DNA of 53,098 bases, from positions 1 through 53,098 of the forward strand of contig JAYOYH010000033.1 of the NCBI GenBank assembly GCA_038153405.1, read 5' to 3'. How positions within the stretch are numbered: the stretch's first letter is position 1; every line of letters begins with the position of its first letter. Shown here in pieces: positions 1 through 53,098 of this stretch. A program made the position numbers and the translations under genes. The notes beneath the pieces were generated by a model. That model had not been told where the DNA came from, did no database searches, and saw only the letters and a program-made list of their open reading frames with translations. The DNA comes from Gemmatimonadota bacterium (GTDB lineage Bacteria; Latescibacterota; UBA2968; UBA8231).

Positions 1-360
1 ATATCGCCGTCGACCAGCTATGTCCACGCGACGACGGGCATGGCCGGTACCGGACTGCGCGGCTTTGCCGACCTGCGCGAATACATCGACCGCTATCGCG
101 AGGAGTTCGTAGCCAAAGTGGAAGCGGTATCGGAACTGCGCCGCCGCCAGGCCGAGTCGGCTGTCGATTCGGAAGAGCGCCAGGAAATTATGGAGGCGCC
201 GCTCGATCCCAGCGAGTTACCCGCTTTTGCGCCGCCGCTGCCCGAACTGACGGCGTCGCTGGTCGATGTGCGCTCTGATCTGCTGGTGCTGGTCGCCCTC
301 AACGTAGCATTCTTTCTCGCTGCTCACGTGGCGTTTTTGCGCTACGACCTAATGCGCTGA
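1..360 (+). CDS. ABC transporter permease subunit, C-terminal part (5' end outside window)
   Basis: Reading frame open from the window start. It ends in a TM helix plus 'FLRYDL', paralogous to the C-terminus of the next permease (FLRTDI). Confidence 0.75.
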   Translation: MSPSTSYVHATTGMAGTGLRGFADLREYIDRYREEFVAKVEAVSELRRRQAESAVDSEERQEIMEAPLDPSELPAFAPPLPELTASLVDVRSDLLVLVALNVAFFLAAHVAFLRYDLMR

Positions 361-369
361 GAGACGGCT

Positions 370-1776
370 ATGCTGTGGATTATGGTGCGCAAGGAGTTGG
401 TGCAGAACCTATTGGAGCTGCGCTTTGTCGTATGCGCCGTGCTCTGCGTGGTGCTGGGTTCGCTGAGCGTCTTTGTGCTGCGCGCTGATCTAGCGGCCAA
501 ACGCATCGACTATAGCCAGAACCGCCAGCTCTACCAGCAGCAGGCCGAGGAGTACGGCAGCTACCGCGACCTCGACAATCTCGGCGTGCGCGTCGACCGG
601 CCGCCGCAGGATTTCCAGGTGCTGTTTTTCGGCATGGAAAAGACCACCGATCGCACGGCGCAGATCGGCGGCAACTTTCTGCCGGGTTTTGAGGGTAACT
701 TTACGACCAACCCCATGGTGCTCATGCTGCCGGTGGCCGATATGCTCTTTGTCGTCGGCGTCGTCCTCAGCCTGCTGGCATTTTTCATTTCGTACGATGC
801 GGTGGCCGGCGAGCGCGAGAGCGGTACGCTCAAGTTGCTGATGTCGTATTCGGTGCCGCGTGATTTGGTCATTCTCGCCAAGTGGATCGGCGGCTATATG
901 AGCTTGGCTCTGCCGTTCTTCACTTCGTTGGTATTGGCCGCTCTGCTCATTAACACGTCTGACGAGATTGTGTTTTCGCTGCAGGATTGGCAGGCCTTTA
1001 TCGTGTCGGGCTTCGTTTCGCTGGTGCTGATCGCCGTGATGTTTTCCATTGGGCTCATGGTCTCGGTGCTCGCTCGGCGCTCCTCGACCTCGATTTTTAG
1101 CCTGCTGGCCATCTGGGTTTTGCTGGCGCTGATCGTGCCCAATTCGGGTCCTTATTTGGCTGAGATCGTTGCACCCGTGCCCGACGTCGGCCAGGTACAG
1201 CGCATGATTGCCGAGCGCGCCAAAGCGCTCAACGATGCCTTCTTTTCCGAAATGCGCTCGATGCGGCGGGGCAATTTCCGCAATATGAGCCGCGAGGAGC
1301 GCGCCGCCGTGCGCCGCAAAATGGTCGAGGGCCGCGAAGTGTTGCAGCGCGATATCCACCGCATCACCGAGGAGATCGTGCGCGACTTTGAGCGCCAATT
1401 GAGCCACCAGGTCGACGTGGCGCGCAACCTAACGCGCCTCTCGCCGGTAGCCACTTATGTCTATGCCAATACGGACATTGGCGTCACCGGCGTGCGCCAC
1501 GAGCAAGAGCTGGTCGATGCGCTGCGCTCCTACCAACGCCAGTTTGCGCGCTACGTCGATGAGAAAATGGCCGAGAGCGGCAACGAGGGCATGTTTTGGG
1601 GTAGTAGTAACGACGAAGACTACGCAATTGACGATATGCCCGTGTTCAACTACCGCCCCGAAAATCTTGGCATGCGCCTGCAGGTGCGCTCGACTGATGT
1701 GCTGCTGTTGATCGTATTTGCCGTGCTGTTTTTCATGGTGGCCTTCGTTGCGTTTTTGCGCACCGATATAACCTGA
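370..1776 (+). CDS. ABC-2 type transporter permease subunit
   Basis: Motifs 'KELVQNLLELRF' and 'YDAVAGERESGTLKLLMSYSVPR..LAKW'; multiple TM helices. Confidence 0.88.
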   Translation: MLWIMVRKELVQNLLELRFVVCAVLCVVLGSLSVFVLRADLAAKRIDYSQNRQLYQQQAEEYGSYRDLDNLGVRVDRPPQDFQVLFFGMEKTTDRTAQIGGNFLPGFEGNFTTNPMVLMLPVADMLFVVGVVLSLLAFFISYDAVAGERESGTLKLLMSYSVPRDLVILAKWIGGYMSLALPFFTSLVLAALLINTSDEIVFSLQDWQAFIVSGFVSLVLIAVMFSIGLMVSVLARRSSTSIFSLLAIWVLLALIVPNSGPYLAEIVAPVPDVGQVQRMIAERAKALNDAFFSEMRSMRRGNFRNMSREERAAVRRKMVEGREVLQRDIHRITEEIVRDFERQLSHQVDVARNLTRLSPVATYVYANTDIGVTGVRHEQELVDALRSYQRQFARYVDEKMAESGNEGMFWGSSNDEDYAIDDMPVFNYRPENLGMRLQVRSTDVLLLIVFAVLFFMVAFVAFLRTDIT

Positions 1777-1808
1777 GCCAGTCGCCGTCAGTGACGGAGG
1801 AGAACAAA

Positions 1809-2213
1809 ATGAAAAAGGTGAGTTGGATCTTGTTTATGGCGCTCATTGCGTGGGCTGCATACGTGCAGGCGCAGGGCGGCGGCAATCGCGGCCGCGGGCG
1901 CGGCGGCGCGCCGCTGGCCACGCTTGACCGCGACTGGGCGTTGATCTGCTTTGAGCTCAACGTGGGTGGCGACCAGCTGAAGGCGCTGCAGTATGCCTTT
2001 CAGGACGCATGGGACCAGCGCAAGGAGCTGACGAGGGGGATGGCCAGCGATCCGCAGGCGGCCATGGAAAAGGTCAACGCGGTGCAAGGTAAATTGGATG
2101 GGGCGGTGATCAATACCCTCAGCAAAGAGCAGTTCGAGCTATTTGAAAGCCTCAAGCTGCGCTCCGGCGGCGATGGCGGCGGTGGCGGACGCGGGGGAGG
2201 CCGAGGGCGCTAA
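1809..2213 (+). CDS. Small secreted helical protein with Gly/Arg-rich ends
   Basis: ATG at 1809 after a GGAG RBS; signal peptide MKKVSWILFMALIAWAAYVQA; sits inside the ABC operon. Confidence 0.7.
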   Translation: MKKVSWILFMALIAWAAYVQAQGGGNRGRGRGGAPLATLDRDWALICFELNVGGDQLKALQYAFQDAWDQRKELTRGMASDPQAAMEKVNAVQGKLDGAVINTLSKEQFELFESLKLRSGGDGGGGGRGGGRGR

Positions 2214-2214
2214 G

Positions 2215-2940
2215 ATGCTGGAGATCATCAACCTCAGCAAGCACTACGGTGCGGTCAAAGCGGTGCGCGAGCTCAACCTAGTGGTGGCTAAGGGTGAGAT
2301 TTTTTGCATGCTCGGAGCCAACGGCGCTGGCAAAACGACGACGCTGATGGTTGCACTGGGCTTTACCGAACCGACGGAAGGCACGGTGTGCATCTGCGGC
2401 ATCGACGTGACGCAGGAACCGCTGCGCGCCAAGCAGCACGTGGCTTACGTATCGGAAAACGTCATGCTGTACGGGAACTTTACCGCTCGTCAGAACCTCG
2501 ACTTTTTCGCCCGTTTGGGAGGGCGCAATGAGGTGAGCGATGCCGACTGCGAGGGCGTGCTAACGCGCGTGGGGCTGCAGGCCGATGCATTCGATCGGCG
2601 CGTAAAAGGCTTTTCCAAAGGTATGCGACAAAAGCTCGGTATTGCCATCGCCATTATGAAAGACGCCGAAGTGATTTTGCTCGACGAACCAACCAGTGGT
2701 CTCGATCCCAAATCGGGCGCCGAGTTTCTCCAACTGCTGGCGGAACTGCGCGTCGAAGGCAAGGCCATTTGGATGACGACGCACGATATCTTTCGCGCCA
2801 AAGAGGTCGCCGACCGCGTGGGCATTATGTCAGGTGGCCAGCTCGTTCGCCTCCTGACGCGCGAAGAACTGGAGCGGGAAGATTTGGAAACGCTCTACGT
2901 CAGCTACGTCTCGCAGCCGTCCAGCGAAGTAGAGAGATAG
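2215..2940 (+). CDS. ABC transporter ATP-binding protein
   Basis: Walker A GANGAGKTT, signature FSKGMRQK, Walker B ILLDEP, H-loop TTHD; ATG at 2215 immediately after the upstream stop. Confidence 0.95.
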   Translation: MLEIINLSKHYGAVKAVRELNLVVAKGEIFCMLGANGAGKTTTLMVALGFTEPTEGTVCICGIDVTQEPLRAKQHVAYVSENVMLYGNFTARQNLDFFARLGGRNEVSDADCEGVLTRVGLQADAFDRRVKGFSKGMRQKLGIAIAIMKDAEVILLDEPTSGLDPKSGAEFLQLLAELRVEGKAIWMTTHDIFRAKEVADRVGIMSGGQLVRLLTREELEREDLETLYVSYVSQPSSEVER

Positions 2941-3143
2941 CGGATTGCAGCCCGAATTTATCATAATTCAACCAAAGTGGTCTATTTTTGCTTGCCTCAA
3001 TTTTTATATGCTGTTGTCGCTGTATTTTAGCTTACGCGGTCTCCTCCGATTCATATATTTACACATAGTTTAGTCTGGTCTCCGCTGTGCCGGTGCGCAC
3101 GGCGACGATCAGTATACAGGGCGCGCCGAGACTGCAGGTACGC

Positions 3144-5726
3144 ATGAATAAGTTCGCTAGCGATGGTCTTTCGCAGCTGCAAAACCACAGTCATATCGCC
3201 GCCAACACTTGGCGCCAGTGGTGCAAATTACTCGAACTCAACCCGCAAGACGTAGTGGATGTTTGGGAAGAGATATGCTACCCGATCGTGTTGATCACGC
3301 GCCAGGTGCCCGACGTACCCTACCTCCTGCAGATGCGCGCGATACGCATGGATGTCGACATCGACACCTTTCGCGCCGAAACGCCCAAAGTCCTCCACTG
3401 CATCCACTTTATCCAGTCGCTGCACGATGCTCGCTTGAGCGGCGGCAAATTCAAGAACGCGCTGCTCAAGTTCTATCGCAGGGTGTGCATGAGAACTGAA
3501 CTCCATGCAGCGTGCGGTGTTGCCGAGCGCTTTGTCCTCGACCTGTGCGCTTCCATCTTGGTGGCGAAGGCCTTATCGCACGCTAATATCAATTTGGTTG
3601 GCGTTATAAAACCCTTTGTCGAGGGGCGCAACAATATCGATCAAATTATCAAACTGGGCCTTAAGGCGCTGGGCGAACAATCCTATGCGGCCAGCATGCG
3701 CCAGTGCTTGGAGGAACGCCAGATTTATCTCGAGGAGGTCGACTCACGAGTAGAAGGTCTGCCCGGTCGACTGGATCGCGACCTACAAAGCGAAGAGGTT
3801 TACGCAGAGGAAGAGGAAGAGGAAGAGGAAGAGGAAGAGGAGTTCGAGGACGACGAAGACGAGGACGACGACGAGTACGAGGAGGAGGACGACGACGACG
3901 AGGATGATGAATACGATGGCGACGATGAACCGGAAGGCGGTGCACGGGTAGGTCAGGTCGTGAGGTCGCTCGACGCCTTTATTGCCCATTTCAAGTCCTC
4001 GCTGTACAAGGTGTACGAATCTGAAGCGGATGCCGCACGGGCAGAGTGCGAAGGCGACGAAGGGCAAAAGAAAAAAGTCGAATTTTTGCTCGATGTGCGC
4101 CTAAAGGCGCTGGCCTCCTTTGAGCCCATGCGGTCTGTGGTGCCGACCGTTGCAGAGGCGCAGGTGGTTGCAAGGCGCGCAGAGGTAGCGCGCAATCCGG
4201 TCATTCGCAAGAGCGTAGGTGCGGGTGGTAGCGGAGCAGGTAGCGTCAGCAGCGCGCCGCTGAAGGGTGACGATCGCAAGGCTATGCTCGTGCGCAGCGC
4301 CGCGAATAAACCCAAGAGCCCAGCGCCGGCGAATTTGCCTTCTCTGCCTGGTTTGCCGGTCAGCGATGAGGGCGAGGGCTTTATCGAGACGGGTTATCAG
4401 AGTGAGCACATTGATGTCGCATCGGCCGATATGGCCGAGCTCGAGGACGTTGCCCTGGCGGAGGTCGGCAGCAAAGCCAAGGAAATCGGCAAGCTACTCG
4501 CTTCTATCGAGCCGCTCGATCAGCACATATGGGCCGTTCTCGTTGACCCAGCGTCGGCTGTGGACGACCTGCAGGCCATGGCGCGCATGGTGGGCACGGA
4601 AGGTACGAGTGCCAACAAGGCCTATAACAACATCAAGCAAGTGGCCTGCTATTTGAAGGTCAAGGACATGCTACACGTCCCTGCCGGCGGCGTGCAGCGC
4701 GATCACCACTTCATGGTCGAAGTGCGCGCCTTTATGAATGCGATGGGACACAGTCGATCGCTGGATGCCAATAGCCGGCAGTTGACCCCCCTAATTCCCA
4801 TACTCGACCACGCGGGCGCGGCGCTAATGCGCCTGGAAGCGCTGCGCGTCAACTTCAACTTTTCCCGAGACTTTCCCGACCAGTATACGCACGAGTCTGT
4901 GACGACCTATTACGAAGAGGCGCTGCGCGCGCTAACCGATCAGGTCGGACACGAACTGCGCGGCCAGGCGCGGGAAAAAGCTGATGCGGATACGGTAGCT
5001 ATGTTAGAGGCATTTCGCGCCGCGCGTTTTGCCGAAGAGCTAGTCAAACAGAGCTGCGACTATATGGCCTGCCTAAATGCGGATGGTCGCCTTGGTGACC
5101 TGGCCGATTTTCAGTTGGCCTGCAGCGAAGAGCCACTCGAATTTGCCGACGTCAACGAGGTGGGCAAACTGGGTGACGTGCCCCCCGAAGAACTGGTGTC
5201 GCAGGGTATTGGCGAAGTGTTTGACGCGGCCTGTGGCTATGCCATTAGCGAGGCGTGGAAGGTTATGGAGAACGTGCACCAACCCCAAAACGTCGCTGTG
5301 CGCATCCGTGCAGGCCTGCGCGAAATACTGGTCGGCGCGCTAGTCGTGGCGCCGGAGGCAAAGCGCCACCAGGAAAAGCCGGCATTCGCCCTAAAGGTGA
5401 CCAGTCTCGAGAAGCTGACGGGTAACAACAATCTCAAGGATTTCTTCGTGCGCGTTGACGATGGCGGTCAGGTGGCTTATATAGATGGCTTCGAGAGCGG
5501 AGACTATGTCGACCTCTTTGAGCTGCGCGAATACAAGCCGATGCGCCTGCACGCGGCAACCCAAAAGCACAAGGAAGAGAGCGGTTCCGAACAATTGCAA
5601 ACGGGGCGCAAATATCTCTTCACCGTGGGTCGCACGCGAAAGCTTTTTTGTGAAAATCCCGGTGCTTTAGTCAACGGGTGTATCCGCGCCGAAGGGGGAG
5701 GTCCGAAGGTCTTTCCAATTTTTTAA
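3144..5726 (+). CDS. Large hypothetical protein (~860 aa) with a ~50-residue Asp/Glu tract
   Basis: Long uninterrupted ORF after an AT-rich intergenic region. No family recognised. Start uncertain (GTG 3087 or ATG 3144). Confidence 0.75.
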   Translation: MNKFASDGLSQLQNHSHIAANTWRQWCKLLELNPQDVVDVWEEICYPIVLITRQVPDVPYLLQMRAIRMDVDIDTFRAETPKVLHCIHFIQSLHDARLSGGKFKNALLKFYRRVCMRTELHAACGVAERFVLDLCASILVAKALSHANINLVGVIKPFVEGRNNIDQIIKLGLKALGEQSYAASMRQCLEERQIYLEEVDSRVEGLPGRLDRDLQSEEVYAEEEEEEEEEEEEFEDDEDEDDDEYEEEDDDDEDDEYDGDDEPEGGARVGQVVRSLDAFIAHFKSSLYKVYESEADAARAECEGDEGQKKKVEFLLDVRLKALASFEPMRSVVPTVAEAQVVARRAEVARNPVIRKSVGAGGSGAGSVSSAPLKGDDRKAMLVRSAANKPKSPAPANLPSLPGLPVSDEGEGFIETGYQSEHIDVASADMAELEDVALAEVGSKAKEIGKLLASIEPLDQHIWAVLVDPASAVDDLQAMARMVGTEGTSANKAYNNIKQVACYLKVKDMLHVPAGGVQRDHHFMVEVRAFMNAMGHSRSLDANSRQLTPLIPILDHAGAALMRLEALRVNFNFSRDFPDQYTHESVTTYYEEALRALTDQVGHELRGQAREKADADTVAMLEAFRAARFAEELVKQSCDYMACLNADGRLGDLADFQLACSEEPLEFADVNEVGKLGDVPPEELVSQGIGEVFDAACGYAISEAWKVMENVHQPQNVAVRIRAGLREILVGALVVAPEAKRHQEKPAFALKVTSLEKLTGNNNLKDFFVRVDDGGQVAYIDGFESGDYVDLFELREYKPMRLHAATQKHKEESGSEQLQTGRKYLFTVGRTRKLFCENPGALVNGCIRAEGGGPKVFPIF
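3807..3842 (+). repeat. (GAGGAA)5-GAGGAG hexanucleotide repeat encoding a run of 12 Glu
   Basis: Read directly from the sequence; in frame within the ORFan. Confidence 0.9.
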
Positions 5727-5754
5727 TCAGCAACACAGTACAGAAGGGATAGGT

Positions 5755-6807
5755 ATGGCAGAACAAACGGGATTTGCCGTGGTCGGCCTGGGCATGGGGC
5801 GCCATCACTGCAAGGCGATAGCCGCCGCCCCCGGTGCGCGCCTGGTCGCCGTGTGCGATAGCGACCCAGGGCGGCTGGAGCCGACGGCCAGTGAATACGG
5901 CTGCAAGGCCTACGCCGATTTCGCCGAGCTATTGGCCGATGACCAGGTGCAGGTGGTCAATATTGCCACTCCGTCGGGCATGCACGCGGAAATGGGGATT
6001 CAGGCGGCGGCCGCCGGCAAGCATATGATCGTCGAGAAGCCAGCCGATATAAAGCCCGAGCGCGTCGATCAGCTCATCGCCGCCGGCAAGGAGCACGGCG
6101 TCAAAATCGCCGGCATTTTTCAAGCGCGTTTGGATCCGCTCAATATACGCATTCGCGATGCGATTCAGGGCGGGCGCTTGGGCGAGCTGATCGGGGTCCA
6201 TGGCCACCTACCTTGGTATCGCAAGCAGAGCTATTACGAGGGGCCGCACGGCCAGTGGAAGGGCACTTGGAATATGGACGGCGGTGGATCGCTGATGAAC
6301 CAGGGCGTGCATACCGTCGACCTGCTCCAGTGGCTAGCCGGTCCGGTCGACTCGGTGGTCGGCATGTACGGCATTTTTGGTCACGAAATCGAAGCCGAAG
6401 ACCAGAGCGCAGCCGTACTGCGCTTTAAAAACGGTGCCCTGGGCACGCTCTACACGACGACCTGCTGCTATCCTGGCTACGACCAGCGCATCACTATCTA
6501 CGGATCGGAGGGGTCGGTTTCCAAGATCCACAGCGAACTCGAAGGCTGGAAGCTGATGGGCGATGCGGAGGGTGCAGAGGAGAAGGAACTGCTCGCACTC
6601 TACGGGGCCAATAAGGATGTCAGTGGTTCGTCCGAACCTATGGCCGTTGGCTTTGATGGCCATACGCAGATCGTCGTCGATATGTACGAAGCGCTGGCCG
6701 AGGGGCGCGATCCACTCATAACGCTCGATAGTGCGCGCCACGCCGTGGAGATTATCAACGGCATCTACGAGTCGGCGCGCAGCGGCAGACAAGTGAAACT
6801 GGGATAG
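5755..6807 (+). CDS. Gfo/Idh/MocA family oxidoreductase
   Basis: Rossmann 'AVVGLGMG', 'VEKP', 'GGGSLMNQGVHTVD'. Confidence 0.93.
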   Translation: MAEQTGFAVVGLGMGRHHCKAIAAAPGARLVAVCDSDPGRLEPTASEYGCKAYADFAELLADDQVQVVNIATPSGMHAEMGIQAAAAGKHMIVEKPADIKPERVDQLIAAGKEHGVKIAGIFQARLDPLNIRIRDAIQGGRLGELIGVHGHLPWYRKQSYYEGPHGQWKGTWNMDGGGSLMNQGVHTVDLLQWLAGPVDSVVGMYGIFGHEIEAEDQSAAVLRFKNGALGTLYTTTCCYPGYDQRITIYGSEGSVSKIHSELEGWKLMGDAEGAEEKELLALYGANKDVSGSSEPMAVGFDGHTQIVVDMYEALAEGRDPLITLDSARHAVEIINGIYESARSGRQVKLG

Positions 6808-6814
6808 GGACACC

Positions 6815-7795
6815 ATGGCACATCACGATTTTTCACCAAAACACTACCATACCACTATTGGCTGGCACGAGCCCGTGCTGCGCATTGTGCCGGGCGATTC
6901 GGTCAGCACGACGACCGTCGATGCGCGCGGACGCGACGCCAGCGGTGAGCAGGTCACGGAGCGCGGAAATCCCATGACGGGGCCCTTCTACGTCGAGGGG
7001 GCCGAAGAGGGCGACGCGCTGGTCGTGACATTTGACAAGCTGTGGCCCAATAGAGACTGGGGCTGGACCGGATTGGCGGTGGCGTCCAACGTCCTCGATC
7101 CGGGCTTTGTATCCGGCGTACAGGCGCCCGGCGATATGCACATGATCACTTCGCACTATCCCGATGGCAGCCAAAGCAGCGATCCGGTCTGCCGTTGGGA
7201 CGTAGATCTGGAAGCCGGCACAGTGCACTTGGCCAAGCCGCAGACCCGCCTCGAGGGAATGGTTTTGCCCATCGCGCCGATGTTGGGTTGCTTTGGCGTG
7301 GCGCCGCCCAGAGGTCAGGCTATTTCCACGGCGACCTCGTCGACCTTTGGCGGCAATATGGACTATCGCGGCTTTGTGCAGGGCGTGAAAGTTTACCTTC
7401 CGGTATCGGCGCCGGGCGCGCTCTTCCACCTGGGCGATGGGCACGCCGTGCAGGGCGACGGCGAGATTGTCGGCACCGGTGTCGAGATCTCTTTTGACGT
7501 CACTTTTAGCGTCGACTTGGTCAAGAATGCCGGCGTCGGCTGGCCGCGCGGCGAAAACGAAACCCATATTTTTACTGCGGGCAATGCTCGGCCGCTAGAC
7601 CAGTGCGTGCAGCACGCGACGAGCGAAATGCTGCGCTGGTTGGAGGGCGATTTCGGATTGGATGCGGTCAGCGCACACCAGCTGCTCGGCCAGTGCGTCG
7701 AGTACGATATGGGTAACGTCTTCGACCCGGCCTATACGATGGTGTGCAAGATGCGCAAGGATCTGCTGGCGCATCTGGGCGTCCAGTTCGCGTAG
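6815..7795 (+). CDS. Acetamidase/formamidase family protein
   Basis: Motifs 'NPMTGPFYVEGAEEGD', 'GGNMD', 'GDGHAVQGDGEI.GTGVE'. Confidence 0.9.
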   Translation: MAHHDFSPKHYHTTIGWHEPVLRIVPGDSVSTTTVDARGRDASGEQVTERGNPMTGPFYVEGAEEGDALVVTFDKLWPNRDWGWTGLAVASNVLDPGFVSGVQAPGDMHMITSHYPDGSQSSDPVCRWDVDLEAGTVHLAKPQTRLEGMVLPIAPMLGCFGVAPPRGQAISTATSSTFGGNMDYRGFVQGVKVYLPVSAPGALFHLGDGHAVQGDGEIVGTGVEISFDVTFSVDLVKNAGVGWPRGENETHIFTAGNARPLDQCVQHATSEMLRWLEGDFGLDAVSAHQLLGQCVEYDMGNVFDPAYTMVCKMRKDLLAHLGVQFA

Positions 7796-7817
7796 GTCAA
7801 TTGCTTGTAAACGGGTG

Positions 7818-7859
7818 AAAACGCCCCGGTCGCCCAAGCGGCGGCCGGGGCGTTTTTTT
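7818..7859. terminator. Intrinsic terminator, probably bidirectional
   Basis: AAAACGCCCCGGTCGCC-caagc-GGCGGCCGGGGCGTTTT hairpin with T-tract, between convergent genes. Confidence 0.85.
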
Positions 7860-9372
7860 ATAGATCGCCGAGTGAGTCGAGCCCTTCAGGTGCGGGCAAG
7901 ACGTAGCGTATGGGCTGGATTTGACCGTCGCGTCGCCGCACCTGCTCGACGCGCTTGCACTTGAGCACGGAGTGCTCGATAAAGACATCGTCATCGACCT
8001 GACAGCCGTAGAGGTACGACGTGCCCTTGATGGTGACGCGGCGGCCGATGCGCATGGGATGTTGGTCGCTGCCGGTCAGTATGACGCCCGACTCAATGCG
8101 CGCATCCTCGCCGATCTGGAGGTCGCCCTTAATAATGTCGCGGTTGAGAACGGCGACGCGATCGCCGAGAATCAAGCGCTGGTGCGGATAGGTGCTTAGC
8201 TCGACGCTGCTGCCGATCAATACGTCTTCCCCGAGCTCGACATGGCCGCTTAGGTGGCTGCGGTCGCCGATGCGCACGCGGCGATTGAGGCGCACCTGCG
8301 GCCCGATGTGCACGCCCTTGCCGACTACGATGTCGAGCGGACCGCGGTCGCGATCTAGGGCGAGAATGTGCTCAATGACTTCTTCGGCGATAAAAAAATC
8401 TTCGTCATCGGCAATGGTGATGGTGTCTTTGAGGCGATCGTAGGCCCACTGACGGGCGATGCGCTGCATTTGGCTAAGCACGCTTTTGACGTTGAAGGCG
8501 AGAATTTCTTCTTCGCGTGCTGCAATGGTCGCGCGCACGACGAGGGCTTGGCGGTTAAAGATGTGCACCAGATCGGTGAGCATGACCTCGCCCTGCGCGT
8601 TGTCGGTGTCGACTTCTTCGATATGGCGGCGCAGCGCATGCTCTTTAAAGGCGAAGACCCCGGTGTTGATTTCGCGCGTTTCTAGCAGCTGATCGCGGGT
8701 CAACTCGTAGGTGCGTCCGTTGTACTGAACCCGGTGAGCGGCTCCTTCTTCAAGGCGGAGAATATCCTTGTGCTCTATGATTTCGATCACCTTGCCCTCA
8801 TCCTCGCCCGACGACTCGCCGCTGGTATCGCATGCCGGAACGCGCACGATGCGCCCGTAGTAGTTTTCTCGATGCGGTCCGCTATAGGAGCCGGTGAGGA
8901 CCATCATATCGCAGGCGGACTGTTCAAAACTGCGGCGAAACTGCGCGGCAACTTCGCCGGTGAGCAGGCCCATATCGCCGAGGAAAATGTAGATGTCGCG
9001 CTCTTGAGGTAAGGGGGCAAACTCGTCGAGAGCGACGCGCACGGCATCGCCGGTGCCGGCGGGCAGGCCGAGAACGGGATTTTCCTGATAGGCAAAGCGG
9101 CGGCCGACCTGACGGCCAGTTGCCTCGGCCACATCCAGTCCCTTAATGCCGACGACGATGATCTGGTTGGGGCTGTCGAGGCCCTTCTGTATGGCTTTGG
9201 CTACGCGCAGCACGGTTGTTTCACCCCATATTTCGTGCAGCATCTTCGACGTTTCGGAGCGGATGCGCTTGCCGTGGCCGGCCGCTAATACGATGCCGAT
9301 TCTCGGGGTTGCGTCGACGAGTTCGCTGCTGAGCTGTGCGAGCTGTGCGCGCGTCTGGCTTTGCATGGGCAT
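7858..9372 (-). CDS. GlmU-like nucleotidyltransferase with C-terminal hexapeptide (LbH) repeats
   Basis: 'VLAAGHGKRIRSETSKMLH', 'GTGDAV', 'EINTGVFAF', 'DNAQGE..LTD', then hexapeptide repeats. Confidence 0.8.
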   Translation of the reverse strand: MPMQSQTRAQLAQLSSELVDATPRIGIVLAAGHGKRIRSETSKMLHEIWGETTVLRVAKAIQKGLDSPNQIIVVGIKGLDVAEATGRQVGRRFAYQENPVLGLPAGTGDAVRVALDEFAPLPQERDIYIFLGDMGLLTGEVAAQFRRSFEQSACDMMVLTGSYSGPHRENYYGRIVRVPACDTSGESSGEDEGKVIEIIEHKDILRLEEGAAHRVQYNGRTYELTRDQLLETREINTGVFAFKEHALRRHIEEVDTDNAQGEVMLTDLVHIFNRQALVVRATIAAREEEILAFNVKSVLSQMQRIARQWAYDRLKDTITIADDEDFFIAEEVIEHILALDRDRGPLDIVVGKGVHIGPQVRLNRRVRIGDRSHLSGHVELGEDVLIGSSVELSTYPHQRLILGDRVAVLNRDIIKGDLQIGEDARIESGVILTGSDQHPMRIGRRVTIKGTSYLYGCQVDDDVFIEHSVLKCKRVEQVRRRDGQIQPIRYVLPAPEGLDSLGDL

Positions 9373-9380
9373 GATCTTCC

Positions 9381-11489
9381 CTAATCCTGGGCGTACTCGG
9401 CCGGCGAGAGTCCGTTTACCATGTCCATCAGCTGTTCCTGCATGCCAAATACGGGATCGTCTTCCTTGGTTTTGCGCCGCATATAGGTGCCGTCGGGCTG
9501 CATTTGACGCCCCTTGCTGCGGTCGTTGAGCGCTAGCTCAATCAGTTCGTGATAGACGCGCCGCTTGTGGGCTTCGTCCTCGACGGGAAAGACGACTTCG
9601 ACGCGCCCGCGCAGGTTGCGGTTCATCCAATCGGCGCTGCCCAGCCATATTTCCTCCTGGCCGCCGTTGGCAAAGTAGAACGTGCGACTGTGTTCTAAAA
9701 AACGGCCGATAATGCTGTAGACTCGGATATTGTCGCTGACGCCTTCCACGCCGGCTCGCAGGCAGCAAATGCCGCGCACGATCAGGTCTATTTGCACCCC
9801 GGCCTGCGAAGCGCGATAGAGGGCCTGCATAATGGCTTGGTCCATGAGTCCGTTCATTTTGCCGATAATCGCGGCTGGCCGGCCGGCTTCGGCGTGTTCT
9901 ATTTCGCGGTCGATGCGCTCGAGTATGCCCTTCATAAGGCCGGATGGGGCGACGAGTAGCTTGTCGAATTGGGTCTTGCGATTATGCGTCGTTAGCAGGT
10001 TGAATACCTCGGCTACTTCGGCCGTTATATCTTCGCGCGCGGTGATGAGCCCCAGGTCGGTATAGAAACGCGCGGTGACGTGGTTGTAGTTGCCGGTGCC
10101 CATGTGCGCGTAGCGGCGCAAGCGATCCTGGTCGCGCCGCACCAGCATGCAGAGCTTGCAGTGCGTTTTGAGACCCATCACCCCGTAGACCACGTGCACG
10201 CCTCGGTCCTCGAGGCGCCGCGCCCATTCGATATTGGCCGCCTCGTCACCGCGCGCTTTTAGCTCGACCAAGACCGTCACTTCTTTGCCGCGTTCGGCCG
10301 CGCGAATTAGCGCCTGCGCCACGGCGGAGTCGTCGCCGGTGCGGTAGAGCGTCTGCTTGATGGCCAATACCTGCGGATCGCTGGCGGCCATGCGGATAAA
10401 GTCTATAACGGTGGAAAAGGCGTCGTAGGGATGGTGCAACAGCACGTCTTTTTTGCGGATAGACTCGAAAAACGGCGACGGTTCGGTTGGCATATCCAGC
10501 GCTACCGGCGTAAAAGAGCGATATTTCAGATCGTAGCGCTGTACCAGGTCGTAGAGGGTGATTAGGCGGTGTAGGTTGACCGGGCCGTCCGTTCGATAGG
10601 TGAGATTGTTGTCGATATCAAACTGGTTTTGCAGGCGGTGCACCAGTTCTTCGGATGCGCTGGTGGAGATTTCCAGGCGCACTGCATCGGCTTGGCGCTG
10701 GTTTTTAACCTGCTCGGCAATTTCCTCCAGCAGGTTATCGGCCTCTTCTTCATTCAGGTAGAGTTCGCTGTTGCGGGTTACGCGAAACGGCGCCGAGGCG
10801 GCGACGTCGTAGCCGCGGAATAGCTCGCTAATTTGCAGATCCATTACGCCGGCTAAGGTGACAAAGTGCTGGCGTCCGTCGCGGTCGGGCAGGCGCAAGA
10901 TGCGCGGCAGCACGCGCGGGACCGTAACGACCCCCATGAGCGTTTGGCCGCCGACCTGGAGCAGGGCGCCAATACTCAGCGCCTTGTTGATGACGCTGGG
11001 AAAGGGGTGTGCCGGATCGACGACGATGGGCGTCAGAATGGGCTCCAATTCCTCGCGCCAATAGCGCTGCACAAAGGCGAGGTGATCGCCCTGCAGATGG
11101 CGCGCTTCCCAGAAGCGGATGCCCTCGTCGGCCAGAGCCGGTAGCAGCGCTTCGTTCCAGCAGCGGTACTGCTCGGCGACCATGCGCTGGGCTTTGCTGC
11201 TGATTTCGACCAACTGTTGCTCGGGGGTCAGGCGGTCCGGGCGGGTGGGATCGGCGCCGGATTCGTGCAGCTGCAGCAGGCCGGCTACTCGCACTTCGAA
11301 GAATTCGTCCAGATTGCTGGCGACGATGGCGAGAAATTTCACCCGCTCCAGGAGGGGGTTGCGCGGGTCCTGTGCCTCTTCCAATACGCGGAAGTTAAAG
11401 TCGAGCCAAGAGAGCTCGCGATTGATGTATAACTCGGGGTTGTTGAGATCAATTTCCGGGGAAATCGCGCGTTTTATCTCGGCGGTCAT
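9381..11489 (-). CDS. ppk1: Polyphosphate kinase 1
   Basis: 'YINRELSWLDFN.RVL', 'NLDEFFEVRVAGL', 'LKTHCK', 'GTGNYN', 'GRFLEHSR'. Confidence 0.97.
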   Translation of the reverse strand: MTAEIKRAISPEIDLNNPELYINRELSWLDFNFRVLEEAQDPRNPLLERVKFLAIVASNLDEFFEVRVAGLLQLHESGADPTRPDRLTPEQQLVEISSKAQRMVAEQYRCWNEALLPALADEGIRFWEARHLQGDHLAFVQRYWREELEPILTPIVVDPAHPFPSVINKALSIGALLQVGGQTLMGVVTVPRVLPRILRLPDRDGRQHFVTLAGVMDLQISELFRGYDVAASAPFRVTRNSELYLNEEEADNLLEEIAEQVKNQRQADAVRLEISTSASEELVHRLQNQFDIDNNLTYRTDGPVNLHRLITLYDLVQRYDLKYRSFTPVALDMPTEPSPFFESIRKKDVLLHHPYDAFSTVIDFIRMAASDPQVLAIKQTLYRTGDDSAVAQALIRAAERGKEVTVLVELKARGDEAANIEWARRLEDRGVHVVYGVMGLKTHCKLCMLVRRDQDRLRRYAHMGTGNYNHVTARFYTDLGLITAREDITAEVAEVFNLLTTHNRKTQFDKLLVAPSGLMKGILERIDREIEHAEAGRPAAIIGKMNGLMDQAIMQALYRASQAGVQIDLIVRGICCLRAGVEGVSDNIRVYSIIGRFLEHSRTFYFANGGQEEIWLGSADWMNRNLRGRVEVVFPVEDEAHKRRVYHELIELALNDRSKGRQMQPDGTYMRRKTKEDDPVFGMQEQLMDMVNGLSPAEYAQD

Positions 11490-11533
11490 GGGAACGTCTC
11501 AGGCGGTGGAGTGAGCAGTCAATTTATTCATAA

Positions 11534-11562
11534 ATTGTATCATAAACATATAGATATGTCAA
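11534..11562 (-). promoter_or_regulatory. Near-consensus sigma70 promoter for ppk1
   Basis: Minus strand TTGACA-17 nt-TACAAT with an extended -10 TG, in an AT-rich intergenic region. Confidence 0.8.
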
Positions 11563-11615
11563 TATTGGAATACGGTAATCCACCTGTTTAACCGCTTTAA
11601 CACCGTGCGTTATGG

Positions 11616-12473
11616 CTACGGCGGGGCATTCTGCGTTTCCCAGACATTGAGGGCGAAGTCGCGATCGCGCGCGGCGTTGTCCAACAGGCGATTGAGATCG
11701 GCCTGCGGGTTATCGGGCGTGGCCATATCGGCGGTGAACTCTAGGCTGAGTGGTCCGTCAAAGCCGCTGTCGCGGATGTGCGGTAACAGGCGGCGATAGT
11801 CGAGCCAGTCACCGTTCTCCAGCAGAGTGCAGGTGCCGTCGGCACTGGAGCGATTTTGTAGGTGGACGTGCTGGACGTGCGGTGCCAGTGCGTCGTACAT
11901 GGCGATGGCCGCGTCGGTATCCTGATCCGTATAGGGCTGAAAGCAGATGCCTACGTTATCGAGGTCGCTCAGCTCGTCGAGAAGCTGCAGGGTACTCTCG
12001 CGGGTGTCGCAGAGCGTATTGCCGTGCGTTTCCAGCGTCAGCTGTATGGAGCGTGCGGCTAGCTGCTGCGCTAGTTCGCGCAGATTGTGCACGGAGCGCG
12101 TGCGCGCAGCGGCATCGAGCAGATGGCTGGCAACGCGCCCGGGGAAGATCTTAAATATGTCTACGCCGAGATGCGCCGCATAAGCCACAGTGCGCCCCAG
12201 CTGTGTGGCGGCCTCGTTGCCTTCGGGGCCCTCCAAGTGCAAGAAGGGATAGGCGCCCAGGGCGGCGGCGCGCAGGGCGCATACATCGAGGTGAGCCGAC
12301 AGCTGGCCGAGGCCGCGTGCGTCGAGGGCCGAGGTGTGATATTGCCAAATTTCCAGCTCGCTAAAACCGGCTCGCTGCAGGGCGGGTAGGCGTTCGATCA
12401 GCGGCCGCTGCGGCGTCTTGTCAGCGGTGTGGCGGTTGGGTTCAATGAGAATGGTATTGAGCAAGATCTGCAT
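11616..12473 (-). CDS. Sugar phosphate isomerase/epimerase (xylose-isomerase-like TIM barrel)
   Basis: 'LTLETHGNT', 'HVHLQN', 'GFDGPLSLEF'; ATG at 12473 follows the stop of the upstream remnant. Confidence 0.82.
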   Translation of the reverse strand: MQILLNTILIEPNRHTADKTPQRPLIERLPALQRAGFSELEIWQYHTSALDARGLGQLSAHLDVCALRAAALGAYPFLHLEGPEGNEAATQLGRTVAYAAHLGVDIFKIFPGRVASHLLDAAARTRSVHNLRELAQQLAARSIQLTLETHGNTLCDTRESTLQLLDELSDLDNVGICFQPYTDQDTDAAIAMYDALAPHVQHVHLQNRSSADGTCTLLENGDWLDYRRLLPHIRDSGFDGPLSLEFTADMATPDNPQADLNRLLDNAARDRDFALNVWETQNAPP

Positions 12474-12474
12474 A

Positions 12475-12800
12475 TTAGAATTCGACTCCGAGTTTGATGT
12501 TTTGCTCGGGCGCAGGGGCGATTTGGGGATAGGCGCTGAGGAGATCGTCAAAGGAAACGATAGGGTCGACGATGGGTTCGCAGCGCAGCGCACCGCTTTC
12601 GAGCAGGCGCCAGCAGGCCTCGAAGAGGCGTCCCTCGTCCCCGTTGGGATAGTCGGGGTTGGGGTTGGGTTCGCTGCAGGAGCGCGAAAAGATAATTTTG
12701 GGGCGATTCATATGCGCACCTGCCCCCTTGCCAATGTGGGCGACCAAAACGCGCGGAAGGCGACTTCTTCGCGCGCCGGGGCGATCCGCTCTCTCGGCAT
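12475..12800 (-). pseudogene. Internally deleted zinc-binding (MDR) dehydrogenase remnant
   Basis: GAGG RBS and ATG 12800 give MPRERIAPAREEVAFRAFWSPTLARGQVRI*, an MDR-like N-terminus. It is joined out of frame to a C-terminus AHMNRPKIIFSRSCSEPN...IKLGVEF*. The catalytic and Rossmann middle is missing. Confidence 0.6.
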
Positions 12801-12904
12801 AGTCGCTAACCTCATGCTCTGGAAGGTGGGGTGCTGCTTGCCTATATTGTGTGCGCTGCGAAAATATAAAAAAGCCATGTCACCAGCAATGGAGCGGAGG
12901 AACT

Positions 12905-13867
12905 ATGTCGGAACGCGTTAGCATTGTCGTGCCCGGTGACGATCCGGTGCAAATCGCCGGCTCGCCCCATCTAGAGCGCCTGCGCGAGTACGGCGACGTC
13001 GTCGTATACGATGCGAGCCCTGCAGACAGCGCCGAAAAGATAGCGCGCGTGCAGGATGCGCAGATCATTATTAATTCGCGCGGTGTCGTCACCTGGCGCG
13101 ATGAGCTGCGCTCTTTGCCGAACTTGAAGATGATAACGACCTGTTCGATTGGCACCGATATGATCGATCTGGTCCTCGCTAGGGAATTGGGTATCGTCGT
13201 GTCAAACCAGCCGGGTCGCACGGCTCCGGTCGTCGCAGAGCACATGTTTGGTCTGATGTTCGCCCTGGCTAAGCGGGCGCACTTTCAGACGGCCGAGCTC
13301 AAGGCTGGGCGCTGGACTCGACGCATGAATACCATGCTGCAGAAAAAAGTGCTCGGCATCGTGGGCACCGGCGCGATTGGCGCCGAAATGGCCCGCTTGG
13401 GACGGGCTATCGGCATGGAGGTTATCGCCTGGACCTTCAACCCCTCGCCCGAGCGGGAGCGCGCGCTCGGCGTGCGCTTTGTCGAGTTGGACGAGCTGCT
13501 GTCGGCATCCGATGTCGTGAGCCTGCACGTCAAGCTGACGCCCGACTCGCACCATTTGATCGGCGCGCGCGAACTGGCGCTTATGAAAGAGGGCGCTCTG
13601 CTGCTCAACGGCGCGCGCGGCGATGTCCTCGACATCGACGCCCTGTGCGCCAGCTTGCACGCCGGACGCGTGGGCGGCGCCGGGCTCGACGTATTTCCGC
13701 AGGAGCCGCTGCCGGCCGCCCACCCGATTTTGCAGTGCGAGCAGGTTGTGCTGACGCCGCATGCGGCCGACCAAACGCCGGAAGGTGTCGAGCTGCTCAA
13801 CGAAGGTGCGGTGGACAACGTCATCGCCTTTCTCGAGGGGCGACCGCAGAACAACGTAGCTATATAG
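12905..13867 (+). CDS. D-isomer-specific 2-hydroxyacid dehydrogenase (SerA/HprA-like)
   Basis: 'LGIVGTGAIG', 'LNGARG', 'GLDVFPQEP', 'LTPHAA'; GGAGG RBS before ATG 12905. Confidence 0.92.
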   Translation: MSERVSIVVPGDDPVQIAGSPHLERLREYGDVVVYDASPADSAEKIARVQDAQIIINSRGVVTWRDELRSLPNLKMITTCSIGTDMIDLVLARELGIVVSNQPGRTAPVVAEHMFGLMFALAKRAHFQTAELKAGRWTRRMNTMLQKKVLGIVGTGAIGAEMARLGRAIGMEVIAWTFNPSPERERALGVRFVELDELLSASDVVSLHVKLTPDSHHLIGARELALMKEGALLLNGARGDVLDIDALCASLHAGRVGGAGLDVFPQEPLPAAHPILQCEQVVLTPHAADQTPEGVELLNEGAVDNVIAFLEGRPQNNVAI

Positions 13868-13877
13868 GAGAAATGCC

Positions 13878-14720
13878 ATGTTTCGCTCGCTAGCGCCCGG
13901 CGCCCTCGGCGCCAAAGTAGACCATTTGGCCGACGGATTAGATCTGGCCCGGCGCCACGGCTTTGAGGGCTATCACTTTTCGATTGCCGAGGCGGCTGAA
14001 CTCGGCGCAGCGCAGACCACGGATCTGGCCGAAAAAGCCGGCGTGCGCCTGTCGGCTTGGGGATTCCCGACCAACTTTCGCCAGGATCAAACAACCTATG
14101 AAGCCGATTTGGCGCGCCTGCCGGCCCTGGCCGAGGTTGCGGCCGAATTGGGCGTGTTGCGCACGGCCACCTGGATTGCGCCGGCCTCCGACGAGCTAAC
14201 CTACGAGGAAAATTTCCGTTTTCACGTAGCGCGCCTTGAACCAGCGGCTACCGTCCTAGCGGCGCACGGCATTCGTCTCGGGTTGGAATACGTCGGTCCC
14301 AAAACGGCGTGGTCGAGCAAGAAATACCCCTTTGCCCACACCATGCAGCACATGGGCGAACTATGTGCTGCGGTGGGGGGCAACGTCGGCTTTTTGCTCG
14401 ATAGTTGGCACTGGTATACCTCGGAGGAGAGCGCAGACGATTTGCGCGCGCTGTCTGCCGAACAGGTCGTCGACGTGCACGTCAACGACGCACCGGCTGG
14501 CGTGCACGTCCACGAACAGATGGACAACCGGCGCGCGCTGCCCGGCGAGACGGGCGTCATTGATATCGTCGCCTTTCTTTCGACCATACAGCAGATCGGC
14601 TACGATGGCCCGGTGATGGTCGAGCCGTTCAGCGAGCGCGTGCGCCAGATGGGGCGCGAAGACGCGGTGGCCGCTACCGCTACCGCGCTGGGCGACGTGT
14701 GGGTGCAAGCCGGTATATAG
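13878..14720 (+). CDS. Sugar phosphate isomerase/epimerase family protein
   Basis: 'LGLEYVGP', 'LLDSWHW', 'VHVND', 'LPGETGVID', 'GYDGPVMVEPF'. Confidence 0.88.
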   Translation: MFRSLAPGALGAKVDHLADGLDLARRHGFEGYHFSIAEAAELGAAQTTDLAEKAGVRLSAWGFPTNFRQDQTTYEADLARLPALAEVAAELGVLRTATWIAPASDELTYEENFRFHVARLEPAATVLAAHGIRLGLEYVGPKTAWSSKKYPFAHTMQHMGELCAAVGGNVGFLLDSWHWYTSEESADDLRALSAEQVVDVHVNDAPAGVHVHEQMDNRRALPGETGVIDIVAFLSTIQQIGYDGPVMVEPFSERVRQMGREDAVAATATALGDVWVQAGI

Positions 14721-14727
14721 CGCGCCG

Positions 14728-15873
14728 ATGAGTGCGCGCGTCGCCCACATCTTTCCCACCGATCGCGTCGCCTATTTAATGCGCGCGCGCCTGATGCGCC
14801 TGTGCGAGCACGGTTTTAAGGTCGCTGTTGTCTGCGGCGATCGCGGCTACGTGCAACCACTGCGGGCTTGCGGTCTCGAGGTGATCCCCATTCCCTTTGC
14901 GCGCGAAGTGGCGCCGTGGACGGATGTGCGCTGTGTGCTGGCGCTGCGCCGCGCGCTGCGCGAAGGGAATTTCGACATTGCCCATTCGCACAATCCCAAG
15001 GGGACGCTGCTCGGACCGGTGACGGCGCAGTGGGCGCGCACGCCGCTTGTCGTGCACACGGTGCACGGTTTTCTCTTCAACGAAAACAGTCGCGGCGTGC
15101 ATCGGGTGGCCGCGGTGGCTGCCGAGCGCTGGTGTGCTCGCTGGTCTGACCACCTGCTATTTCAAAGCGAGGCCGACTACGCACATGCAGTTGAGGCGCG
15201 CTTTAAAGAAGCGCCGCGCCTGCACTGGATCGGCAACGGCGTCGACGAACGGCGCTTTGATCGAGAACTCTATCCGAATGCGCGCACGGAAAAACGCCGC
15301 GAACTCGGCTTGGCCGAAGGCGATCTGGTCGTGGGTATGGTGACGCGACTGGTGCGAGAAAAAGGATGCGTGGAGTTTTTTGAAATGGCCGCGCGCGTGG
15401 CGCAACAAAATGCGCGCGCGCGCTTCCTATTGGTGGGCATTCCCGAGCGGCGCGAGCAGTCCGATGCCGTGGATGCGCAGCACTTGGCTCGGCAATACGG
15501 CGTGGCAGATCGCTGCGTCTTGCTCGAAGATCGCCAAGACATGCCCGAACTCTATATGAGCATGGACCTATGCGTGCTGCCATCGCACCGGGAGGGGTTG
15601 CCGCGCTGCCTGATCGAAGCGGCGGCCATGGGGACGCCGGTAGTGGCGAGCGATATTCGCGGCTGTCGCGAGGTGATTGTCGACGGCCGTACGGGTGCGC
15701 TCTTCCCGCTGAAAGATGTCGAGGGCTTCAGCGCTATCGTGACGGCGCTGCTGGCCGACGGCCCTCGGCGCGCCGAACTGGCGCAGGCCGGCTTTCAGCG
15801 CGTGCGAGAACGCTACCTAGAAGAGCAGGTCACGGCGCGCATCGTCGCGCTCTACCGACGCTATGCGCCGTGA
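14728..15873 (+). CDS. Glycosyltransferase family 4 (GT-B)
   Basis: 'HSHNPK', 'IGNGVD', 'LPSHREGLPRCLIEAAAMGTPVVASDIRGCRE'. Confidence 0.92.
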   Translation: MSARVAHIFPTDRVAYLMRARLMRLCEHGFKVAVVCGDRGYVQPLRACGLEVIPIPFAREVAPWTDVRCVLALRRALREGNFDIAHSHNPKGTLLGPVTAQWARTPLVVHTVHGFLFNENSRGVHRVAAVAAERWCARWSDHLLFQSEADYAHAVEARFKEAPRLHWIGNGVDERRFDRELYPNARTEKRRELGLAEGDLVVGMVTRLVREKGCVEFFEMAARVAQQNARARFLLVGIPERREQSDAVDAQHLARQYGVADRCVLLEDRQDMPELYMSMDLCVLPSHREGLPRCLIEAAAMGTPVVASDIRGCREVIVDGRTGALFPLKDVEGFSAIVTALLADGPRRAELAQAGFQRVRERYLEEQVTARIVALYRRYAP

Positions 15874-15904
15874 CCTGTTTTGTAGATAGCGCAGCGCGCG
15901 CTGG

Positions 15905-17020
15905 CTAATTGCGCTTGGCCTTGCGGCTGCGGTTGGTGGCCAGGCCATTCTTTACCTCGCGCTCGAAGCGGGTAATTTCCCCAGCGCCGTCCAGCACGCC
16001 GATTTCCATGTTAAACTCGCGTATTTCGCCGCCCTCGATATGCTGCAGATAGCCGTGTTTGCGGTTCCAGGCGCGCCCCAGCATGGAGGCGTTGCCCGGC
16101 TCAATACCCGTTACATAAGTGCCTCTATGAAAGTGCTGCCACTGGTTGATTAGGGGTATTTCGCTGCGCTTGAATTTCCAGTAGAGCCCCAATTCGATGC
16201 GGTCGTTGATCAGCGCGACGTGCACGGTGCCGCTGCGGTCGGCCAGCGGGCGGTGTACAAAGACGTCGTCGTGTTCCTTGGCCTGCGGTCCCTTGGCAAC
16301 GGCGTACTCTTCTGGTCCTACCGGGCGATCCTCCAGCCATTCGGTGCTCAGGCGGCTGTGCAGCACGAGGCGTGCGCCGGCGTCGAGCAGGGGAAAACCG
16401 GGGTTGCAATGATAGACAAACATAAGCGGCGATGGATCGACGCTCAGGTTTTCAATGCGGTCGCGGATGCGAATGCACTTTTCTCCTAGCGTCGTCGAGA
16501 TCTCGCGCGTTAGCTCCAAGTTGGTGCCAAAGACCACGGCTTCGCGCATTTTGCCGCCGATGTGCAGGCTGTAGTCGTCGCCGTGCCAATCTCCGCTGAT
16601 CGACACATCGCGCGCAGGGATATAGGACAGACGGCCGTGCAGAGGCATCTGTTCATTTTCCAACTCGGGGTCGGTTTCGGGATGGCCGGTAAAGGTCATG
16701 CCGCACGAAGTGACGAGGCCGCCAAACCAGCCGCGCAGCCAGGCAAAGCCGCGCGGGTCGTAGAAGGCTGGGCCGACGTCGCCCGGACTGGCGCGAAAGC
16801 ACAGCGACTGGCCCTTGTAGGTAGCCGAGGCGATGTCGAGCGCGCGCCCGGGCAGGATGCTGAAGTTGAGTCCCGAGGCGTTGCCGACTTCGATCAGATC
16901 GGCTCCCTGGGCAAATCCCTCATCGGTGCGACCACGCCGCGCGTAGATGAGCTGGCTGATGTCGCCTACTCGGTCGAGCAGTTGGCGTTTGTCATAGGTG
17001 CGGCCAAATAGCTTGGGCAT
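15905..17020 (-). CDS. Aldose 1-epimerase-like protein (DUF4432 family)
   Basis: 'PGRALDI', 'GGLVTSCG', 'PLHGR', 'YHCNPGFPLLD', 'YVTGIEPGN'. Confidence 0.85.
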   Translation of the reverse strand: MPKLFGRTYDKRQLLDRVGDISQLIYARRGRTDEGFAQGADLIEVGNASGLNFSILPGRALDIASATYKGQSLCFRASPGDVGPAFYDPRGFAWLRGWFGGLVTSCGMTFTGHPETDPELENEQMPLHGRLSYIPARDVSISGDWHGDDYSLHIGGKMREAVVFGTNLELTREISTTLGEKCIRIRDRIENLSVDPSPLMFVYHCNPGFPLLDAGARLVLHSRLSTEWLEDRPVGPEEYAVAKGPQAKEHDDVFVHRPLADRSGTVHVALINDRIELGLYWKFKRSEIPLINQWQHFHRGTYVTGIEPGNASMLGRAWNRKHGYLQHIEGGEIREFNMEIGVLDGAGEITRFEREVKNGLATNRSRKAKRN

Positions 17021-17189
17021 CTCATTTCTCCTCGCGTGTGCGCGTTAGATTAGGAATTGGTCGGTGCGCGGTCAAGCTGTGATAGCAGAGCGTAAAAAAT
17101 GCGCTACCTGCGCCCGAGCGAGCGCGCGCTGATACTGCAACCGCGCAACCTTACGTTGGCAGGCGCAGGTTCGTCGAAGTGAACAGCTG

Positions 17190-19142
17190 TTAAGCGCGTA
17201 GCTGCGCATCGGCCAGTGCTTGGCGCAGTGGCCGCCCCCGCAGCGGCTGCATATCGGGTCCCCACGGCTCGATCAGCGTTAGCCTGTTGCCGAGGGCTCG
17301 ATAGAGGTCGGGCAAGTCAAAGTAGCGCAGCGCGTCGCGCAGAACGTTGGCCGCCGGCCAGGCAACCAGCGGCGCGTGGCACCAGGCTGCATAGGATAGC
17401 GGTGCGTTGTAGAGCGTCACGGCGCCGCTGCTCTTGTGCAGCAGGCCGGCGCAGAGAGCGATCAGCGCGCCCTGCCCGCGTCCGTGCAGATCGATGGTGC
17501 GCGCGCCCTCGGCCGCCAGCAGGTCGAGCGTTGCCAATGCGTCGTGCACGCGCCGGCCCAAATAGCTTTCTCCAAGCAGTAGGGCATGCCCGTGGAACAT
17601 ATAGTCCATGCCATAGGGGTGAAAAAAATCGCCGTCATCAGGCAGCGACTCGCCCAGACCGCGCGGGTCCAGGCCGTATATGGGGGCCACGCCGGGGAGG
17701 ACGCTTGCCAGTTCGACAGCCGCGCGCATGTGCGGCAGATAGAGCTGCACATGCCGCTCTATGTCGAGCGTGTGGCCGCGCGCAGCGTCGGCTAGGCGCT
17801 TGTGGAGAATGGCGCGTACATTGGCCTCGCTCTCGACGGCGTAGCGCGCGCAGGTAGCCCCTTCTATGCGCTGAGGTCTCAGCGCGCGGTAGTGCGGTGT
17901 CCTGCTGCGCTGCGGCAGGTGCAGCAGCGCGCGCAGCCGCTTGGCCATTTGTTCTTTAGTATGCGACGAGCGCCTCTGTGCCAACTCGTCTGCGCGCCGC
18001 CCTATCCACGCGTAGATGGGCTCGGCGCCGGCGGCCACCGTATTGCCATCGGGCGTAGTGTTGAGCACCGACGCGTCTAAGGCAACTGTCTGCCTGAGGC
18101 GCGGGGGGCGATCGAGCTGGGCGTGTTGGGCAAAGAAGGTGACCATCGCCTCCTGGTTGTGGCGCGAGAAGCCATGGCCTTGGGGGCCGATAAAGAGGTC
18201 GCGGTGTGAGCGGGGCGCGCCCAGCAGGTCGTAGAAGCGAGCGACATCGGAAAAGGCCTGGCGCAGTCCGCGGCGATCAAAGAAGTCGTAGTGCTGCCCC
18301 AGCAGTAGGGTTGGGGCCGGTGCGCGGGCGATGAGAAAGTCGGCCATGTCGAGCCCAGCGCCGATGACGCCGGGAGGGTATTGCTCCGAATCGGCCGGCA
18401 GCTCGTTTTCCAGATTGTGCAGAAACGTCGTGACAAAGCAGCTGGGAGCGACCATGGTGATGCGCTCGTCGAGAGCCCATAGCCAGGTGGAAACCGTGCC
18501 GCCACCGGAATTGCCGGTCAGTCCGACGCGCGTCGAATCGACCTCGGGTCGAGCCAGTAGATAGTCGAGTGCGCGCACGCCGTCCCAAACGCGCCAGGCG
18601 CCAAAAAACTCGCCGACTAGTTCCAACTGCTTGCCCATCATATTGTGCGCGTGCGTGCAAGAGGCAACGGCGCTGCGGTCGGGCAGATGCCAGTATTGGT
18701 CTCGTTCGCCCTGATTTACTGGGTCGTAGATCAGCACGGCAAAGCCGGCGCGGGCTAGGCGCTGGCAGAACGCTTGGTAGATTCCAGCCTGGATGCCGGC
18801 CGCGTCGTGACCGCAGGTGCCCAGCACCGCCGGGAAAGGTCCGTCCTTTTTCGGCAGGTACAGATGGGCGCTGACCAGGCTGCCCGGTCGGCTTTCAAAG
18901 AGGATTTTTTCTATTCGATAGTGGCGCTGATCTACGCAGCCAACAATGCGCGCATTGAGCGGCGTCTTGCGAGGGCGCGGGGCAAAGGCGCGGGCGATGG
19001 CACGTCGTGCGGCATCGCGGTAGCGCAGTGCTTGCGCGCGCGTGCGCAGGGAGCGCAAGGTGTGCTGGCGTTCTGCGGCCGCGGCGCGCAGTCGCTCGAT
19101 GTAGTAGTCGTGGACGATGTGTTGGTAGCCATTGCGCGACAT
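17190..19142 (-). CDS. Tandem alpha/beta-hydrolase (acetylxylan esterase-like)
   Basis: 'RIEKILFESRPG', 'CGH', nucleophile elbow 'TGNSGGG', 'DSEQ'; degenerate second hydrolase domain. Confidence 0.8.
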   Translation of the reverse strand: MSRNGYQHIVHDYYIERLRAAAAERQHTLRSLRTRAQALRYRDAARRAIARAFAPRPRKTPLNARIVGCVDQRHYRIEKILFESRPGSLVSAHLYLPKKDGPFPAVLGTCGHDAAGIQAGIYQAFCQRLARAGFAVLIYDPVNQGERDQYWHLPDRSAVASCTHAHNMMGKQLELVGEFFGAWRVWDGVRALDYLLARPEVDSTRVGLTGNSGGGTVSTWLWALDERITMVAPSCFVTTFLHNLENELPADSEQYPPGVIGAGLDMADFLIARAPAPTLLLGQHYDFFDRRGLRQAFSDVARFYDLLGAPRSHRDLFIGPQGHGFSRHNQEAMVTFFAQHAQLDRPPRLRQTVALDASVLNTTPDGNTVAAGAEPIYAWIGRRADELAQRRSSHTKEQMAKRLRALLHLPQRSRTPHYRALRPQRIEGATCARYAVESEANVRAILHKRLADAARGHTLDIERHVQLYLPHMRAAVELASVLPGVAPIYGLDPRGLGESLPDDGDFFHPYGMDYMFHGHALLLGESYLGRRVHDALATLDLLAAEGARTIDLHGRGQGALIALCAGLLHKSSGAVTLYNAPLSYAAWCHAPLVAWPAANVLRDALRYFDLPDLYRALGNRLTLIEPWGPDMQPLRGRPLRQALADAQLRA

Positions 19143-19326
19143 CGGGCAATCCTATCGTATGGGGTGGTCATGCGCTCATCGGGCAAAGTATAGACAGAGT
19201 GAGCGCAGGGCTCAAACGATGTGTGTCGGTGGTGTTGCACGCATTGTCGGGCATTGTATCTTAGTGAGCGGCATGGCTATGCGACCCCGTTTCTTTTTTA
19301 TCGACTAAGGAGATTGCAAAGACACA

Positions 19327-20886
19327 ATGAAAAATGGATCGGCCAATACGCTGGTTTTGTGGCGCACTAGCCGCGGTACGCTGACCGCAGCAGTCGTCCC
19401 TTTTATCCTACTACAGCTTTCGGTCTTACTCGTATTTACCACGCATTTTTCATGGACGGGCGTGGCTCTGTGCGCGCTGTTGTACGCCGTGCGGATGTTT
19501 GCTATAACCGGCTTTTACCATCGCTACTTTTCTCATCGGACCTACCAGATGGGGCGCGTAATGCAGTTTTTAGCGGCCGTTTGGGGCGCTACGGCAACCC
19601 AGAAGGGAGCTCTGTGGTGGGCAGCTCACCACCGCGTGCATCATCGCGAAAGCGATCAACAGGCCGACCCGCATAATTCGCGCGAGGGATTCTGGCACGC
19701 CCACTGGCTGTGGTTCCTCTATGAGGAAAGCGCCGACACCGATCTGGAACTGGTGCCCGAGTTGGCTCGCTTCCCCGAACTGCGCCTCGCCGATCGCTTT
19801 TGGTTTGTGCCGCCCATTGCCCTGGGCGTTGCCCTCTTTGTCCTAGGCGGATGGCACTGGGTGGTGTGGGGCTACTTTGTATCGACCTTTCTGCTGAGCA
19901 ATGCGACCTACACGATCAATTCGCTGATGCACTATTGGGGTAAGCAGCAGTACTATACGGGCGACGAGAGTCGCAACCATTGGTTGCTGGCCCTGATCAC
20001 GCTCGGCGAGGGCTGGCACAACAACCACCACCGCTATCAGGCATCGACGCGCAACGGCTTTTTTAGTAACGAATTCGATATCACCTATGCGGTGCTAAAA
20101 GGCTTCTCGTATCTGGGGCTGGTCGGCGATTTGACGCCAGTGCCCGATAAAATTCTCGAGGAAGGACGCCTTAATCGCCACCGTCGCAGCAGGGCACGAG
20201 CGACGAGATCGGCCTTTGCTCCACAGCGCGTGCAGATGAGCGAATTGATGGCCGAGATGCCGGTCGTCCCCGGTGGACTAGTTGCCGAAACGCTGCAGCA
20301 CGTGCGCAGCGAAATGCAGGCCCTGCGCGCAGAAATTGGCAAGCGCGGCGCGGATTGGCGCAGTGATCTGGTCGATTTACGCCAGCAAATTGGCGCTTGT
20401 AGCGCAGCGCTGATCGGAGATGGCGATGCCGATCGGCGCCCTGTAGAGAGCGCCGATATCGACTGGCAAAGGGCGCTGCAGCACATTGGCGAGCGCGGTG
20501 CTCAACTGCGTCTCGACTGGCGCGAGGTCAGTGAACGGATCGTCGTGCGCGGGGCAGAGTTGCGCAGCGATGTAGAGGTGTTGGGCGCTAAAGTCAGCGA
20601 GCGCGGACGCCAGCTATACGGCGAAGTCGAGGCGCTGCGGGGCTCGCTGGGCGAGGTCGCCCAGCGCCTTGCCGGCGAAGTCGAGGTGCTGCGCGAAGAG
20701 CTCGCCGCGGTATTGCAGCACCTACAGGGCGATGTTGCGCACGCCGAGATGGAACGCGCCGGGGCCGAGGCCCTGCGCCGTTTGCACGAAGAAATAGATG
20801 CACTATGCGAGATGGTGGCCGAAAAGAAACAGCGCCTAAGCGGTGAATTCGAAGCGTGGGGCAGTTTGCTGCCGCGCATGGCGTAG
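19327..20886 (+). CDS. Membrane-bound acyl-CoA/lipid (delta-9-like) desaturase with a ~220-aa C-terminal helical repeat extension
   Basis: Three His boxes HRYFSH, HRVHH and HNNHH ('GEGWHNNHH'); AAGGAG RBS. Confidence 0.9.
   Translation: MKNGSANTLVLWRTSRGTLTAAVVPFILLQLSVLLVFTTHFSWTGVALCALLYAVRMFAITGFYHRYFSHRTYQMGRVMQFLAAVWGATATQKGALWWAAHHRVHHRESDQQADPHNSREGFWHAHWLWFLYEESADTDLELVPELARFPELRLADRFWFVPPIALGVALFVLGGWHWVVWGYFVSTFLLSNATYTINSLMHYWGKQQYYTGDESRNHWLLALITLGEGWHNNHHRYQASTRNGFFSNEFDITYAVLKGFSYLGLVGDLTPVPDKILEEGRLNRHRRSRARATRSAFAPQRVQMSELMAEMPVVPGGLVAETLQHVRSEMQALRAEIGKRGADWRSDLVDLRQQIGACSAALIGDGDADRRPVESADIDWQRALQHIGERGAQLRLDWREVSERIVVRGAELRSDVEVLGAKVSERGRQLYGEVEALRGSLGEVAQRLAGEVEVLREELAAVLQHLQGDVAHAEMERAGAEALRRLHEEIDALCEMVAEKKQRLSGEFEAWGSLLPRMA
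20485..20754 (+). repeat. Five tandem 18-aa amphipathic repeats (a sixth copy starts near 20335)
   Basis: IGERGAQLRLDWREVSER / IVVRGAELRSDVEVLGAK / VSERGRQLYGEVEALRGS / LGEVAQRLAGEVEVLREE / LAAVLQHLQGDVAHAEME; upstream copy IGKRGADWRSDLVDLRQQ. Confidence 0.75.
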
Positions 20887-20898
20887 GGCGTTTTTTGT

Positions 20899-21720
20899 CT
20901 AGTTTAGCAGGCCCAAGCGCCCTGAAATAACGCGTATGTTTTGGCGTATTTCCTCGCCGTCATGCGGATCTTCGGCCCAGCGAAGGTACTGCTCAAACGC
21001 GGCGATCGATTTTCCGTATTCGTGCGCACGGTAGTAGAGGAAGCCCAGATCGCGATAGTTTTCCGCTTCGTTTGGCAATAGCCAAGAAATGCGCTCGCCG
21101 CAGCGCACGGCATTGCGCAGGCGGCGCTCGGCCACGTGAATGCGCTTGAGATTGCGCAGCATGCGCGCCAGGATGTCGCGCGACGATGCCGGCTCAATAT
21201 ACTCCTCGGCAAAGCGCAGCTGTGTGCCGTCGACTACGGGCAGGCGCTCGGCCAACTGCAGGCGATCGAGGCGCAGACCGCCGGCAAAGGGATCGATGAA
21301 GATGGGTTCGGGCGGTGCGTCACAGCGCACGAGAAAGTGGTAGGGAAAGTTGACTCCGGAAAGCGGCAGTCCGAGCCGTCGGCCGATCTCTATATAGACC
21401 AGCGATAGCGTAATGGGAATGCCGATGCGGCGGTCGATGACGGCATCGATATAGCTGTTGTGCGGATCGTCGTAGGCCTCTTGGTTGCCGCGAAACCCCA
21501 GTTCCCCGAATACATAAATGTTAAACGGATCTATGGCCTCTGCGGCCGATCGGCCCATGTTCTGCGCGGCAAAGTTGTCGGCCCACTGGTCTAAGACGCG
21601 CAGATAGTGGGCGCTGTCGAGGTCGGGGCGCGCTTCTCGGGCTATCAGCAGGGCGCCCTGTGCCAGTTCTACCTCGCCTTGGGCAAAGGCGAAAAAGGGG
21701 TCTGTGCTCTGTGGGGACAT
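20899..21720 (-). CDS. SirB1/YchA family protein (transglutaminase-like domain plus TPR)
   Basis: 'GFRGNQEAYDDPHNS', 'RRIGIPITLS', 'GVNFPYHFL', 'IDPF', 'RMLRNLK'. Confidence 0.9.
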   Translation of the reverse strand: MSPQSTDPFFAFAQGEVELAQGALLIAREARPDLDSAHYLRVLDQWADNFAAQNMGRSAAEAIDPFNIYVFGELGFRGNQEAYDDPHNSYIDAVIDRRIGIPITLSLVYIEIGRRLGLPLSGVNFPYHFLVRCDAPPEPIFIDPFAGGLRLDRLQLAERLPVVDGTQLRFAEEYIEPASSRDILARMLRNLKRIHVAERRLRNAVRCGERISWLLPNEAENYRDLGFLYYRAHEYGKSIAAFEQYLRWAEDPHDGEEIRQNIRVISGRLGLLN

Positions 21721-21784
21721 GAGCTGTGGCCTTCCCTACCTAAAGCGTCGCTGCTGGCCACCGGGCCCAGCAGGGCTCACTAAG

Positions 21785-22774
21785 CTACACCGCGCGATCG
21801 TATATCCAGCTGAAGCTCAGGGATGTGCTCTGGTCCAATTTGCGCTGTGAGCGCTCGGCCAAACGCGCGTAGCGCGGGCCGAGAGTACAGAGAAAGTCCT
21901 GGGCTTCGGCCGCTTCGGCGGATAGGCCGGTGCGGGTTGAAACCGACCACGTTCCGACCAGATGGTCTATGATCTCGGCGTAGTGCTGAGCGGTGTATAC
22001 GCCGATGCGCTGTGCGACGATAGAGAAGTGGTCGAATAGGTCGGGGTCTTTACCGTCGTACATCAGGTGAGCGGGCATGACGATTTGGTTTCTCATCAGA
22101 TCGCGGAAGGCGATAATGGCACCGCTGGGATCGACGTCAAAGATGTGCGAAACAAAGGCGGTATAGGCCTTTTCATGGCGGGCTTCGTCGCCGGCTACAA
22201 TGCCGCAGATCGTCTTTAGATGGTCGTCGCCAGCGTGCTGAGCTAGTCGCGCGACATTGCGGTGCGATATGCGCGTGGCGCGCTCTTGGAACGAAGTGTA
22301 GACAAAGCCCTTGTAGGGGTCCTGATGTGCGCCGGGGTCAAAGCCGTTGCGGATCAGGTACTGGATGGTCACTTCGACCGCGCGCATATCGACGCGCCCG
22401 GTCAGGTAGAGGTATCGGTTGAGCAGATCGCCGTGGCGGTTTTCTTCGGCGGTCCAGCCGCGCGACCAGCGCGCCCAAGGGCTGTCGCTGGTCCCCGTCG
22501 TGTCGGAAACGCCGTCGAAGCTGTTGAGCAGCGTCTGATAGGTTGGCAGGGCTTCTTCCGTGACCATATCGCCGACCAGCACGACGAGCACGTCGTCTGG
22601 TATGGCGGCGGCGGCGGCGCGAAAATCCTCCAGGGATTCCCGCCAGCCCTCGCTGGTCATGTCGGGGAGAAAATCGTTGGGTTGCCAGCTATCCTCGACG
22701 GATTTGAGCATGGGGAGCTGACCCTCGACAAAATCCTCCATATCGGCGATAACTTCTAGCTTATTCGGCTGCAC
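21785..22774 (-). CDS. Soluble di-iron acyl-ACP desaturase (plant FAB2/mycobacterial DesA-like)
   Basis: 'WQPNDFLPD', 'TEEALPTY', 'WTAEENRHG', 'FQERAT', 'GDEARHE'. Confidence 0.93.
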   Translation of the reverse strand: MQPNKLEVIADMEDFVEGQLPMLKSVEDSWQPNDFLPDMTSEGWRESLEDFRAAAAAIPDDVLVVLVGDMVTEEALPTYQTLLNSFDGVSDTTGTSDSPWARWSRGWTAEENRHGDLLNRYLYLTGRVDMRAVEVTIQYLIRNGFDPGAHQDPYKGFVYTSFQERATRISHRNVARLAQHAGDDHLKTICGIVAGDEARHEKAYTAFVSHIFDVDPSGAIIAFRDLMRNQIVMPAHLMYDGKDPDLFDHFSIVAQRIGVYTAQHYAEIIDHLVGTWSVSTRTGLSAEAAEAQDFLCTLGPRYARLAERSQRKLDQSTSLSFSWIYDRAV

Positions 22775-22879
22775 GAACGCTACTCCCGACGTATGACGTT
22801 AGCGTTAAGGGTCGAGTATGTAAGATAATAAGTCCGCGATAAAATTCAATTGTATGTGTGGTGTGTCGAAGGCGTTTAG

Positions 22880-23560
22880 CTACTCGTTGAGAGCTGGTTC
22901 GACGCAGCTTGGATCATCCCATTGCGCTGCGTTGACCTGTGGAGACACGGGATAGAACTGCAGATCGGGGTCGTCGTAGGGCACGAGCAATGCCTGCAGC
23001 GTTGCTCGATCATCGGGGTCGGTCTCCAGCCAGCGGCGCTGGGCTGTATCGCCCAAGATCGCGGGCATGCGGTGATGCAACGGAGCGATGCGATCGCTTG
23101 CCTCAGTCGTTATAATCGTGCAAGTGTGAAGCAGCTCGCCGTCGGGCGAGTTCCACTCTTCCCACAGGCCGGCCAGTGCAAAGGGGCGGTCGTCGACCAT
23201 GGTAACGTAGTGCGGGGTCTTGCCGTTTTCCTGCTTCTTCCACTCGTAATAACCGCTGGCCGGCAGCAGGCAGCGGCGGCGTTTGAAGGCTGCGCGGTAG
23301 GCGGGTTTTTCTGCGGCGGTCTCGGCGCGCGCGTTGATCATGCGGCTGCCGATGCGGGCATCCTTGGCCCAGAAGGGCACTAGGCCCCACTGCAGCGCAT
23401 CGAGCACGGGCTCGTTCCGTTCGGGCGGGCACAAAACAGCGGCGACGGCCTGCGTGGGAGCGATATTGTAGCGCGGCTGAAATTCGACGGCGACATCCCG
23501 CATGTAGAGGTGTTCGGCCAGCGCTGCGCTGTTGTGGTAGAGGGCAAAGCGTCCACACAT
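22880..23560 (-). CDS. SOS response-associated peptidase (SRAP/HMCES/YedK family)
   Basis: Canonical N-terminus MCGRF at ATG 23560; 'YNIAPTQ', 'WGLVPFW', 'INARAET', 'YYEW', 'HHRMP'. Confidence 0.95.
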   Translation of the reverse strand: MCGRFALYHNSAALAEHLYMRDVAVEFQPRYNIAPTQAVAAVLCPPERNEPVLDALQWGLVPFWAKDARIGSRMINARAETAAEKPAYRAAFKRRRCLLPASGYYEWKKQENGKTPHYVTMVDDRPFALAGLWEEWNSPDGELLHTCTIITTEASDRIAPLHHRMPAILGDTAQRRWLETDPDDRATLQALLVPYDDPDLQFYPVSPQVNAAQWDDPSCVEPALNE

Positions 23561-23742
23561 AGTGAGCGTGCTCCAATGGAAAACGGGTGCGTGTCGGTTA
23601 ACGAAAAGACCGGATGCTCCGGCGTCAAGTATTCTTGACGGTGCGCGCCTAGGTTCTATGTTTTGCAATGCACAGTAAATATAGGAGACGGCCGCCACGG
23701 CGGGGCGGCCCAGCGCGCTGAAAGGCGATGGGAGTTTGGCAT

Positions 23743-24726
23743 ATGGCGGTGCTGGTTACGGGTGGAACGGGCTATATTGGCAGCATAGCAGTAGAAGTGC
23801 TGCGCGCGGCTGGGGAAGATGTCGTAGTGTTGGACGACCTGTTTCGCGGTCACCGAGCCGCGCTGCCGGACGGCGTGCCGCTGCACGAGGGGCGCGTGGG
23901 CGATCGAGATATAGTGCGGTACGTGCTGACCTCTCAGCCCATCGAAGCCTGTGTGCACTTTGCCGCACTGACCTACGTCGGCGAATCGGTGCAGGATCCA
24001 CTGCGCTACTACGAGAACAACACTGCGCAAACTCTGGTGCTGCTCGACGAGTTGGTGCGCGCCGGCGTGCGCAAGGTCGTGTTCTCTTCCACGGCGGCTA
24101 CCTACGGCGAGCCGCAGTATTCGCCGCTGGACGAGGTGCATCCACAGCGGCCAGAAAATCCCTATGGCTGGGGGAAGCTGCTGGTAGAACGCGCACTCGA
24201 TGCCTGTGACGCGGCGCACGGAATGCGCTTTGTCGCCCTGCGCTATTTTAACGCGGCCGGCGCTACGGTCGAGCGCGGTGAAGACCACGAGCCCGAGTCG
24301 CACTTGGTGCCCAACGTGCTCTTTGCGGCGCTGGGCAAGCGCGAGTATTTGTCCGTATTTGGCGATCAATATCCGACGCCTGACGGAACGCCAGTGCGCG
24401 ACTACGTGCATGTGGCCGATCTGGGGCAGGCACACGCGCTGGCGCTGAACTACCTGCGCGCTGGAGGGGAATCAGACTATATCAACTTGGGCAATGGCCA
24501 GGGCTATTCCGTGCTGGAGGTGATCGAAACGGCGCGGCAGGTAACCGGACGATCGATCGAAGCGCGCATCGAAGCCCCACGCGCAGGCGATCCGTCATTT
24601 TTGGTGGCCAAGGCAGATCGGGCCGCCGAGGTGTTGGGATGGAAGCCACAGTACGGCGATCTGGAAAGCATCGTGCAGAGCGCCTGGGACTGGCACGTGC
24701 GGCATCCAGACGGTTACGGGGACTAA
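23743..24726 (+). CDS. galE: UDP-glucose 4-epimerase
   Basis: '[10 protein letters not shown]', 'FSSTAATYG', 'PYGWGK', 'LRYFNAAGA', '[11 protein letters not shown]'. Confidence 0.95.
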
Positions 24727-24730
24727 AGCC

Positions 24731-25771
24731 ATGGCATTCTCCCCCAGCGAACATCCACATCGCCGCTACAATCCCCTCAACGGCCAGTGGGTGTTGGTCT
24801 CGCCGCACCGGGCTAAGCGCCCCTGGCAGGGCCAGCTCGAAGATGGAACACGGCCACTGCGTCCGCACTACGACCCACAGTGCTATCTGTGCCCTGGCAA
24901 CGAGCGGGCCAGCGGCGCCCGCAATCCGGTCTACCAGCAGACCTTTGTGTTTGATAACGATTTTGCCGCCCTATTGGATGACGCACCCGAACCGCAGGCA
25001 TCACAATATCCACTGCTGGTGCGCCAAGGCGTTCGCGGCACCTGTCGCGTGCTGTGCTTCTCGCCGCGCCACGATCTGAGCTTGGCGGAGATGGCGGAAG
25101 GCGATATCGCTGCCGTCGTCGACGCGTGGGCCGAACAGACGCGCGAACTGGGAGCGCGCTACAGCTGGGTGCAGGTATTTGAAAACAAGGGCGCTGTAAT
25201 GGGGTGCTCGAATCCGCATCCGCACGGACAGGTGTGGGCGCAGAACGCGCTGCCCGACGAGGCTGCGCGCGAAGAGGCTATGCAGGCCGACTATATGCGT
25301 GCGCACGGACGGCCGCTGCTGCAGGACTATATCGATTTGGAGCGGAGCGAGGGCGAGCGTCTGGTCGTCGAGGAGGCTCACTGGGTCGCCGTGGTGCCGC
25401 ACTGGGCGCTCTGGCCTTTTGAAACCCTGGTCGTATGCCGCGATCCGGTGCAGCGCATGGACCAACTACAGCTCGAACAGCGCCGCAGTCTGGCGCGCCT
25501 GCTCCGGCGGCTGCTGGTGCGCTACGACAATCTGTTCTCGACGTCTTTTCCCTATTCTATGGGATGGCACGGGGCGCCCGGCGGAGAGCGCGATGCGCAG
25601 CACTGGCGCTTGCACGCGCACTTTTATCCTCCGCTGCTGCGCTCGGCCAGTGTCAAAAAATTTATGGTTGGCTACGAGATGCTGGGCGAGGCGCAGCGCG
25701 ACCTGACGCCGGAGCAGGCGGCCGAGCGCCTGCGCCAGCAGAGTGAGGTGCACTACGCAGCCCAGCGTTGA
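24731..25771 (+). CDS. galT: Galactose-1-phosphate uridylyltransferase
   Basis: 'HRRYNPL', 'HRAKRPWQG', catalytic '[10 protein letters not shown]'. Confidence 0.97.
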
Positions 25772-25850
25772 ACTGCGCTGACACGCACGAACAATCGAGC
25801 GCACCGGCGCAACAGGTAAGGTGTCGCTGTTGGTATCGCGAGGAGATTCA

Positions 25851-26989
<1,139 letters not shown>

Positions 26990-26993
<4 letters not shown>

Positions 26994-27679
26994 ACAGAAA
27001 CGAGCAAAACCAACTCCTGACGCACCTGCGCGATTTTGTATCGGATCGCCGCCAGCAGCGCATGGAGGAAGTGTTGGGCGAGCGCACGCGCTGGCTGACC
27101 GTGGCGTTGGAGGATATTTACCAGCCGCACAACGCCTCAGCGGTGCTGCGTTCCTGCGAGTGCTTTGGCGTGCAGGACGTGCACATAATAGAAAACCGCA
27201 ACGAATACAACCTCAACCCCGCCGTCGATAGGGGGGCATCGCACTGGCTGACGCTGCACCGCTACCGCGAAGAGGCGATCGATAATTCAACGCGCGCCCT
27301 GGCCGCTCTCAAGGAGGGTGATTACCGACTCTTTGCCATGACGCCGCACCGCGATGACTTGCAGTTGGAAGAAGTACCGGTAGACAGGCCCCTAGCCGTG
27401 CTCTTTGGCACGGAGGAGACCGGTCTGAGTGCCCGCGTCCTGGAGGCGGCCGACGCCTATGTGCGCATACCCATGTACGGCTTTACGGAGAGTTTTAACC
27501 TTTCCGTAAGCGCGGCGCTTACGCTGCGCGAACTGTCGATTAAGATGCGTTTACAAGAAGTCCCTTGGTCGTTGAGCAAAGACGAGAAAGACGCATTGCT
27601 GCTGGATTGGTACCGCCATTCGATACGCGGCGTAGAGCTGTTGGAGGAACGCTATTGGGCGGCGCGCGAAACCGATTGA
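26990..27679 (+). CDS. trmH: SpoU/TrmH family tRNA (guanosine-2'-O) methyltransferase
   Basis: 'LEDIYQPHNASAVLRSC', 'FGTEETGLS', 'IPMYGFTESFNLSVS'. Start uncertain: CTG 26990 overlapping the galK stop, or ATG 27062. Confidence 0.85.
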
Positions 27680-27824
27680 GCACGCCGGCTCTGGTCTGCG
27701 CCTTGGCGCGCGCGGCCACCGCGTTGGCGAGTTTCGCCTTTGGCAGGGGCGTTCGCCGGCTCTTTTGCCCAGACTGTGCGGCAAAAGCGGGAGTCTTTCG
27801 GCCACAGGGGTATTTCGGTAAGGG

Positions 27825-27840
27825 TGGCACGGAGGTTGCA
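27825..27840 (+). promoter_or_regulatory. Sigma-54 (-24/-12) promoter for pspA
   Basis: TGGCAC-GGAGG-TTGCA is an exact match to the TGGCAC-N5-TTGCW consensus, ~45 bp upstream of pspA. Confidence 0.85.
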
Positions 27841-27885
27841 CTGTCCGACTGCGGATAGACTAACCCGTAGCAGAGGAGAGTGGAT

Positions 27886-28590
27886 ATGGCCCAGAGTGTA
27901 TTGGCCCGCATGGCTGCAATGTGTCGCGCTGAGATCGGCGAATTACTCGAGCAGATCGAAGACCCGAAAAAACTTGTCGCACAGCTGGTGCGCGATATGG
28001 AAGGATGCGTAGAGCGCGCCGTCGTCGTGCTCGGACGAGCCGCTGCTGGAGAGCAGCGCTTGGCCAAGGAGCACGCCGCGAACGCAGCGCGCATTGTCGA
28101 CTGCCAGTGTGCGGCCGAGGGAGCGCTGGCAGACGGCGACGAAGCCGCAGCGCGACTGCTTCTGATCAAAAAAACGCAGCTCGTTGAGCGCGGCGCGCAT
28201 TTAGAAACTGCGTTGGAAGAGCGTCGGCAGACTACGGCGGAGTTGCGCACGCAGCTGCACGGACTGCGCGCGCGACTGGAGCAGGCCAGAGAACGCGAGA
28301 AGGCCCTGCGCCTGCGCGTCGTCGATGTCGTGGAAGCGCAGGGCCTTGCGATCGACGTCGAATCGGCCGGTGCTGTACGCGCGCGATTTGCTGACATCGA
28401 AAAACGCGTAAGCGAATGCGAACGCGATGTTGCACATTATGAAGAGAGGGCGATGGCTGCCGAAGCGGAAGCCGAAGCGTGGACCGAACGGGCGGCCGTA
28501 GACGCGCAGATCCGTGCGTTGGAGAAGTTGGAAGCCGAGCGGCGCGTCGATCGCCAACTGGAGGCGATGCGTGCTAAGGCGAACGGCTAG
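27886..28590 (+). CDS. pspA: PspA/IM30 family protein
   Basis: 'ELLEQIEDPKKLVAQLVRDME', 'ALADGDEAAAR', all-helical coiled coil, C-terminal 'VDRQLEAMRAK'. Confidence 0.85.
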   Translation: MAQSVLARMAAMCRAEIGELLEQIEDPKKLVAQLVRDMEGCVERAVVVLGRAAAGEQRLAKEHAANAARIVDCQCAAEGALADGDEAAARLLLIKKTQLVERGAHLETALEERRQTTAELRTQLHGLRARLEQAREREKALRLRVVDVVEAQGLAIDVESAGAVRARFADIEKRVSECERDVAHYEERAMAAEAEAEAWTERAAVDAQIRALEKLEAERRVDRQLEAMRAKANG

Positions 28591-28632
28591 ACGACGGCCA
28601 TGGCTAGGTCAATTGATAGGAGAGAAAACGCT

Positions 28633-29007
28633 ATGTTAGCAAAAATACTGGGTATAGCACTGGTTATTTGGGGGGGCATTTTGGCGATCGAACTGATCTT
28701 TCCCGTCGTGGGAGGATTCTTTGCCGCCGTAGTACTCGTCGCTACGATCGCACTCGCAGCTGGCGCGCTCTATATGGGTGCGCGCTGGCTGAGCGGCGAG
28801 AGCGGGTTGGGCAAGGTCCTCGGCGTGCTCGCCGTACTCGCCGGCCTATTCATCGGTGCCAAAGCGGTGCTCGGCGCGGTCGTCGGCCTGTTCGGCGCCC
28901 TGCTGCTATTCGTCAAGGTCGCCGTCGTGTGTGCTATGCTCTACGTCGGTTGGGGGTGGTTTCAGCAGGGGGCATTTCGCCTGCCGCGGCGCGGAAGATT
29001 GGTCTGA
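28633..29007 (+). CDS. Small integral membrane protein with internal duplication, pspA-associated
   Basis: AGGAG RBS; four hydrophobic segments in two similar halves (K[IV]LG...LY[MV]G..W). Confidence 0.75.
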   Translation: MLAKILGIALVIWGGILAIELIFPVVGGFFAAVVLVATIALAAGALYMGARWLSGESGLGKVLGVLAVLAGLFIGAKAVLGAVVGLFGALLLFVKVAVVCAMLYVGWGWFQQGAFRLPRRGRLV

Positions 29008-29034
29008 GTCGCGGCCCTAAAGCGCACCGACGCG

Positions 29035-29787
29035 CTATAGTTTTCCCTCCCTTTCCCATTCGGCATAGAGCTGCTGGCGGTAGGATTGGGCGCGCTCGGC
29101 ATCTTCCGTCGCGCACTCGGCAAAGTAGACAAAACCCAAGGCGCGTCGCGGTCGCAGGCTGGCATTGGCTTCGGCGCGGTGCACCGTCAGCGAATGGTGG
29201 GCGATCAGGTCTCCGGGCTGCGTGCAGACGGAGACTTCCCTGCGCAGGTCGTCCTCGCCGTAGTTTGTTATGCCCTGTGAGAAACCGAGTATGTTTGTGC
29301 GCTGGTGCGGTCGCATGCCGCAGCGATGTGAGCCGGGCAGGTAGCGCACGCAGCCGTTTTTTTCGTCGGCGCAGTCCTGCGATAGCCAAAGCGTCAGCGC
29401 TTCGTTGGGTTCAAGCATAAAGTAGAAGCCATCTTGATGCGGCGGCGTCTCCCTGCCGCGCACGGGCAGTTTGTTAAACCACTGCAAATTTTTTCCCCGC
29501 ACCGGTTGGTCCATCAGCTGTGCGCACAGTTCCATCATGCGCTCTCCGTAGTAGAGAGCGTGAAAAAAGGAATCGTAGTCGCACATATTTTGCAGGCGCA
29601 TTAGGGTTGAGAGATCGCCCTTATCCTCGTAGAAACCCGCCGTCTCAGGCAGCTCAGGTAGTTTTTCTGCTATATAGCGGTCGACTTCGGCGTTGATCTG
29701 GGCGATCTGACCGGCATCCATAAAGCCGCGCAGCACGGCAAATCCATGCTCGTCGAAATCGCGCTTGGCTGCGTTGATATCTATCAT
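29035..29787 (-). CDS. Phytanoyl-CoA dioxygenase (PhyH) family Fe(II)/2OG oxygenase
   Basis: 'PPHQDGFY' HxD motif, 'NGCVRYLPGSH', distal His 'VHRA.AN.S...RR'. Confidence 0.9.
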   Translation of the reverse strand: MIDINAAKRDFDEHGFAVLRGFMDAGQIAQINAEVDRYIAEKLPELPETAGFYEDKGDLSTLMRLQNMCDYDSFFHALYYGERMMELCAQLMDQPVRGKNLQWFNKLPVRGRETPPHQDGFYFMLEPNEALTLWLSQDCADEKNGCVRYLPGSHRCGMRPHQRTNILGFSQGITNYGEDDLRREVSVCTQPGDLIAHHSLTVHRAEANASLRPRRALGFVYFAECATEDAERAQSYRQQLYAEWEREGKL

Positions 29788-29977
29788 GCCATGCTCGGGA
29801 GGCGAGGGGGGTAGAGGTCGCCGAGTAATATAGCTCTGCTGTTAGACCACACAAATCAATGCAAGTCATGCGCAGCCTGTGTCTTGGCGTACAGCAGCGC
29901 ATATATGCGGATTGAGCGCATCTTCCCTTTGTTCTATATTGCTCGAAAATCAACTCATTTTAGGGAGGGGTTTGGCA

Positions 29978-31192
29978 ATGGCAGCAAAGAAGAAGGGCAA
30001 GGTGATTAATCTAGCTATGGTCGGCTGCGGCGGCATGGCCGGCGCGCATCTCAATGGATACGAAGAGCTGCTCGGCAAGGGCGAGACTCGCTTTCGCATC
30101 GTCGCCTGCGTCGATGAAGCGGTCGAGCGTGCGCAGAACTTTGCCGATCGCCTACGCAGAAATTCCGGTTGGGACGTGGCCACGTTTGCCACGTTAGAGC
30201 AGCTGCTCAACAGCGATGTACAGGTCGATGGCGTAGATATTTGCAGTCCGCACGGACTGCACCACGTATTGGCGTGTGAGGCGCTCGACGGCGGCGTTAA
30301 CGTACTCTGCGAAAAACCCATCGGCGTCACGGTGCGCGCCAGCAAGAAAATCGCCGCGACCGCCAAGCGGCGTGGCCTCGTCGCCGCCACCGCTGAGCAG
30401 TGTCGCCGCGCCATTGGTCAGCGCACGATCCACTGGGCGTTTAACGATGGTCTATTGGGCCAGCCCAAAATGTGGTGGGCCATTCGCGCCGGTTGGCAAG
30501 ATCCGCAAAGTGTGCCCAACTGGCACTGGCGCATTGATCGCAAGTTGGGTGGTTGTGGCATGATCATGGACAGCGGCGCCCACTGGGTCGACACCATGCG
30601 CTACTGGTTCGGCGAGATCGACAGCGTGTATGCGCGCGTCGAACACATGTATAAGCGCCCCCATAAAAAGGGTCGTACGATCGTCGATAGTGCGCAGGAG
30701 GATTTCTGGACTAGTATCTTCAATTTCAAGAGCGGGTTGGTGGGCACCTGGTCGTGGACCATTAGTGCACCGGGCAAGGGCTTTACGCAACTGACGATGT
30801 CGGGCACTAAGGGATCGATTATCGATTCGGATATTTTTCATCCGGCCGCTTTTCAAGCCGCCGGCGAGTGCCAACTGCTCGACGGTACGACCTTCAGCAT
30901 GCCCAAGCTGCAAACCCTCTATTTGGATACGCTCAGTCAGCGCAAGAGAGAGCAGCTCTTTCCCTACGGCATTACGGGTGGCGTGACGCTGGAGCTGTGG
31001 GATTTTATCGACGCGCTGAGCAAGGGCAGGCCGGTGGAAATTGACGTGGAGGAAGGGCTGCGCAGCAAGGCGGTGAGCGAAGCGGTATACGAGTCGGGCA
31101 AGAGCGGTCAGGTAGTGAAGGTCGCCGACGTGCTCAAGGGCAAGGTCGATGCCTATCAGCGCGACGTCGACAAGGCTTGGAAACTGCTGTAG
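29978..31192 (+). CDS. Gfo/Idh/MocA family oxidoreductase
   Basis: 'AMVGCGGMA', 'LCEKP', 'IMDSGAHWVD'; GGAGG RBS. Confidence 0.9.
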   Translation: MAAKKKGKVINLAMVGCGGMAGAHLNGYEELLGKGETRFRIVACVDEAVERAQNFADRLRRNSGWDVATFATLEQLLNSDVQVDGVDICSPHGLHHVLACEALDGGVNVLCEKPIGVTVRASKKIAATAKRRGLVAATAEQCRRAIGQRTIHWAFNDGLLGQPKMWWAIRAGWQDPQSVPNWHWRIDRKLGGCGMIMDSGAHWVDTMRYWFGEIDSVYARVEHMYKRPHKKGRTIVDSAQEDFWTSIFNFKSGLVGTWSWTISAPGKGFTQLTMSGTKGSIIDSDIFHPAAFQAAGECQLLDGTTFSMPKLQTLYLDTLSQRKREQLFPYGITGGVTLELWDFIDALSKGRPVEIDVEEGLRSKAVSEAVYESGKSGQVVKVADVLKGKVDAYQRDVDKAWKLL

Positions 31193-31222
31193 ACAAGCGC
31201 CTGCAGAGACGGTGATATAGTC

Positions 31223-31268
31223 GGGGGTGCGGCTGCGCCTGCAGTGCGGTCACACCCCCTTTGCTTTG
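31223..31268 (+). terminator. Possible intrinsic terminator
   Basis: GGGGGTG...CACCCCC stem followed by TTTGCTTT, between convergent genes. Confidence 0.45.
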
Positions 31269-31284
31269 CCTGTTGCTCGGTCTT

Positions 31285-33714
31285 TTAACGCAGCAGAACC
31301 ATGCGCTGCACTCGCGTCCGCTGATCGTGCCGCAGAAGGTAAAAGTAGACTCCGCTGGCCGCTGCGCGGCCGTCGTCGCTGCGGCCGTCCCAATGCGCCG
31401 CATAGTCACCGGCCGCGGCGTAGCCGGATGCCAGCTGGCGCACCTGCTGTCCTAGAACGTCGTAGATCATCAGAGAAAAGTGCCCATCGTTCGACAGCGC
31501 ATAGCGAATCACCGTGCGGGCATTAAACGGGTTAGGATAGTTTTGGTCGAGGGCCAGATAGGTCGGTGTAGCCTCGCTTTGGAAGACGGCGGTTGCGCCG
31601 AGTGCGGCTATCCAGCGCGCCAGCAGCTGTGTTCCTTGGGAATCCACGCGCAGCGAGGCCAGTGGCGGCATGCGGCTGCTGTCGAGCGCGCGCATGCGCG
31701 CCAGCACCGTGGAGTTTTGCGGCTGACCGGGGCGAATGCGGCGCGGCGCGTCTAAGCCGAGATCGCCGTAGAGCGGTGGCACGTCGACCAGGCGCGTCGC
31801 GTCTAGCGGCGAGGAGAAGCGCATATCCATATCGCCGCGTCCGCTGCCACCGGGTAGGTGGCAGCCCGCACAGTTGACCTCCAAATAGGCGCGGGCGCGC
31901 TCGCCGAGGGGGATGCGCTCGTCGTCGTAGCGCGGCAGGCGCGGTAGCTGATCGGGCGGCGCGCCGATGCGCTCTGTGAACAGGCCGATGTGATCGAGCG
32001 TGCGCAGTTGGTTATCGGTGCCCTGCGCGTAGGGATGATCGCCGTTGAGCTGAGCTGTGCGCACGCCCAGCACATAGCCGCTTTGCGGCGTGTGGCAGGT
32101 CAGGCACTCGGCGCGGCTGGGAAAGTAGTGCGTGTGCTCTTGGCCGCCTACGGAATAGGTACGCGTGACGCTCTCGGTCAGCAGCGTGGCCTCGTCGCCG
32201 TCCCACATATAGTTGTAGCCGTCCCATGCCTGGCCAACTGGGCGCTTGACGAAGAAGCGCGTTTCGACGAGCTGCTCGCCTAAATAAAAGTTTTTCACCA
32301 GCACGCTTTGGGCGGGAAAGGTCCAGTGATCTTCGCGCGAAAATTTGATCTGCGCCGTGCCGGGCAGGGCGATAAACCGCTCCTTATCGGCGCCGTCGGA
32401 CCAAAACGGGGCGTTGACCGAATAGGGTATTATGCCCGGGGCCAGGCGCCGCGTCGCCATGTCTTCATACAGCCCGGACGCCGAAAGCTTGGCGGGGATA
32501 TTGCCCGGTGGATCGGCGTCGTCCTTATCGGCTAGTCGATAGATGGCCCCGTCAAATCCGACGATATAGACTTCGCCCTGCTCGTCCTCGCCAAAACTGG
32601 CAATGGGCGATGGGCTGAGGGCGAGTAGCTGGTTTTCTACCTGCCCGTCGGGCAGGCGGCGCAGCGCCCAGACCTGGCGATCGACAAAGTCCCCGTACAC
32701 GTAGGCCCCCTGCAGTCGAATGAGGCGGGGGCCGCGGTATACATAGCCGCCGGTAATGGAGTGGCCCACGCTGTGGCTGTACTCGTATAGCGGTAATACG
32801 AGTCCGCTGCTATCGCAGCCGTTGGATGGGTTGAAGCAGTGCGAGCCCTCCATGGTGTTCCAGCCGTAGTTGCCGCCGCGCACAATCAGATCGACTTCTT
32901 CCCATTCGTTCTGGCCGACATCGCCGGCCCACAGCTCGCCGGTCTGGCGATCGAAGCTAAAACGCCACGGGTTGCGCAGGCCCCAGGCCCAAATTTCGCG
33001 CCGGCGTCCGGCGCTGCCGTCAAAGGGGTTGTCGGCTGGAATGGCATAGGCCAAGTCGCCCTCGCGCCGGTCTACGTCGATGCGGAGAATGGCCCCGAGC
33101 AGCGTGGTGGGATCTTGGCCGTTTTTAAACACGTCGTTGGCGCGTCCGCCATCGCCTAAACCAATGTAAAGGTAGCCGTCTGGACCAAAGGCGATTTGCC
33201 CGCCGTTGTGATTGCCGGCCGGCTGTTCCACGTCGAGCAGCACGCGCTCGCTGGATGGAACGCCGCGCTGTGGGTTGCCGGGATCGACGCTAAATTCAGA
33301 CACGCGCGTGATGAGGTCTCCGGTGGTGTAAAAGACGTAGAACAGACCGTTGTCGCGATAGCGCGGGTGGAAGGCCATGCTGAGCAGGCCGGTCTCGCTA
33401 GACGGCGTGCGAACCCGGTCGCGCAGGTCAATAAATGTGCTAGCCTGTGCGCCTTCGCCGTTGATAAATGCGCGCACGGTGCCGCTGCGCTCGACGACAA
33501 AGAGGCGATTGGAACCGTCGCCGGCATGGGTCAGGTGCAGCGATGACGAAAAGCGCAGGTCGGCAAATATGCGCTCCAGTTTCATGGCCGCCAGCGCGTA
33601 TCCGGGACTGTCCAGCAGCAGCGATGTATTGGCCTGGCGCTCTGCCAACCCATAGGGTGCCTGTTGGGCCAGCAGTGCGCTCGGTATGAGTAGGGCGATG
33701 AACAGGTAGTGCAA
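31285..33714 (-). CDS. Secreted PQQ-dependent sugar dehydrogenase (GSDH beta-propeller) fused to a diheme cytochrome c domain and a C-terminal FlgD/T9SS-like domain
   Basis: Signal peptide from TTG 33714 (GGGAG RBS); 'NHNGGQIAFGPDGYLY', 'GLRNPWRFSFD'; CxxCH motifs CLTCH and CAGCH; 'QNYPNPFN...WDGR...ASGVYF'. Confidence 0.88.
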   Translation of the reverse strand: MHYLFIALLIPSALLAQQAPYGLAERQANTSLLLDSPGYALAAMKLERIFADLRFSSSLHLTHAGDGSNRLFVVERSGTVRAFINGEGAQASTFIDLRDRVRTPSSETGLLSMAFHPRYRDNGLFYVFYTTGDLITRVSEFSVDPGNPQRGVPSSERVLLDVEQPAGNHNGGQIAFGPDGYLYIGLGDGGRANDVFKNGQDPTTLLGAILRIDVDRREGDLAYAIPADNPFDGSAGRRREIWAWGLRNPWRFSFDRQTGELWAGDVGQNEWEEVDLIVRGGNYGWNTMEGSHCFNPSNGCDSSGLVLPLYEYSHSVGHSITGGYVYRGPRLIRLQGAYVYGDFVDRQVWALRRLPDGQVENQLLALSPSPIASFGEDEQGEVYIVGFDGAIYRLADKDDADPPGNIPAKLSASGLYEDMATRRLAPGIIPYSVNAPFWSDGADKERFIALPGTAQIKFSREDHWTFPAQSVLVKNFYLGEQLVETRFFVKRPVGQAWDGYNYMWDGDEATLLTESVTRTYSVGGQEHTHYFPSRAECLTCHTPQSGYVLGVRTAQLNGDHPYAQGTDNQLRTLDHIGLFTERIGAPPDQLPRLPRYDDERIPLGERARAYLEVNCAGCHLPGGSGRGDMDMRFSSPLDATRLVDVPPLYGDLGLDAPRRIRPGQPQNSTVLARMRALDSSRMPPLASLRVDSQGTQLLARWIAALGATAVFQSEATPTYLALDQNYPNPFNARTVIRYALSNDGHFSLMIYDVLGQQVRQLASGYAAAGDYAAHWDGRSDDGRAAASGVYFYLLRHDQRTRVQRMVLLR

Positions 33715-33734
33715 TAGCGGTTCTCCCGGTTGGC

Positions 33735-34790
33735 TCAGTGGGCGTGAATCTCGTATTCGACGACGCGGGTGTCGCCGCCGATGCGGCGCCAAAAGCGCTC
33801 CAACAGCGCCGAGTTGGCGGCAAAGGCCGGTGGTCGCCGCGCAAAGTCGACGATGAGGTCGGCATCGTGTGCGTCGCGCAGTAGGCGAAAAGAGAATATG
33901 TACTTCCCATCGGCATCGAGCCAGATGTCGGAGCGACCAAAGCGCAGATCGTTGAAAAAAACATCGTCGCCCTCGCGGTGGGCGCGGTAATAGCCGCGCG
34001 AAAACCAGCGCAGCGCGCGCAGCGGACGCTGTTGCCAATAGGGGGCGACTAGCGCGGTGTTTTTTTCAATGCGGCGAAAGCGCGTTGGCGGCTTCTCATC
34101 AAAAAGGGAATAGAGTCCGACGTAGAGCGCATCGTCGGACTCGGCAAGGCCCATCCACAGCACGTTGTTAAGCGGAGTAGGAGTCGCAAAGAGCCGCTGG
34201 TAGGTAATGCCCTGATCGTCTAGGGCGTCGGCGAACGTCGCGCGCACGTGCAGGCTGTTGGCCGCTGTCAGCAGCAAATAACACGAGCTGAGTGCCAGGC
34301 CGAGGCCGTTGAGTTGGCGCCGCCGCCGCGCGTCGGGTGGATGGCGCAGAGCGGCCATGAGGAAAAAGAGCAGGGGGAGCGTATAGAGCGGGTCGATGAT
34401 AAAGATCGTCGAAAAGGCGACGGGATAGGAACTAAAGGGATTGAATAACTGCGTGCCGTACATGGTGAAGGCGTCGAGCAGTGCGTGGGTTAGCAATCCC
34501 CAAAACCACAACGTCGCCCAGTTGCGCCAGTGCACGTTCAGTTGCGCATGCAGCGCCGCTGTCAACTTGCCGCCGAGCAGGCCGCCGACGGCGGCAAAGA
34601 GCAGCGAGTGCGATAGGCCGCGGTGAATGCCCAACTGCACTGTTTCGCTGGTAAAGGCGCCCAGCAGCACGTCTAGGTCGGGGGTTAGGCCGGCGGCAGC
34701 ACCCCACAGTGCCGCGCGGTGCGCTGCCCGGCGTCCGAGCACGGCCTCGCCGACAGCAGCGCCGAGTGCAAGTTGGGTAACGGTATCGAT
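33735..34790 (-). CDS. YdjM-like inner-membrane metal-dependent hydrolase
   Basis: '(I)DTVTQLALGAAVG', 'PDLD', 'HRGLSHS', 'THALLDAFTMYGT', 'IIDPLYT'. The expected start position is an ATC codon. Confidence 0.85.
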   Translation of the reverse strand: MDTVTQLALGAAVGEAVLGRRAAHRAALWGAAAGLTPDLDVLLGAFTSETVQLGIHRGLSHSLLFAAVGGLLGGKLTAALHAQLNVHWRNWATLWFWGLLTHALLDAFTMYGTQLFNPFSSYPVAFSTIFIIDPLYTLPLLFFLMAALRHPPDARRRRQLNGLGLALSSCYLLLTAANSLHVRATFADALDDQGITYQRLFATPTPLNNVLWMGLAESDDALYVGLYSLFDEKPPTRFRRIEKNTALVAPYWQQRPLRALRWFSRGYYRAHREGDDVFFNDLRFGRSDIWLDADGKYIFSFRLLRDAHDADLIVDFARRPPAFAANSALLERFWRRIGGDTRVVEYEIHAH

Positions 34791-34906
34791 CGTCGTCTTC
34801 CGCAGATGGTGAAAAGGGAGCCTATGGGCAGAATATACGCAGTGTGGCAATGGGGGCTATGGGTTTCGCTTGACAGCGCTGGGTGCCAGGGGGATATTGG
34901 GGCCCC

Positions 34907-34984
34907 ATGACGCCAAAAATACGCAGTATGCAAGCGGGCGATCGGCTGGCGGTGGCCGAGCTAATCTGCGTATCTACAAACTGG
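34907..34984 (+). pseudogene. Possible N-terminal remnant of a GNAT acetyltransferase
   Basis: MTPKIRSMQAGDRLAVAELICVSTNW resembles a GNAT beta1-alpha1 start, then runs into the end of the convergent gene. Confidence 0.35.
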
Positions 34985-35008
34985 GCCGCGGCGTTGCGTT
35001 GCCCACCT

Positions 35009-35668
35009 TTATGCCGGAGACGGGGTAGGCCACGAGCCCAACAGCAGCAAATACCCGCGGATCGTTGGGCGCTGGCCCGTCCAGGCGATGAGCGGTTCGG
35101 TGGTCGTCCATGCCAGCAGAGAGGCGCCCAGATGCTCTGCGCAGTGGCGACCAAGCGCCAAGAAGGAAGGCCGCCCTGGATCGGCTAAGAGCAGCTGTTT
35201 GACGCCGGCACCCAGCGCGCGCTCCACGAGTTGCAGTACGATTTGCACCATATTCTGGCGAAAGCAAATATCGGCTCCTATCACGATGTCGTGCGCCGCT
35301 AATAGCGCCCTGTCAACGCGGGAAAAATCCAGCGGCTGCGTGGCGATGTCAACGCCGTTGAGCTGTGCGTGCAGGTCGACAAAGGGGAATACGAGTGGAT
35401 CGATATCGGTTGCCGTCACGCGCGCGGCAAAGGTCCGCGCGCAGAAGATGCCCCCCAATCCCCAACCGCAGCCGACATCGAGCACGCGGGACTGCGGTGC
35501 GAGGGGATGGCGCTGCAGAAAGTCCATGAGTAACCACCCGGCATTCCACGCCTTGTGGCCCTGTTGGCGCGGCGAATTGAGCCCTTTGACGCGGCGCAAT
35601 TCGGGGTGGGTGGCGCTGGGTAGCCGCAGGCCGAAGGCCTCGCGTTCGTGGGGGGCTAAGCCCGTCAT
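35009..35668 (-). CDS. Class I SAM-dependent methyltransferase (METTL21/Methyltransf_16-like)
   Basis: 'GHKAWNAG..L', 'VLDVGCGWGLGG', 'TATD', 'IGADICF', 'LADPGR'; ATG 35668. Confidence 0.8.
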   Translation of the reverse strand: MTGLAPHEREAFGLRLPSATHPELRRVKGLNSPRQQGHKAWNAGWLLMDFLQRHPLAPQSRVLDVGCGWGLGGIFCARTFAARVTATDIDPLVFPFVDLHAQLNGVDIATQPLDFSRVDRALLAAHDIVIGADICFRQNMVQIVLQLVERALGAGVKQLLLADPGRPSFLALGRHCAEHLGASLLAWTTTEPLIAWTGQRPTIRGYLLLLGSWPTPSPA

Positions 35669-35747
35669 ATCGGTGCCCTTTCGCCGCAGTGATATTGCAG
35701 TATATACCAAAGTAAGGAGAGGCTGGTCGGCCAGCCACTGGAAATAC

Positions 35748-36848
35748 ATGCTAGAAAATTGGCGCTTTTCCCGCATTGTCGATGCACTGCCGCCGGTAGT
35801 GCCCTTTGTCCCTCCCGAGGCATTAGAGCGCCGCTTGGGCCGCGCGCTGAACGTGCGCACGGGAGCCAACGAGAGCAATTTTGGCGCTTCGCCGCGTGCA
35901 CATGAGGCCATGGTCAAGTCCATCGAACAGGTGCACTGGTACGGCGATCCCGAAGGCTATGTGCTGCGCGCGGCGCTGGCACAAAAGCACGGCCTACAGC
36001 GCGGCGAAATTGCCTTGGGCAGCGGTATTGACGATTTGTTGGGACTCTTCGTGCGTCTCCTCGTCGATCCCGGCGACGCAGTACTCACCTCATTAGGGGC
36101 ATATCCAACTTTTAATTACCACGTCGAAGGCTACGGCGGCATCCTGCATAAGGTGCCCTACCGCGCCGATTGCGAAGATCTGTCGGGGCTGGCCGATGCC
36201 GCGCGAGATATCGAGCCCAAAATCGTCTACGTAGCCAATCCCGACAATCCGATGGGCACCTGGCACGACCGCGCGGCGCTGGCCGACTTTATCGCGCGCC
36301 TGCCCGATGCGAGCGTGCTGTTGCTCGACGAGGCCTATGCTGACTTTGCGCCGGAGAGTGCGCTATTAACCCCCGATCTGGCGCGCGCGCGCGTGGTGCA
36401 TTTGCGCACGTTTTCCAAAGCTTACGGTATGGCCGGCGCGCGCATAGGATATGCTATGGCGCCCGCCGCGCTGGTCGCAGCGCTCGACAAGGTGCGCAAT
36501 CACTTTGGCGTCAGCCGCGTTGCGCAGGCCGGTGCACTGGCTGCCCTCGACGATGGGGACTTTGTGCGCTGCGTAGTCGCTGAGGTGGAGCAAGGCAAGA
36601 GTGAGTATGCCGAGTTGGCGCATGAGCTCGGGACATCTATCGTGCCATCGGCGACCAACTTCGTGGCCCTTGACGCCGGCGATGGCGCGCGCGCGCGCGC
36701 GCTGATGGCGGCTTTGCTGGCGCGCGGCGTTTTTGTGCGCATGCCCGGCGTTTCCCCGCTTGATCGCTGCATACGCATAACGGTCGGGCCGGCTCCGGAG
36801 CGCGCGGCGCTGGCCCCGTTGCTGCGCGCGGCGTGGAAGGAGGTCTGA
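35748..36848 (+). CDS. PLP-dependent aminotransferase, HisC-like (class I/II)
   Basis: 'GANESNFG', 'NPDNPMG', 'DEAY', 'RTFSKAYGMAGARIGY'; ATG 35748. Confidence 0.88.
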   Translation: MLENWRFSRIVDALPPVVPFVPPEALERRLGRALNVRTGANESNFGASPRAHEAMVKSIEQVHWYGDPEGYVLRAALAQKHGLQRGEIALGSGIDDLLGLFVRLLVDPGDAVLTSLGAYPTFNYHVEGYGGILHKVPYRADCEDLSGLADAARDIEPKIVYVANPDNPMGTWHDRAALADFIARLPDASVLLLDEAYADFAPESALLTPDLARARVVHLRTFSKAYGMAGARIGYAMAPAALVAALDKVRNHFGVSRVAQAGALAALDDGDFVRCVVAEVEQGKSEYAELAHELGTSIVPSATNFVALDAGDGARARALMAALLARGVFVRMPGVSPLDRCIRITVGPAPERAALAPLLRAAWKEV

Positions 36849-36849
36849 G

Positions 36850-37734
36850 GTGAAGGTGCTATTGGTCGGGGCGAGTGGATTGATCGGATCGGCGCTGGCG
36901 CGTCACGTGCGCGAAGAGGGCCATGCCGTCGTTCGTCTCGTGCGGCGCAAGCCGGTAGACGACGAGGAGTTTTTGTGGGATGTCTCGCGCGGAGAAATCG
37001 ATGCCGCCGCGCTGGACGGCGTCGACGCCGTCGTCCACCTGGGGGGTAGCAATATCGCCGGAGGGCGTTGGACCGCGCGCAGAAAAGCCGAACTGCGCGC
37101 CAGTCGGATTGACAGCACGGCCCTGTTGGTCAACGCACTCCAGCGCACCGATAGCAAGCCGCAGATTTTTATCTGCGCTTCGGCTGTGGGCATATACGGA
37201 GATCGCGGCGACGAAGTGCTTACGGAAGACAGTGCGCCGGGCAGCGGATTTCTCGCCGAACTAGGCCAGGCTTGGGAGTCCGTGGCTGCGGGGGCACCAA
37301 TGCAGGTGGTGCACGCGCGGTTCGGCATCGTGTTGGACCGCACCGGCGGGGCGCTGGGCAAGATGCATCTGCCCTTTAAATTGGGTCTGGGCGGTCGGTT
37401 GGGGAGTGGGCGTCAGTATATGAGCTGGATCGATATGGACGACGCCGTGGCCGCGCTCTACTGGATGCTGAGCGCGCGGGCGCTGAGTGGCCCGGTCAAC
37501 GTGGTGGCGCCGCAGCCGGTGCGCAATGCCGACTTCACGCGCGCACTGGGCCGCGCGCTGCGCCGTCCGACTCCCTTTCCCGTGCCGGCTTTTGCGCTGC
37601 GTTTGGCTCTGGGTGAAATGGCCGATGAAGCCCTGCTGGCCAGTCAGCGCGTCGAACCGCACAAGCTGCTCGATGCGGGCTTCCAATTTGCCCTGCCCGA
37701 CGTGCAGAGCGCGCTGTTGGCACAGCTGGGCTGA
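36850..37734 (+). CDS. TIGR01777/YfcH family NAD-dependent epimerase-like protein
   Basis: 'GASGLIGSAL', 'SAVGIYG', 'GLGGRLGSGRQYMSWI', 'LGRALRRP'. Confidence 0.92.
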   Translation: MKVLLVGASGLIGSALARHVREEGHAVVRLVRRKPVDDEEFLWDVSRGEIDAAALDGVDAVVHLGGSNIAGGRWTARRKAELRASRIDSTALLVNALQRTDSKPQIFICASAVGIYGDRGDEVLTEDSAPGSGFLAELGQAWESVAAGAPMQVVHARFGIVLDRTGGALGKMHLPFKLGLGGRLGSGRQYMSWIDMDDAVAALYWMLSARALSGPVNVVAPQPVRNADFTRALGRALRRPTPFPVPAFALRLALGEMADEALLASQRVEPHKLLDAGFQFALPDVQSALLAQLG

Positions 37735-37780
37735 TAGCGCGTGACCGCTCACTCAGCGCCGCGCGTTGGAGCGGTGTTTT

Positions 37781-38680
37781 ATGCGCGTTAGCTACAGTCC
37801 CTCATACTTCGTAGAACTGCCCGCTAATCACCCCTTTCCGATGGGTAAATTTGCCGCTCTACAGCGCATTCTCTTAGCGGAAAGGCTCGTACTGCCCGAG
37901 CACATTTTCGAACCGGCCGAAGCGGCCTGGGACGATTTGCTTCGCGTGCACGAAGCGCCGTATATAGACAAGCTGCGCCGCGGCGCTCTAGCGCGTCGCG
38001 AGGAGCGCCGCATGGGGCTGCCCTGGTCAGAGGCGCTGCTGCGTCGCTCGCGCCTGGCCGTGCAGGGAACGCTGACGGCGGCCCGCATGGCGCTGGAGGA
38101 TGGCATTGCCGCCAATTTAGCTGGCGGTACGCACCACGCCTTTCCCGGCCACGGCGAGGGCTTTTGCGTATTCAACGACATGGCGGTAGCCATTCGCACC
38201 TTAGTGGCCGAAGGAGCGATAGAGCGGGGTGTGGTAATCGATTTGGATGTCCACCAGGGCAACGGCACGGCGGCGGCGCTGGCCGGTGATCCAATGGCCT
38301 ACACCTTCTCGATGCACGGCGCCAAAAACTATCCCTTTGTCAAAGAGCAGTCATCGCGCGACGTCGAGCTAGAAGATGGCGCGGGCGACGACCAATATGC
38401 GCAGCTACTGGCCGAGCACCTACCGCAGGTTCTCGACGAGGCCCGAGCCGATATCGCCTTTTACTTGGCCGGTGTCGATGTGGTCAAAGGCGATCGCTAT
38501 GGTCGGTTGGCGCTGAGTCGGGAGGGGCTGCGCACGCGCGAGCGCGCGGTCTTAGAGACGCTGGCAGGCAGGGGAACGCCGCTGGTACTGCTGATGTCTG
38601 GAGGTTATGCGCCTACGGCCGATGAGACGGCCGATCTACACGCCGAAGTGCACCGCGCGGCGCGCGAGATCTACGCATAG
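37781..38680 (+). CDS. Histone deacetylase family protein (HDAC11-like)
   Basis: 'HPFPMGKF', 'GGTHHA', 'GFCVFND', 'DLDVHQGNGT', 'GGY'. Confidence 0.92.
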   Translation: MRVSYSPSYFVELPANHPFPMGKFAALQRILLAERLVLPEHIFEPAEAAWDDLLRVHEAPYIDKLRRGALARREERRMGLPWSEALLRRSRLAVQGTLTAARMALEDGIAANLAGGTHHAFPGHGEGFCVFNDMAVAIRTLVAEGAIERGVVIDLDVHQGNGTAAALAGDPMAYTFSMHGAKNYPFVKEQSSRDVELEDGAGDDQYAQLLAEHLPQVLDEARADIAFYLAGVDVVKGDRYGRLALSREGLRTRERAVLETLAGRGTPLVLLMSGGYAPTADETADLHAEVHRAAREIYA

Positions 38681-38690
38681 AAGGCCGCCG

Positions 38691-39647
38691 TTAAGGCGCG
38701 TATACGGTGAATCCAACCGAATCGACTGCCGCAGAGGCGAAAAAGCCTATGCCCCCATCTACATTGAAGCGGGGACGTTGAAACTGATCTCCGAGCAGGC
38801 CACCGCCGCCGCCGCCGCCGTCGCTGTCGGGGTCGGTGCGGATAAAGTCGTACCAGTTTTTATCTAAGGCGTATATCAGAAACTTGTGGCGTCCTTCAAA
38901 GGCGATGCCAAACCAGGGCAAACGCGCGTTTCCATCGCTGATGGCCAGAGGAGGCGACGCGCCCGATCGGTCAAACTCTGCCAGATCGTCTTCTTCTAAG
39001 AAATCGGCTTCAATCAGCAGCGGTGAATCCTCTTCCAGATTGAAAATGGCCAATTGGTAGGCATCGATATCGTTTGCGCTGAGGCGCACTTCGAGCAGAC
39101 CTTGGCGATAGGGTACCTGATTTGTCTGCGCCTCGTAAACGCCGTCTCCCAGTTCGGAAAATAGCGCCAGCTGGCTGTCGACTTGCAGCGTTTCCTCGTC
39201 GAGGAGGAGAAAGCGCTCTACCCTAATGCGCTGTGGCGTGGTTGTTTGCGCGCGCAGAACCTGGCCATCGGGCGTGCTGGCCTCGAGTTCATACAGGCGC
39301 TGCGGCTCGACCATGGGGGCATCGGCCGGCGGCAGGTAGCGCCCCAGCGAATCGGGGTCCGGCGCGTAGCTATAGCTCTGATTGCCGCTGCGCACGACGA
39401 TCTGCGCGTCTACAATAGCCGCTGCTTCGGTCGAGTGCGCAGCGCCCGGTTCCAGCGTGCGCTTGAGAAAGAGGTCGGGTAGCGGTTGGTCGACGGTGAG
39501 GATGGCATCTATAACCAGCACGTCGGCCTCGCTGGGGCCGAAGAGTTCGCCCGGCTTGCGATCGGCCGAGCAGGCGGCTAGCAGTACTAGCAGTGCCCAG
39601 GTGGCACGCGTGCGCAATATGTGGGTTGGCGTATATCGCATGGACAT
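38691..39647 (-). CDS. DUF4249-like lipoprotein (TonB receptor partner)
   Basis: Lipobox LLAAC; C-terminal 'NVDGGIGFF'; start overlaps the receptor stop (TGATG). Confidence 0.78.
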   Translation of the reverse strand: MSMRYTPTHILRTRATWALLVLLAACSADRKPGELFGPSEADVLVIDAILTVDQPLPDLFLKRTLEPGAAHSTEAAAIVDAQIVVRSGNQSYSYAPDPDSLGRYLPPADAPMVEPQRLYELEASTPDGQVLRAQTTTPQRIRVERFLLLDEETLQVDSQLALFSELGDGVYEAQTNQVPYRQGLLEVRLSANDIDAYQLAIFNLEEDSPLLIEADFLEEDDLAEFDRSGASPPLAISDGNARLPWFGIAFEGRHKFLIYALDKNWYDFIRTDPDSDGGGGGGGLLGDQFQRPRFNVDGGIGFFASAAVDSVGFTVYAP

Positions 39648-41884
39648 CAGAAGGAAAAGTTGAGGCCAAACGTCGGTATGACGGGCAGCATTTTAACCAC
39701 TTCGGGCTCCGTGGCCAGATCTTCGGTATTGTACTGGACAAACCACTCGTTGCGCCGACTATAGACGTTGAAAATCTGCACAAAGGCCTCGGCATCTCTG
39801 CTCCATAGGGCAAAGGAGCGGCGCAGGCCGGCATCGATTCGGTGGTAGGGCAAAAGGCGGCCGCTGTTGCGCTCTGCCGGCAGGGCGCGATCCTCGAAAA
39901 TGCCCGTGGCCGGGTCGCGCAGTTGGTAGCGTGCGGCGGCCGGTGTAAAAGCCTGGCCGGTGCCGTAGACAAAACTCGTGCTGGCAATCCACTTGCCGAG
40001 CCGATAGGTGGCGGTGAAAGACGCGTCGTGGCGGCGGTCGTACTTGGGGGGAAAGGTGCGTCCTTCGTTGATTTCGGGGAAGGTGCGCCGCGTCCATCCC
40101 AGCGTATAGCCCAGCCAGCCGCGCAGCCGGCCCGTGCGCTTTTCCAAAAAGAGCTCTAACCCCGTCGCATAGCCGCTGCCGTCCGTCTTAAACACGTCGA
40201 TGGAGCGCGTCTGGTCACTGTCGGCGACGCTGTCGTTGTCGAGTAAGACCAGATTGTCGAGGTCGGTGTAATAGGCCTCGGCACTCAGCCGGTAGCGCTG
40301 CGAGGGCTCCCACTCCAAGCCCGTGACCAACTGCCACGAACGACCCGGTGTCACGCTCTCGTCCAGCGGCACCCAGAAGTCGCCGCCGCTAAAGCCTTCC
40401 GAAGTGACCAACTGCAAATATTGGTGGTAGAGGCCGCCGGCCAGCTTAAAGCGCCAGCCGGGCTGCAGCACTTGCGAAAGAGAAAAGCGCGGCTCCAATA
40501 CTGCGCGCGCCCCCTCGCTGAAGTAGCTAGAGCGCAGGCCAATGCGCAGGTCGGTGAGTGGGGTCATCTGCCAATCGTCCTGCGCGTAGGCCGATAGCAG
40601 AAGGGGGTTGGTATTGAGATCGAACTGTTGTTGGCGATTGAACGAAGAGGCGAAATCGAATGCGTAGTGACTCAGCTGCAAGCCGCTTTTAATCGTGTGG
40701 TTGGAGCCGGCAAAATAGTCGATGTCCGCTTTGAAGGACACGTCGCGGACCTGGTTGCCAAAGTCGATGGGCGTCTCAAAAAAGCTCAGCGCAATATCGC
40801 TCTTATACTCAGAGTAGAAGGCGGTGAAGCGACCAAAGAGCGTCGGCGTGAAAACGCGCTTCCAGCGCCCGCTCACGGCGCGATTGCCCCAGCGAATGTT
40901 GAAGTAGGTCTCCGCGTCGGGGTCGAGGGCAAAGTCGAGCAGGTCGCGCCCCCAATAGGCGCTGAGCACCATGGTGTCGTCATCGCCTAGCGTCCGGTGT
41001 ACCTTAAAATTGAAGTCGTAGAAATAGTAGTCGGGCACGTCGATGCCGTTTCTGCGCACGACGGCCAGCACCGGATCGAGGTAGGTGCGCCGCCCGGCCA
41101 GCAGCCACGAGCCATGCTCTATGGGGCCTTCGGCCAGCAAGCGGCCGGAGATCAGGCTGATGCCGCCGCGACCACTGACGCGGCGGCGGTTGCCCTCGAT
41201 GTTCTGCACGTCGAGCACGGCGCCGAGATTGCCTCCGTACTGAGCGGGATAAGCGCCCTTATAGAAGGTGATGTCTTTGATCGCATCCGGATTGAAGGTC
41301 GAGAAAAAGCCAAAGGCATGCGCCGGGTTGTAGAGCGGCACCTGGTCGAGCAGGATGCGCGTTTGATCGGGGCCGCCGCCGCGCACGTAGAGGCCGCTGC
41401 TAATATCGGAGGCCGACTGCACGCCGGGCAGGAGCTGCAGGCTGCGCAGGAGGTCAGGCTCGCCGATAGCCGGTAGGCGCTCTAGGGTCTTGGCCTGCAG
41501 TGCGGTTACGCTGGCCTGCTGGCGCAGTTCGTCCTGCAGGCGATCGGCTGTGACCACCGTTTCTTCCTCGATGCGGATCAATTCGCTCTGCAGCTCGATA
41601 TCGAGGCGGAGCTGTTGTCCTTGATCGAACTCGACGGTATCGCGCTGCACGCGGTAGCCAATGTAGGAAATCGTCAGCGCATGGCGTCCGGCTGGAATAT
41701 TCTGCACGGCGTAGTAGCCGTCGGCGTTGCTGAGTGCGCCCAGGCGGAGGCTGTCAAAGGAAACGGTTGCGTTGGGCAGGTTTTCGCCGTCTTCGGCGTC
41801 GCGCACAAAGCCGCTGAGCGTGGCTGCAAAAGACGGTTGGCACAGCGAAAGGAGAATCCAGAGGAGTTTACAGCAGGTGCGCAT
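39647..41884 (-). CDS. TonB-dependent receptor with N-terminal carboxypeptidase-regulatory-like domain
   Basis: 'LSGFVRDAEDGENL', plug 'LQLLPGV...YVRGG..DQ', 'KGAYPAQYGG', C-terminal Phe ('GLNFSF'); ATG 41884 overlaps the carH stop. Confidence 0.92.
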   Translation of the reverse strand: MRTCCKLLWILLSLCQPSFAATLSGFVRDAEDGENLPNATVSFDSLRLGALSNADGYYAVQNIPAGRHALTISYIGYRVQRDTVEFDQGQQLRLDIELQSELIRIEEETVVTADRLQDELRQQASVTALQAKTLERLPAIGEPDLLRSLQLLPGVQSASDISSGLYVRGGGPDQTRILLDQVPLYNPAHAFGFFSTFNPDAIKDITFYKGAYPAQYGGNLGAVLDVQNIEGNRRRVSGRGGISLISGRLLAEGPIEHGSWLLAGRRTYLDPVLAVVRRNGIDVPDYYFYDFNFKVHRTLGDDDTMVLSAYWGRDLLDFALDPDAETYFNIRWGNRAVSGRWKRVFTPTLFGRFTAFYSEYKSDIALSFFETPIDFGNQVRDVSFKADIDYFAGSNHTIKSGLQLSHYAFDFASSFNRQQQFDLNTNPLLLSAYAQDDWQMTPLTDLRIGLRSSYFSEGARAVLEPRFSLSQVLQPGWRFKLAGGLYHQYLQLVTSEGFSGGDFWVPLDESVTPGRSWQLVTGLEWEPSQRYRLSAEAYYTDLDNLVLLDNDSVADSDQTRSIDVFKTDGSGYATGLELFLEKRTGRLRGWLGYTLGWTRRTFPEINEGRTFPPKYDRRHDASFTATYRLGKWIASTSFVYGTGQAFTPAAARYQLRDPATGIFEDRALPAERNSGRLLPYHRIDAGLRRSFALWSRDAEAFVQIFNVYSRRNEWFVQYNTEDLATEPEVVKMLPVIPTFGLNFSF

Positions 41885-42840
41885 TATGCCGGGCTGAGCC
41901 TGATGGCCGAGAGCGTTGGTCGCAGCTGCAAGAACTCGTCGATATGGATAGCATTTATATGCTGCAACTGCGTTCGGCACTGCGTCGCACCGGCGCCGCC
42001 CGCTAGGATGATGGCACTGCTTCCCAAGCGCTGGCGCAGCTGGCGCAGCTCCTCTCCAAGGGCTTGTGCATCAATGGAGTAGACGATGCTCAGCGCGACG
42101 ACGCGCGCGCGCTGCCGAAAGGCAGCAGCGGCGATGTCGTCGGCGGCGATATTGCTGCCTAGGTAGGTGGTGCGCCAGCCCTCAGTGGCGGCGAGGGTGG
42201 CGACAAAGAGGGCGCCTAACTCGTGCATTTGCCCCAGCGGTGTAGCCACTAACAGGTGCGGTGCATCGTCGGGTACGCGCAGGGCCGAGCGAATAGTATC
42301 GATAAAGGACCGCACGACGACGGACGCTAAGTGCTCGCTAGCAATGCGCAGCGAGCCGTCTCTCCAGCGCTGGCCAATGGTGGCCATAAGCGGCTCTATG
42401 ACGTGCGAAATAAGGCGATTGTGATCGAATTGGAGCGCGGCCCGCTGCAGTTCGCCTTCAAGGGCCTGCGAGTCGAGCTGCTGCACGGCGTCCATACAGC
42501 GAGCCACAATGGCCTCGGACGATCCCGCCGAGTTGGGCGCATTGCGACCCGGTGCATCGCTGTCGGGTTGATTCGCAGCCGGTTCGGAACTCTCTGCTAC
42601 GAGCGCGCGCAGCTGCTCATCCGATAGGTGGGCAATCTGACCGATGGAGTGTCCGGCACGGGTCGACTGGCACAATAGCCTGAGGCGCACTATGTGGCCT
42701 TCGCTATAGAGGCGTTGCCCGCTGGCCGTGCGCTGGGGCGAAATGGCCGCATAGCGCTTTTCCCAAATGCGAATAACGTGTGCGGTGAGGCCCGTGCGCT
42801 GCGATGCAAGCCTAATAGGGTAAGTAAATGTATTGTCCAC
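41884..42840 (-). CDS. CarH/LitR-type MerR regulator with AdoB12-binding photosensory domain (copy 1)
   Basis: MerR 'IRIWEKRY...RLYS'; W-x9-EH (WRDGSLRIASEH); 'GQMHELG' B12 motif. GTG 42840 aligns with the start of copy 2. Confidence 0.88.
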   Translation of the reverse strand: MDNTFTYPIRLASQRTGLTAHVIRIWEKRYAAISPQRTASGQRLYSEGHIVRLRLLCQSTRAGHSIGQIAHLSDEQLRALVAESSEPAANQPDSDAPGRNAPNSAGSSEAIVARCMDAVQQLDSQALEGELQRAALQFDHNRLISHVIEPLMATIGQRWRDGSLRIASEHLASVVVRSFIDTIRSALRVPDDAPHLLVATPLGQMHELGALFVATLAATEGWRTTYLGSNIAADDIAAAAFRQRARVVALSIVYSIDAQALGEELRQLRQRLGSSAIILAGGAGATQCRTQLQHINAIHIDEFLQLRPTLSAIRLSPA

Positions 42841-42846
42841 AGGGGG

Positions 42847-42874
42847 AATATACCGGGTGTCGACCATTCGTCAA
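42847..42874 (-). promoter_or_regulatory. Sigma70 promoter with 11-bp-spaced TnGAC repeats (putative CarH operator), carH copy 1
   Basis: Minus strand TTGACG-aatgg-TCGACA-cccgg-TATATT, then 6 nt to the GTG. Confidence 0.6.
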
Positions 42875-42934
42875 CGCGAGAAACAGAAGTAGTTTTAATC
42901 CTGTAAGACGCCTAAAAATAGCGACATAAAATAG

Positions 42935-43717
42935 TTAAAGTAAGAAGGCGTGTAAGAAGGCGGCGTTGGCTACCAGCGGGGCTGGAGCGATGACGACTAC
43001 ATACATATAGAGTCGCTGCAGGCGTCGATCCCAGTGGCGTGGCTCTATGAGCAGGGCAAGGCCTTGGATAAGGAAGTACGCTGCCATGGGGCCGAAGTAG
43101 ACTGGGTGGCCCATGAGATAGTGTGGGACGGTCAGAATTAGCTCGTGCCAAATGCCCGAGGCGATAAAGGCGGCCAGCAGACCGAGGCGAGGGTAGCGCA
43201 TAAGGGGAGAGAAAAATATGTGGCGCAGCCACTCGCCGACCCAGCGGTTCCAGCAGCTGCCCCAAAAATGGGCCAGTGAACGAGCGAGCAGGGGGCTGTT
43301 GTGAACAGGGCAGATAAGGCGTCCGCTGCTGAGAAAAATAAGGCGGAAAACAGCCCCCATGGTTTCGGTCAGCACATAAAAGGCTGGGAAGGCCATATAG
43401 GCGCGCACGAAGGGAGGCGGTGCAAAGCGACTGACGATATGCCAATAGAGGGCGTAGGTGCACAGGGATATGAGCAGCCACTGCAGGGCCGTGCGTCCGG
43501 CAAAGGTACAATGGCCGCTTTGCAGCGCAGGGCTACGCAGCCAAGAGCGCGGCGAATAGAAAGGCGCGAGAATGTAGAAGGCAACTTTTTGCGGTATGGG
43601 CAATCGGTAGATGATGCCGCCGATTACTTTGAGCGGTATACCCACCAGAAAATAGGCGGCTGCAAAAGCGAGCGCCCCTCCGATGCTGGGGGCAATGGGT
43701 AGGTGAGCGGTTTCCAT
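42935..43717 (-). CDS. MBOAT family (wax-synthase-like) membrane O-acyltransferase
   Basis: 'SLAHFWG..WN' and 'FIASGIWHE' (catalytic Asn/His motifs); multiple TM helices. Confidence 0.8.
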   Translation of the reverse strand: METAHLPIAPSIGGALAFAAAYFLVGIPLKVIGGIIYRLPIPQKVAFYILAPFYSPRSWLRSPALQSGHCTFAGRTALQWLLISLCTYALYWHIVSRFAPPPFVRAYMAFPAFYVLTETMGAVFRLIFLSSGRLICPVHNSPLLARSLAHFWGSCWNRWVGEWLRHIFFSPLMRYPRLGLLAAFIASGIWHELILTVPHYLMGHPVYFGPMAAYFLIQGLALLIEPRHWDRRLQRLYMYVVVIAPAPLVANAAFLHAFLL

Positions 43718-43772
43718 GGGGCTTAAATAAACGCAATAAAGGCGCGCAGAGAAAACCGCCCGCACCGGGCAC

Positions 43773-43813
43773 AAAAAAAACCGCCGGCGCAATGCCATGT
43801 GCGCCGGCGGTTT
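43773..43813 (-). terminator. Intrinsic terminator after the fasciclin gene
   Basis: Minus strand AAACCGCCGGCGCA-loop-TGCGCCGGCGG followed by T8. Confidence 0.88.
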
Positions 43814-43838
43814 CTGCGATGAAGAAGAGCGGGGTTGC

Positions 43839-44390
43839 TTAGCGGATGGCTTCGCTCTTTACTGCACCCCACGAGTTGTTTTCGACGGCAGTCGGACCGG
43901 CCGGCGGCAGCAAAACGGCATCGATGACGTGAATCACGCCGTTGCTGGCCAGAATGTCCACGGCCGTGACATTGGCGTTGTCGACCATGACGCCGGCATC
44001 GGAGGTCATGATGGTCACAGACGCGCCGTTTACTGTGGCGGCCGAGCTGAGGGTCACGACCTGATCCGAGGTAACGGCACTGGCGACGACGTGATACAAC
44101 AGGATAGAAACGAGCTGGTCTTTATTTTCAGGCAAGAGCAGAGACGCTACCGTACCTTCAGGCAGTTTGGCAAAAGCATCGTCGGTGGGAGCAAATACGG
44201 TGAAAGGCCCTTCGCTCTTCAGTACATCAATTAGGTCGGCAGCCGTCAGAGCAGCAGCCAGCGTATTGAAGGTTCCCGCTTCAACAGCAGTGTCGACGAT
44301 GTCCTTGTCGCTCTGAGCGCTGGCGGTATCGGCGGAGAAGCATAGGCCGGCAGCGACCATAGCGGTGAGGGCAAAGCGTGCGATTTTCAT
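43839..44390 (-). CDS. Secreted fasciclin (FAS1) domain protein
   Basis: Signal peptide; '[13 protein letters not shown]', 'LLYHVV', '[13 protein letters not shown]'; GGAG RBS. Confidence 0.93.
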
Positions 44391-44444
44391 GACAAGTCTC
44401 CGAGTTGTGCGCTTAGTGGCGCGTTGTTTAAGTTGCTTGTCAAG

Positions 44445-44483
44445 AGAATACTCAAGGTCTACCATTTGTCAATGTTTTGTCTA
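44445..44483 (-). promoter_or_regulatory. Fasciclin promoter overlapped by three 11-bp direct repeats (putative CarH operator)
   Basis: Minus strand TAGACAaaaca-TTGACAaatgg-TAGACCttgag-TATTCT; the middle repeat is the -35. Confidence 0.72.
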
Positions 44484-44491
44484 TAAAAAAA

Positions 44492-45430
44492 CTACAGTGT
44501 GGCTATTTTTTGCAGCAATTGTGCGAGAAGGGCCAGATTGTCTATGCGAAGGGCATCTATCTCATCTATAACGGCTTGGAAGTGTGGGGCCATGCGGCCG
44601 CCGATGAGCAGGGGGGTGTCGGGCAGCGCTTGCCGCAGTTTGGTCAATTCGCCGCGCAGCAGGGTGTCGTCTTCCAGATAAATGATACTGAGGGCCACGG
44701 CTTTGGCGGAGTGGGTTAGCGCCGCTGCGGCAATTTCCTCGGCCGGTAGGTTGGGACCCAGATAGAGCGTATTCCAGCCTGCACTTTGCGCGGTCAGGCT
44801 GGCCAATAAGGCGCCGACTTCGTGCCACTGTCCGGCCGGTGTTGTGCTGATGAGCAGAGGGGCGTTTGCGGGGGGCCGATTGGTCGAGTGTAGGGTGCCG
44901 AGGAACGTTCGAACGATCGAGGTCGCCAAGTGTTCGTCGGCTACGCGGAGGGTGCCGTCGCTCCACCTATCCCCGACTGCTCTCATCAGGGGATCAATTA
45001 CGTCGACCAGCAGGCGATTGCGCCCCATGGCGACTTCGGCCGCCATGAGCTCACGGGTGAGTTCATGGCCGTTCATGTCGGATACGGCGCGCAAGCAGCG
45101 CTGCACAAAATCGTGCGGTTGGCCCTCTGGCAGGGGCGGTTGGTCAGGCGATTGTTCCTGCATGGGGGTGGCGAGAGGACGCTCGGAGAGCAATTCCCTG
45201 AGGTCGGTGTCCGACAGGTGTGCTATGCTCCCTATGCTGTGGCCCTGTTGCGTCGCTCGGTGCAGATTGGCCAGGCGCTCTATATCGTCGCCCGAGTATA
45301 GCCTGCGGTTGGTGGCCGTGCGCTCCGGTGACACTGCGCCATAGCGCTTTTCCCAAACGCGAATGGCATGCGGACTCAGTCCGGTTCGCTGTGCGACCAT
45401 TTTCATGGCATATCGCTTCTCGCTTGTCAT
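44492..45430 (-). CDS. CarH/LitR-type MerR regulator with AdoB12-binding photosensory domain (copy 2)
   Basis: 'IRVWEKRY...RRLYS'; W-x9-EH (WSDGTLRVADEH); 'GQWHEVG'; 'YLGPNLP'. Confidence 0.9.
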   Translation of the reverse strand: MTSEKRYAMKMVAQRTGLSPHAIRVWEKRYGAVSPERTATNRRLYSGDDIERLANLHRATQQGHSIGSIAHLSDTDLRELLSERPLATPMQEQSPDQPPLPEGQPHDFVQRCLRAVSDMNGHELTRELMAAEVAMGRNRLLVDVIDPLMRAVGDRWSDGTLRVADEHLATSIVRTFLGTLHSTNRPPANAPLLISTTPAGQWHEVGALLASLTAQSAGWNTLYLGPNLPAEEIAAAALTHSAKAVALSIIYLEDDTLLRGELTKLRQALPDTPLLIGGRMAPHFQAVIDEIDALRIDNLALLAQLLQKIATL

Positions 45431-45436
45431 ATCGGA

Positions 45437-45531
45437 TTAATATGAATAGGTGGCTGACTTGTCAAACAAAAAACCGCAAAAATCGCAAATAAAACATTGA
45501 CAAAGATTAGACAATACTTTACCTTGTCTAA
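45437..45531. promoter_or_regulatory. Divergent sigma70 promoters (carH2 and sigma gene) with putative CarH operator
   Basis: Plus strand: TTGACA(45497)-17-TACCTT, TAGACA 11 bp after the -35, and palindrome TTAGACAA-N9-TTGTCTAA (45507-45531). Minus strand: TTGACA(45465)-17-TATTAA, then 6 nt to the carH2 ATG. Confidence 0.7.
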
Positions 45532-45577
45532 GTAAAGAGCGTTATAAATTAATTTGTCTACTTTTAGGAGGTGCGCG

Positions 45578-46432
45578 ATGCGCGATATCGAAAAGAATCA
45601 GAAAGGTGCGAAAAGCAGCGATATCCTTGATGTATATTGGGAAGAAATCAAAAACAACCAGCCGCTTAAACGACAGGAAGAAATTGAGCTGTTCGCGCGC
45701 ATTCGCCGCGGAGACAAAGTCGCTCTTGAGACTCTCGTCAACGCCAATCTGCGCTTCGTCGTCAGCGTTGCACGCGAATATTGTCCGCAGGATGGCCCCT
45801 TACTCATGGATCTGATCGCCGAGGGCAATATGGGGCTTATACGCGCCGTCAACAAGTTTGATGAGACGCGCGGTTTTAAGTTCATCACATACGCTGTGTG
45901 GTGGATTCGCCAAGCCATTCTCAAGGCACTGCCCCGCGATTTTCGCGCTGCGCGCCTGCCGATGAGTCACATTCACGACCAGCACGCCGTAGAACGCGAG
46001 ACCGCCAACTTAAGCCAGACCTTAGGGCGTCAGCCCACGCTATACGAGATCTCTGATTGCATGGATATGACCTCCGATCGCCTGCGCAATGCCATGGAGG
46101 CTGGGCTGCAGGATATGTCGCTCGACGCACCGCTGTTTGACGGCGAAGACACGCCCGCACTTGAGGCATTTGCCATGGGCGGAGACGATGTGGTCGTCGA
46201 TCAGGAGGAGCTTGTTGAAGTGCTCAGCGAGAGCCTGCGCAAGCTCGAACCGCGCGAGATGCAGATTATCAGCGAGTACTTTGGTTTGCAAAGTGGAAGC
46301 TGCAAAACGTTGGAGGAAATTGGCAGCGAAATGGGTGTAACGCGCGAACGCGTTCGCCAGCTGCGCAACCGCGCGCTGCAGAAGATGCGCAGCCACCTAG
46401 AAGAGCTAGAATTCGAAGTGTCGGCGAATTAA
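45578..46432 (+). CDS. RpoD/SigA-family sigma70 factor lacking region 1.1
   Basis: Region 1.2 'LDVYWEEI...L..EE', region 2 'NLRFVVSVA...DLIAEGN.GL...YAVWWIRQAI', region 4 'TLEEIG..GVTRERVRQ'; AGGAGG RBS. Confidence 0.93.
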   Translation: MRDIEKNQKGAKSSDILDVYWEEIKNNQPLKRQEEIELFARIRRGDKVALETLVNANLRFVVSVAREYCPQDGPLLMDLIAEGNMGLIRAVNKFDETRGFKFITYAVWWIRQAILKALPRDFRAARLPMSHIHDQHAVERETANLSQTLGRQPTLYEISDCMDMTSDRLRNAMEAGLQDMSLDAPLFDGEDTPALEAFAMGGDDVVVDQEELVEVLSESLRKLEPREMQIISEYFGLQSGSCKTLEEIGSEMGVTRERVRQLRNRALQKMRSHLEELEFEVSAN

Positions 46433-46443
46433 ATCGGGCGCAA

Positions 46444-47022
46444 TTGAACGGTCTATTTGCACGGCTAGCTGGGGTCGCGGTGCTATGCGCCGCAGTGGCA
46501 ATAACTGCACAGGAGGAGAGGGCAGTGACGTATCAGGAGGCCCTGCAGCGCACGGCGCATGCAGCCCAGCAAGCGCCGGTACCCGGCAGCGAAGCCGAGG
46601 CGCGCGCCACGGCTGCATTCACCGACTTTGTTCGCCAGATGCGCGCTGAGTCCATTGCGGCCCACGCGCGCCGCGTTTACGCCGAAGATGCTTACTTCAA
46701 CGATACGGTAAAAGAAATCGAAGGCAGCGAAGCGATCGCCGAATACTTGGCCGAGAGCCTAGGGGCGACAGAAGAGGTCAATGTCGAAGTGGTTGACGTG
46801 GTCCGTTCCGGCATGGACTTCTACTACCGCTGGGTGATGGACATCAAGTTTCGCAGTCTAAATGGCGGCAATTGGGCGCGCTCAGAGGGCATGAGCCAAG
46901 TTCGCTTTAATGGCGAGGGGCGCGTCGTCTTGCACCGGGACTTTTGGGATGCGGCAGGCGGACTCTTTGCCTACATGCCGGTCGTTGGCTGGCTAATCAA
47001 GTGGATCAAGGGGCGCATTTGA
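46444..47022 (+). CDS. SnoaL-like/NTF2 family protein with N-terminal signal peptide
   Basis: 'VYAEDAYFND', 'G.S.VRFN.EG.V..HRDFWDAA'; typical of photolyase/cfa neighbourhoods. Confidence 0.8.
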   Translation: MNGLFARLAGVAVLCAAVAITAQEERAVTYQEALQRTAHAAQQAPVPGSEAEARATAAFTDFVRQMRAESIAAHARRVYAEDAYFNDTVKEIEGSEAIAEYLAESLGATEEVNVEVVDVVRSGMDFYYRWVMDIKFRSLNGGNWARSEGMSQVRFNGEGRVVLHRDFWDAAGGLFAYMPVVGWLIKWIKGRI

Positions 47023-48440
47023 CATCGGCCTGCGCCATCGTCTGGCTGCGTCGCGACCTGCGCTTGAGCGACCACGCAGCTTTGGCCGAGGCGTCTGCGC
47101 GCGGTCGGGCTATTTTACCCGTATACATAGACGATCCCGACGAAGAAGGCCCGTGGCCGCAGGGCGCAGCCAGCCGCTGGTGGTTGCACCACTCGCTTAA
47201 ATCACTGGACGCCGACCTGCGCGCGCGCGGCAGTCGGCTGCTGTTGTACAGGGGACGGGCCGTCGAGGTGTTGGTAGATTTAGCGCGCGACTCGGGTGCG
47301 GACAGCATCTATTTTCAACGCCGCACTGAGCCTGCGGCGCGCGCCAACGAGGAGCGCGTCGAGCGCGCGCTGGCATCGGCCGCTATCACCGGGCATGCGC
47401 ACGACGGTTGGCTGCTCTTTGAGCCGCACTCCATTGCCACAGGGCAGGGCCGTCCGTATCAGGTGTTTACCCCCTTTTGGAAGCGCTGTCTGCAGGAAGG
47501 GCTCGACGATCAACTCGCTCAAGTGCCTTCGGCATTGCCGGCGCCCAATCGCTGGCCCAATTCGCTCTCCCTAAACGAACTGCAGTTGCTGCCCTCCATC
47601 GACTGGGACGGCGGTCTGCGCGCAGAATGGCAGCCGGGTGAAGCGGGAGGGCAGAAGCTGCTGCAGCGCTTTGTCGGGGAAGTCGTCGATCGCTATGGCG
47701 AAGGGCGCGACTGCCCTTCCGAGCGCTGGACGTCGCGGCTGTCGCCGCATCTGCACTTTGGCGAGATCAGCCCGCGCCAGGCGGTGTCCGCCCTGCGCGA
47801 TGTGGCCGGCGAGGGCGCCGCCGCTTTTTTGCGCGAGCTGGGTTGGCGCGAATTCTCCCATCATTTGCTCTATCACTTTCCGCACTTAGACGCCGAGCCG
47901 CTGCGCCCGCAGTTTGCCGATTTCCCCTGGTGCGAAGACCCCGCTGGCCTGCGCGCCTGGCAGCGCGGCCGCACCGGCTATCCTTTGGTCGACGCCGGCC
48001 TGCGCCAGCTGTGGCAGACGGGGTGGATGCACAATCGCGTGCGCATGGTCGCTGCTTCGTTCCTAGTGAAAGACCTGTTGATAGACTGGCGTCGCGGTGC
48101 TGAGTGGTTCTGGGATACGCTGGTCGATGCCGACCTGGCCAACAACAGCATGGGTTGGCAGTGGGTAGCCGGATGCGGCGCCGATGCAGCGCCCTTTTTT
48201 CGCATTTTTAACCCCGTTACGCAGGGGGAGAAATTCGACCGCGAAGGGACCTACGTCCGCCGCTGGGTGCCCGAGTTGGCGCAGCTGCCCTCGCGCTACA
48301 TTCACGCGCCCTGGCGCGCGCCAGACCACGTGCTGCGCGCGGCTGGGGTCCTGCTTGGACAAACCTATCCCGAACCGATTGTCGATCATGCCTTTGCGCG
48401 CGACCGCGCGCTGGCCGCCCTGCAAAAGAGCAAGGGCTGA
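47019..48440 (+). CDS. phrB: Deoxyribodipyrimidine (CPD) photolyase
   Basis: 'WLRRDLRLSDH', 'TSRLSPHLHFGEIS', 'WQTGWMHNRVRM', 'DADLANN..GWQW', 'FRIFNP'; TTG start overlaps the upstream TGA. Confidence 0.95.
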   Translation: MTSACAIVWLRRDLRLSDHAALAEASARGRAILPVYIDDPDEEGPWPQGAASRWWLHHSLKSLDADLRARGSRLLLYRGRAVEVLVDLARDSGADSIYFQRRTEPAARANEERVERALASAAITGHAHDGWLLFEPHSIATGQGRPYQVFTPFWKRCLQEGLDDQLAQVPSALPAPNRWPNSLSLNELQLLPSIDWDGGLRAEWQPGEAGGQKLLQRFVGEVVDRYGEGRDCPSERWTSRLSPHLHFGEISPRQAVSALRDVAGEGAAAFLRELGWREFSHHLLYHFPHLDAEPLRPQFADFPWCEDPAGLRAWQRGRTGYPLVDAGLRQLWQTGWMHNRVRMVAASFLVKDLLIDWRRGAEWFWDTLVDADLANNSMGWQWVAGCGADAAPFFRIFNPVTQGEKFDREGTYVRRWVPELAQLPSRYIHAPWRAPDHVLRAAGVLLGQTYPEPIVDHAFARDRALAALQKSKG

Positions 48441-48443
48441 GGC

Positions 48444-48863
48444 ATGCTGCTCCTGCTGCACGCGGCGGCGACCTGCTATATGTGCGGGGTGATATGGTTT
48501 GTGCAGTTGGTGCACTATCCGCTATTTGCCAGCGTCGAACGGGGTCACTTTATCGCCTACCAGCGCGAGCACGTGCGGCGCACGGGATGGGTAGTCGGAC
48601 CGGCGATGCTGGCAGAAGGTGCGTCAGCGCTGGCGCTGTGCCTGCTTGCGCCAGACGGGCTATCGCCGCTCGCGGCCTGGGGCGGATTGGCCCTGTTGGC
48701 GGTCATATGGCTGTCGACGTTCTTCTGGCAGGTGCCCAGTCACAACGCGCTGCTAAACGGTTTTGACGCGGAGCGGCACGCCTGGTTGGTGCGCAGCAAC
48801 TGGGTTCGCACCGTTCTGTGGAGTGCGCGCGCTGTGCTGGCCCTTGCCTATTTGCCCTCTTAG
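48444..48863 (+). CDS. Small four-TM hypothetical membrane protein
   Basis: 'GVIWFVQLVHYPLF', 'QVPSH..L', 'NWVRT.LW'; starts 3 nt after the photolyase. Confidence 0.75.
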   Translation: MLLLLHAAATCYMCGVIWFVQLVHYPLFASVERGHFIAYQREHVRRTGWVVGPAMLAEGASALALCLLAPDGLSPLAAWGGLALLAVIWLSTFFWQVPSHNALLNGFDAERHAWLVRSNWVRTVLWSARAVLALAYLPS

Positions 48864-49894
48864 GAGCGCTTGGCCATACAGTAGTGCGATACCCACCATT
48901 CCTGTCCCTCGTCATAGCCAAAGAGCTCTTCGCAGGACATAAAGAAAATGCGCCAGCGCTGGCACCAAATGGCGCTGTTGGCCGCGCCATAGGTCTCGGC
49001 AAATAGCGCTTCGATGGCGTTGCGCTGCGCGTCTAATTTTTCTAGCCAGTGGCGGGCCGTGCGCCCGTAGTGGCTGCCGCTGATCCGCCAGTGTCCCTGC
49101 AGAAAAAAATCTTCTTGTACGTAGTGCAGTAAGTCGTCGCTGGGCATCATTCCGCCAGTAAAGAAGTACTTGCTCATCCAGTCATCGTCGTTCTTAACCT
49201 CAAATAAATAGGGATGGCGGTTGTGGACGAAGATGTGGATAAAGAGCTTGCCGTCGTCGCGTAGCCAACCGGCGATGCGCTTGAGCATGGCGCGGTAGTT
49301 GCGCAGATGCTCAAACATCTCCACCGAAACGACGCGATCATAGGTACCTTCGGCTGTGAATTCGTTCATATCGCAGGTGATGATGCGCACGTTATCCAAC
49401 CCGCGCTCGGCGCAGCGCGCCTCGATAAAGTGGCGCTGTGGGGCCGAATTGGAAACGGCGGTAATGCGGCTAGCGGGATAGCGCTCGGCCATCCACAGCG
49501 TCAGTGAACCCCATCCACACCCCAGTTCGAGTACGTCCATCCCGTCGGTCAATTCGGCGCGCTCTCCGTAGAGTTCGAGCATAGCTGCTTCGGCTTCGTC
49601 TAGCGTCTCGCGTCCGGTCGGATAATAGCAGGCGCTGTATTTGAGATGGCGTCCCAGCACCTTTTCAAAAAAAGCCGGGGGCAACTCGTAGTGCTGTTCG
49701 TTGGCTTCGCGCGTGTGGAGGGCAATTGGGCTTTCGTCCATGGCTGCGATAAAGCGGTGTAAGTGCTGCGTGCGCGCCTGGCAGTCACCGGGGTCGATTT
49801 CGCGGATGCGATTGCGCAAGAGGGAGCGAATGCCCGTGCGGATCAGCGCGTCGGGCAATAGGCCGCGCTCGGCCCATTGCAGTGCGTGGTTCAT
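48860..49894 (-). CDS. Cyclopropane-fatty-acyl-phospholipid synthase family SAM methyltransferase (short, CNMT-like type)
   Basis: 'ANEQHYELP', 'KYS', 'LELGCGWGS', 'SVEMFEH', 'FFTGG.MPS'. Confidence 0.9.
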   Translation of the reverse strand: MNHALQWAERGLLPDALIRTGIRSLLRNRIREIDPGDCQARTQHLHRFIAAMDESPIALHTREANEQHYELPPAFFEKVLGRHLKYSACYYPTGRETLDEAEAAMLELYGERAELTDGMDVLELGCGWGSLTLWMAERYPASRITAVSNSAPQRHFIEARCAERGLDNVRIITCDMNEFTAEGTYDRVVSVEMFEHLRNYRAMLKRIAGWLRDDGKLFIHIFVHNRHPYLFEVKNDDDWMSKYFFTGGMMPSDDLLHYVQEDFFLQGHWRISGSHYGRTARHWLEKLDAQRNAIEALFAETYGAANSAIWCQRWRIFFMSCEELFGYDEGQEWWVSHYCMAKRS

Positions 49895-50715
49895 GGCGAG
49901 ACCTCTCGTGTACGGGCGTCTGCAGCCCGCTGGACGGGTTCTTTGGGAAAAAAGGGAAAGAAGGCGTGCGTTCGCTGCTGATAGGCGCGGTATTCATCGC
50001 CGCGACTCTGGACAGCGCGCTTTTCGGCGTAGGGAATGCCGGTGACGGAAAAGAGCAGGTAGAGCATGAGAGCCGGTGCCAGTAGGCTGAGCCAGCCCCA
50101 AGCGAAGGGGGTGGCCAGCGGCACGTAGGCAAACCAGTGCAGCCACTCAAAAAAGTAGTTGGGATGGCGCGAGTAGCGCCATAGGCCCTCGGCGCAGGTG
50201 TGGCCTGCGTTATTCGGGTCGCGGCGGAAACGCGCCAGTTGCGCATCGGCCAGGCTCTCGCCCGCCGTGGCCAGCAGCCAGATGCCGGCGGCGAGCGCGT
50301 CGAGTGCTCCCAGCGGTTTGGGGTTGGCCGCGCCGAGTAGAATGGGCAGCGAGAAGAAGGCGATCAGCAGCGCCTGCGCTTGGTAGAGCAGCAGGAAGTT
50401 GCGCTGTGCGTGCAGGCCCCACTGCTGGCGCAACATGGCGTAGCGCCCGTCTTCATGCGCGCCGCGGCGCGCGTGCAGATGCCAGGTCAGGCGCAGGGAC
50501 CACAGGGCGGCCAGCGCGCCGACGAGCAGGCGCCGCTGGGGATCGCCCTCGCTCTGCCAGGCCACATAGAGCGCCGTCAGGCCAATGCCGCTAGACCAGC
50601 CCATATCAACCGGCGTGGCGTCCAGCGTTTGCCGCTGGCGCGCGTAGAGTACTCCCATCAGCAGGGAGGCGCCGAGCAGGCCGTGCCACAGCAGGTGGAG
50701 ATCGTATGCTTCCAT
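49891..50715 (-). CDS. DUF1295 (steroid 5-alpha-reductase-like) membrane protein
   Basis: 'EDGRY', 'E.LADAQL..F', 'GLWRYSRHPNYFFEW', 'TGIP'. Confidence 0.92.
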   Translation of the reverse strand: MEAYDLHLLWHGLLGASLLMGVLYARQRQTLDATPVDMGWSSGIGLTALYVAWQSEGDPQRRLLVGALAALWSLRLTWHLHARRGAHEDGRYAMLRQQWGLHAQRNFLLLYQAQALLIAFFSLPILLGAANPKPLGALDALAAGIWLLATAGESLADAQLARFRRDPNNAGHTCAEGLWRYSRHPNYFFEWLHWFAYVPLATPFAWGWLSLLAPALMLYLLFSVTGIPYAEKRAVQSRGDEYRAYQQRTHAFFPFFPKEPVQRAADARTREVSP

Positions 50716-50733
50716 TGCGCGGCCGAGAGGCGC

Positions 50734-51999
50734 TCAGGCGAATTCGGCGTGGCGGCGGTTCTGCGGTTTGGCCAGCAGAATCTGCGCGTCGCCGATATAG
50801 CGCTCGGCAAAGCCGGCTTCGCAGTAGCAGAAGTAGAATGCCCACATGCGGATAAATTCTTCGTTGAACCCTTGCGCGCGCACTTGATCTAGGTGTTCGA
50901 AAAAACGCTCGCGCCAGGTGCGCAGCGTGCGCGCGTAGTGTGGGCCAATATCGCGCAGGTCGACGATGCGCAGATCCGTTTCGCGCGCCAGCGCCTGCGC
51001 CATGGCCGTGACCGAGGGTATGCAGGAACCGGGAAATATATAGCGTTTGATAAAGTCGACGGTGTGCGTATGCGCTTCGAAAAACCAATCGCCAATCGTA
51101 ATGGCCTGCAGCAGCATAAGTCCGTCGGGCTTGAGCAGGCGGCCGCACTGGCGAAAGTAGTCGTCGTAGTAGTGGTGGCCGACCGCTTCGATCATCTCGA
51201 TGGATACGAGCTTGTCGTACTGGCCCTGTAGATCGCGGTAGTCGGAGCGCAGCACCTCTATCTGGTCGGAGAGGCCCGCTTGGGCAATGCGCTCGACGGC
51301 CAGTTTGTGCTGCTCTTGCGAAATGGTCGTCGTAGTGATGCGACAGCCGTAGTTCTTGGCTGCGTGCAGGGCGAACCCACCCCAGCCCGTGCCAATTTCC
51401 AGCAGGTGGTCGTTCGGACCGAGTTCGAGCAGTTGGCAAATGCGCTCGACCTTGTGGTGCGAAGCCTCTTCCAGCGTGCTCTGCGGCGTGGGGAAAATAG
51501 CCGACGAATACATGAGATTATCGTCGAGAAAGAGGCGGAAGAATTCGTTGCCGAGATCGTAGTGCGCGGCGATGTTGCGCTGGCTGTTGGACGTGGTGTT
51601 GCGATGCAAAACGTGAAAGAGGTGATGGGCTGGTTTGGCCAGCCAGCCCCAGCCGCGCTCCATCTTGTCGCGCGCCTCGCCGTTTTGTACGACGATGCGA
51701 CACAGCGCGGTTAGGTCGTCCGTCTCCCACAGGCCGTCTATATAGGCCTCGGATGCGCCGAGACTACCGCCTAGGGCCATGTAGCGGTAAAAGCGCGGGT
51801 CGCACACGCGCAGACGGGCGTGCAGTGGATCGCCAGTGCGGCCAAATTCGAGCGTTTGTTCGCCGTCCTCGACGATAAGATAGCCTTTTGTGAAGCGCGC
51901 CAGCTTGGCCAATACCAATCGTCGGGCCCACGCGTTGGGAAGAGTGGTGGGCTGTGGGCGGGCTGCTTTCGGCGTCGTGTCCAGCGTCGTTTGGCTCAT
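50734..51999 (-). CDS. Cyclopropane-fatty-acyl-phospholipid synthase family methyltransferase (Cfa/UfaM-like)
   Basis: 'NIAAHYDLGNEFF', 'MYSSA', 'LEIGTGWGG', 'SIEMIEAVG', 'FIKRYIFPG', 'YCEAGF'. Confidence 0.93.
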   Translation of the reverse strand: MSQTTLDTTPKAARPQPTTLPNAWARRLVLAKLARFTKGYLIVEDGEQTLEFGRTGDPLHARLRVCDPRFYRYMALGGSLGASEAYIDGLWETDDLTALCRIVVQNGEARDKMERGWGWLAKPAHHLFHVLHRNTTSNSQRNIAAHYDLGNEFFRLFLDDNLMYSSAIFPTPQSTLEEASHHKVERICQLLELGPNDHLLEIGTGWGGFALHAAKNYGCRITTTTISQEQHKLAVERIAQAGLSDQIEVLRSDYRDLQGQYDKLVSIEMIEAVGHHYYDDYFRQCGRLLKPDGLMLLQAITIGDWFFEAHTHTVDFIKRYIFPGSCIPSVTAMAQALARETDLRIVDLRDIGPHYARTLRTWRERFFEHLDQVRAQGFNEEFIRMWAFYFCYCEAGFAERYIGDAQILLAKPQNRRHAEFA

Positions 52000-52008
52000 A
52001 GTACACCT

Positions 52009-52761
52009 CTACTCGGCGATGGATGGATGGGGATAAAAGGGGATGCGCTTCAACCACAGGCGCAGTGCCTGCCAGTATATGGCACCGGTGATGCGCGCCG
52101 TCATCAGCGGGTACTGTGCCAGCACGCGTGCCAGCGCGCGCGCGCTGATTTCCGTGCGCTGGAGATTCATCGTCGCGTCAAAGAGCGCCGCATTGCGCTC
52201 GCGGCTCTGCATGTGCACGCTCAGTTGGTGGGTCGGGGCAACAAAGTGCCAGGTATAGTGCTGATCCATACCCATAAAGGGCGACACGTGAAAGGCTTTG
52301 TCGAATTGGTAGCGCTTTTTACTCGCCCTGCCCTCGTTGTGCGCCTCGTCGAGCACGTAGGCGTGCTGCTCGCCCCATGGCGTGTTGTTGATTTCGGCTA
52401 TGATGGCTTCTAGTCCACCGTCTTCGCCGTAGCAGTAGTAGAAGCTGACGGGGTTGAAGCGGTAGCCGAAGTAGCGCATGTGCGTCAGCAGACACACCGG
52501 TCCAAGCGGGCGGCGGCCGCAGTCGGCTTCGACTAAATCGCGGGCGCTCTCCTGCAGGGGTTGGCGCGGATCGCCGATGTGGTCGGCGCGGCGAAACTGG
52601 GCCACGTTGGCACGGTGTGCTGACCACAGGCGGTAGCGGTCAAATAGATGCGGCAATTCGTCCAGATCGAGGTACATCATAAACAGGCGATAGCTGAAAG
52701 CGTGCTCGACGGGAAGAAAGCGGCGGTGGCGCACGCGCCCTTCGTAGATGCAGCTATGCAC
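52009..52761 (-). CDS. DUF1365 family protein (UfaO-like)
   Basis: 'HRRF.P..HAF.Y', 'FNPVSFYYC', 'EINNTPWGE', 'K.FHVSPF', 'IYWQALRLW'. Confidence 0.92.
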
Positions 52762-53098
52762 GAGCGGTCGCTCCTCGTTCTATAGCATCGGCTACCTCGA
52801 TGCCTGAGCGCGCTCCGTCTTCGTGAAAGCCGTAGCCCCAGTAGGCACCGCAGTAGTGCGTGCGCCGCACGCCGCTGATCTCGCCGCGCCGCTTCTGAGC
52901 GTCCAGTGCGCGTAGGTCGTATATCGGGTGGTGATAGGTCATGCGCTGCACGACGTGGCGCTCGTCAATTTCATCCTGGCGGTTGAGGCTGACGCAAAAG
53001 GGCAGCCGGCTGCTCAAGCTTTGCAGGATGTTCATATTGTAGGTGACCGTGGGGGCGCTGGACCCAGCTGCTGGTAGGTAGTAGTTCCAACTCGCCCA
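52754..53098 (-). CDS. FAD-dependent oxidoreductase (amine-oxidase family, UfaD-like), C-terminal part
   Basis: 'WASWNY', 'TYNMNILQ', 'VSLN', 'YHHP', '[14 protein letters not shown]'; 5' end outside the window. Confidence 0.88.

Follow-up and report, generated by a model that had tools for sequence, protein, structure and literature searches.

A candidate CarH-controlled photoprotection island with predicted furan-lipid genes in an uncultured coastal-water bacterium

We analysed a stretch of 53,098 nucleotides (the window), which is the entire contig C33 of the assembly G000 and comes from an uncultured coastal-water bacterium, with near-identical DNA in estuary and seawater runs. The genes at its right-hand end probably form a photoprotection regulon that is repressed by CarH with adenosylcobalamin (AdoB12) and released by light, and in which furan lipids stand in the place of carotenoids.

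Gene content and setting of the island

Searches with Pfam and NCBIfam recovered every gene listed by a first-pass annotation of this DNA at its expected place, together with one gene absent from that list, encoding a 139-aa protein. The features are as follows.

38691..39647, minus: DUF4249 lipoprotein (PF14054), putative lid of the TonB receptor; its start overlaps the receptor stop
39647..41884, minus: TonB-dependent receptor, 745 aa (CarbopepD_reg and Plug), forming a BT2172-like pair with DUF4249
41884..42840, minus: CarH-B, 318 aa; MerR domain, four-helix cap and B12 Rossmann domain; W-x9-EH kept
42847..42874, minus: carH-B promoter, TTGACG-16-TATATT, 6 nt ahead of the start codon, likely leaderless; weak two-repeat operator
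42935..43717, minus: MBOAT_2 membrane acyltransferase, about 260 aa (Pfam)
43776..43817, minus: hairpin and T-run terminator after fasciclin; among relatives the loop is invariant and the stem changes are compensatory
43839..44390, minus: secreted fasciclin, 183 aa (PF02469); start checked
44445..44483, minus: fasciclin promoter, TTGACA-16-TATTCT, with three tandem 11-bp repeats (TAGACA, TTGACA, which is the -35 box, and TAGACC)
44492..45430, minus: CarH-A (Pfam; light-response signature from PMC11796333)
45437..45465, minus: carH-A promoter, TTGACA-17-TATTAA, 6 nt ahead of ATG, likely leaderless; -35 conserved
45497..45525, plus: sigma-operon promoter, TTGACA (-35, repeat 1), TAGACA (repeat 2, +11 bp), putative -10 TACCTT
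45578..46432, plus: RpoD-like, non-ECF sigma-70, 284 aa; regions 1.2, 2, 3 and 4 (Pfam, NCBIfam)
46444..47022, plus: SnoaL-like (NTF2-fold) protein (PF12680, SnoaL_2)
47019..48440, plus: photolyase, 473 aa (Pfam, NCBIfam); best solved relative 4U63
48444..48863, plus: predicted membrane protein, 139 aa; no Pfam family, conserved in relatives
48860..49894, minus: second SAM methyltransferase, CMAS family, coclaurine-N-methyltransferase-like (Pfam); FufM-like role possible
49891..50715, minus: DUF1295 membrane protein (PF06966)
50734..51999, minus: Cfa/UfaM-like fatty-acyl methyltransferase (PF02353), under all NCBIfam Cfa cut-offs
52009..52761, minus: DUF1365, UfaO-like oxygenase (PF07103)
52754..53098, minus: UfaD-like FAD oxidoreductase, last 114 codons; truncated at the contig end

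The photolyase gene stands in the sigma gene's own operon, directly behind the operator. When the photolyase was compared with solved structures, 4U63 (E 9e-145) came first, followed by plant cryptochromes; we take 4U63 to be a class III CPD photolyase and the island enzyme presumably to be of the same type. The Atlas neighbours of the 139-aa protein are unnamed, and Anthrone_oxy, present on 11% of the top cluster, is a lead only. The predicted model of the DUF4249 protein (pLDDT 90) has two Ig-like domains (best VIA Z 7.8), and its fold comparison gave generic Ig-like matches only, which do not indicate a ligand. The fasciclin gene and the sigma-snoaL-photolyase genes were covered by RNA contigs; the contigs of 3 of the 4 runs stop at 43814-43817, i.e. 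at the fasciclin terminator, and those of 2 runs start at 45547 and 45551, near the sigma-operon promoter. Most of carH-A was uncovered in all 4 runs, a gap that carries no evidential weight. An Rfam search of 38000-53098 gave no matches.

The UfaD-like, DUF1365 (UfaO-like) and CMAS methyltransferase (UfaM-like) genes share one operon, as judged by family and gene order; UfaO contains DUF1365 (PMC7380195), and the order FAD oxidoreductase-DUF1365-methyltransferase equals ufaD-ufaO-ufaM (RPA2571-2570-2569). The second gene described as Cfa-like does belong to the CMAS family, but the closest solved structures are coclaurine N-methyltransferases; its product is 28% identical to the Cfa/UfaM-like paralog, and 26% has been reported for FufM versus UfaM. 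From its sequence, the operon likely makes oxidant-scavenging furan lipids.

The contig ends within the FAD-oxidoreductase gene, and the cut product shares 93% identity with the C-terminus of a relative's complete Amino_oxidase-family protein. The rest of the lipid operon and its promoter were not found in the G000 assembly, which is 93% complete: no overlap of C33 with other contigs was detected, and neither the missing part of the FAD gene nor an SDR/DUF2867 gene had a match there. In four relatives a divergent SDR/DUF2867 gene closes the island, in three of these four together with a desaturase gene. Judged by these four relatives, what lies beyond 53098 would be the SDR/DUF2867 end of the island and neither carotenoid (crt) genes nor rpoE-chrR. 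A desaturase paralog (about 50% identical) at 19327-20886 is unlinked to the island.

CarH-type regulators and 11-bp repeats

Both regulators consist of MerR, B12-binding_2 and B12-binding domains (Pfam), both carry the W-x9-EH adenosyl cap and an RxWERRY-type helix (RVWEKRY and RIWEKRY), and the T. thermophilus CarH structures are the closest solved relatives of both. Their scores with the NCBIfam CarH equivalog (122 and 101 bits) lie far below its cut-off of 400. Of the motif D/ExHx2G-x41-SxT/V-x22-27-GG, the His, Gly, Ser and GG are in place; the first residue is Gln instead of D/E in both proteins, and no His follows the Trp. Gln was first in all 28 aligned rows, including proteins encoded beside crt genes, the rows having been chosen in part by a Gln-containing pattern. 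The light-response signature consists of GxxW, EH, GxxH and GxxxP (PMC11796333). CarH-A has all four elements and CarH-B three, with GSNIA replacing GxxxP; CarH-B was therefore classed as a CarH-like paralog and not as a photoreceptor. The first-pass annotation had proposed two AdoB12 photoreceptors; the signature supports this for CarH-A and not for CarH-B, whose own operator is also weak. CarH-B is a diverged duplicate and probably autoregulates the TonB receptor-lid operon. The receptor gene is coupled to carH-B through TAATG.

The published CarH repeat has the consensus nnnnTnnACAn, with the -35 box included, and the island repeats match it. At both the fasciclin promoter and the sigma-snoaL-photolyase promoter they overlap the -35 box, a link between motif and promoter that is inflated because the -35 hexamer is one repeat by itself. 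The shared operator-like motif noticed earlier was borne out: allowing at most 1 mismatch, the window holds 4 matches where 0.94+/-0.99 are expected, a count reached in 1 of 100 shuffles; the three perfect matches all lie on the fasciclin and sigma promoters. Genome-wide the strict motif occurred 4 times, no more often than other spacings (0-5), so the evidence lies in the position of the motif and not in its number. A matrix trained on relatives alone placed its three best genome-wide matches all within the island, and no operator match in the genome was better than the site at the fasciclin promoter. G000 has a weak site at the carH-B promoter (9.6 bits versus 20-27) and no clear one at the carH-A promoter (6.8 bits). 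The -10 box of the sigma operon agrees with the consensus at 3 of 6 positions only and was not called by the promoter scan. Further CarH sites, at C11:7553 (strict pattern) and as two 18-bit matrix matches on C1 and C8, were rejected as background level.

The period of the repeats was also clear among relatives: in 30 loci, period 11 gave 64 matches, and periods 9, 10, 12 and 13 gave 5, 0, 17 and 2. Tandem sites were present at 41 of 41 family CarH loci and at none of 7 CarH-less control loci. CarH-like proteins and matching operator-like repeats together support CarH-type control.

No carotenoid genes were detectable in the source genome, and phytoene synthase was found in none of the 8 genomes of the genus, in agreement with the first-pass annotation. 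Its claim that RpoE-ChrR is missing agrees equally with our searches: PF12973 had no match in G000, and TIGR02451 exceeded its cut-off in 0 of 41 genomes while the control search matched it in Caulobacter. G000 (93% complete) contains 4 other ECF-size sigmas, all unlinked. An RpoE-type promoter pattern had 0 matches versus 0.41 expected, too few to inform, and a rhodopsin search matched 0 of 41 genomes but was uninformative, its positive control likewise matching nowhere. AdoB12 could be supplied by a salvage operon on contig C69, which comprises a cobalamin riboswitch, ABC genes and PduO.

Among 76 family genomes, which are kin so that the counts are not independent, 36 have both CarH and DUF1365 (the ufa marker), 31 have neither, 5 have CarH only and 4 DUF1365 only. 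In G010 and G023, CarH is likewise of the QxH type and, with the same repeats, stands ahead of crtI-crtB in the same slot. Genome-wide mutual exclusion of carotenoid and furan genes was rejected, since PF00494 occurs in 38 of the 76 genomes, CarH-bearing and CarH-less; these matches are mostly unlinked, and the alternation is confined to the CarH-linked slot. Of carH-B, sigma and photolyase, G003 has remnants; it gave no match to carH-A or to fasciclin, has no operator, and retains the lipid genes and the TonB receptor. G013 has lipid genes without CarH, and the two genomes point to a CarH-independent use of these genes. In G007 CarH was not matched, but contig ends interrupt the island of this genome, which was left out of the losses. 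The MBOAT_2 gene occurs at 6 of 41 CarH loci and, among them, only in the source genus.

Proposed regulation and alternatives

In the dark, CarH-A with adenosylcobalamin would sit on the 11-bp repeats at the fasciclin and sigma-snoaL-photolyase promoters, where these overlap the -35 box. Light would free both promoters, and probably also the neighbouring predicted furan-fatty-acid operon. B12 binding and photolysis by CarH-A are suggested by its signature; control of the lipid operon in G000 is suggested by relatives that have repeats there or carH at its head. The furan product would arise by methylation (UfaM), desaturation (UfaD) and oxygenation (UfaO), perhaps with a second methylation, and would fill the singlet-oxygen-scavenging slot that carotenoids hold in canonical CarH systems. 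The sigma factor may act as a downstream amplifier, like RpoHII below RpoE. No new mechanism is implied.

The sigma had earlier been placed beside the photoreceptors in control of the effectors. An RpoD-like, non-ECF sigma is indeed present, but the position of the photolyase gene directly behind the operator and the 28 of 41 loci with no sigma in the stretch covered leave its need in doubt. It is nevertheless possible, if clearly less probable than direct control, that regulation has two tiers, CarH governing sigma, fasciclin and photolyase only and the sigma governing the lipid operon, a photolyase-like gene on contig C28 and others. At 13 of the 41 loci carH and a sigma gene face each other, and the island sigma, one of 9 such paralogs, falls with its counterparts in a clade of its own (support 88/91). 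The lipid-operon promoter of the closest relative (G001) has no repeat, and the C28 gene is found in 5 of 6 dual-CarH genomes of the genus and has no operator, single motif matches at 2 of 5 such loci lying inside coding sequence. Against two tiers, besides the 28 loci with no sigma in the stretch covered, many loci have repeats directly before the lipid operon or carH directly at its head, and in G002, G004 and G005 the lipid promoter is followed, immediately after its -10 box, by repeats on the reverse strand. A sigma-specific promoter motif was sought and not found, and the region 2.4 and 4.2 residues resemble those of other paralogs.

We think it unlikely that the regulators, above all perhaps CarH-B, sense the availability or oxidation state of cobalamin and not light. 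As an apo-repressor lacking AdoB12 also leaves DNA, the regulon and its importer would then respond to a lack of B12 or to loss of the cofactor by oxidation. This would fit the TonB receptor being the commonest carH neighbour (31 of 41 loci, usually with the DUF4249 lid), the C69 operon, in which no TonB receptor was seen, and the GxxxP proline, present in 2 of 7 CarH-B copies and missing in 5. No photolyase match was found in 23 of 41 CarH-bearing family genomes, several of them closed, so light is not necessarily the signal in all of them. However, the island receptor was rejected as BtuB (TIGR01779, 26 bits versus a cut-off of 599.7), scoring lowest among the genome's 7 matches to that model; the G003 receptor survives the loss of CarH while the photolyase decayed along with it; carotenoid operons carry the same CarH type; and CarH-A retains the adenosyl-capping W-x9-EH.

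Very improbably, the lipid genes are mere neighbours of a small CarH-photolyase unit and yield a methyl-branched or cyclopropane fatty acid that serves to adapt the membrane in general, as their retention in G003 and G013 and the presence of desaturase, DUF1295 and second methyltransferase genes outside the three-enzyme pathway of PMC7380195 would allow, but the ufaD-ufaO-ufaM order and the presence of DUF1365 in 29 of 41 CarH loci, in at least 4 layouts, speak against it.

Light-released CarH repression remains our preferred reading. As a speculative extension, rather doubtful at present, the family CarH may be a portable light switch with a fixed TonB-DUF4249 importer and an exchangeable lipid output, CarH-B serving as importer sensor and CarH-A acting on a sigma with a wider regulon. 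The output would be furan fatty acids in most and carotenoids in two genera, and CarH-B would have given up part of its light-sensing pocket after duplication. If so, the importer would link outer-membrane transport to B12 photoreception for the first time, with a corrinoid or a lipid precursor as cargo.

Comparison with known systems

In Streptomyces coelicolor, a light response reportedly involves a B12-type MerR regulator, LitR, that is encoded, as here, beside a sigma gene, there that of LitS; LitS is said to be an ECF sigma driving crt genes, whereas the island sigma is a full-length RpoD-like protein. The island resembles CarH/class I LitR systems (T. thermophilus CarH, PDB 5C8D/3WHP; myxobacterial, PMC9304148) in domain order, the RxWExRY helix, the W-x9-EH cap, the lower-ligand His and TnnACA repeats of 11 bp in tandem, the -35 box among them. 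It differs in its predicted targets (photolyase, sigma, fasciclin, TonB receptor and furan-type lipid genes, in a genus without crt), in having two paralogs 1.6 kb apart, and in QxH for D/ExH with no His after the Trp, positions also variable in CtMerR (PMC11796333).

By gene pair, the importer is like BT2172-BT2173 of B. thetaiotaomicron, a non-SusC receptor followed by a DUF4249 lipoprotein; the accessible part of that report (bioRxiv 10.1101/2023.03.17.533168) mentions no CarH or light link and names no cargo. If our reading is right, this receptor-DUF4249 subfamily gains a hint of function in light stress.

The effectors match the RpoE regulon of Rhodobacter sphaeroides, as the first-pass annotation had seen: the accessible parts of PMC7074977 and PMC7380195 give photolyase, cfaS/ufaM, RSP1091/1090 (ufaD/ufaO), the fasciclin RSP_1409 and a second, non-ECF sigma, there RpoHII. 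ChrR was not found here, and derepression at the DNA is proposed in place of anti-sigma proteolysis. Class II LitR of Pseudomonas putida and P. mendocina (PplR/PmlR) comes close too: there a MerR/LitR repressor controls photolyase, FAD oxidoreductase and ufaM, which are induced by light in Pseudomonas, and the promoters are of the TTGAC-N16 kind, as they are here (PMC9758184, accessible part). Class II LitR, according to the same part, is a helix bundle only and is released by a LOV anti-repressor, whereas the island proteins have the whole B12-binding module; sigma, fasciclin and TonB receptor, all present here, are not named there for Pseudomonas.

The claim that the combination is new went too far: it can apply to the wiring of CarH to these effectors, and not to LitR-family control of photolyase and ufa genes, already published in PMC9758184 for Pseudomonas. 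All parts are familiar, and what is new is a variation in their wiring; surveys of class I-V LitR may already list a B12-type LitR beside ufa genes. If our reading is right, B12 photoreception reaches from carotenoid control to furan-lipid antioxidant defence in an uncultured coastal lineage that shows no sign of carotenoids, and one family offers a natural series, its members differing in output (furan or carotenoid), in the number of CarHs (one or two) and in the presence of a sigma and including a decayed copy, in which the rewiring of a singlet-oxygen effector set can be studied.

Organization of the island and its counterparts in the genus

The window is the complete contig C33 of the host genome G000 (4.86 Mb, 93% complete). 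Pfam and NCBIfam analysis confirmed every gene that the first-pass annotation had listed for the island (38691..53098), and the genes are arranged as follows.

Minus strand: carH-B (41884..42840), TonB receptor and DUF4249 lipoprotein (lid), with stop-start overlaps between genes
Minus strand: MBOAT, then fasciclin, then carH-A (44492..45430)
Plus strand: sigma, snoaL, photolyase and a 139-aa protein, divergent from carH-A
Minus strand: FAD oxidoreductase (cut), DUF1365, Cfa/UfaM-like, DUF1295 and second methyltransferase (the lipid operon), converging on the sigma operon

A search of the rest of the 93%-complete assembly did not recover the remainder of the lipid operon. The same gene order is present in five of the seven other genomes of the genus, and in three the order is split over two contigs. 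In G001, G002, G004 and G006 the FAD gene is followed by genes for a fatty acid desaturase and a divergent SDR/DUF2867 protein, G005 has the SDR/DUF2867 gene without the desaturase, and unrelated genes lie beyond this end in all five. Since the island ends in this way in the relatives, no crt- or rpoE-chrR-like gene lies just outside the window there. The window itself encodes, at 19327-20886, a 519-aa fatty acid desaturase with a C-terminal extension, about 50% identical to the relatives' island desaturase.

A decayed copy, counted as a single event, was observed in G003 (98% complete), where the GC content of the locus is 0.42 versus 0.51-0.61 in the CarH-bearing genus members. The receptor, lid, MBOAT, SnoaL and lipid operon genes are retained, carH-B, sigma and photolyase persist only as C-terminal remnants, and no fasciclin match, SDR/DUF2867 match or operator was found in the stretch.

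Phytoene/squalene synthase was not found in G000 or the seven other genus genomes (the control matched in 8 of 14), the crtI family gave no match above the cut-off in G000, and for ChrR there was no cupin match in G000 and none above the cut-off in 41 relatives; these absences apply to the genomes searched, several of which are incomplete. Together with the relatives' flanks, they bear out the view that the island is without carotenoid genes or RpoE-ChrR.

Operator repeats and the two CarH regulators

The shared operator-like motif noticed earlier is real. Its tandem 11-bp TnnACA repeats, three over the fasciclin promoter and two over the sigma promoter, are both kept in the six aligned genus genomes, and the window holds four matches against 0.94 expected. 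Genome-wide, the strict motif was no more frequent than at other spacings. One caveat is that TTGACA doubles as -35 box and repeat. With a matrix trained on relatives only, the top three genome-wide matches (27.2, 24.7 and 20.2 bits; the next, 18.0) fell in the island, where the carH-B site was weak (9.6 bits). At least one tandem site was found in all 41 fetched family CarH loci versus none of seven CarH-less loci carrying lipid, photolyase or receptor genes, and in 30 loci outside the pattern definition a period of 11 gave 64 matches versus 5, 0, 17 and 2 at other periods. Direct control of the lipid operon by CarH in G000 is something we can only infer, because its promoter carries reverse-strand repeats in G002, G004 and G005 and no repeats in G001.

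For both CarH-A and CarH-B, the nearest solved structure is T. thermophilus CarH, and both contain W-x9-EH, given in PMC9304148 as the trait separating CarH from CarA; their scores on the NCBIfam CarH equivalog model are well under its cut-off. The four-element light-response signature described in PMC11796333 is complete in CarH-A and has three elements in CarH-B, two of whose seven copies retain the signature proline. In both proteins Gln replaces the Asp/Glu of the classic motif; all 28 aligned rows share this Gln, some of them picked with a Gln-containing pattern, and the rows include proteins adjoining crt genes. The His after Trp is missing from both, a position reported as variable also in a proven photoreceptor (PMC11796333). 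The two form distinct clades (support 100/99 and 93/90). Members of the same CarH clade occur in Verrucomicrobiia (L005, L009), with genes for photolyase, ABC1 kinase and TIGR01777-like proteins as neighbours, and gammaproteobacterial copies (L007, L010, L020) are without the Trp of W-x9-EH.

Both carH mRNAs are likely to be leaderless, since the start codons lie only 6-7 nt past the -10 box (45430-45465 and 42840-42874, minus strand), as in the aligned genus relatives. A supply of AdoB12 is plausible because a cobalamin riboswitch on contig C69 heads an operon of ABC ATPase, BtuF-like, BtuC-like and PduO genes, the BtuF- and BtuC-like calls being made by eye. A small gene sits between the BtuC-like gene and pduO (L136, C69:12100-16279).

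Effector genes and their exchange within the family

The order FAD oxidoreductase-DUF1365-methyltransferase is that of ufaD-ufaO-ufaM, whose products make a furan fatty acid that singlet oxygen consumes (PMC7380195). Full CarH was found in 41 of the 76 family genomes and a DUF1365 match in 40, two being fragments; 36 genomes have both, 31 neither, five CarH only and four DUF1365 only, a tally left without significance test because related genomes are not independent. The fetched stretches around the 41 carH loci span 4-40 kb, many of them truncated at a contig end; the genes found next to carH there encode TonB receptor (31 loci), DUF1365 (29), lid (25), fasciclin (20), sigma (13), photolyase (11), MBOAT (6) and crtB (2). 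The layouts vary: carH within a single operon fasciclin-carH-desaturase-ufa-receptor-lid, carH facing sigma-ufa, and carH-receptor facing desaturase-ufa. In G010 and G023, carH-receptor-lid with the same repeats stands opposite crtI-crtB and a lycopene cyclase gene, without DUF1365. The pairing of CarH with ufa genes is also seen in an Acidobacteriota locus (L019). In G055 the lipid operon is reduced to a scrap.

The receptor-lid pair resembles BT2172-BT2173, as described in bioRxiv 10.1101/2023.03.17.533168 and PMC11003636, and structural matches of the predicted lid model were limited to Ig-like folds. The sequence of the receptor is not BtuB-like. In genus g14 (L108-L123), many loci carry a pair of TonB receptors belonging to this subfamily; one is divergent from the operator, and the other closes the lipid operon.

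The island sigma is one of nine RpoD-like paralogs of about 280-340 aa on nine G000 contigs; island copies from nine loci cluster together (support 88/91), and the promoter-reading motifs are common to it and the other paralogs. G007 has a single RpoD-like match, with an internal stop. The photolyase can be explained without the island sigma because it belongs to the sigma's own operon. A candidate target of the island sigma is the gene at L097 (C28:9939-16055), whose photolyase-like, FAD-binding product lacks the N-terminal domain, next to nitroreductase, SDR and renalase-like oxidoreductase genes; this type of gene, without operator, is present in five of the six dual-CarH genus genomes.

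The C-terminal tail of the fasciclin, 'TAVE..SWG.[VI]K' (43839-43900), is common to 13 G000 ORFs, fasciclin included, and is perhaps a lineage-specific sorting signal. The fasciclin terminator (43776-43830, minus strand) has an invariant loop and compensatory stem changes in the genus copies, where the invariant CTTCATCGC lies directly upstream. This region occurs once in the genome and gave no match in an Rfam search; it is possibly a 3'-UTR RNA element.

Transcription and comparison with known systems

The stretch, whole or in part, was found in 20 runs from 12 studies; the 12 runs with at least half of it, two being possible sources, are metagenomes from estuary, seawater, marine and ballast-water samples. 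Near-identical RNA contigs covered fasciclin in all four runs examined of the six RNA runs, stopping in three at 43814-43817, just ahead of the terminator; the sigma operon was also covered, by contigs beginning at 45547 and 45551 in two runs. The bins with any RNA cover numbered 25, 26, 15 and 10 of 30 per run in the island; for a control stretch the corresponding numbers were 8, 11, 4 and 0 of 30. The island is thus likely to be transcribed; induction is not implied, because the runs were found using the stretch itself.

A pure light reading is weakened because a photolyase match is present in only 18 of the 41 CarH genomes (versus 4 of the 35 others), several closed genomes having CarH and ufa genes without one. 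The island is nevertheless a genuine regulon that has been conserved. Light probably releases it by way of AdoB12-CarH, and furan-type lipids would take the position that carotenoids hold in canonical CarH systems. Its most notable features are the exchange of outputs within the family, the steady link to the receptor-lid importer, the divergence of the second CarH and the decay of one copy.

A literature search of incomplete coverage, on B12-type CarH together with cyclopropane/furan lipids, with fasciclin or with photolyase and on Latescibacter photolyase, turned up no account of this combination. The RpoE regulon of R. sphaeroides is reported to include photolyase, cfaS, RSP_1091/1090, fasciclin and rpoHII (PMC7074977). 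In Pseudomonas, light-induced photolyase and ufaM are controlled by a class II LitR which, unlike CarH, is described as being without the B12 module (PMC9758184). Beside these systems, the regulon consists of known parts newly wired, in a wiring that is apparently recurrent.

Follow-up and report, generated by a model that had tools for sequence, protein, structure and literature searches.

A predicted CarH-type B12 light switch on 11-bp TnGACA repeats at the fasciclin and sigma-factor promoters of a Gemmatimonadota bacterium

CarH proteins bind tandem DNA repeats as adenosylcobalamin-bound oligomers, which fall apart when light cleaves the Co-C bond. Tetrameric members of the family need three or four tandem repeats. 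According to PMC9304148 and PMC8156234, the known operator consists of 11-bp direct repeats of consensus nnnnTnnACAn, one of them at the -35 element, and two tandem repeats suffice for the dimeric CarH of Cystobacter (PMC9304148). The locus described here lies within a 53,098-nucleotide stretch of DNA (the window). Its predicted switch is of the textbook CarH/LitR type, a known system; the adjacent CarH-family repressors probably bind conserved 11-bp TnGACA repeats, and would keep RNA polymerase out in darkness and release the DNA in the light.

Two CarH/LitR-family regulators are encoded on the minus strand: carH2 (44492..45430), specifying 312 residues, and its paralogue carH1 (41884..42840), whose product is 44% identical to CarH2. 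Both proteins contain the Pfam domains MerR_1, B12-binding_2 and B12-binding, corresponding to a helix-turn-helix, a bundle of four helices and a B12 domain of Rossmann type. CarH2 matches T. thermophilus CarH with an E-value of 9e-28, and its structure model (pLDDT 91) has PDB 5C8D as best fold match (E 5e-18); a single-sequence model was discarded (pLDDT 50). The NCBIfam CarH equivalog NF052513 scores 122.5 and 101.4 bits, far below its 400-bit cut-off, and is nevertheless the top NCBIfam match of both proteins. The Wx9EH motif is kept in both, as WSDGTLRVADEH and WRDGSLRIASEH, and the RxWERRY recognition helix takes the forms RVWEKRY and RIWEKRY, more frequent than any others in 80 homologues. 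Of the classic motif D/ExHx2G-x41-SxT/V-x22-27-GG, the proteins retain the His, the Gly, x41, the Ser and the spacing to GG; the first residue is Gln, and CarH2 has SII. The light-responsive signature GxxW, EH, GxxH, GxxxP (PMC11796333) is complete in CarH2 (4/4) and present as 3/4 in CarH1, which is without the Pro of GxxxP (GSNIA instead). The genome also encodes a PduO-type adenosyltransferase and three further B12-domain proteins.

Gln replaces Glu before the cobalt histidine in both proteins, as in 56 of the 80 homologues. An equivalent of His132 is missing, the Trp being followed by Ser or Arg, and the Arg176-Asp201 dimer pair of T. thermophilus CarH is replaced by Trp/Asn or Met/Asn. 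The T. thermophilus H132A mutant is still mostly tetrameric in the light (PMC10442372). These substitutions would fit a scheme in which the repeats and the proteins bound to them are unchanged and release comes about by something other than direct B12 photolysis, as with CarA or class II LitR; an anti-repressor or another signal, for example oxidative stress or B12 supply, would then be needed. The targets do resemble those of the B12-independent class II LitR, with photolyase and furan-fatty-acid genes (PMC9758184), and the two paralogues recall CarH and CarA in Myxococcus. We nevertheless consider this scheme unlikely, since the Trp of Wx9EH, lost in CarA (PMC9304148), is retained in both proteins, and since both have the full Rossmann B12 domain that class II proteins do without. 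The repeats, TnGACA at 11 bp, differ from the class II site, and a scan of 30 proteins from the window turned up neither a LOV nor a CarS-like gene. His132, found in just 4 of the 80 homologues, and the Arg-Asp pair are not family-wide features, and CtMerR, with Arg at the His132 position, still monomerises in light (PMC11796333).

The predicted operator of the fasciclin gene (44456..44483, minus strand) is the only site of the locus with three repeats. These recur every 11 bp as TAGACA (44483-44478), TTGACA (44472-44467), which is the -35 element, and TAGACC (44461-44456), and comprise two perfect repeats and one pseudo-repeat of nnnnTnnACAn. As TnGAC they are kept in 6/6, 6/6 and 4/6 genomes of the genus, which are kin and not independent samples. 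The predicted -10 element TATTCT (44445..44450, minus) follows after 16 nt, in register with the repeats, and is also picked up by a consensus scan; TAnnnT occurs at this offset in 6/6 genomes. One base past it lies an extra TTGACA (44438..44443, minus), a possible auxiliary site absent from the first-pass annotation. Across the six genomes it is a full TnGAC in one and nnnAC in three, and its position is also in use at some distant carH loci and at the second fasciclin gene of genome G005. The predicted target is a secreted single-domain fasciclin (FAS1, Pfam PF02469; 43839..44390, minus), followed by an intrinsic-terminator-like hairpin and U run (43773..43813, minus; fold z -2.94, equalled by 2 of 200 shuffles). 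RNA-library contigs cover the fasciclin gene. The RNA data are contigs only, with depth unusable for ranking genes, and the part of carH2 (44831-45317) uncovered in four runs carries no weight as evidence.

The other main predicted target is a 284-residue RpoD/RpoS-type sigma-70 factor with regions 2, 3 and 4 (45578..46432, plus strand); the genome has nine short RpoD-like paralogues, this one included. Genes for a SnoaL-like protein, a DNA photolyase and a 139-residue membrane protein follow (46444..48863, plus) and are likely co-transcribed with it; the gene order is the same in G001, G002, G004 and G005. The predicted operator (45497..45513, plus) comprises TTGACA, the -35 element, and TAGACA 11 bp on, within the 17-nt spacer that leads to the predicted -10 element TACCTT (45520..45525, plus), giving two perfect repeats of the known consensus. 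Both hexamers are invariant in 6/6 genomes while the adjacent spacer bases vary, and TAnnnT stands at the -10 offset in all six, none of which has a repeat at -11 or +22. The repeats at both these promoters are retained by related genomes and are hence likely docking sites of the neighbouring B12 light-sensing repressor. Upstream of the three closest sigma paralogues (C14, C31 and C6; two checked fully, one partly) no repeat pair was found.

Reverse-strand copies of TAGACA also occur here, where the first-pass annotation had reported a palindrome (45507-45531) and a TGTCTA (45555-45560); both are present. The first copy (45525..45530, minus) is the right arm of TTAGACAA-N9-TTGTCTAA. The second (45555..45560, minus), a predicted auxiliary site, lies immediately upstream of the sigma ribosome-binding site; TGTCYA is found at +58/+59 from the -35 in 6/6 genomes (exact in 5/6), with no conserved -10 downstream in the genus genomes and no stable RNA fold (z +1.05). 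A MerR-type dimer might in the usual way bind the inverted repeat as the true operator, and the perfect 8-bp palindrome, unique in the genome, together with the conserved reverse site, would suit this. The palindrome is lineage-specific, however, being confined to G000 and G001 (2/6), and is missing from the fasciclin and carH1 promoters, while among 78 distant loci one has the inverted spacing of 17 and 36 have the direct spacing of 11. We regard this arrangement as very improbable, and the palindrome was rejected as operator core for its occurrence in 2/6 genomes and the rarity of inverted spacing at distant loci.

The promoters of the two regulators differ from the predicted direct-repeat CarH operators just described. 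That of carH1 (42847..42874, minus) has TTGACG, a 16-nt spacer and TATATT, with a weak second repeat TCGACA (42863-42858), that is, one perfect repeat and one pseudo-repeat; the transcript is probably leaderless, with GTG at 42840. Its -35 and -10 elements are conserved in 6/6 genomes, its second repeat as full TnGAC in 2/6 and as just nnnAC in 5/6. The carH2 promoter (45437..45465, minus; -35 TTGACA at 45465-45460), divergent from that of the sigma gene, probably also gives a leaderless transcript and has no tandem repeat in the present genome (matrix score -10); among the genomes checked, only G005 has one. The first-pass annotation had taken its sites to be CarH operators, autoregulation included: the comparison of the six genomes and the distant carH loci argue well for this at the fasciclin and sigma promoters, and point to weak autoregulation at best. 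A gene for a TonB-dependent transporter follows, its start overlapping with the stop codon of carH1; together with a DUF4249 lipoprotein gene (38691..41884, minus) it forms a possible weak target. This pair lies downstream of carH in every genus member checked and in G010, G011, G019 and G023. In G003, carH1, carH2, the fasciclin gene and most of the sigma and photolyase genes have been lost together, with relics remaining.

Genome-wide comparisons indicate how specific the arrangement is. The three promoter strings reported by the first-pass annotation are all in place, and the strings shared between them, AAAACATTGACAAAnnnTAGAC and TTGACnAATGGTnGAC, have exactly two copies apiece in the 4.86-Mb assembly, all of them at these sites. 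The -10 boxes that it proposed are supported as well, with TAnnnT at the same spacing in all three promoters in 6/6 genomes; one repeat of each site is the predicted -35 of a primary-sigma promoter, and the conserved -10 lies 16 or 17 nt away. A set of 234 candidate promoters was compared, each an intergenic TTGACn and a TAnnnT separated by 16-18 nt and lying upstream of a crudely called gene. In this set a TnGAC at +11 was found at 3/3 promoters of the locus and 2/231 others, and is thus not equally common elsewhere; the Fisher p of 5e-6 is a post hoc value, the motif having been derived from these very sites. At 1018 other intergenic TTGAC sequences there were 3 matches at +11, inside the 0-8 range of other offsets. 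A scoring matrix trained solely on distant carH loci ranked the fasciclin sites 1 and 7 and the sigma site 2 among 9.7 million positions; it did not single out the carH1 site (9.2 bits, rank 143).

The spacing recurs well beyond the genus, at carH genes of several phyla. Among 75 distant carH homologues, 34 have TnGAC pairs 11 bp apart in their upstream DNA (null mean 5.5; none of 2000 draws reached this count), and a harmonic stands at 22 bp (11 of 75, p 0.011). Of 18 weak-match control loci, 2 have the 11-bp offset, and these loci show no peak. A further peak at 30 bp (13/75 against a null of 4.8; p 0.0005, uncorrected for about 55 offsets) was set aside as a second period: because nAnnnT lies one base ahead of the second site in 8 of 15 such pairs (7 of 58 at other offsets), we take most of it to be a -35 combined with a site immediately beyond the -10. 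Of 80 distant carH loci, 13 have an RpoD-type sigma gene nearby; in 11 of these it stands back-to-back with carH, and 8 have the 11-bp TnGAC pair.

We hold it very improbable that no repressor binds the second hexamer and that it represents an extra -35, used by the encoded sigma factor or by a tandem promoter, or the leftover of a promoter duplication. TAGACA differs from TTGACA by one base, the carH region of the genus arose by tandem duplication and the two best sites share a flanking AAAACA, but the second hexamer is followed by no conserved -10, the hexamers are constant between genomes where the flanks vary, and the spacing is met again at carH loci, just 13 of 80 of which have a sigma gene close by. 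Against CarH binding count the -35 itself being one of the two repeats in a pair, the restriction of three repeats to the fasciclin site, the NCBIfam scores far under the cut-off and the kinship of the six genomes.

Under CarH repression relieved by light, CarH1 and CarH2 would act as other CarH proteins do, sitting in the dark on the -35-overlapping repeats and so excluding RNA polymerase. Light would then induce the fasciclin gene and the sigma-SnoaL-photolyase operon, whereas carH1 with its transporter would be weakly autoregulated at most and carH2 not at all. The two-repeat sites may suit a dimer-type binding mode, like that of Cystobacter CarH. Sequence alone cannot assign a paralogue to a site.

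The earlier statement that the shared repeats define the regulon went too far, as the assembly lacks the 5' part of the desaturase-FAD operon, whose repeat exists in some relatives only. A repeat pair is present at this operon's promoter in G002, G004, G005 and G019, not in G001 or G006; 6/6 genomes without a strong CarH match lack the pair upstream of the desaturase orthologue. Pairs upstream of rplM and of a C11 gene were rejected as further targets, being conserved in just 2/6 and 1/5 genomes. The promoter of an M23 peptidase gene (C8) has TTGACG-N5-TT(G/T)ACA in 5/6 genomes, yet the entire promoter is conserved; the site is not recognisable in G003 or G007.

On balance we lean slightly towards a wider reading, in which a widespread Gln-type CarH branch, in this lineage and Verrucomicrobiota, turns on an RpoD-type, non-ECF sigma factor in the light; here two diverged paralogues would share the job, the secreted fasciclin and the TonB transporter-lid pair would be additional outputs, and carotenoid genes would not be among the targets. 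With such a sigma factor under CarH, the B12 photoreceptor would reprogramme transcription beyond its own operators. The operator over the sigma promoter is found in 6/6 genus members and in G011; the sigma tree, unrooted and without Verrucomicrobial RpoD, cannot establish independent recruitment in the two lineages. The predicted link to a housekeeping-type instead of an ECF sigma factor is the newest point, and was not found in the literature searched, most subscription journals lying outside its scope. The analysis also gives the large, so far unstudied Gln-type CarH branch of uncultured lineages a clean operator consensus (TnGACA, 11-bp period), and yields two natural CarH variants without residues thought important for photo-release, which are candidate green-light tools.

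Comparison with T. thermophilus CarH (class I LitR; PDB 5C8D, 5C8E, 3WHP) shows the same domain order, fold, Wx9EH motif and recognition helix, and an operator that likewise has 11-bp direct repeats with one at the -35. The present proteins differ in being only ∼28% identical (fold match), with QxH instead of ExH and neither His132 nor the Arg-Asp pair, and the locus in its TnGACA repeat core, its two-repeat sites at two promoters, its two paralogues and the absence of a phytoene synthase from the 93%-complete genome as searched. Myxobacterial CarH operators (PMC9304148) similarly combine one or two perfect repeats with pseudo-repeats at divergent promoters, but there CarH controls carotenoid genes and, in Cystobacter, answers to the anti-repressor CarS. 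The class II LitR proteins of Pseudomonas (PplR/PmlR) have a similar regulon, with photolyase and fatty-acid-modifying methyltransferase genes as neighbours; they differ in having no Rossmann B12 domain, a LOV anti-repressor and a TGTACA-N12-TGTACA site (PMC9758184). CtMerR of Chloracidobacterium thermophilum (PDB 8JBS), whose B12 domain matches with E 2e-13, has Arg at the His132 position, as in CarH1, and its light-driven tetramer break-up is demonstrated in the part of PMC11796333 available, which gives no mapped DNA site. The Streptomyces LitR-LitS pair is alike in that a B12 light repressor is divergent from a sigma-factor gene under its control, but LitS is an ECF sigma factor with its own promoter consensus (PMC11519972), whereas the sigma factor here is of RpoD/RpoS type and has region 3.

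Three promoters of the locus carry TnGAC(A) repeats with an 11-bp period: those of fasciclin (minus strand, 44483–44445), of the sigma factor gene (plus strand, 45491–45525) and of carH1 (minus strand, 42874–42847). All three strings are exact at these positions, as are the palindrome at 45507–45531 in the sigma promoter and an additional TGTCTA at 45555–45560, and the observation, which is real, is mostly in line with the view taken in the first-pass annotation. Each of the two longer words shared between promoters occurs twice in the 4.86-Mb, 93-contig assembly, both times at this locus only. In a post hoc comparison of 234 candidate primary-sigma promoters, picked from the 3857 genes of a crude gene caller, a second TnGAC at +11 is present in all three locus promoters and in 2 of the 231 others, so that it is not equally common at unrelated promoters; because the comparison is post hoc, independent evidence was sought.

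The distant carH loci used were the best 80 of at least 586 confirmed loci in the genome collection, under about 15 phylum labels; removal of one identical to a same-genus relative, two near-duplicates and two with too little upstream DNA left 75. At 34 of the 75 the upstream DNA holds a direct TnGAC pair at offset 11, against 5.5 expected from random re-placement of the same sites within 150 nt, and none of 2000 random draws reached this count; the loci are not independent, since about 35 of the distant set are Verrucomicrobiota. Pairs at offset 22 occur at 11 of the 75, and 18 weak-match control loci show no spacing peak (offset 11 in two). When a matrix built from 57 sites in the 34 loci was scanned genome-wide over 9.7 million positions, the fasciclin pair came top with 26.1 bits and the sigma pair next with 25.2 bits, while a second fasciclin pair ranked seventh and the carH1 site 143rd (9.2 bits).

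Both carH paralogues are found, in the same order, in five of the seven same-genus genomes searched, making six genomes with the window. Phylogenetic footprinting across these six shows TTGACA and TAGACA of the sigma promoter to be invariant among variable surrounding bases, with TAnnnT 17 nt after the repeats' −35. At fasciclin all six genomes have TnGAC in the upstream repeat and four have it in the spacer repeat, with the −10 at 16 nt. The −35 and −10 of carH1 are conserved; its spacer repeat is full in two genomes only (the window's own and G005, the most distant member of the genus) and retains nnnAC in five, and the carH2 promoter has a repeat pair in G005 only. The proposal that these are CarH operators, autoregulation included, is well supported for fasciclin and sigma by matrix rank and conservation, shrinks to probable weak or residual control at carH1 and probably falls away at carH2. 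The palindrome, present in the window's genome and G001 only, is discarded as the operator; the reverse site at +58/+59 of the sigma promoter is kept in all six.

Look-alike pairs elsewhere are found at rplM in two of six genomes and at a gene on contig C11 in one of five. Upstream of an M23 peptidase gene (G000:C8:81105, locus L155) stands TTGACG-N5-TTGACA, and TnnACA is present at +11 in five of the six CarH-bearing genomes; this gene is possibly an extra CarH target, or else a coincidence of sequence. In G005 a second fasciclin gene (contig C28, locus L130) has two repeat pairs, at the −35 and just beyond the −10.

CarH1 and CarH2 contain all three CarH domains, the closest solved structure being that of T. 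thermophilus CarH, and an alignment-based model of CarH2 (pLDDT 91) gives 5C8D as its top structural match. Both keep Wx9EH and the cobalt His, with unchanged motif spacing; the residue preceding the cobalt-His motif position is Gln in each, as in 56 of the best 80 homologues. At the position of His132 stands Ser or Arg, and neither protein has the Arg-Asp pair. PMC10442372 describes an H132A mutant that mostly remains tetrameric under light, and PMC11796333 a CtMerR, with Arg at this position, that still monomerises; the four-part signature of the latter paper is complete in CarH2 and has three of its parts in CarH1. The genome encodes a PduO-type adenosyltransferase, and a search of it for a CobA/BtuR-type enzyme found none. 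The paralogues form two genus-level clades in the tree and other family members have one copy, so the duplication looks recent on the genus and family scale. In the same tree the CarH of a same-class relative clusters with a record labelled Latescibacterota, which makes this the probable lineage, on the evidence of one gene tree and with conflicting submitter labels among the nearest records.

On the minus strand, carH2 (44492–45430) and fasciclin (43839–44390) are followed by a terminator-like hairpin, between which and carH1 (41884–42840, minus) lies a gene assigned by Pfam to the MBOAT-family membrane acyltransferases (42935–43717, minus), with neither repeat nor clear promoter upstream. 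After carH1, also on the minus strand, come genes for a TonB transporter and a DUF4249 lipoprotein (38691–41884), a family proposed (bioRxiv 10.1101/2023.03.17.533168) to form transporter lids in Bacteroides; that this pair takes B12 as substrate is a guess. The plus strand, divergent from carH2, encodes an RpoD/RpoS-type sigma factor followed by a SnoaL-like protein, a photolyase and a small membrane protein. Nine short (277–294 aa) RpoD-like sigma factors are encoded in the assembly (contigs C3, C6, C7, C14, C20, C31, C33 and C43), and three of these form one divergent group with the CarH-linked sigma.

A convergent operon (FAD-oxidoreductase, DUF1365, methyltransferase, DUF1295) extends past the contig end; Pfam places two cyclopropane-synthase-type methyltransferases, DUF1295, DUF1365 and the end of the FAD oxidoreductase in 48860–53098, a set that by family resemblance we take to be akin to furan-fatty-acid/singlet-oxygen defence clusters. 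The desaturase and DUF2867 genes upstream of this operon were not found in the window's assembly, nor was phytoene synthase (assembly 93% complete). Two more fatty-acid desaturase genes, without a repeat pair upstream, lie at 19327–22774, about 20 kb from the cluster.

Among relatives, a repeat pair precedes the desaturase orthologues in G002, G004 and G019, is absent in G001 and G006, and is found in none of six genomes without a strong CarH match; G005 has it at the same place though the desaturase is missing. In G002, G004 and G005 the divergent desaturase-FAD operon and the DUF2867 epimerase gene have one pair between them (L032 2480–2520, L034 11490–11540, L036 3600–3670). In G031 the desaturase directly follows carH. 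The family members G023 and G010 (loci L040, L041) have a single carH back-to-back with carotenoid genes, G010 with a repeat pair upstream of phytoene desaturase. Neither G003 nor G007 has a match to fasciclin or sigma at the thresholds used. In G003 (L173, contig C82, about 9100–11540) carH1, carH2, fasciclin and most of sigma and photolyase are lost from a cluster otherwise kept, with the transporter, MBOAT, SnoaL and desaturase-CFA genes still present; relics are a carH1 3′ piece (38% over 34 aa), a frameshifted sigma 3′ piece and a photolyase 3′ piece. Read from these remnants, the light module of G003 is decayed, and the joint loss ties the five genes together. As the promoters were lost along with the genes, G003 is no test of operator decay.

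According to PMC9304148 and PMC8156234, adenosylcobalamin-bound CarH oligomers occupy 11-bp tandem repeats that overlap the −35 or −10 and are released in light, and the Cystobacter CarH dimer requires two tandem repeats (PMC9304148). By analogy, we consider it probable that the repeats described here work in the same way, with dark binding and light release. Repression would be strong at fasciclin, through three repeats, and at the sigma-photolyase operon, through two, perhaps aided by the downstream reverse site; carH1 and the transporter would be under weak or residual control, and carH2 under none. The main rival, which keeps the binding identical and supposes another release signal, seems to us rather unlikely.

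The RNA libraries in which the region occurs carry marine and freshwater labels, and the data are contigs only, from four runs in four studies. Fasciclin contigs end at 44416–44435 on the promoter side (four runs) and at 43814–43817 on the terminator side (three runs), and sigma contigs start at 45547 and 45551 (two runs). These edges fit starts near 44438 and 45532, a weak hint from contigs, which cannot show ends.

The light switch itself is of a known kind. Our literature search, in the text open to it, found no paper on a CarH link to an RpoD-type sigma or on CarH in this lineage. Such a sigma lies nearby in 13 of the best 80 distant carH loci, back-to-back with carH in 11, and 8 of the 13 have the repeat pair. 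The known LitR-controlled sigma factor, LitS, is ECF-type according to PMC11519972, whereas that of the window is RpoD-type.
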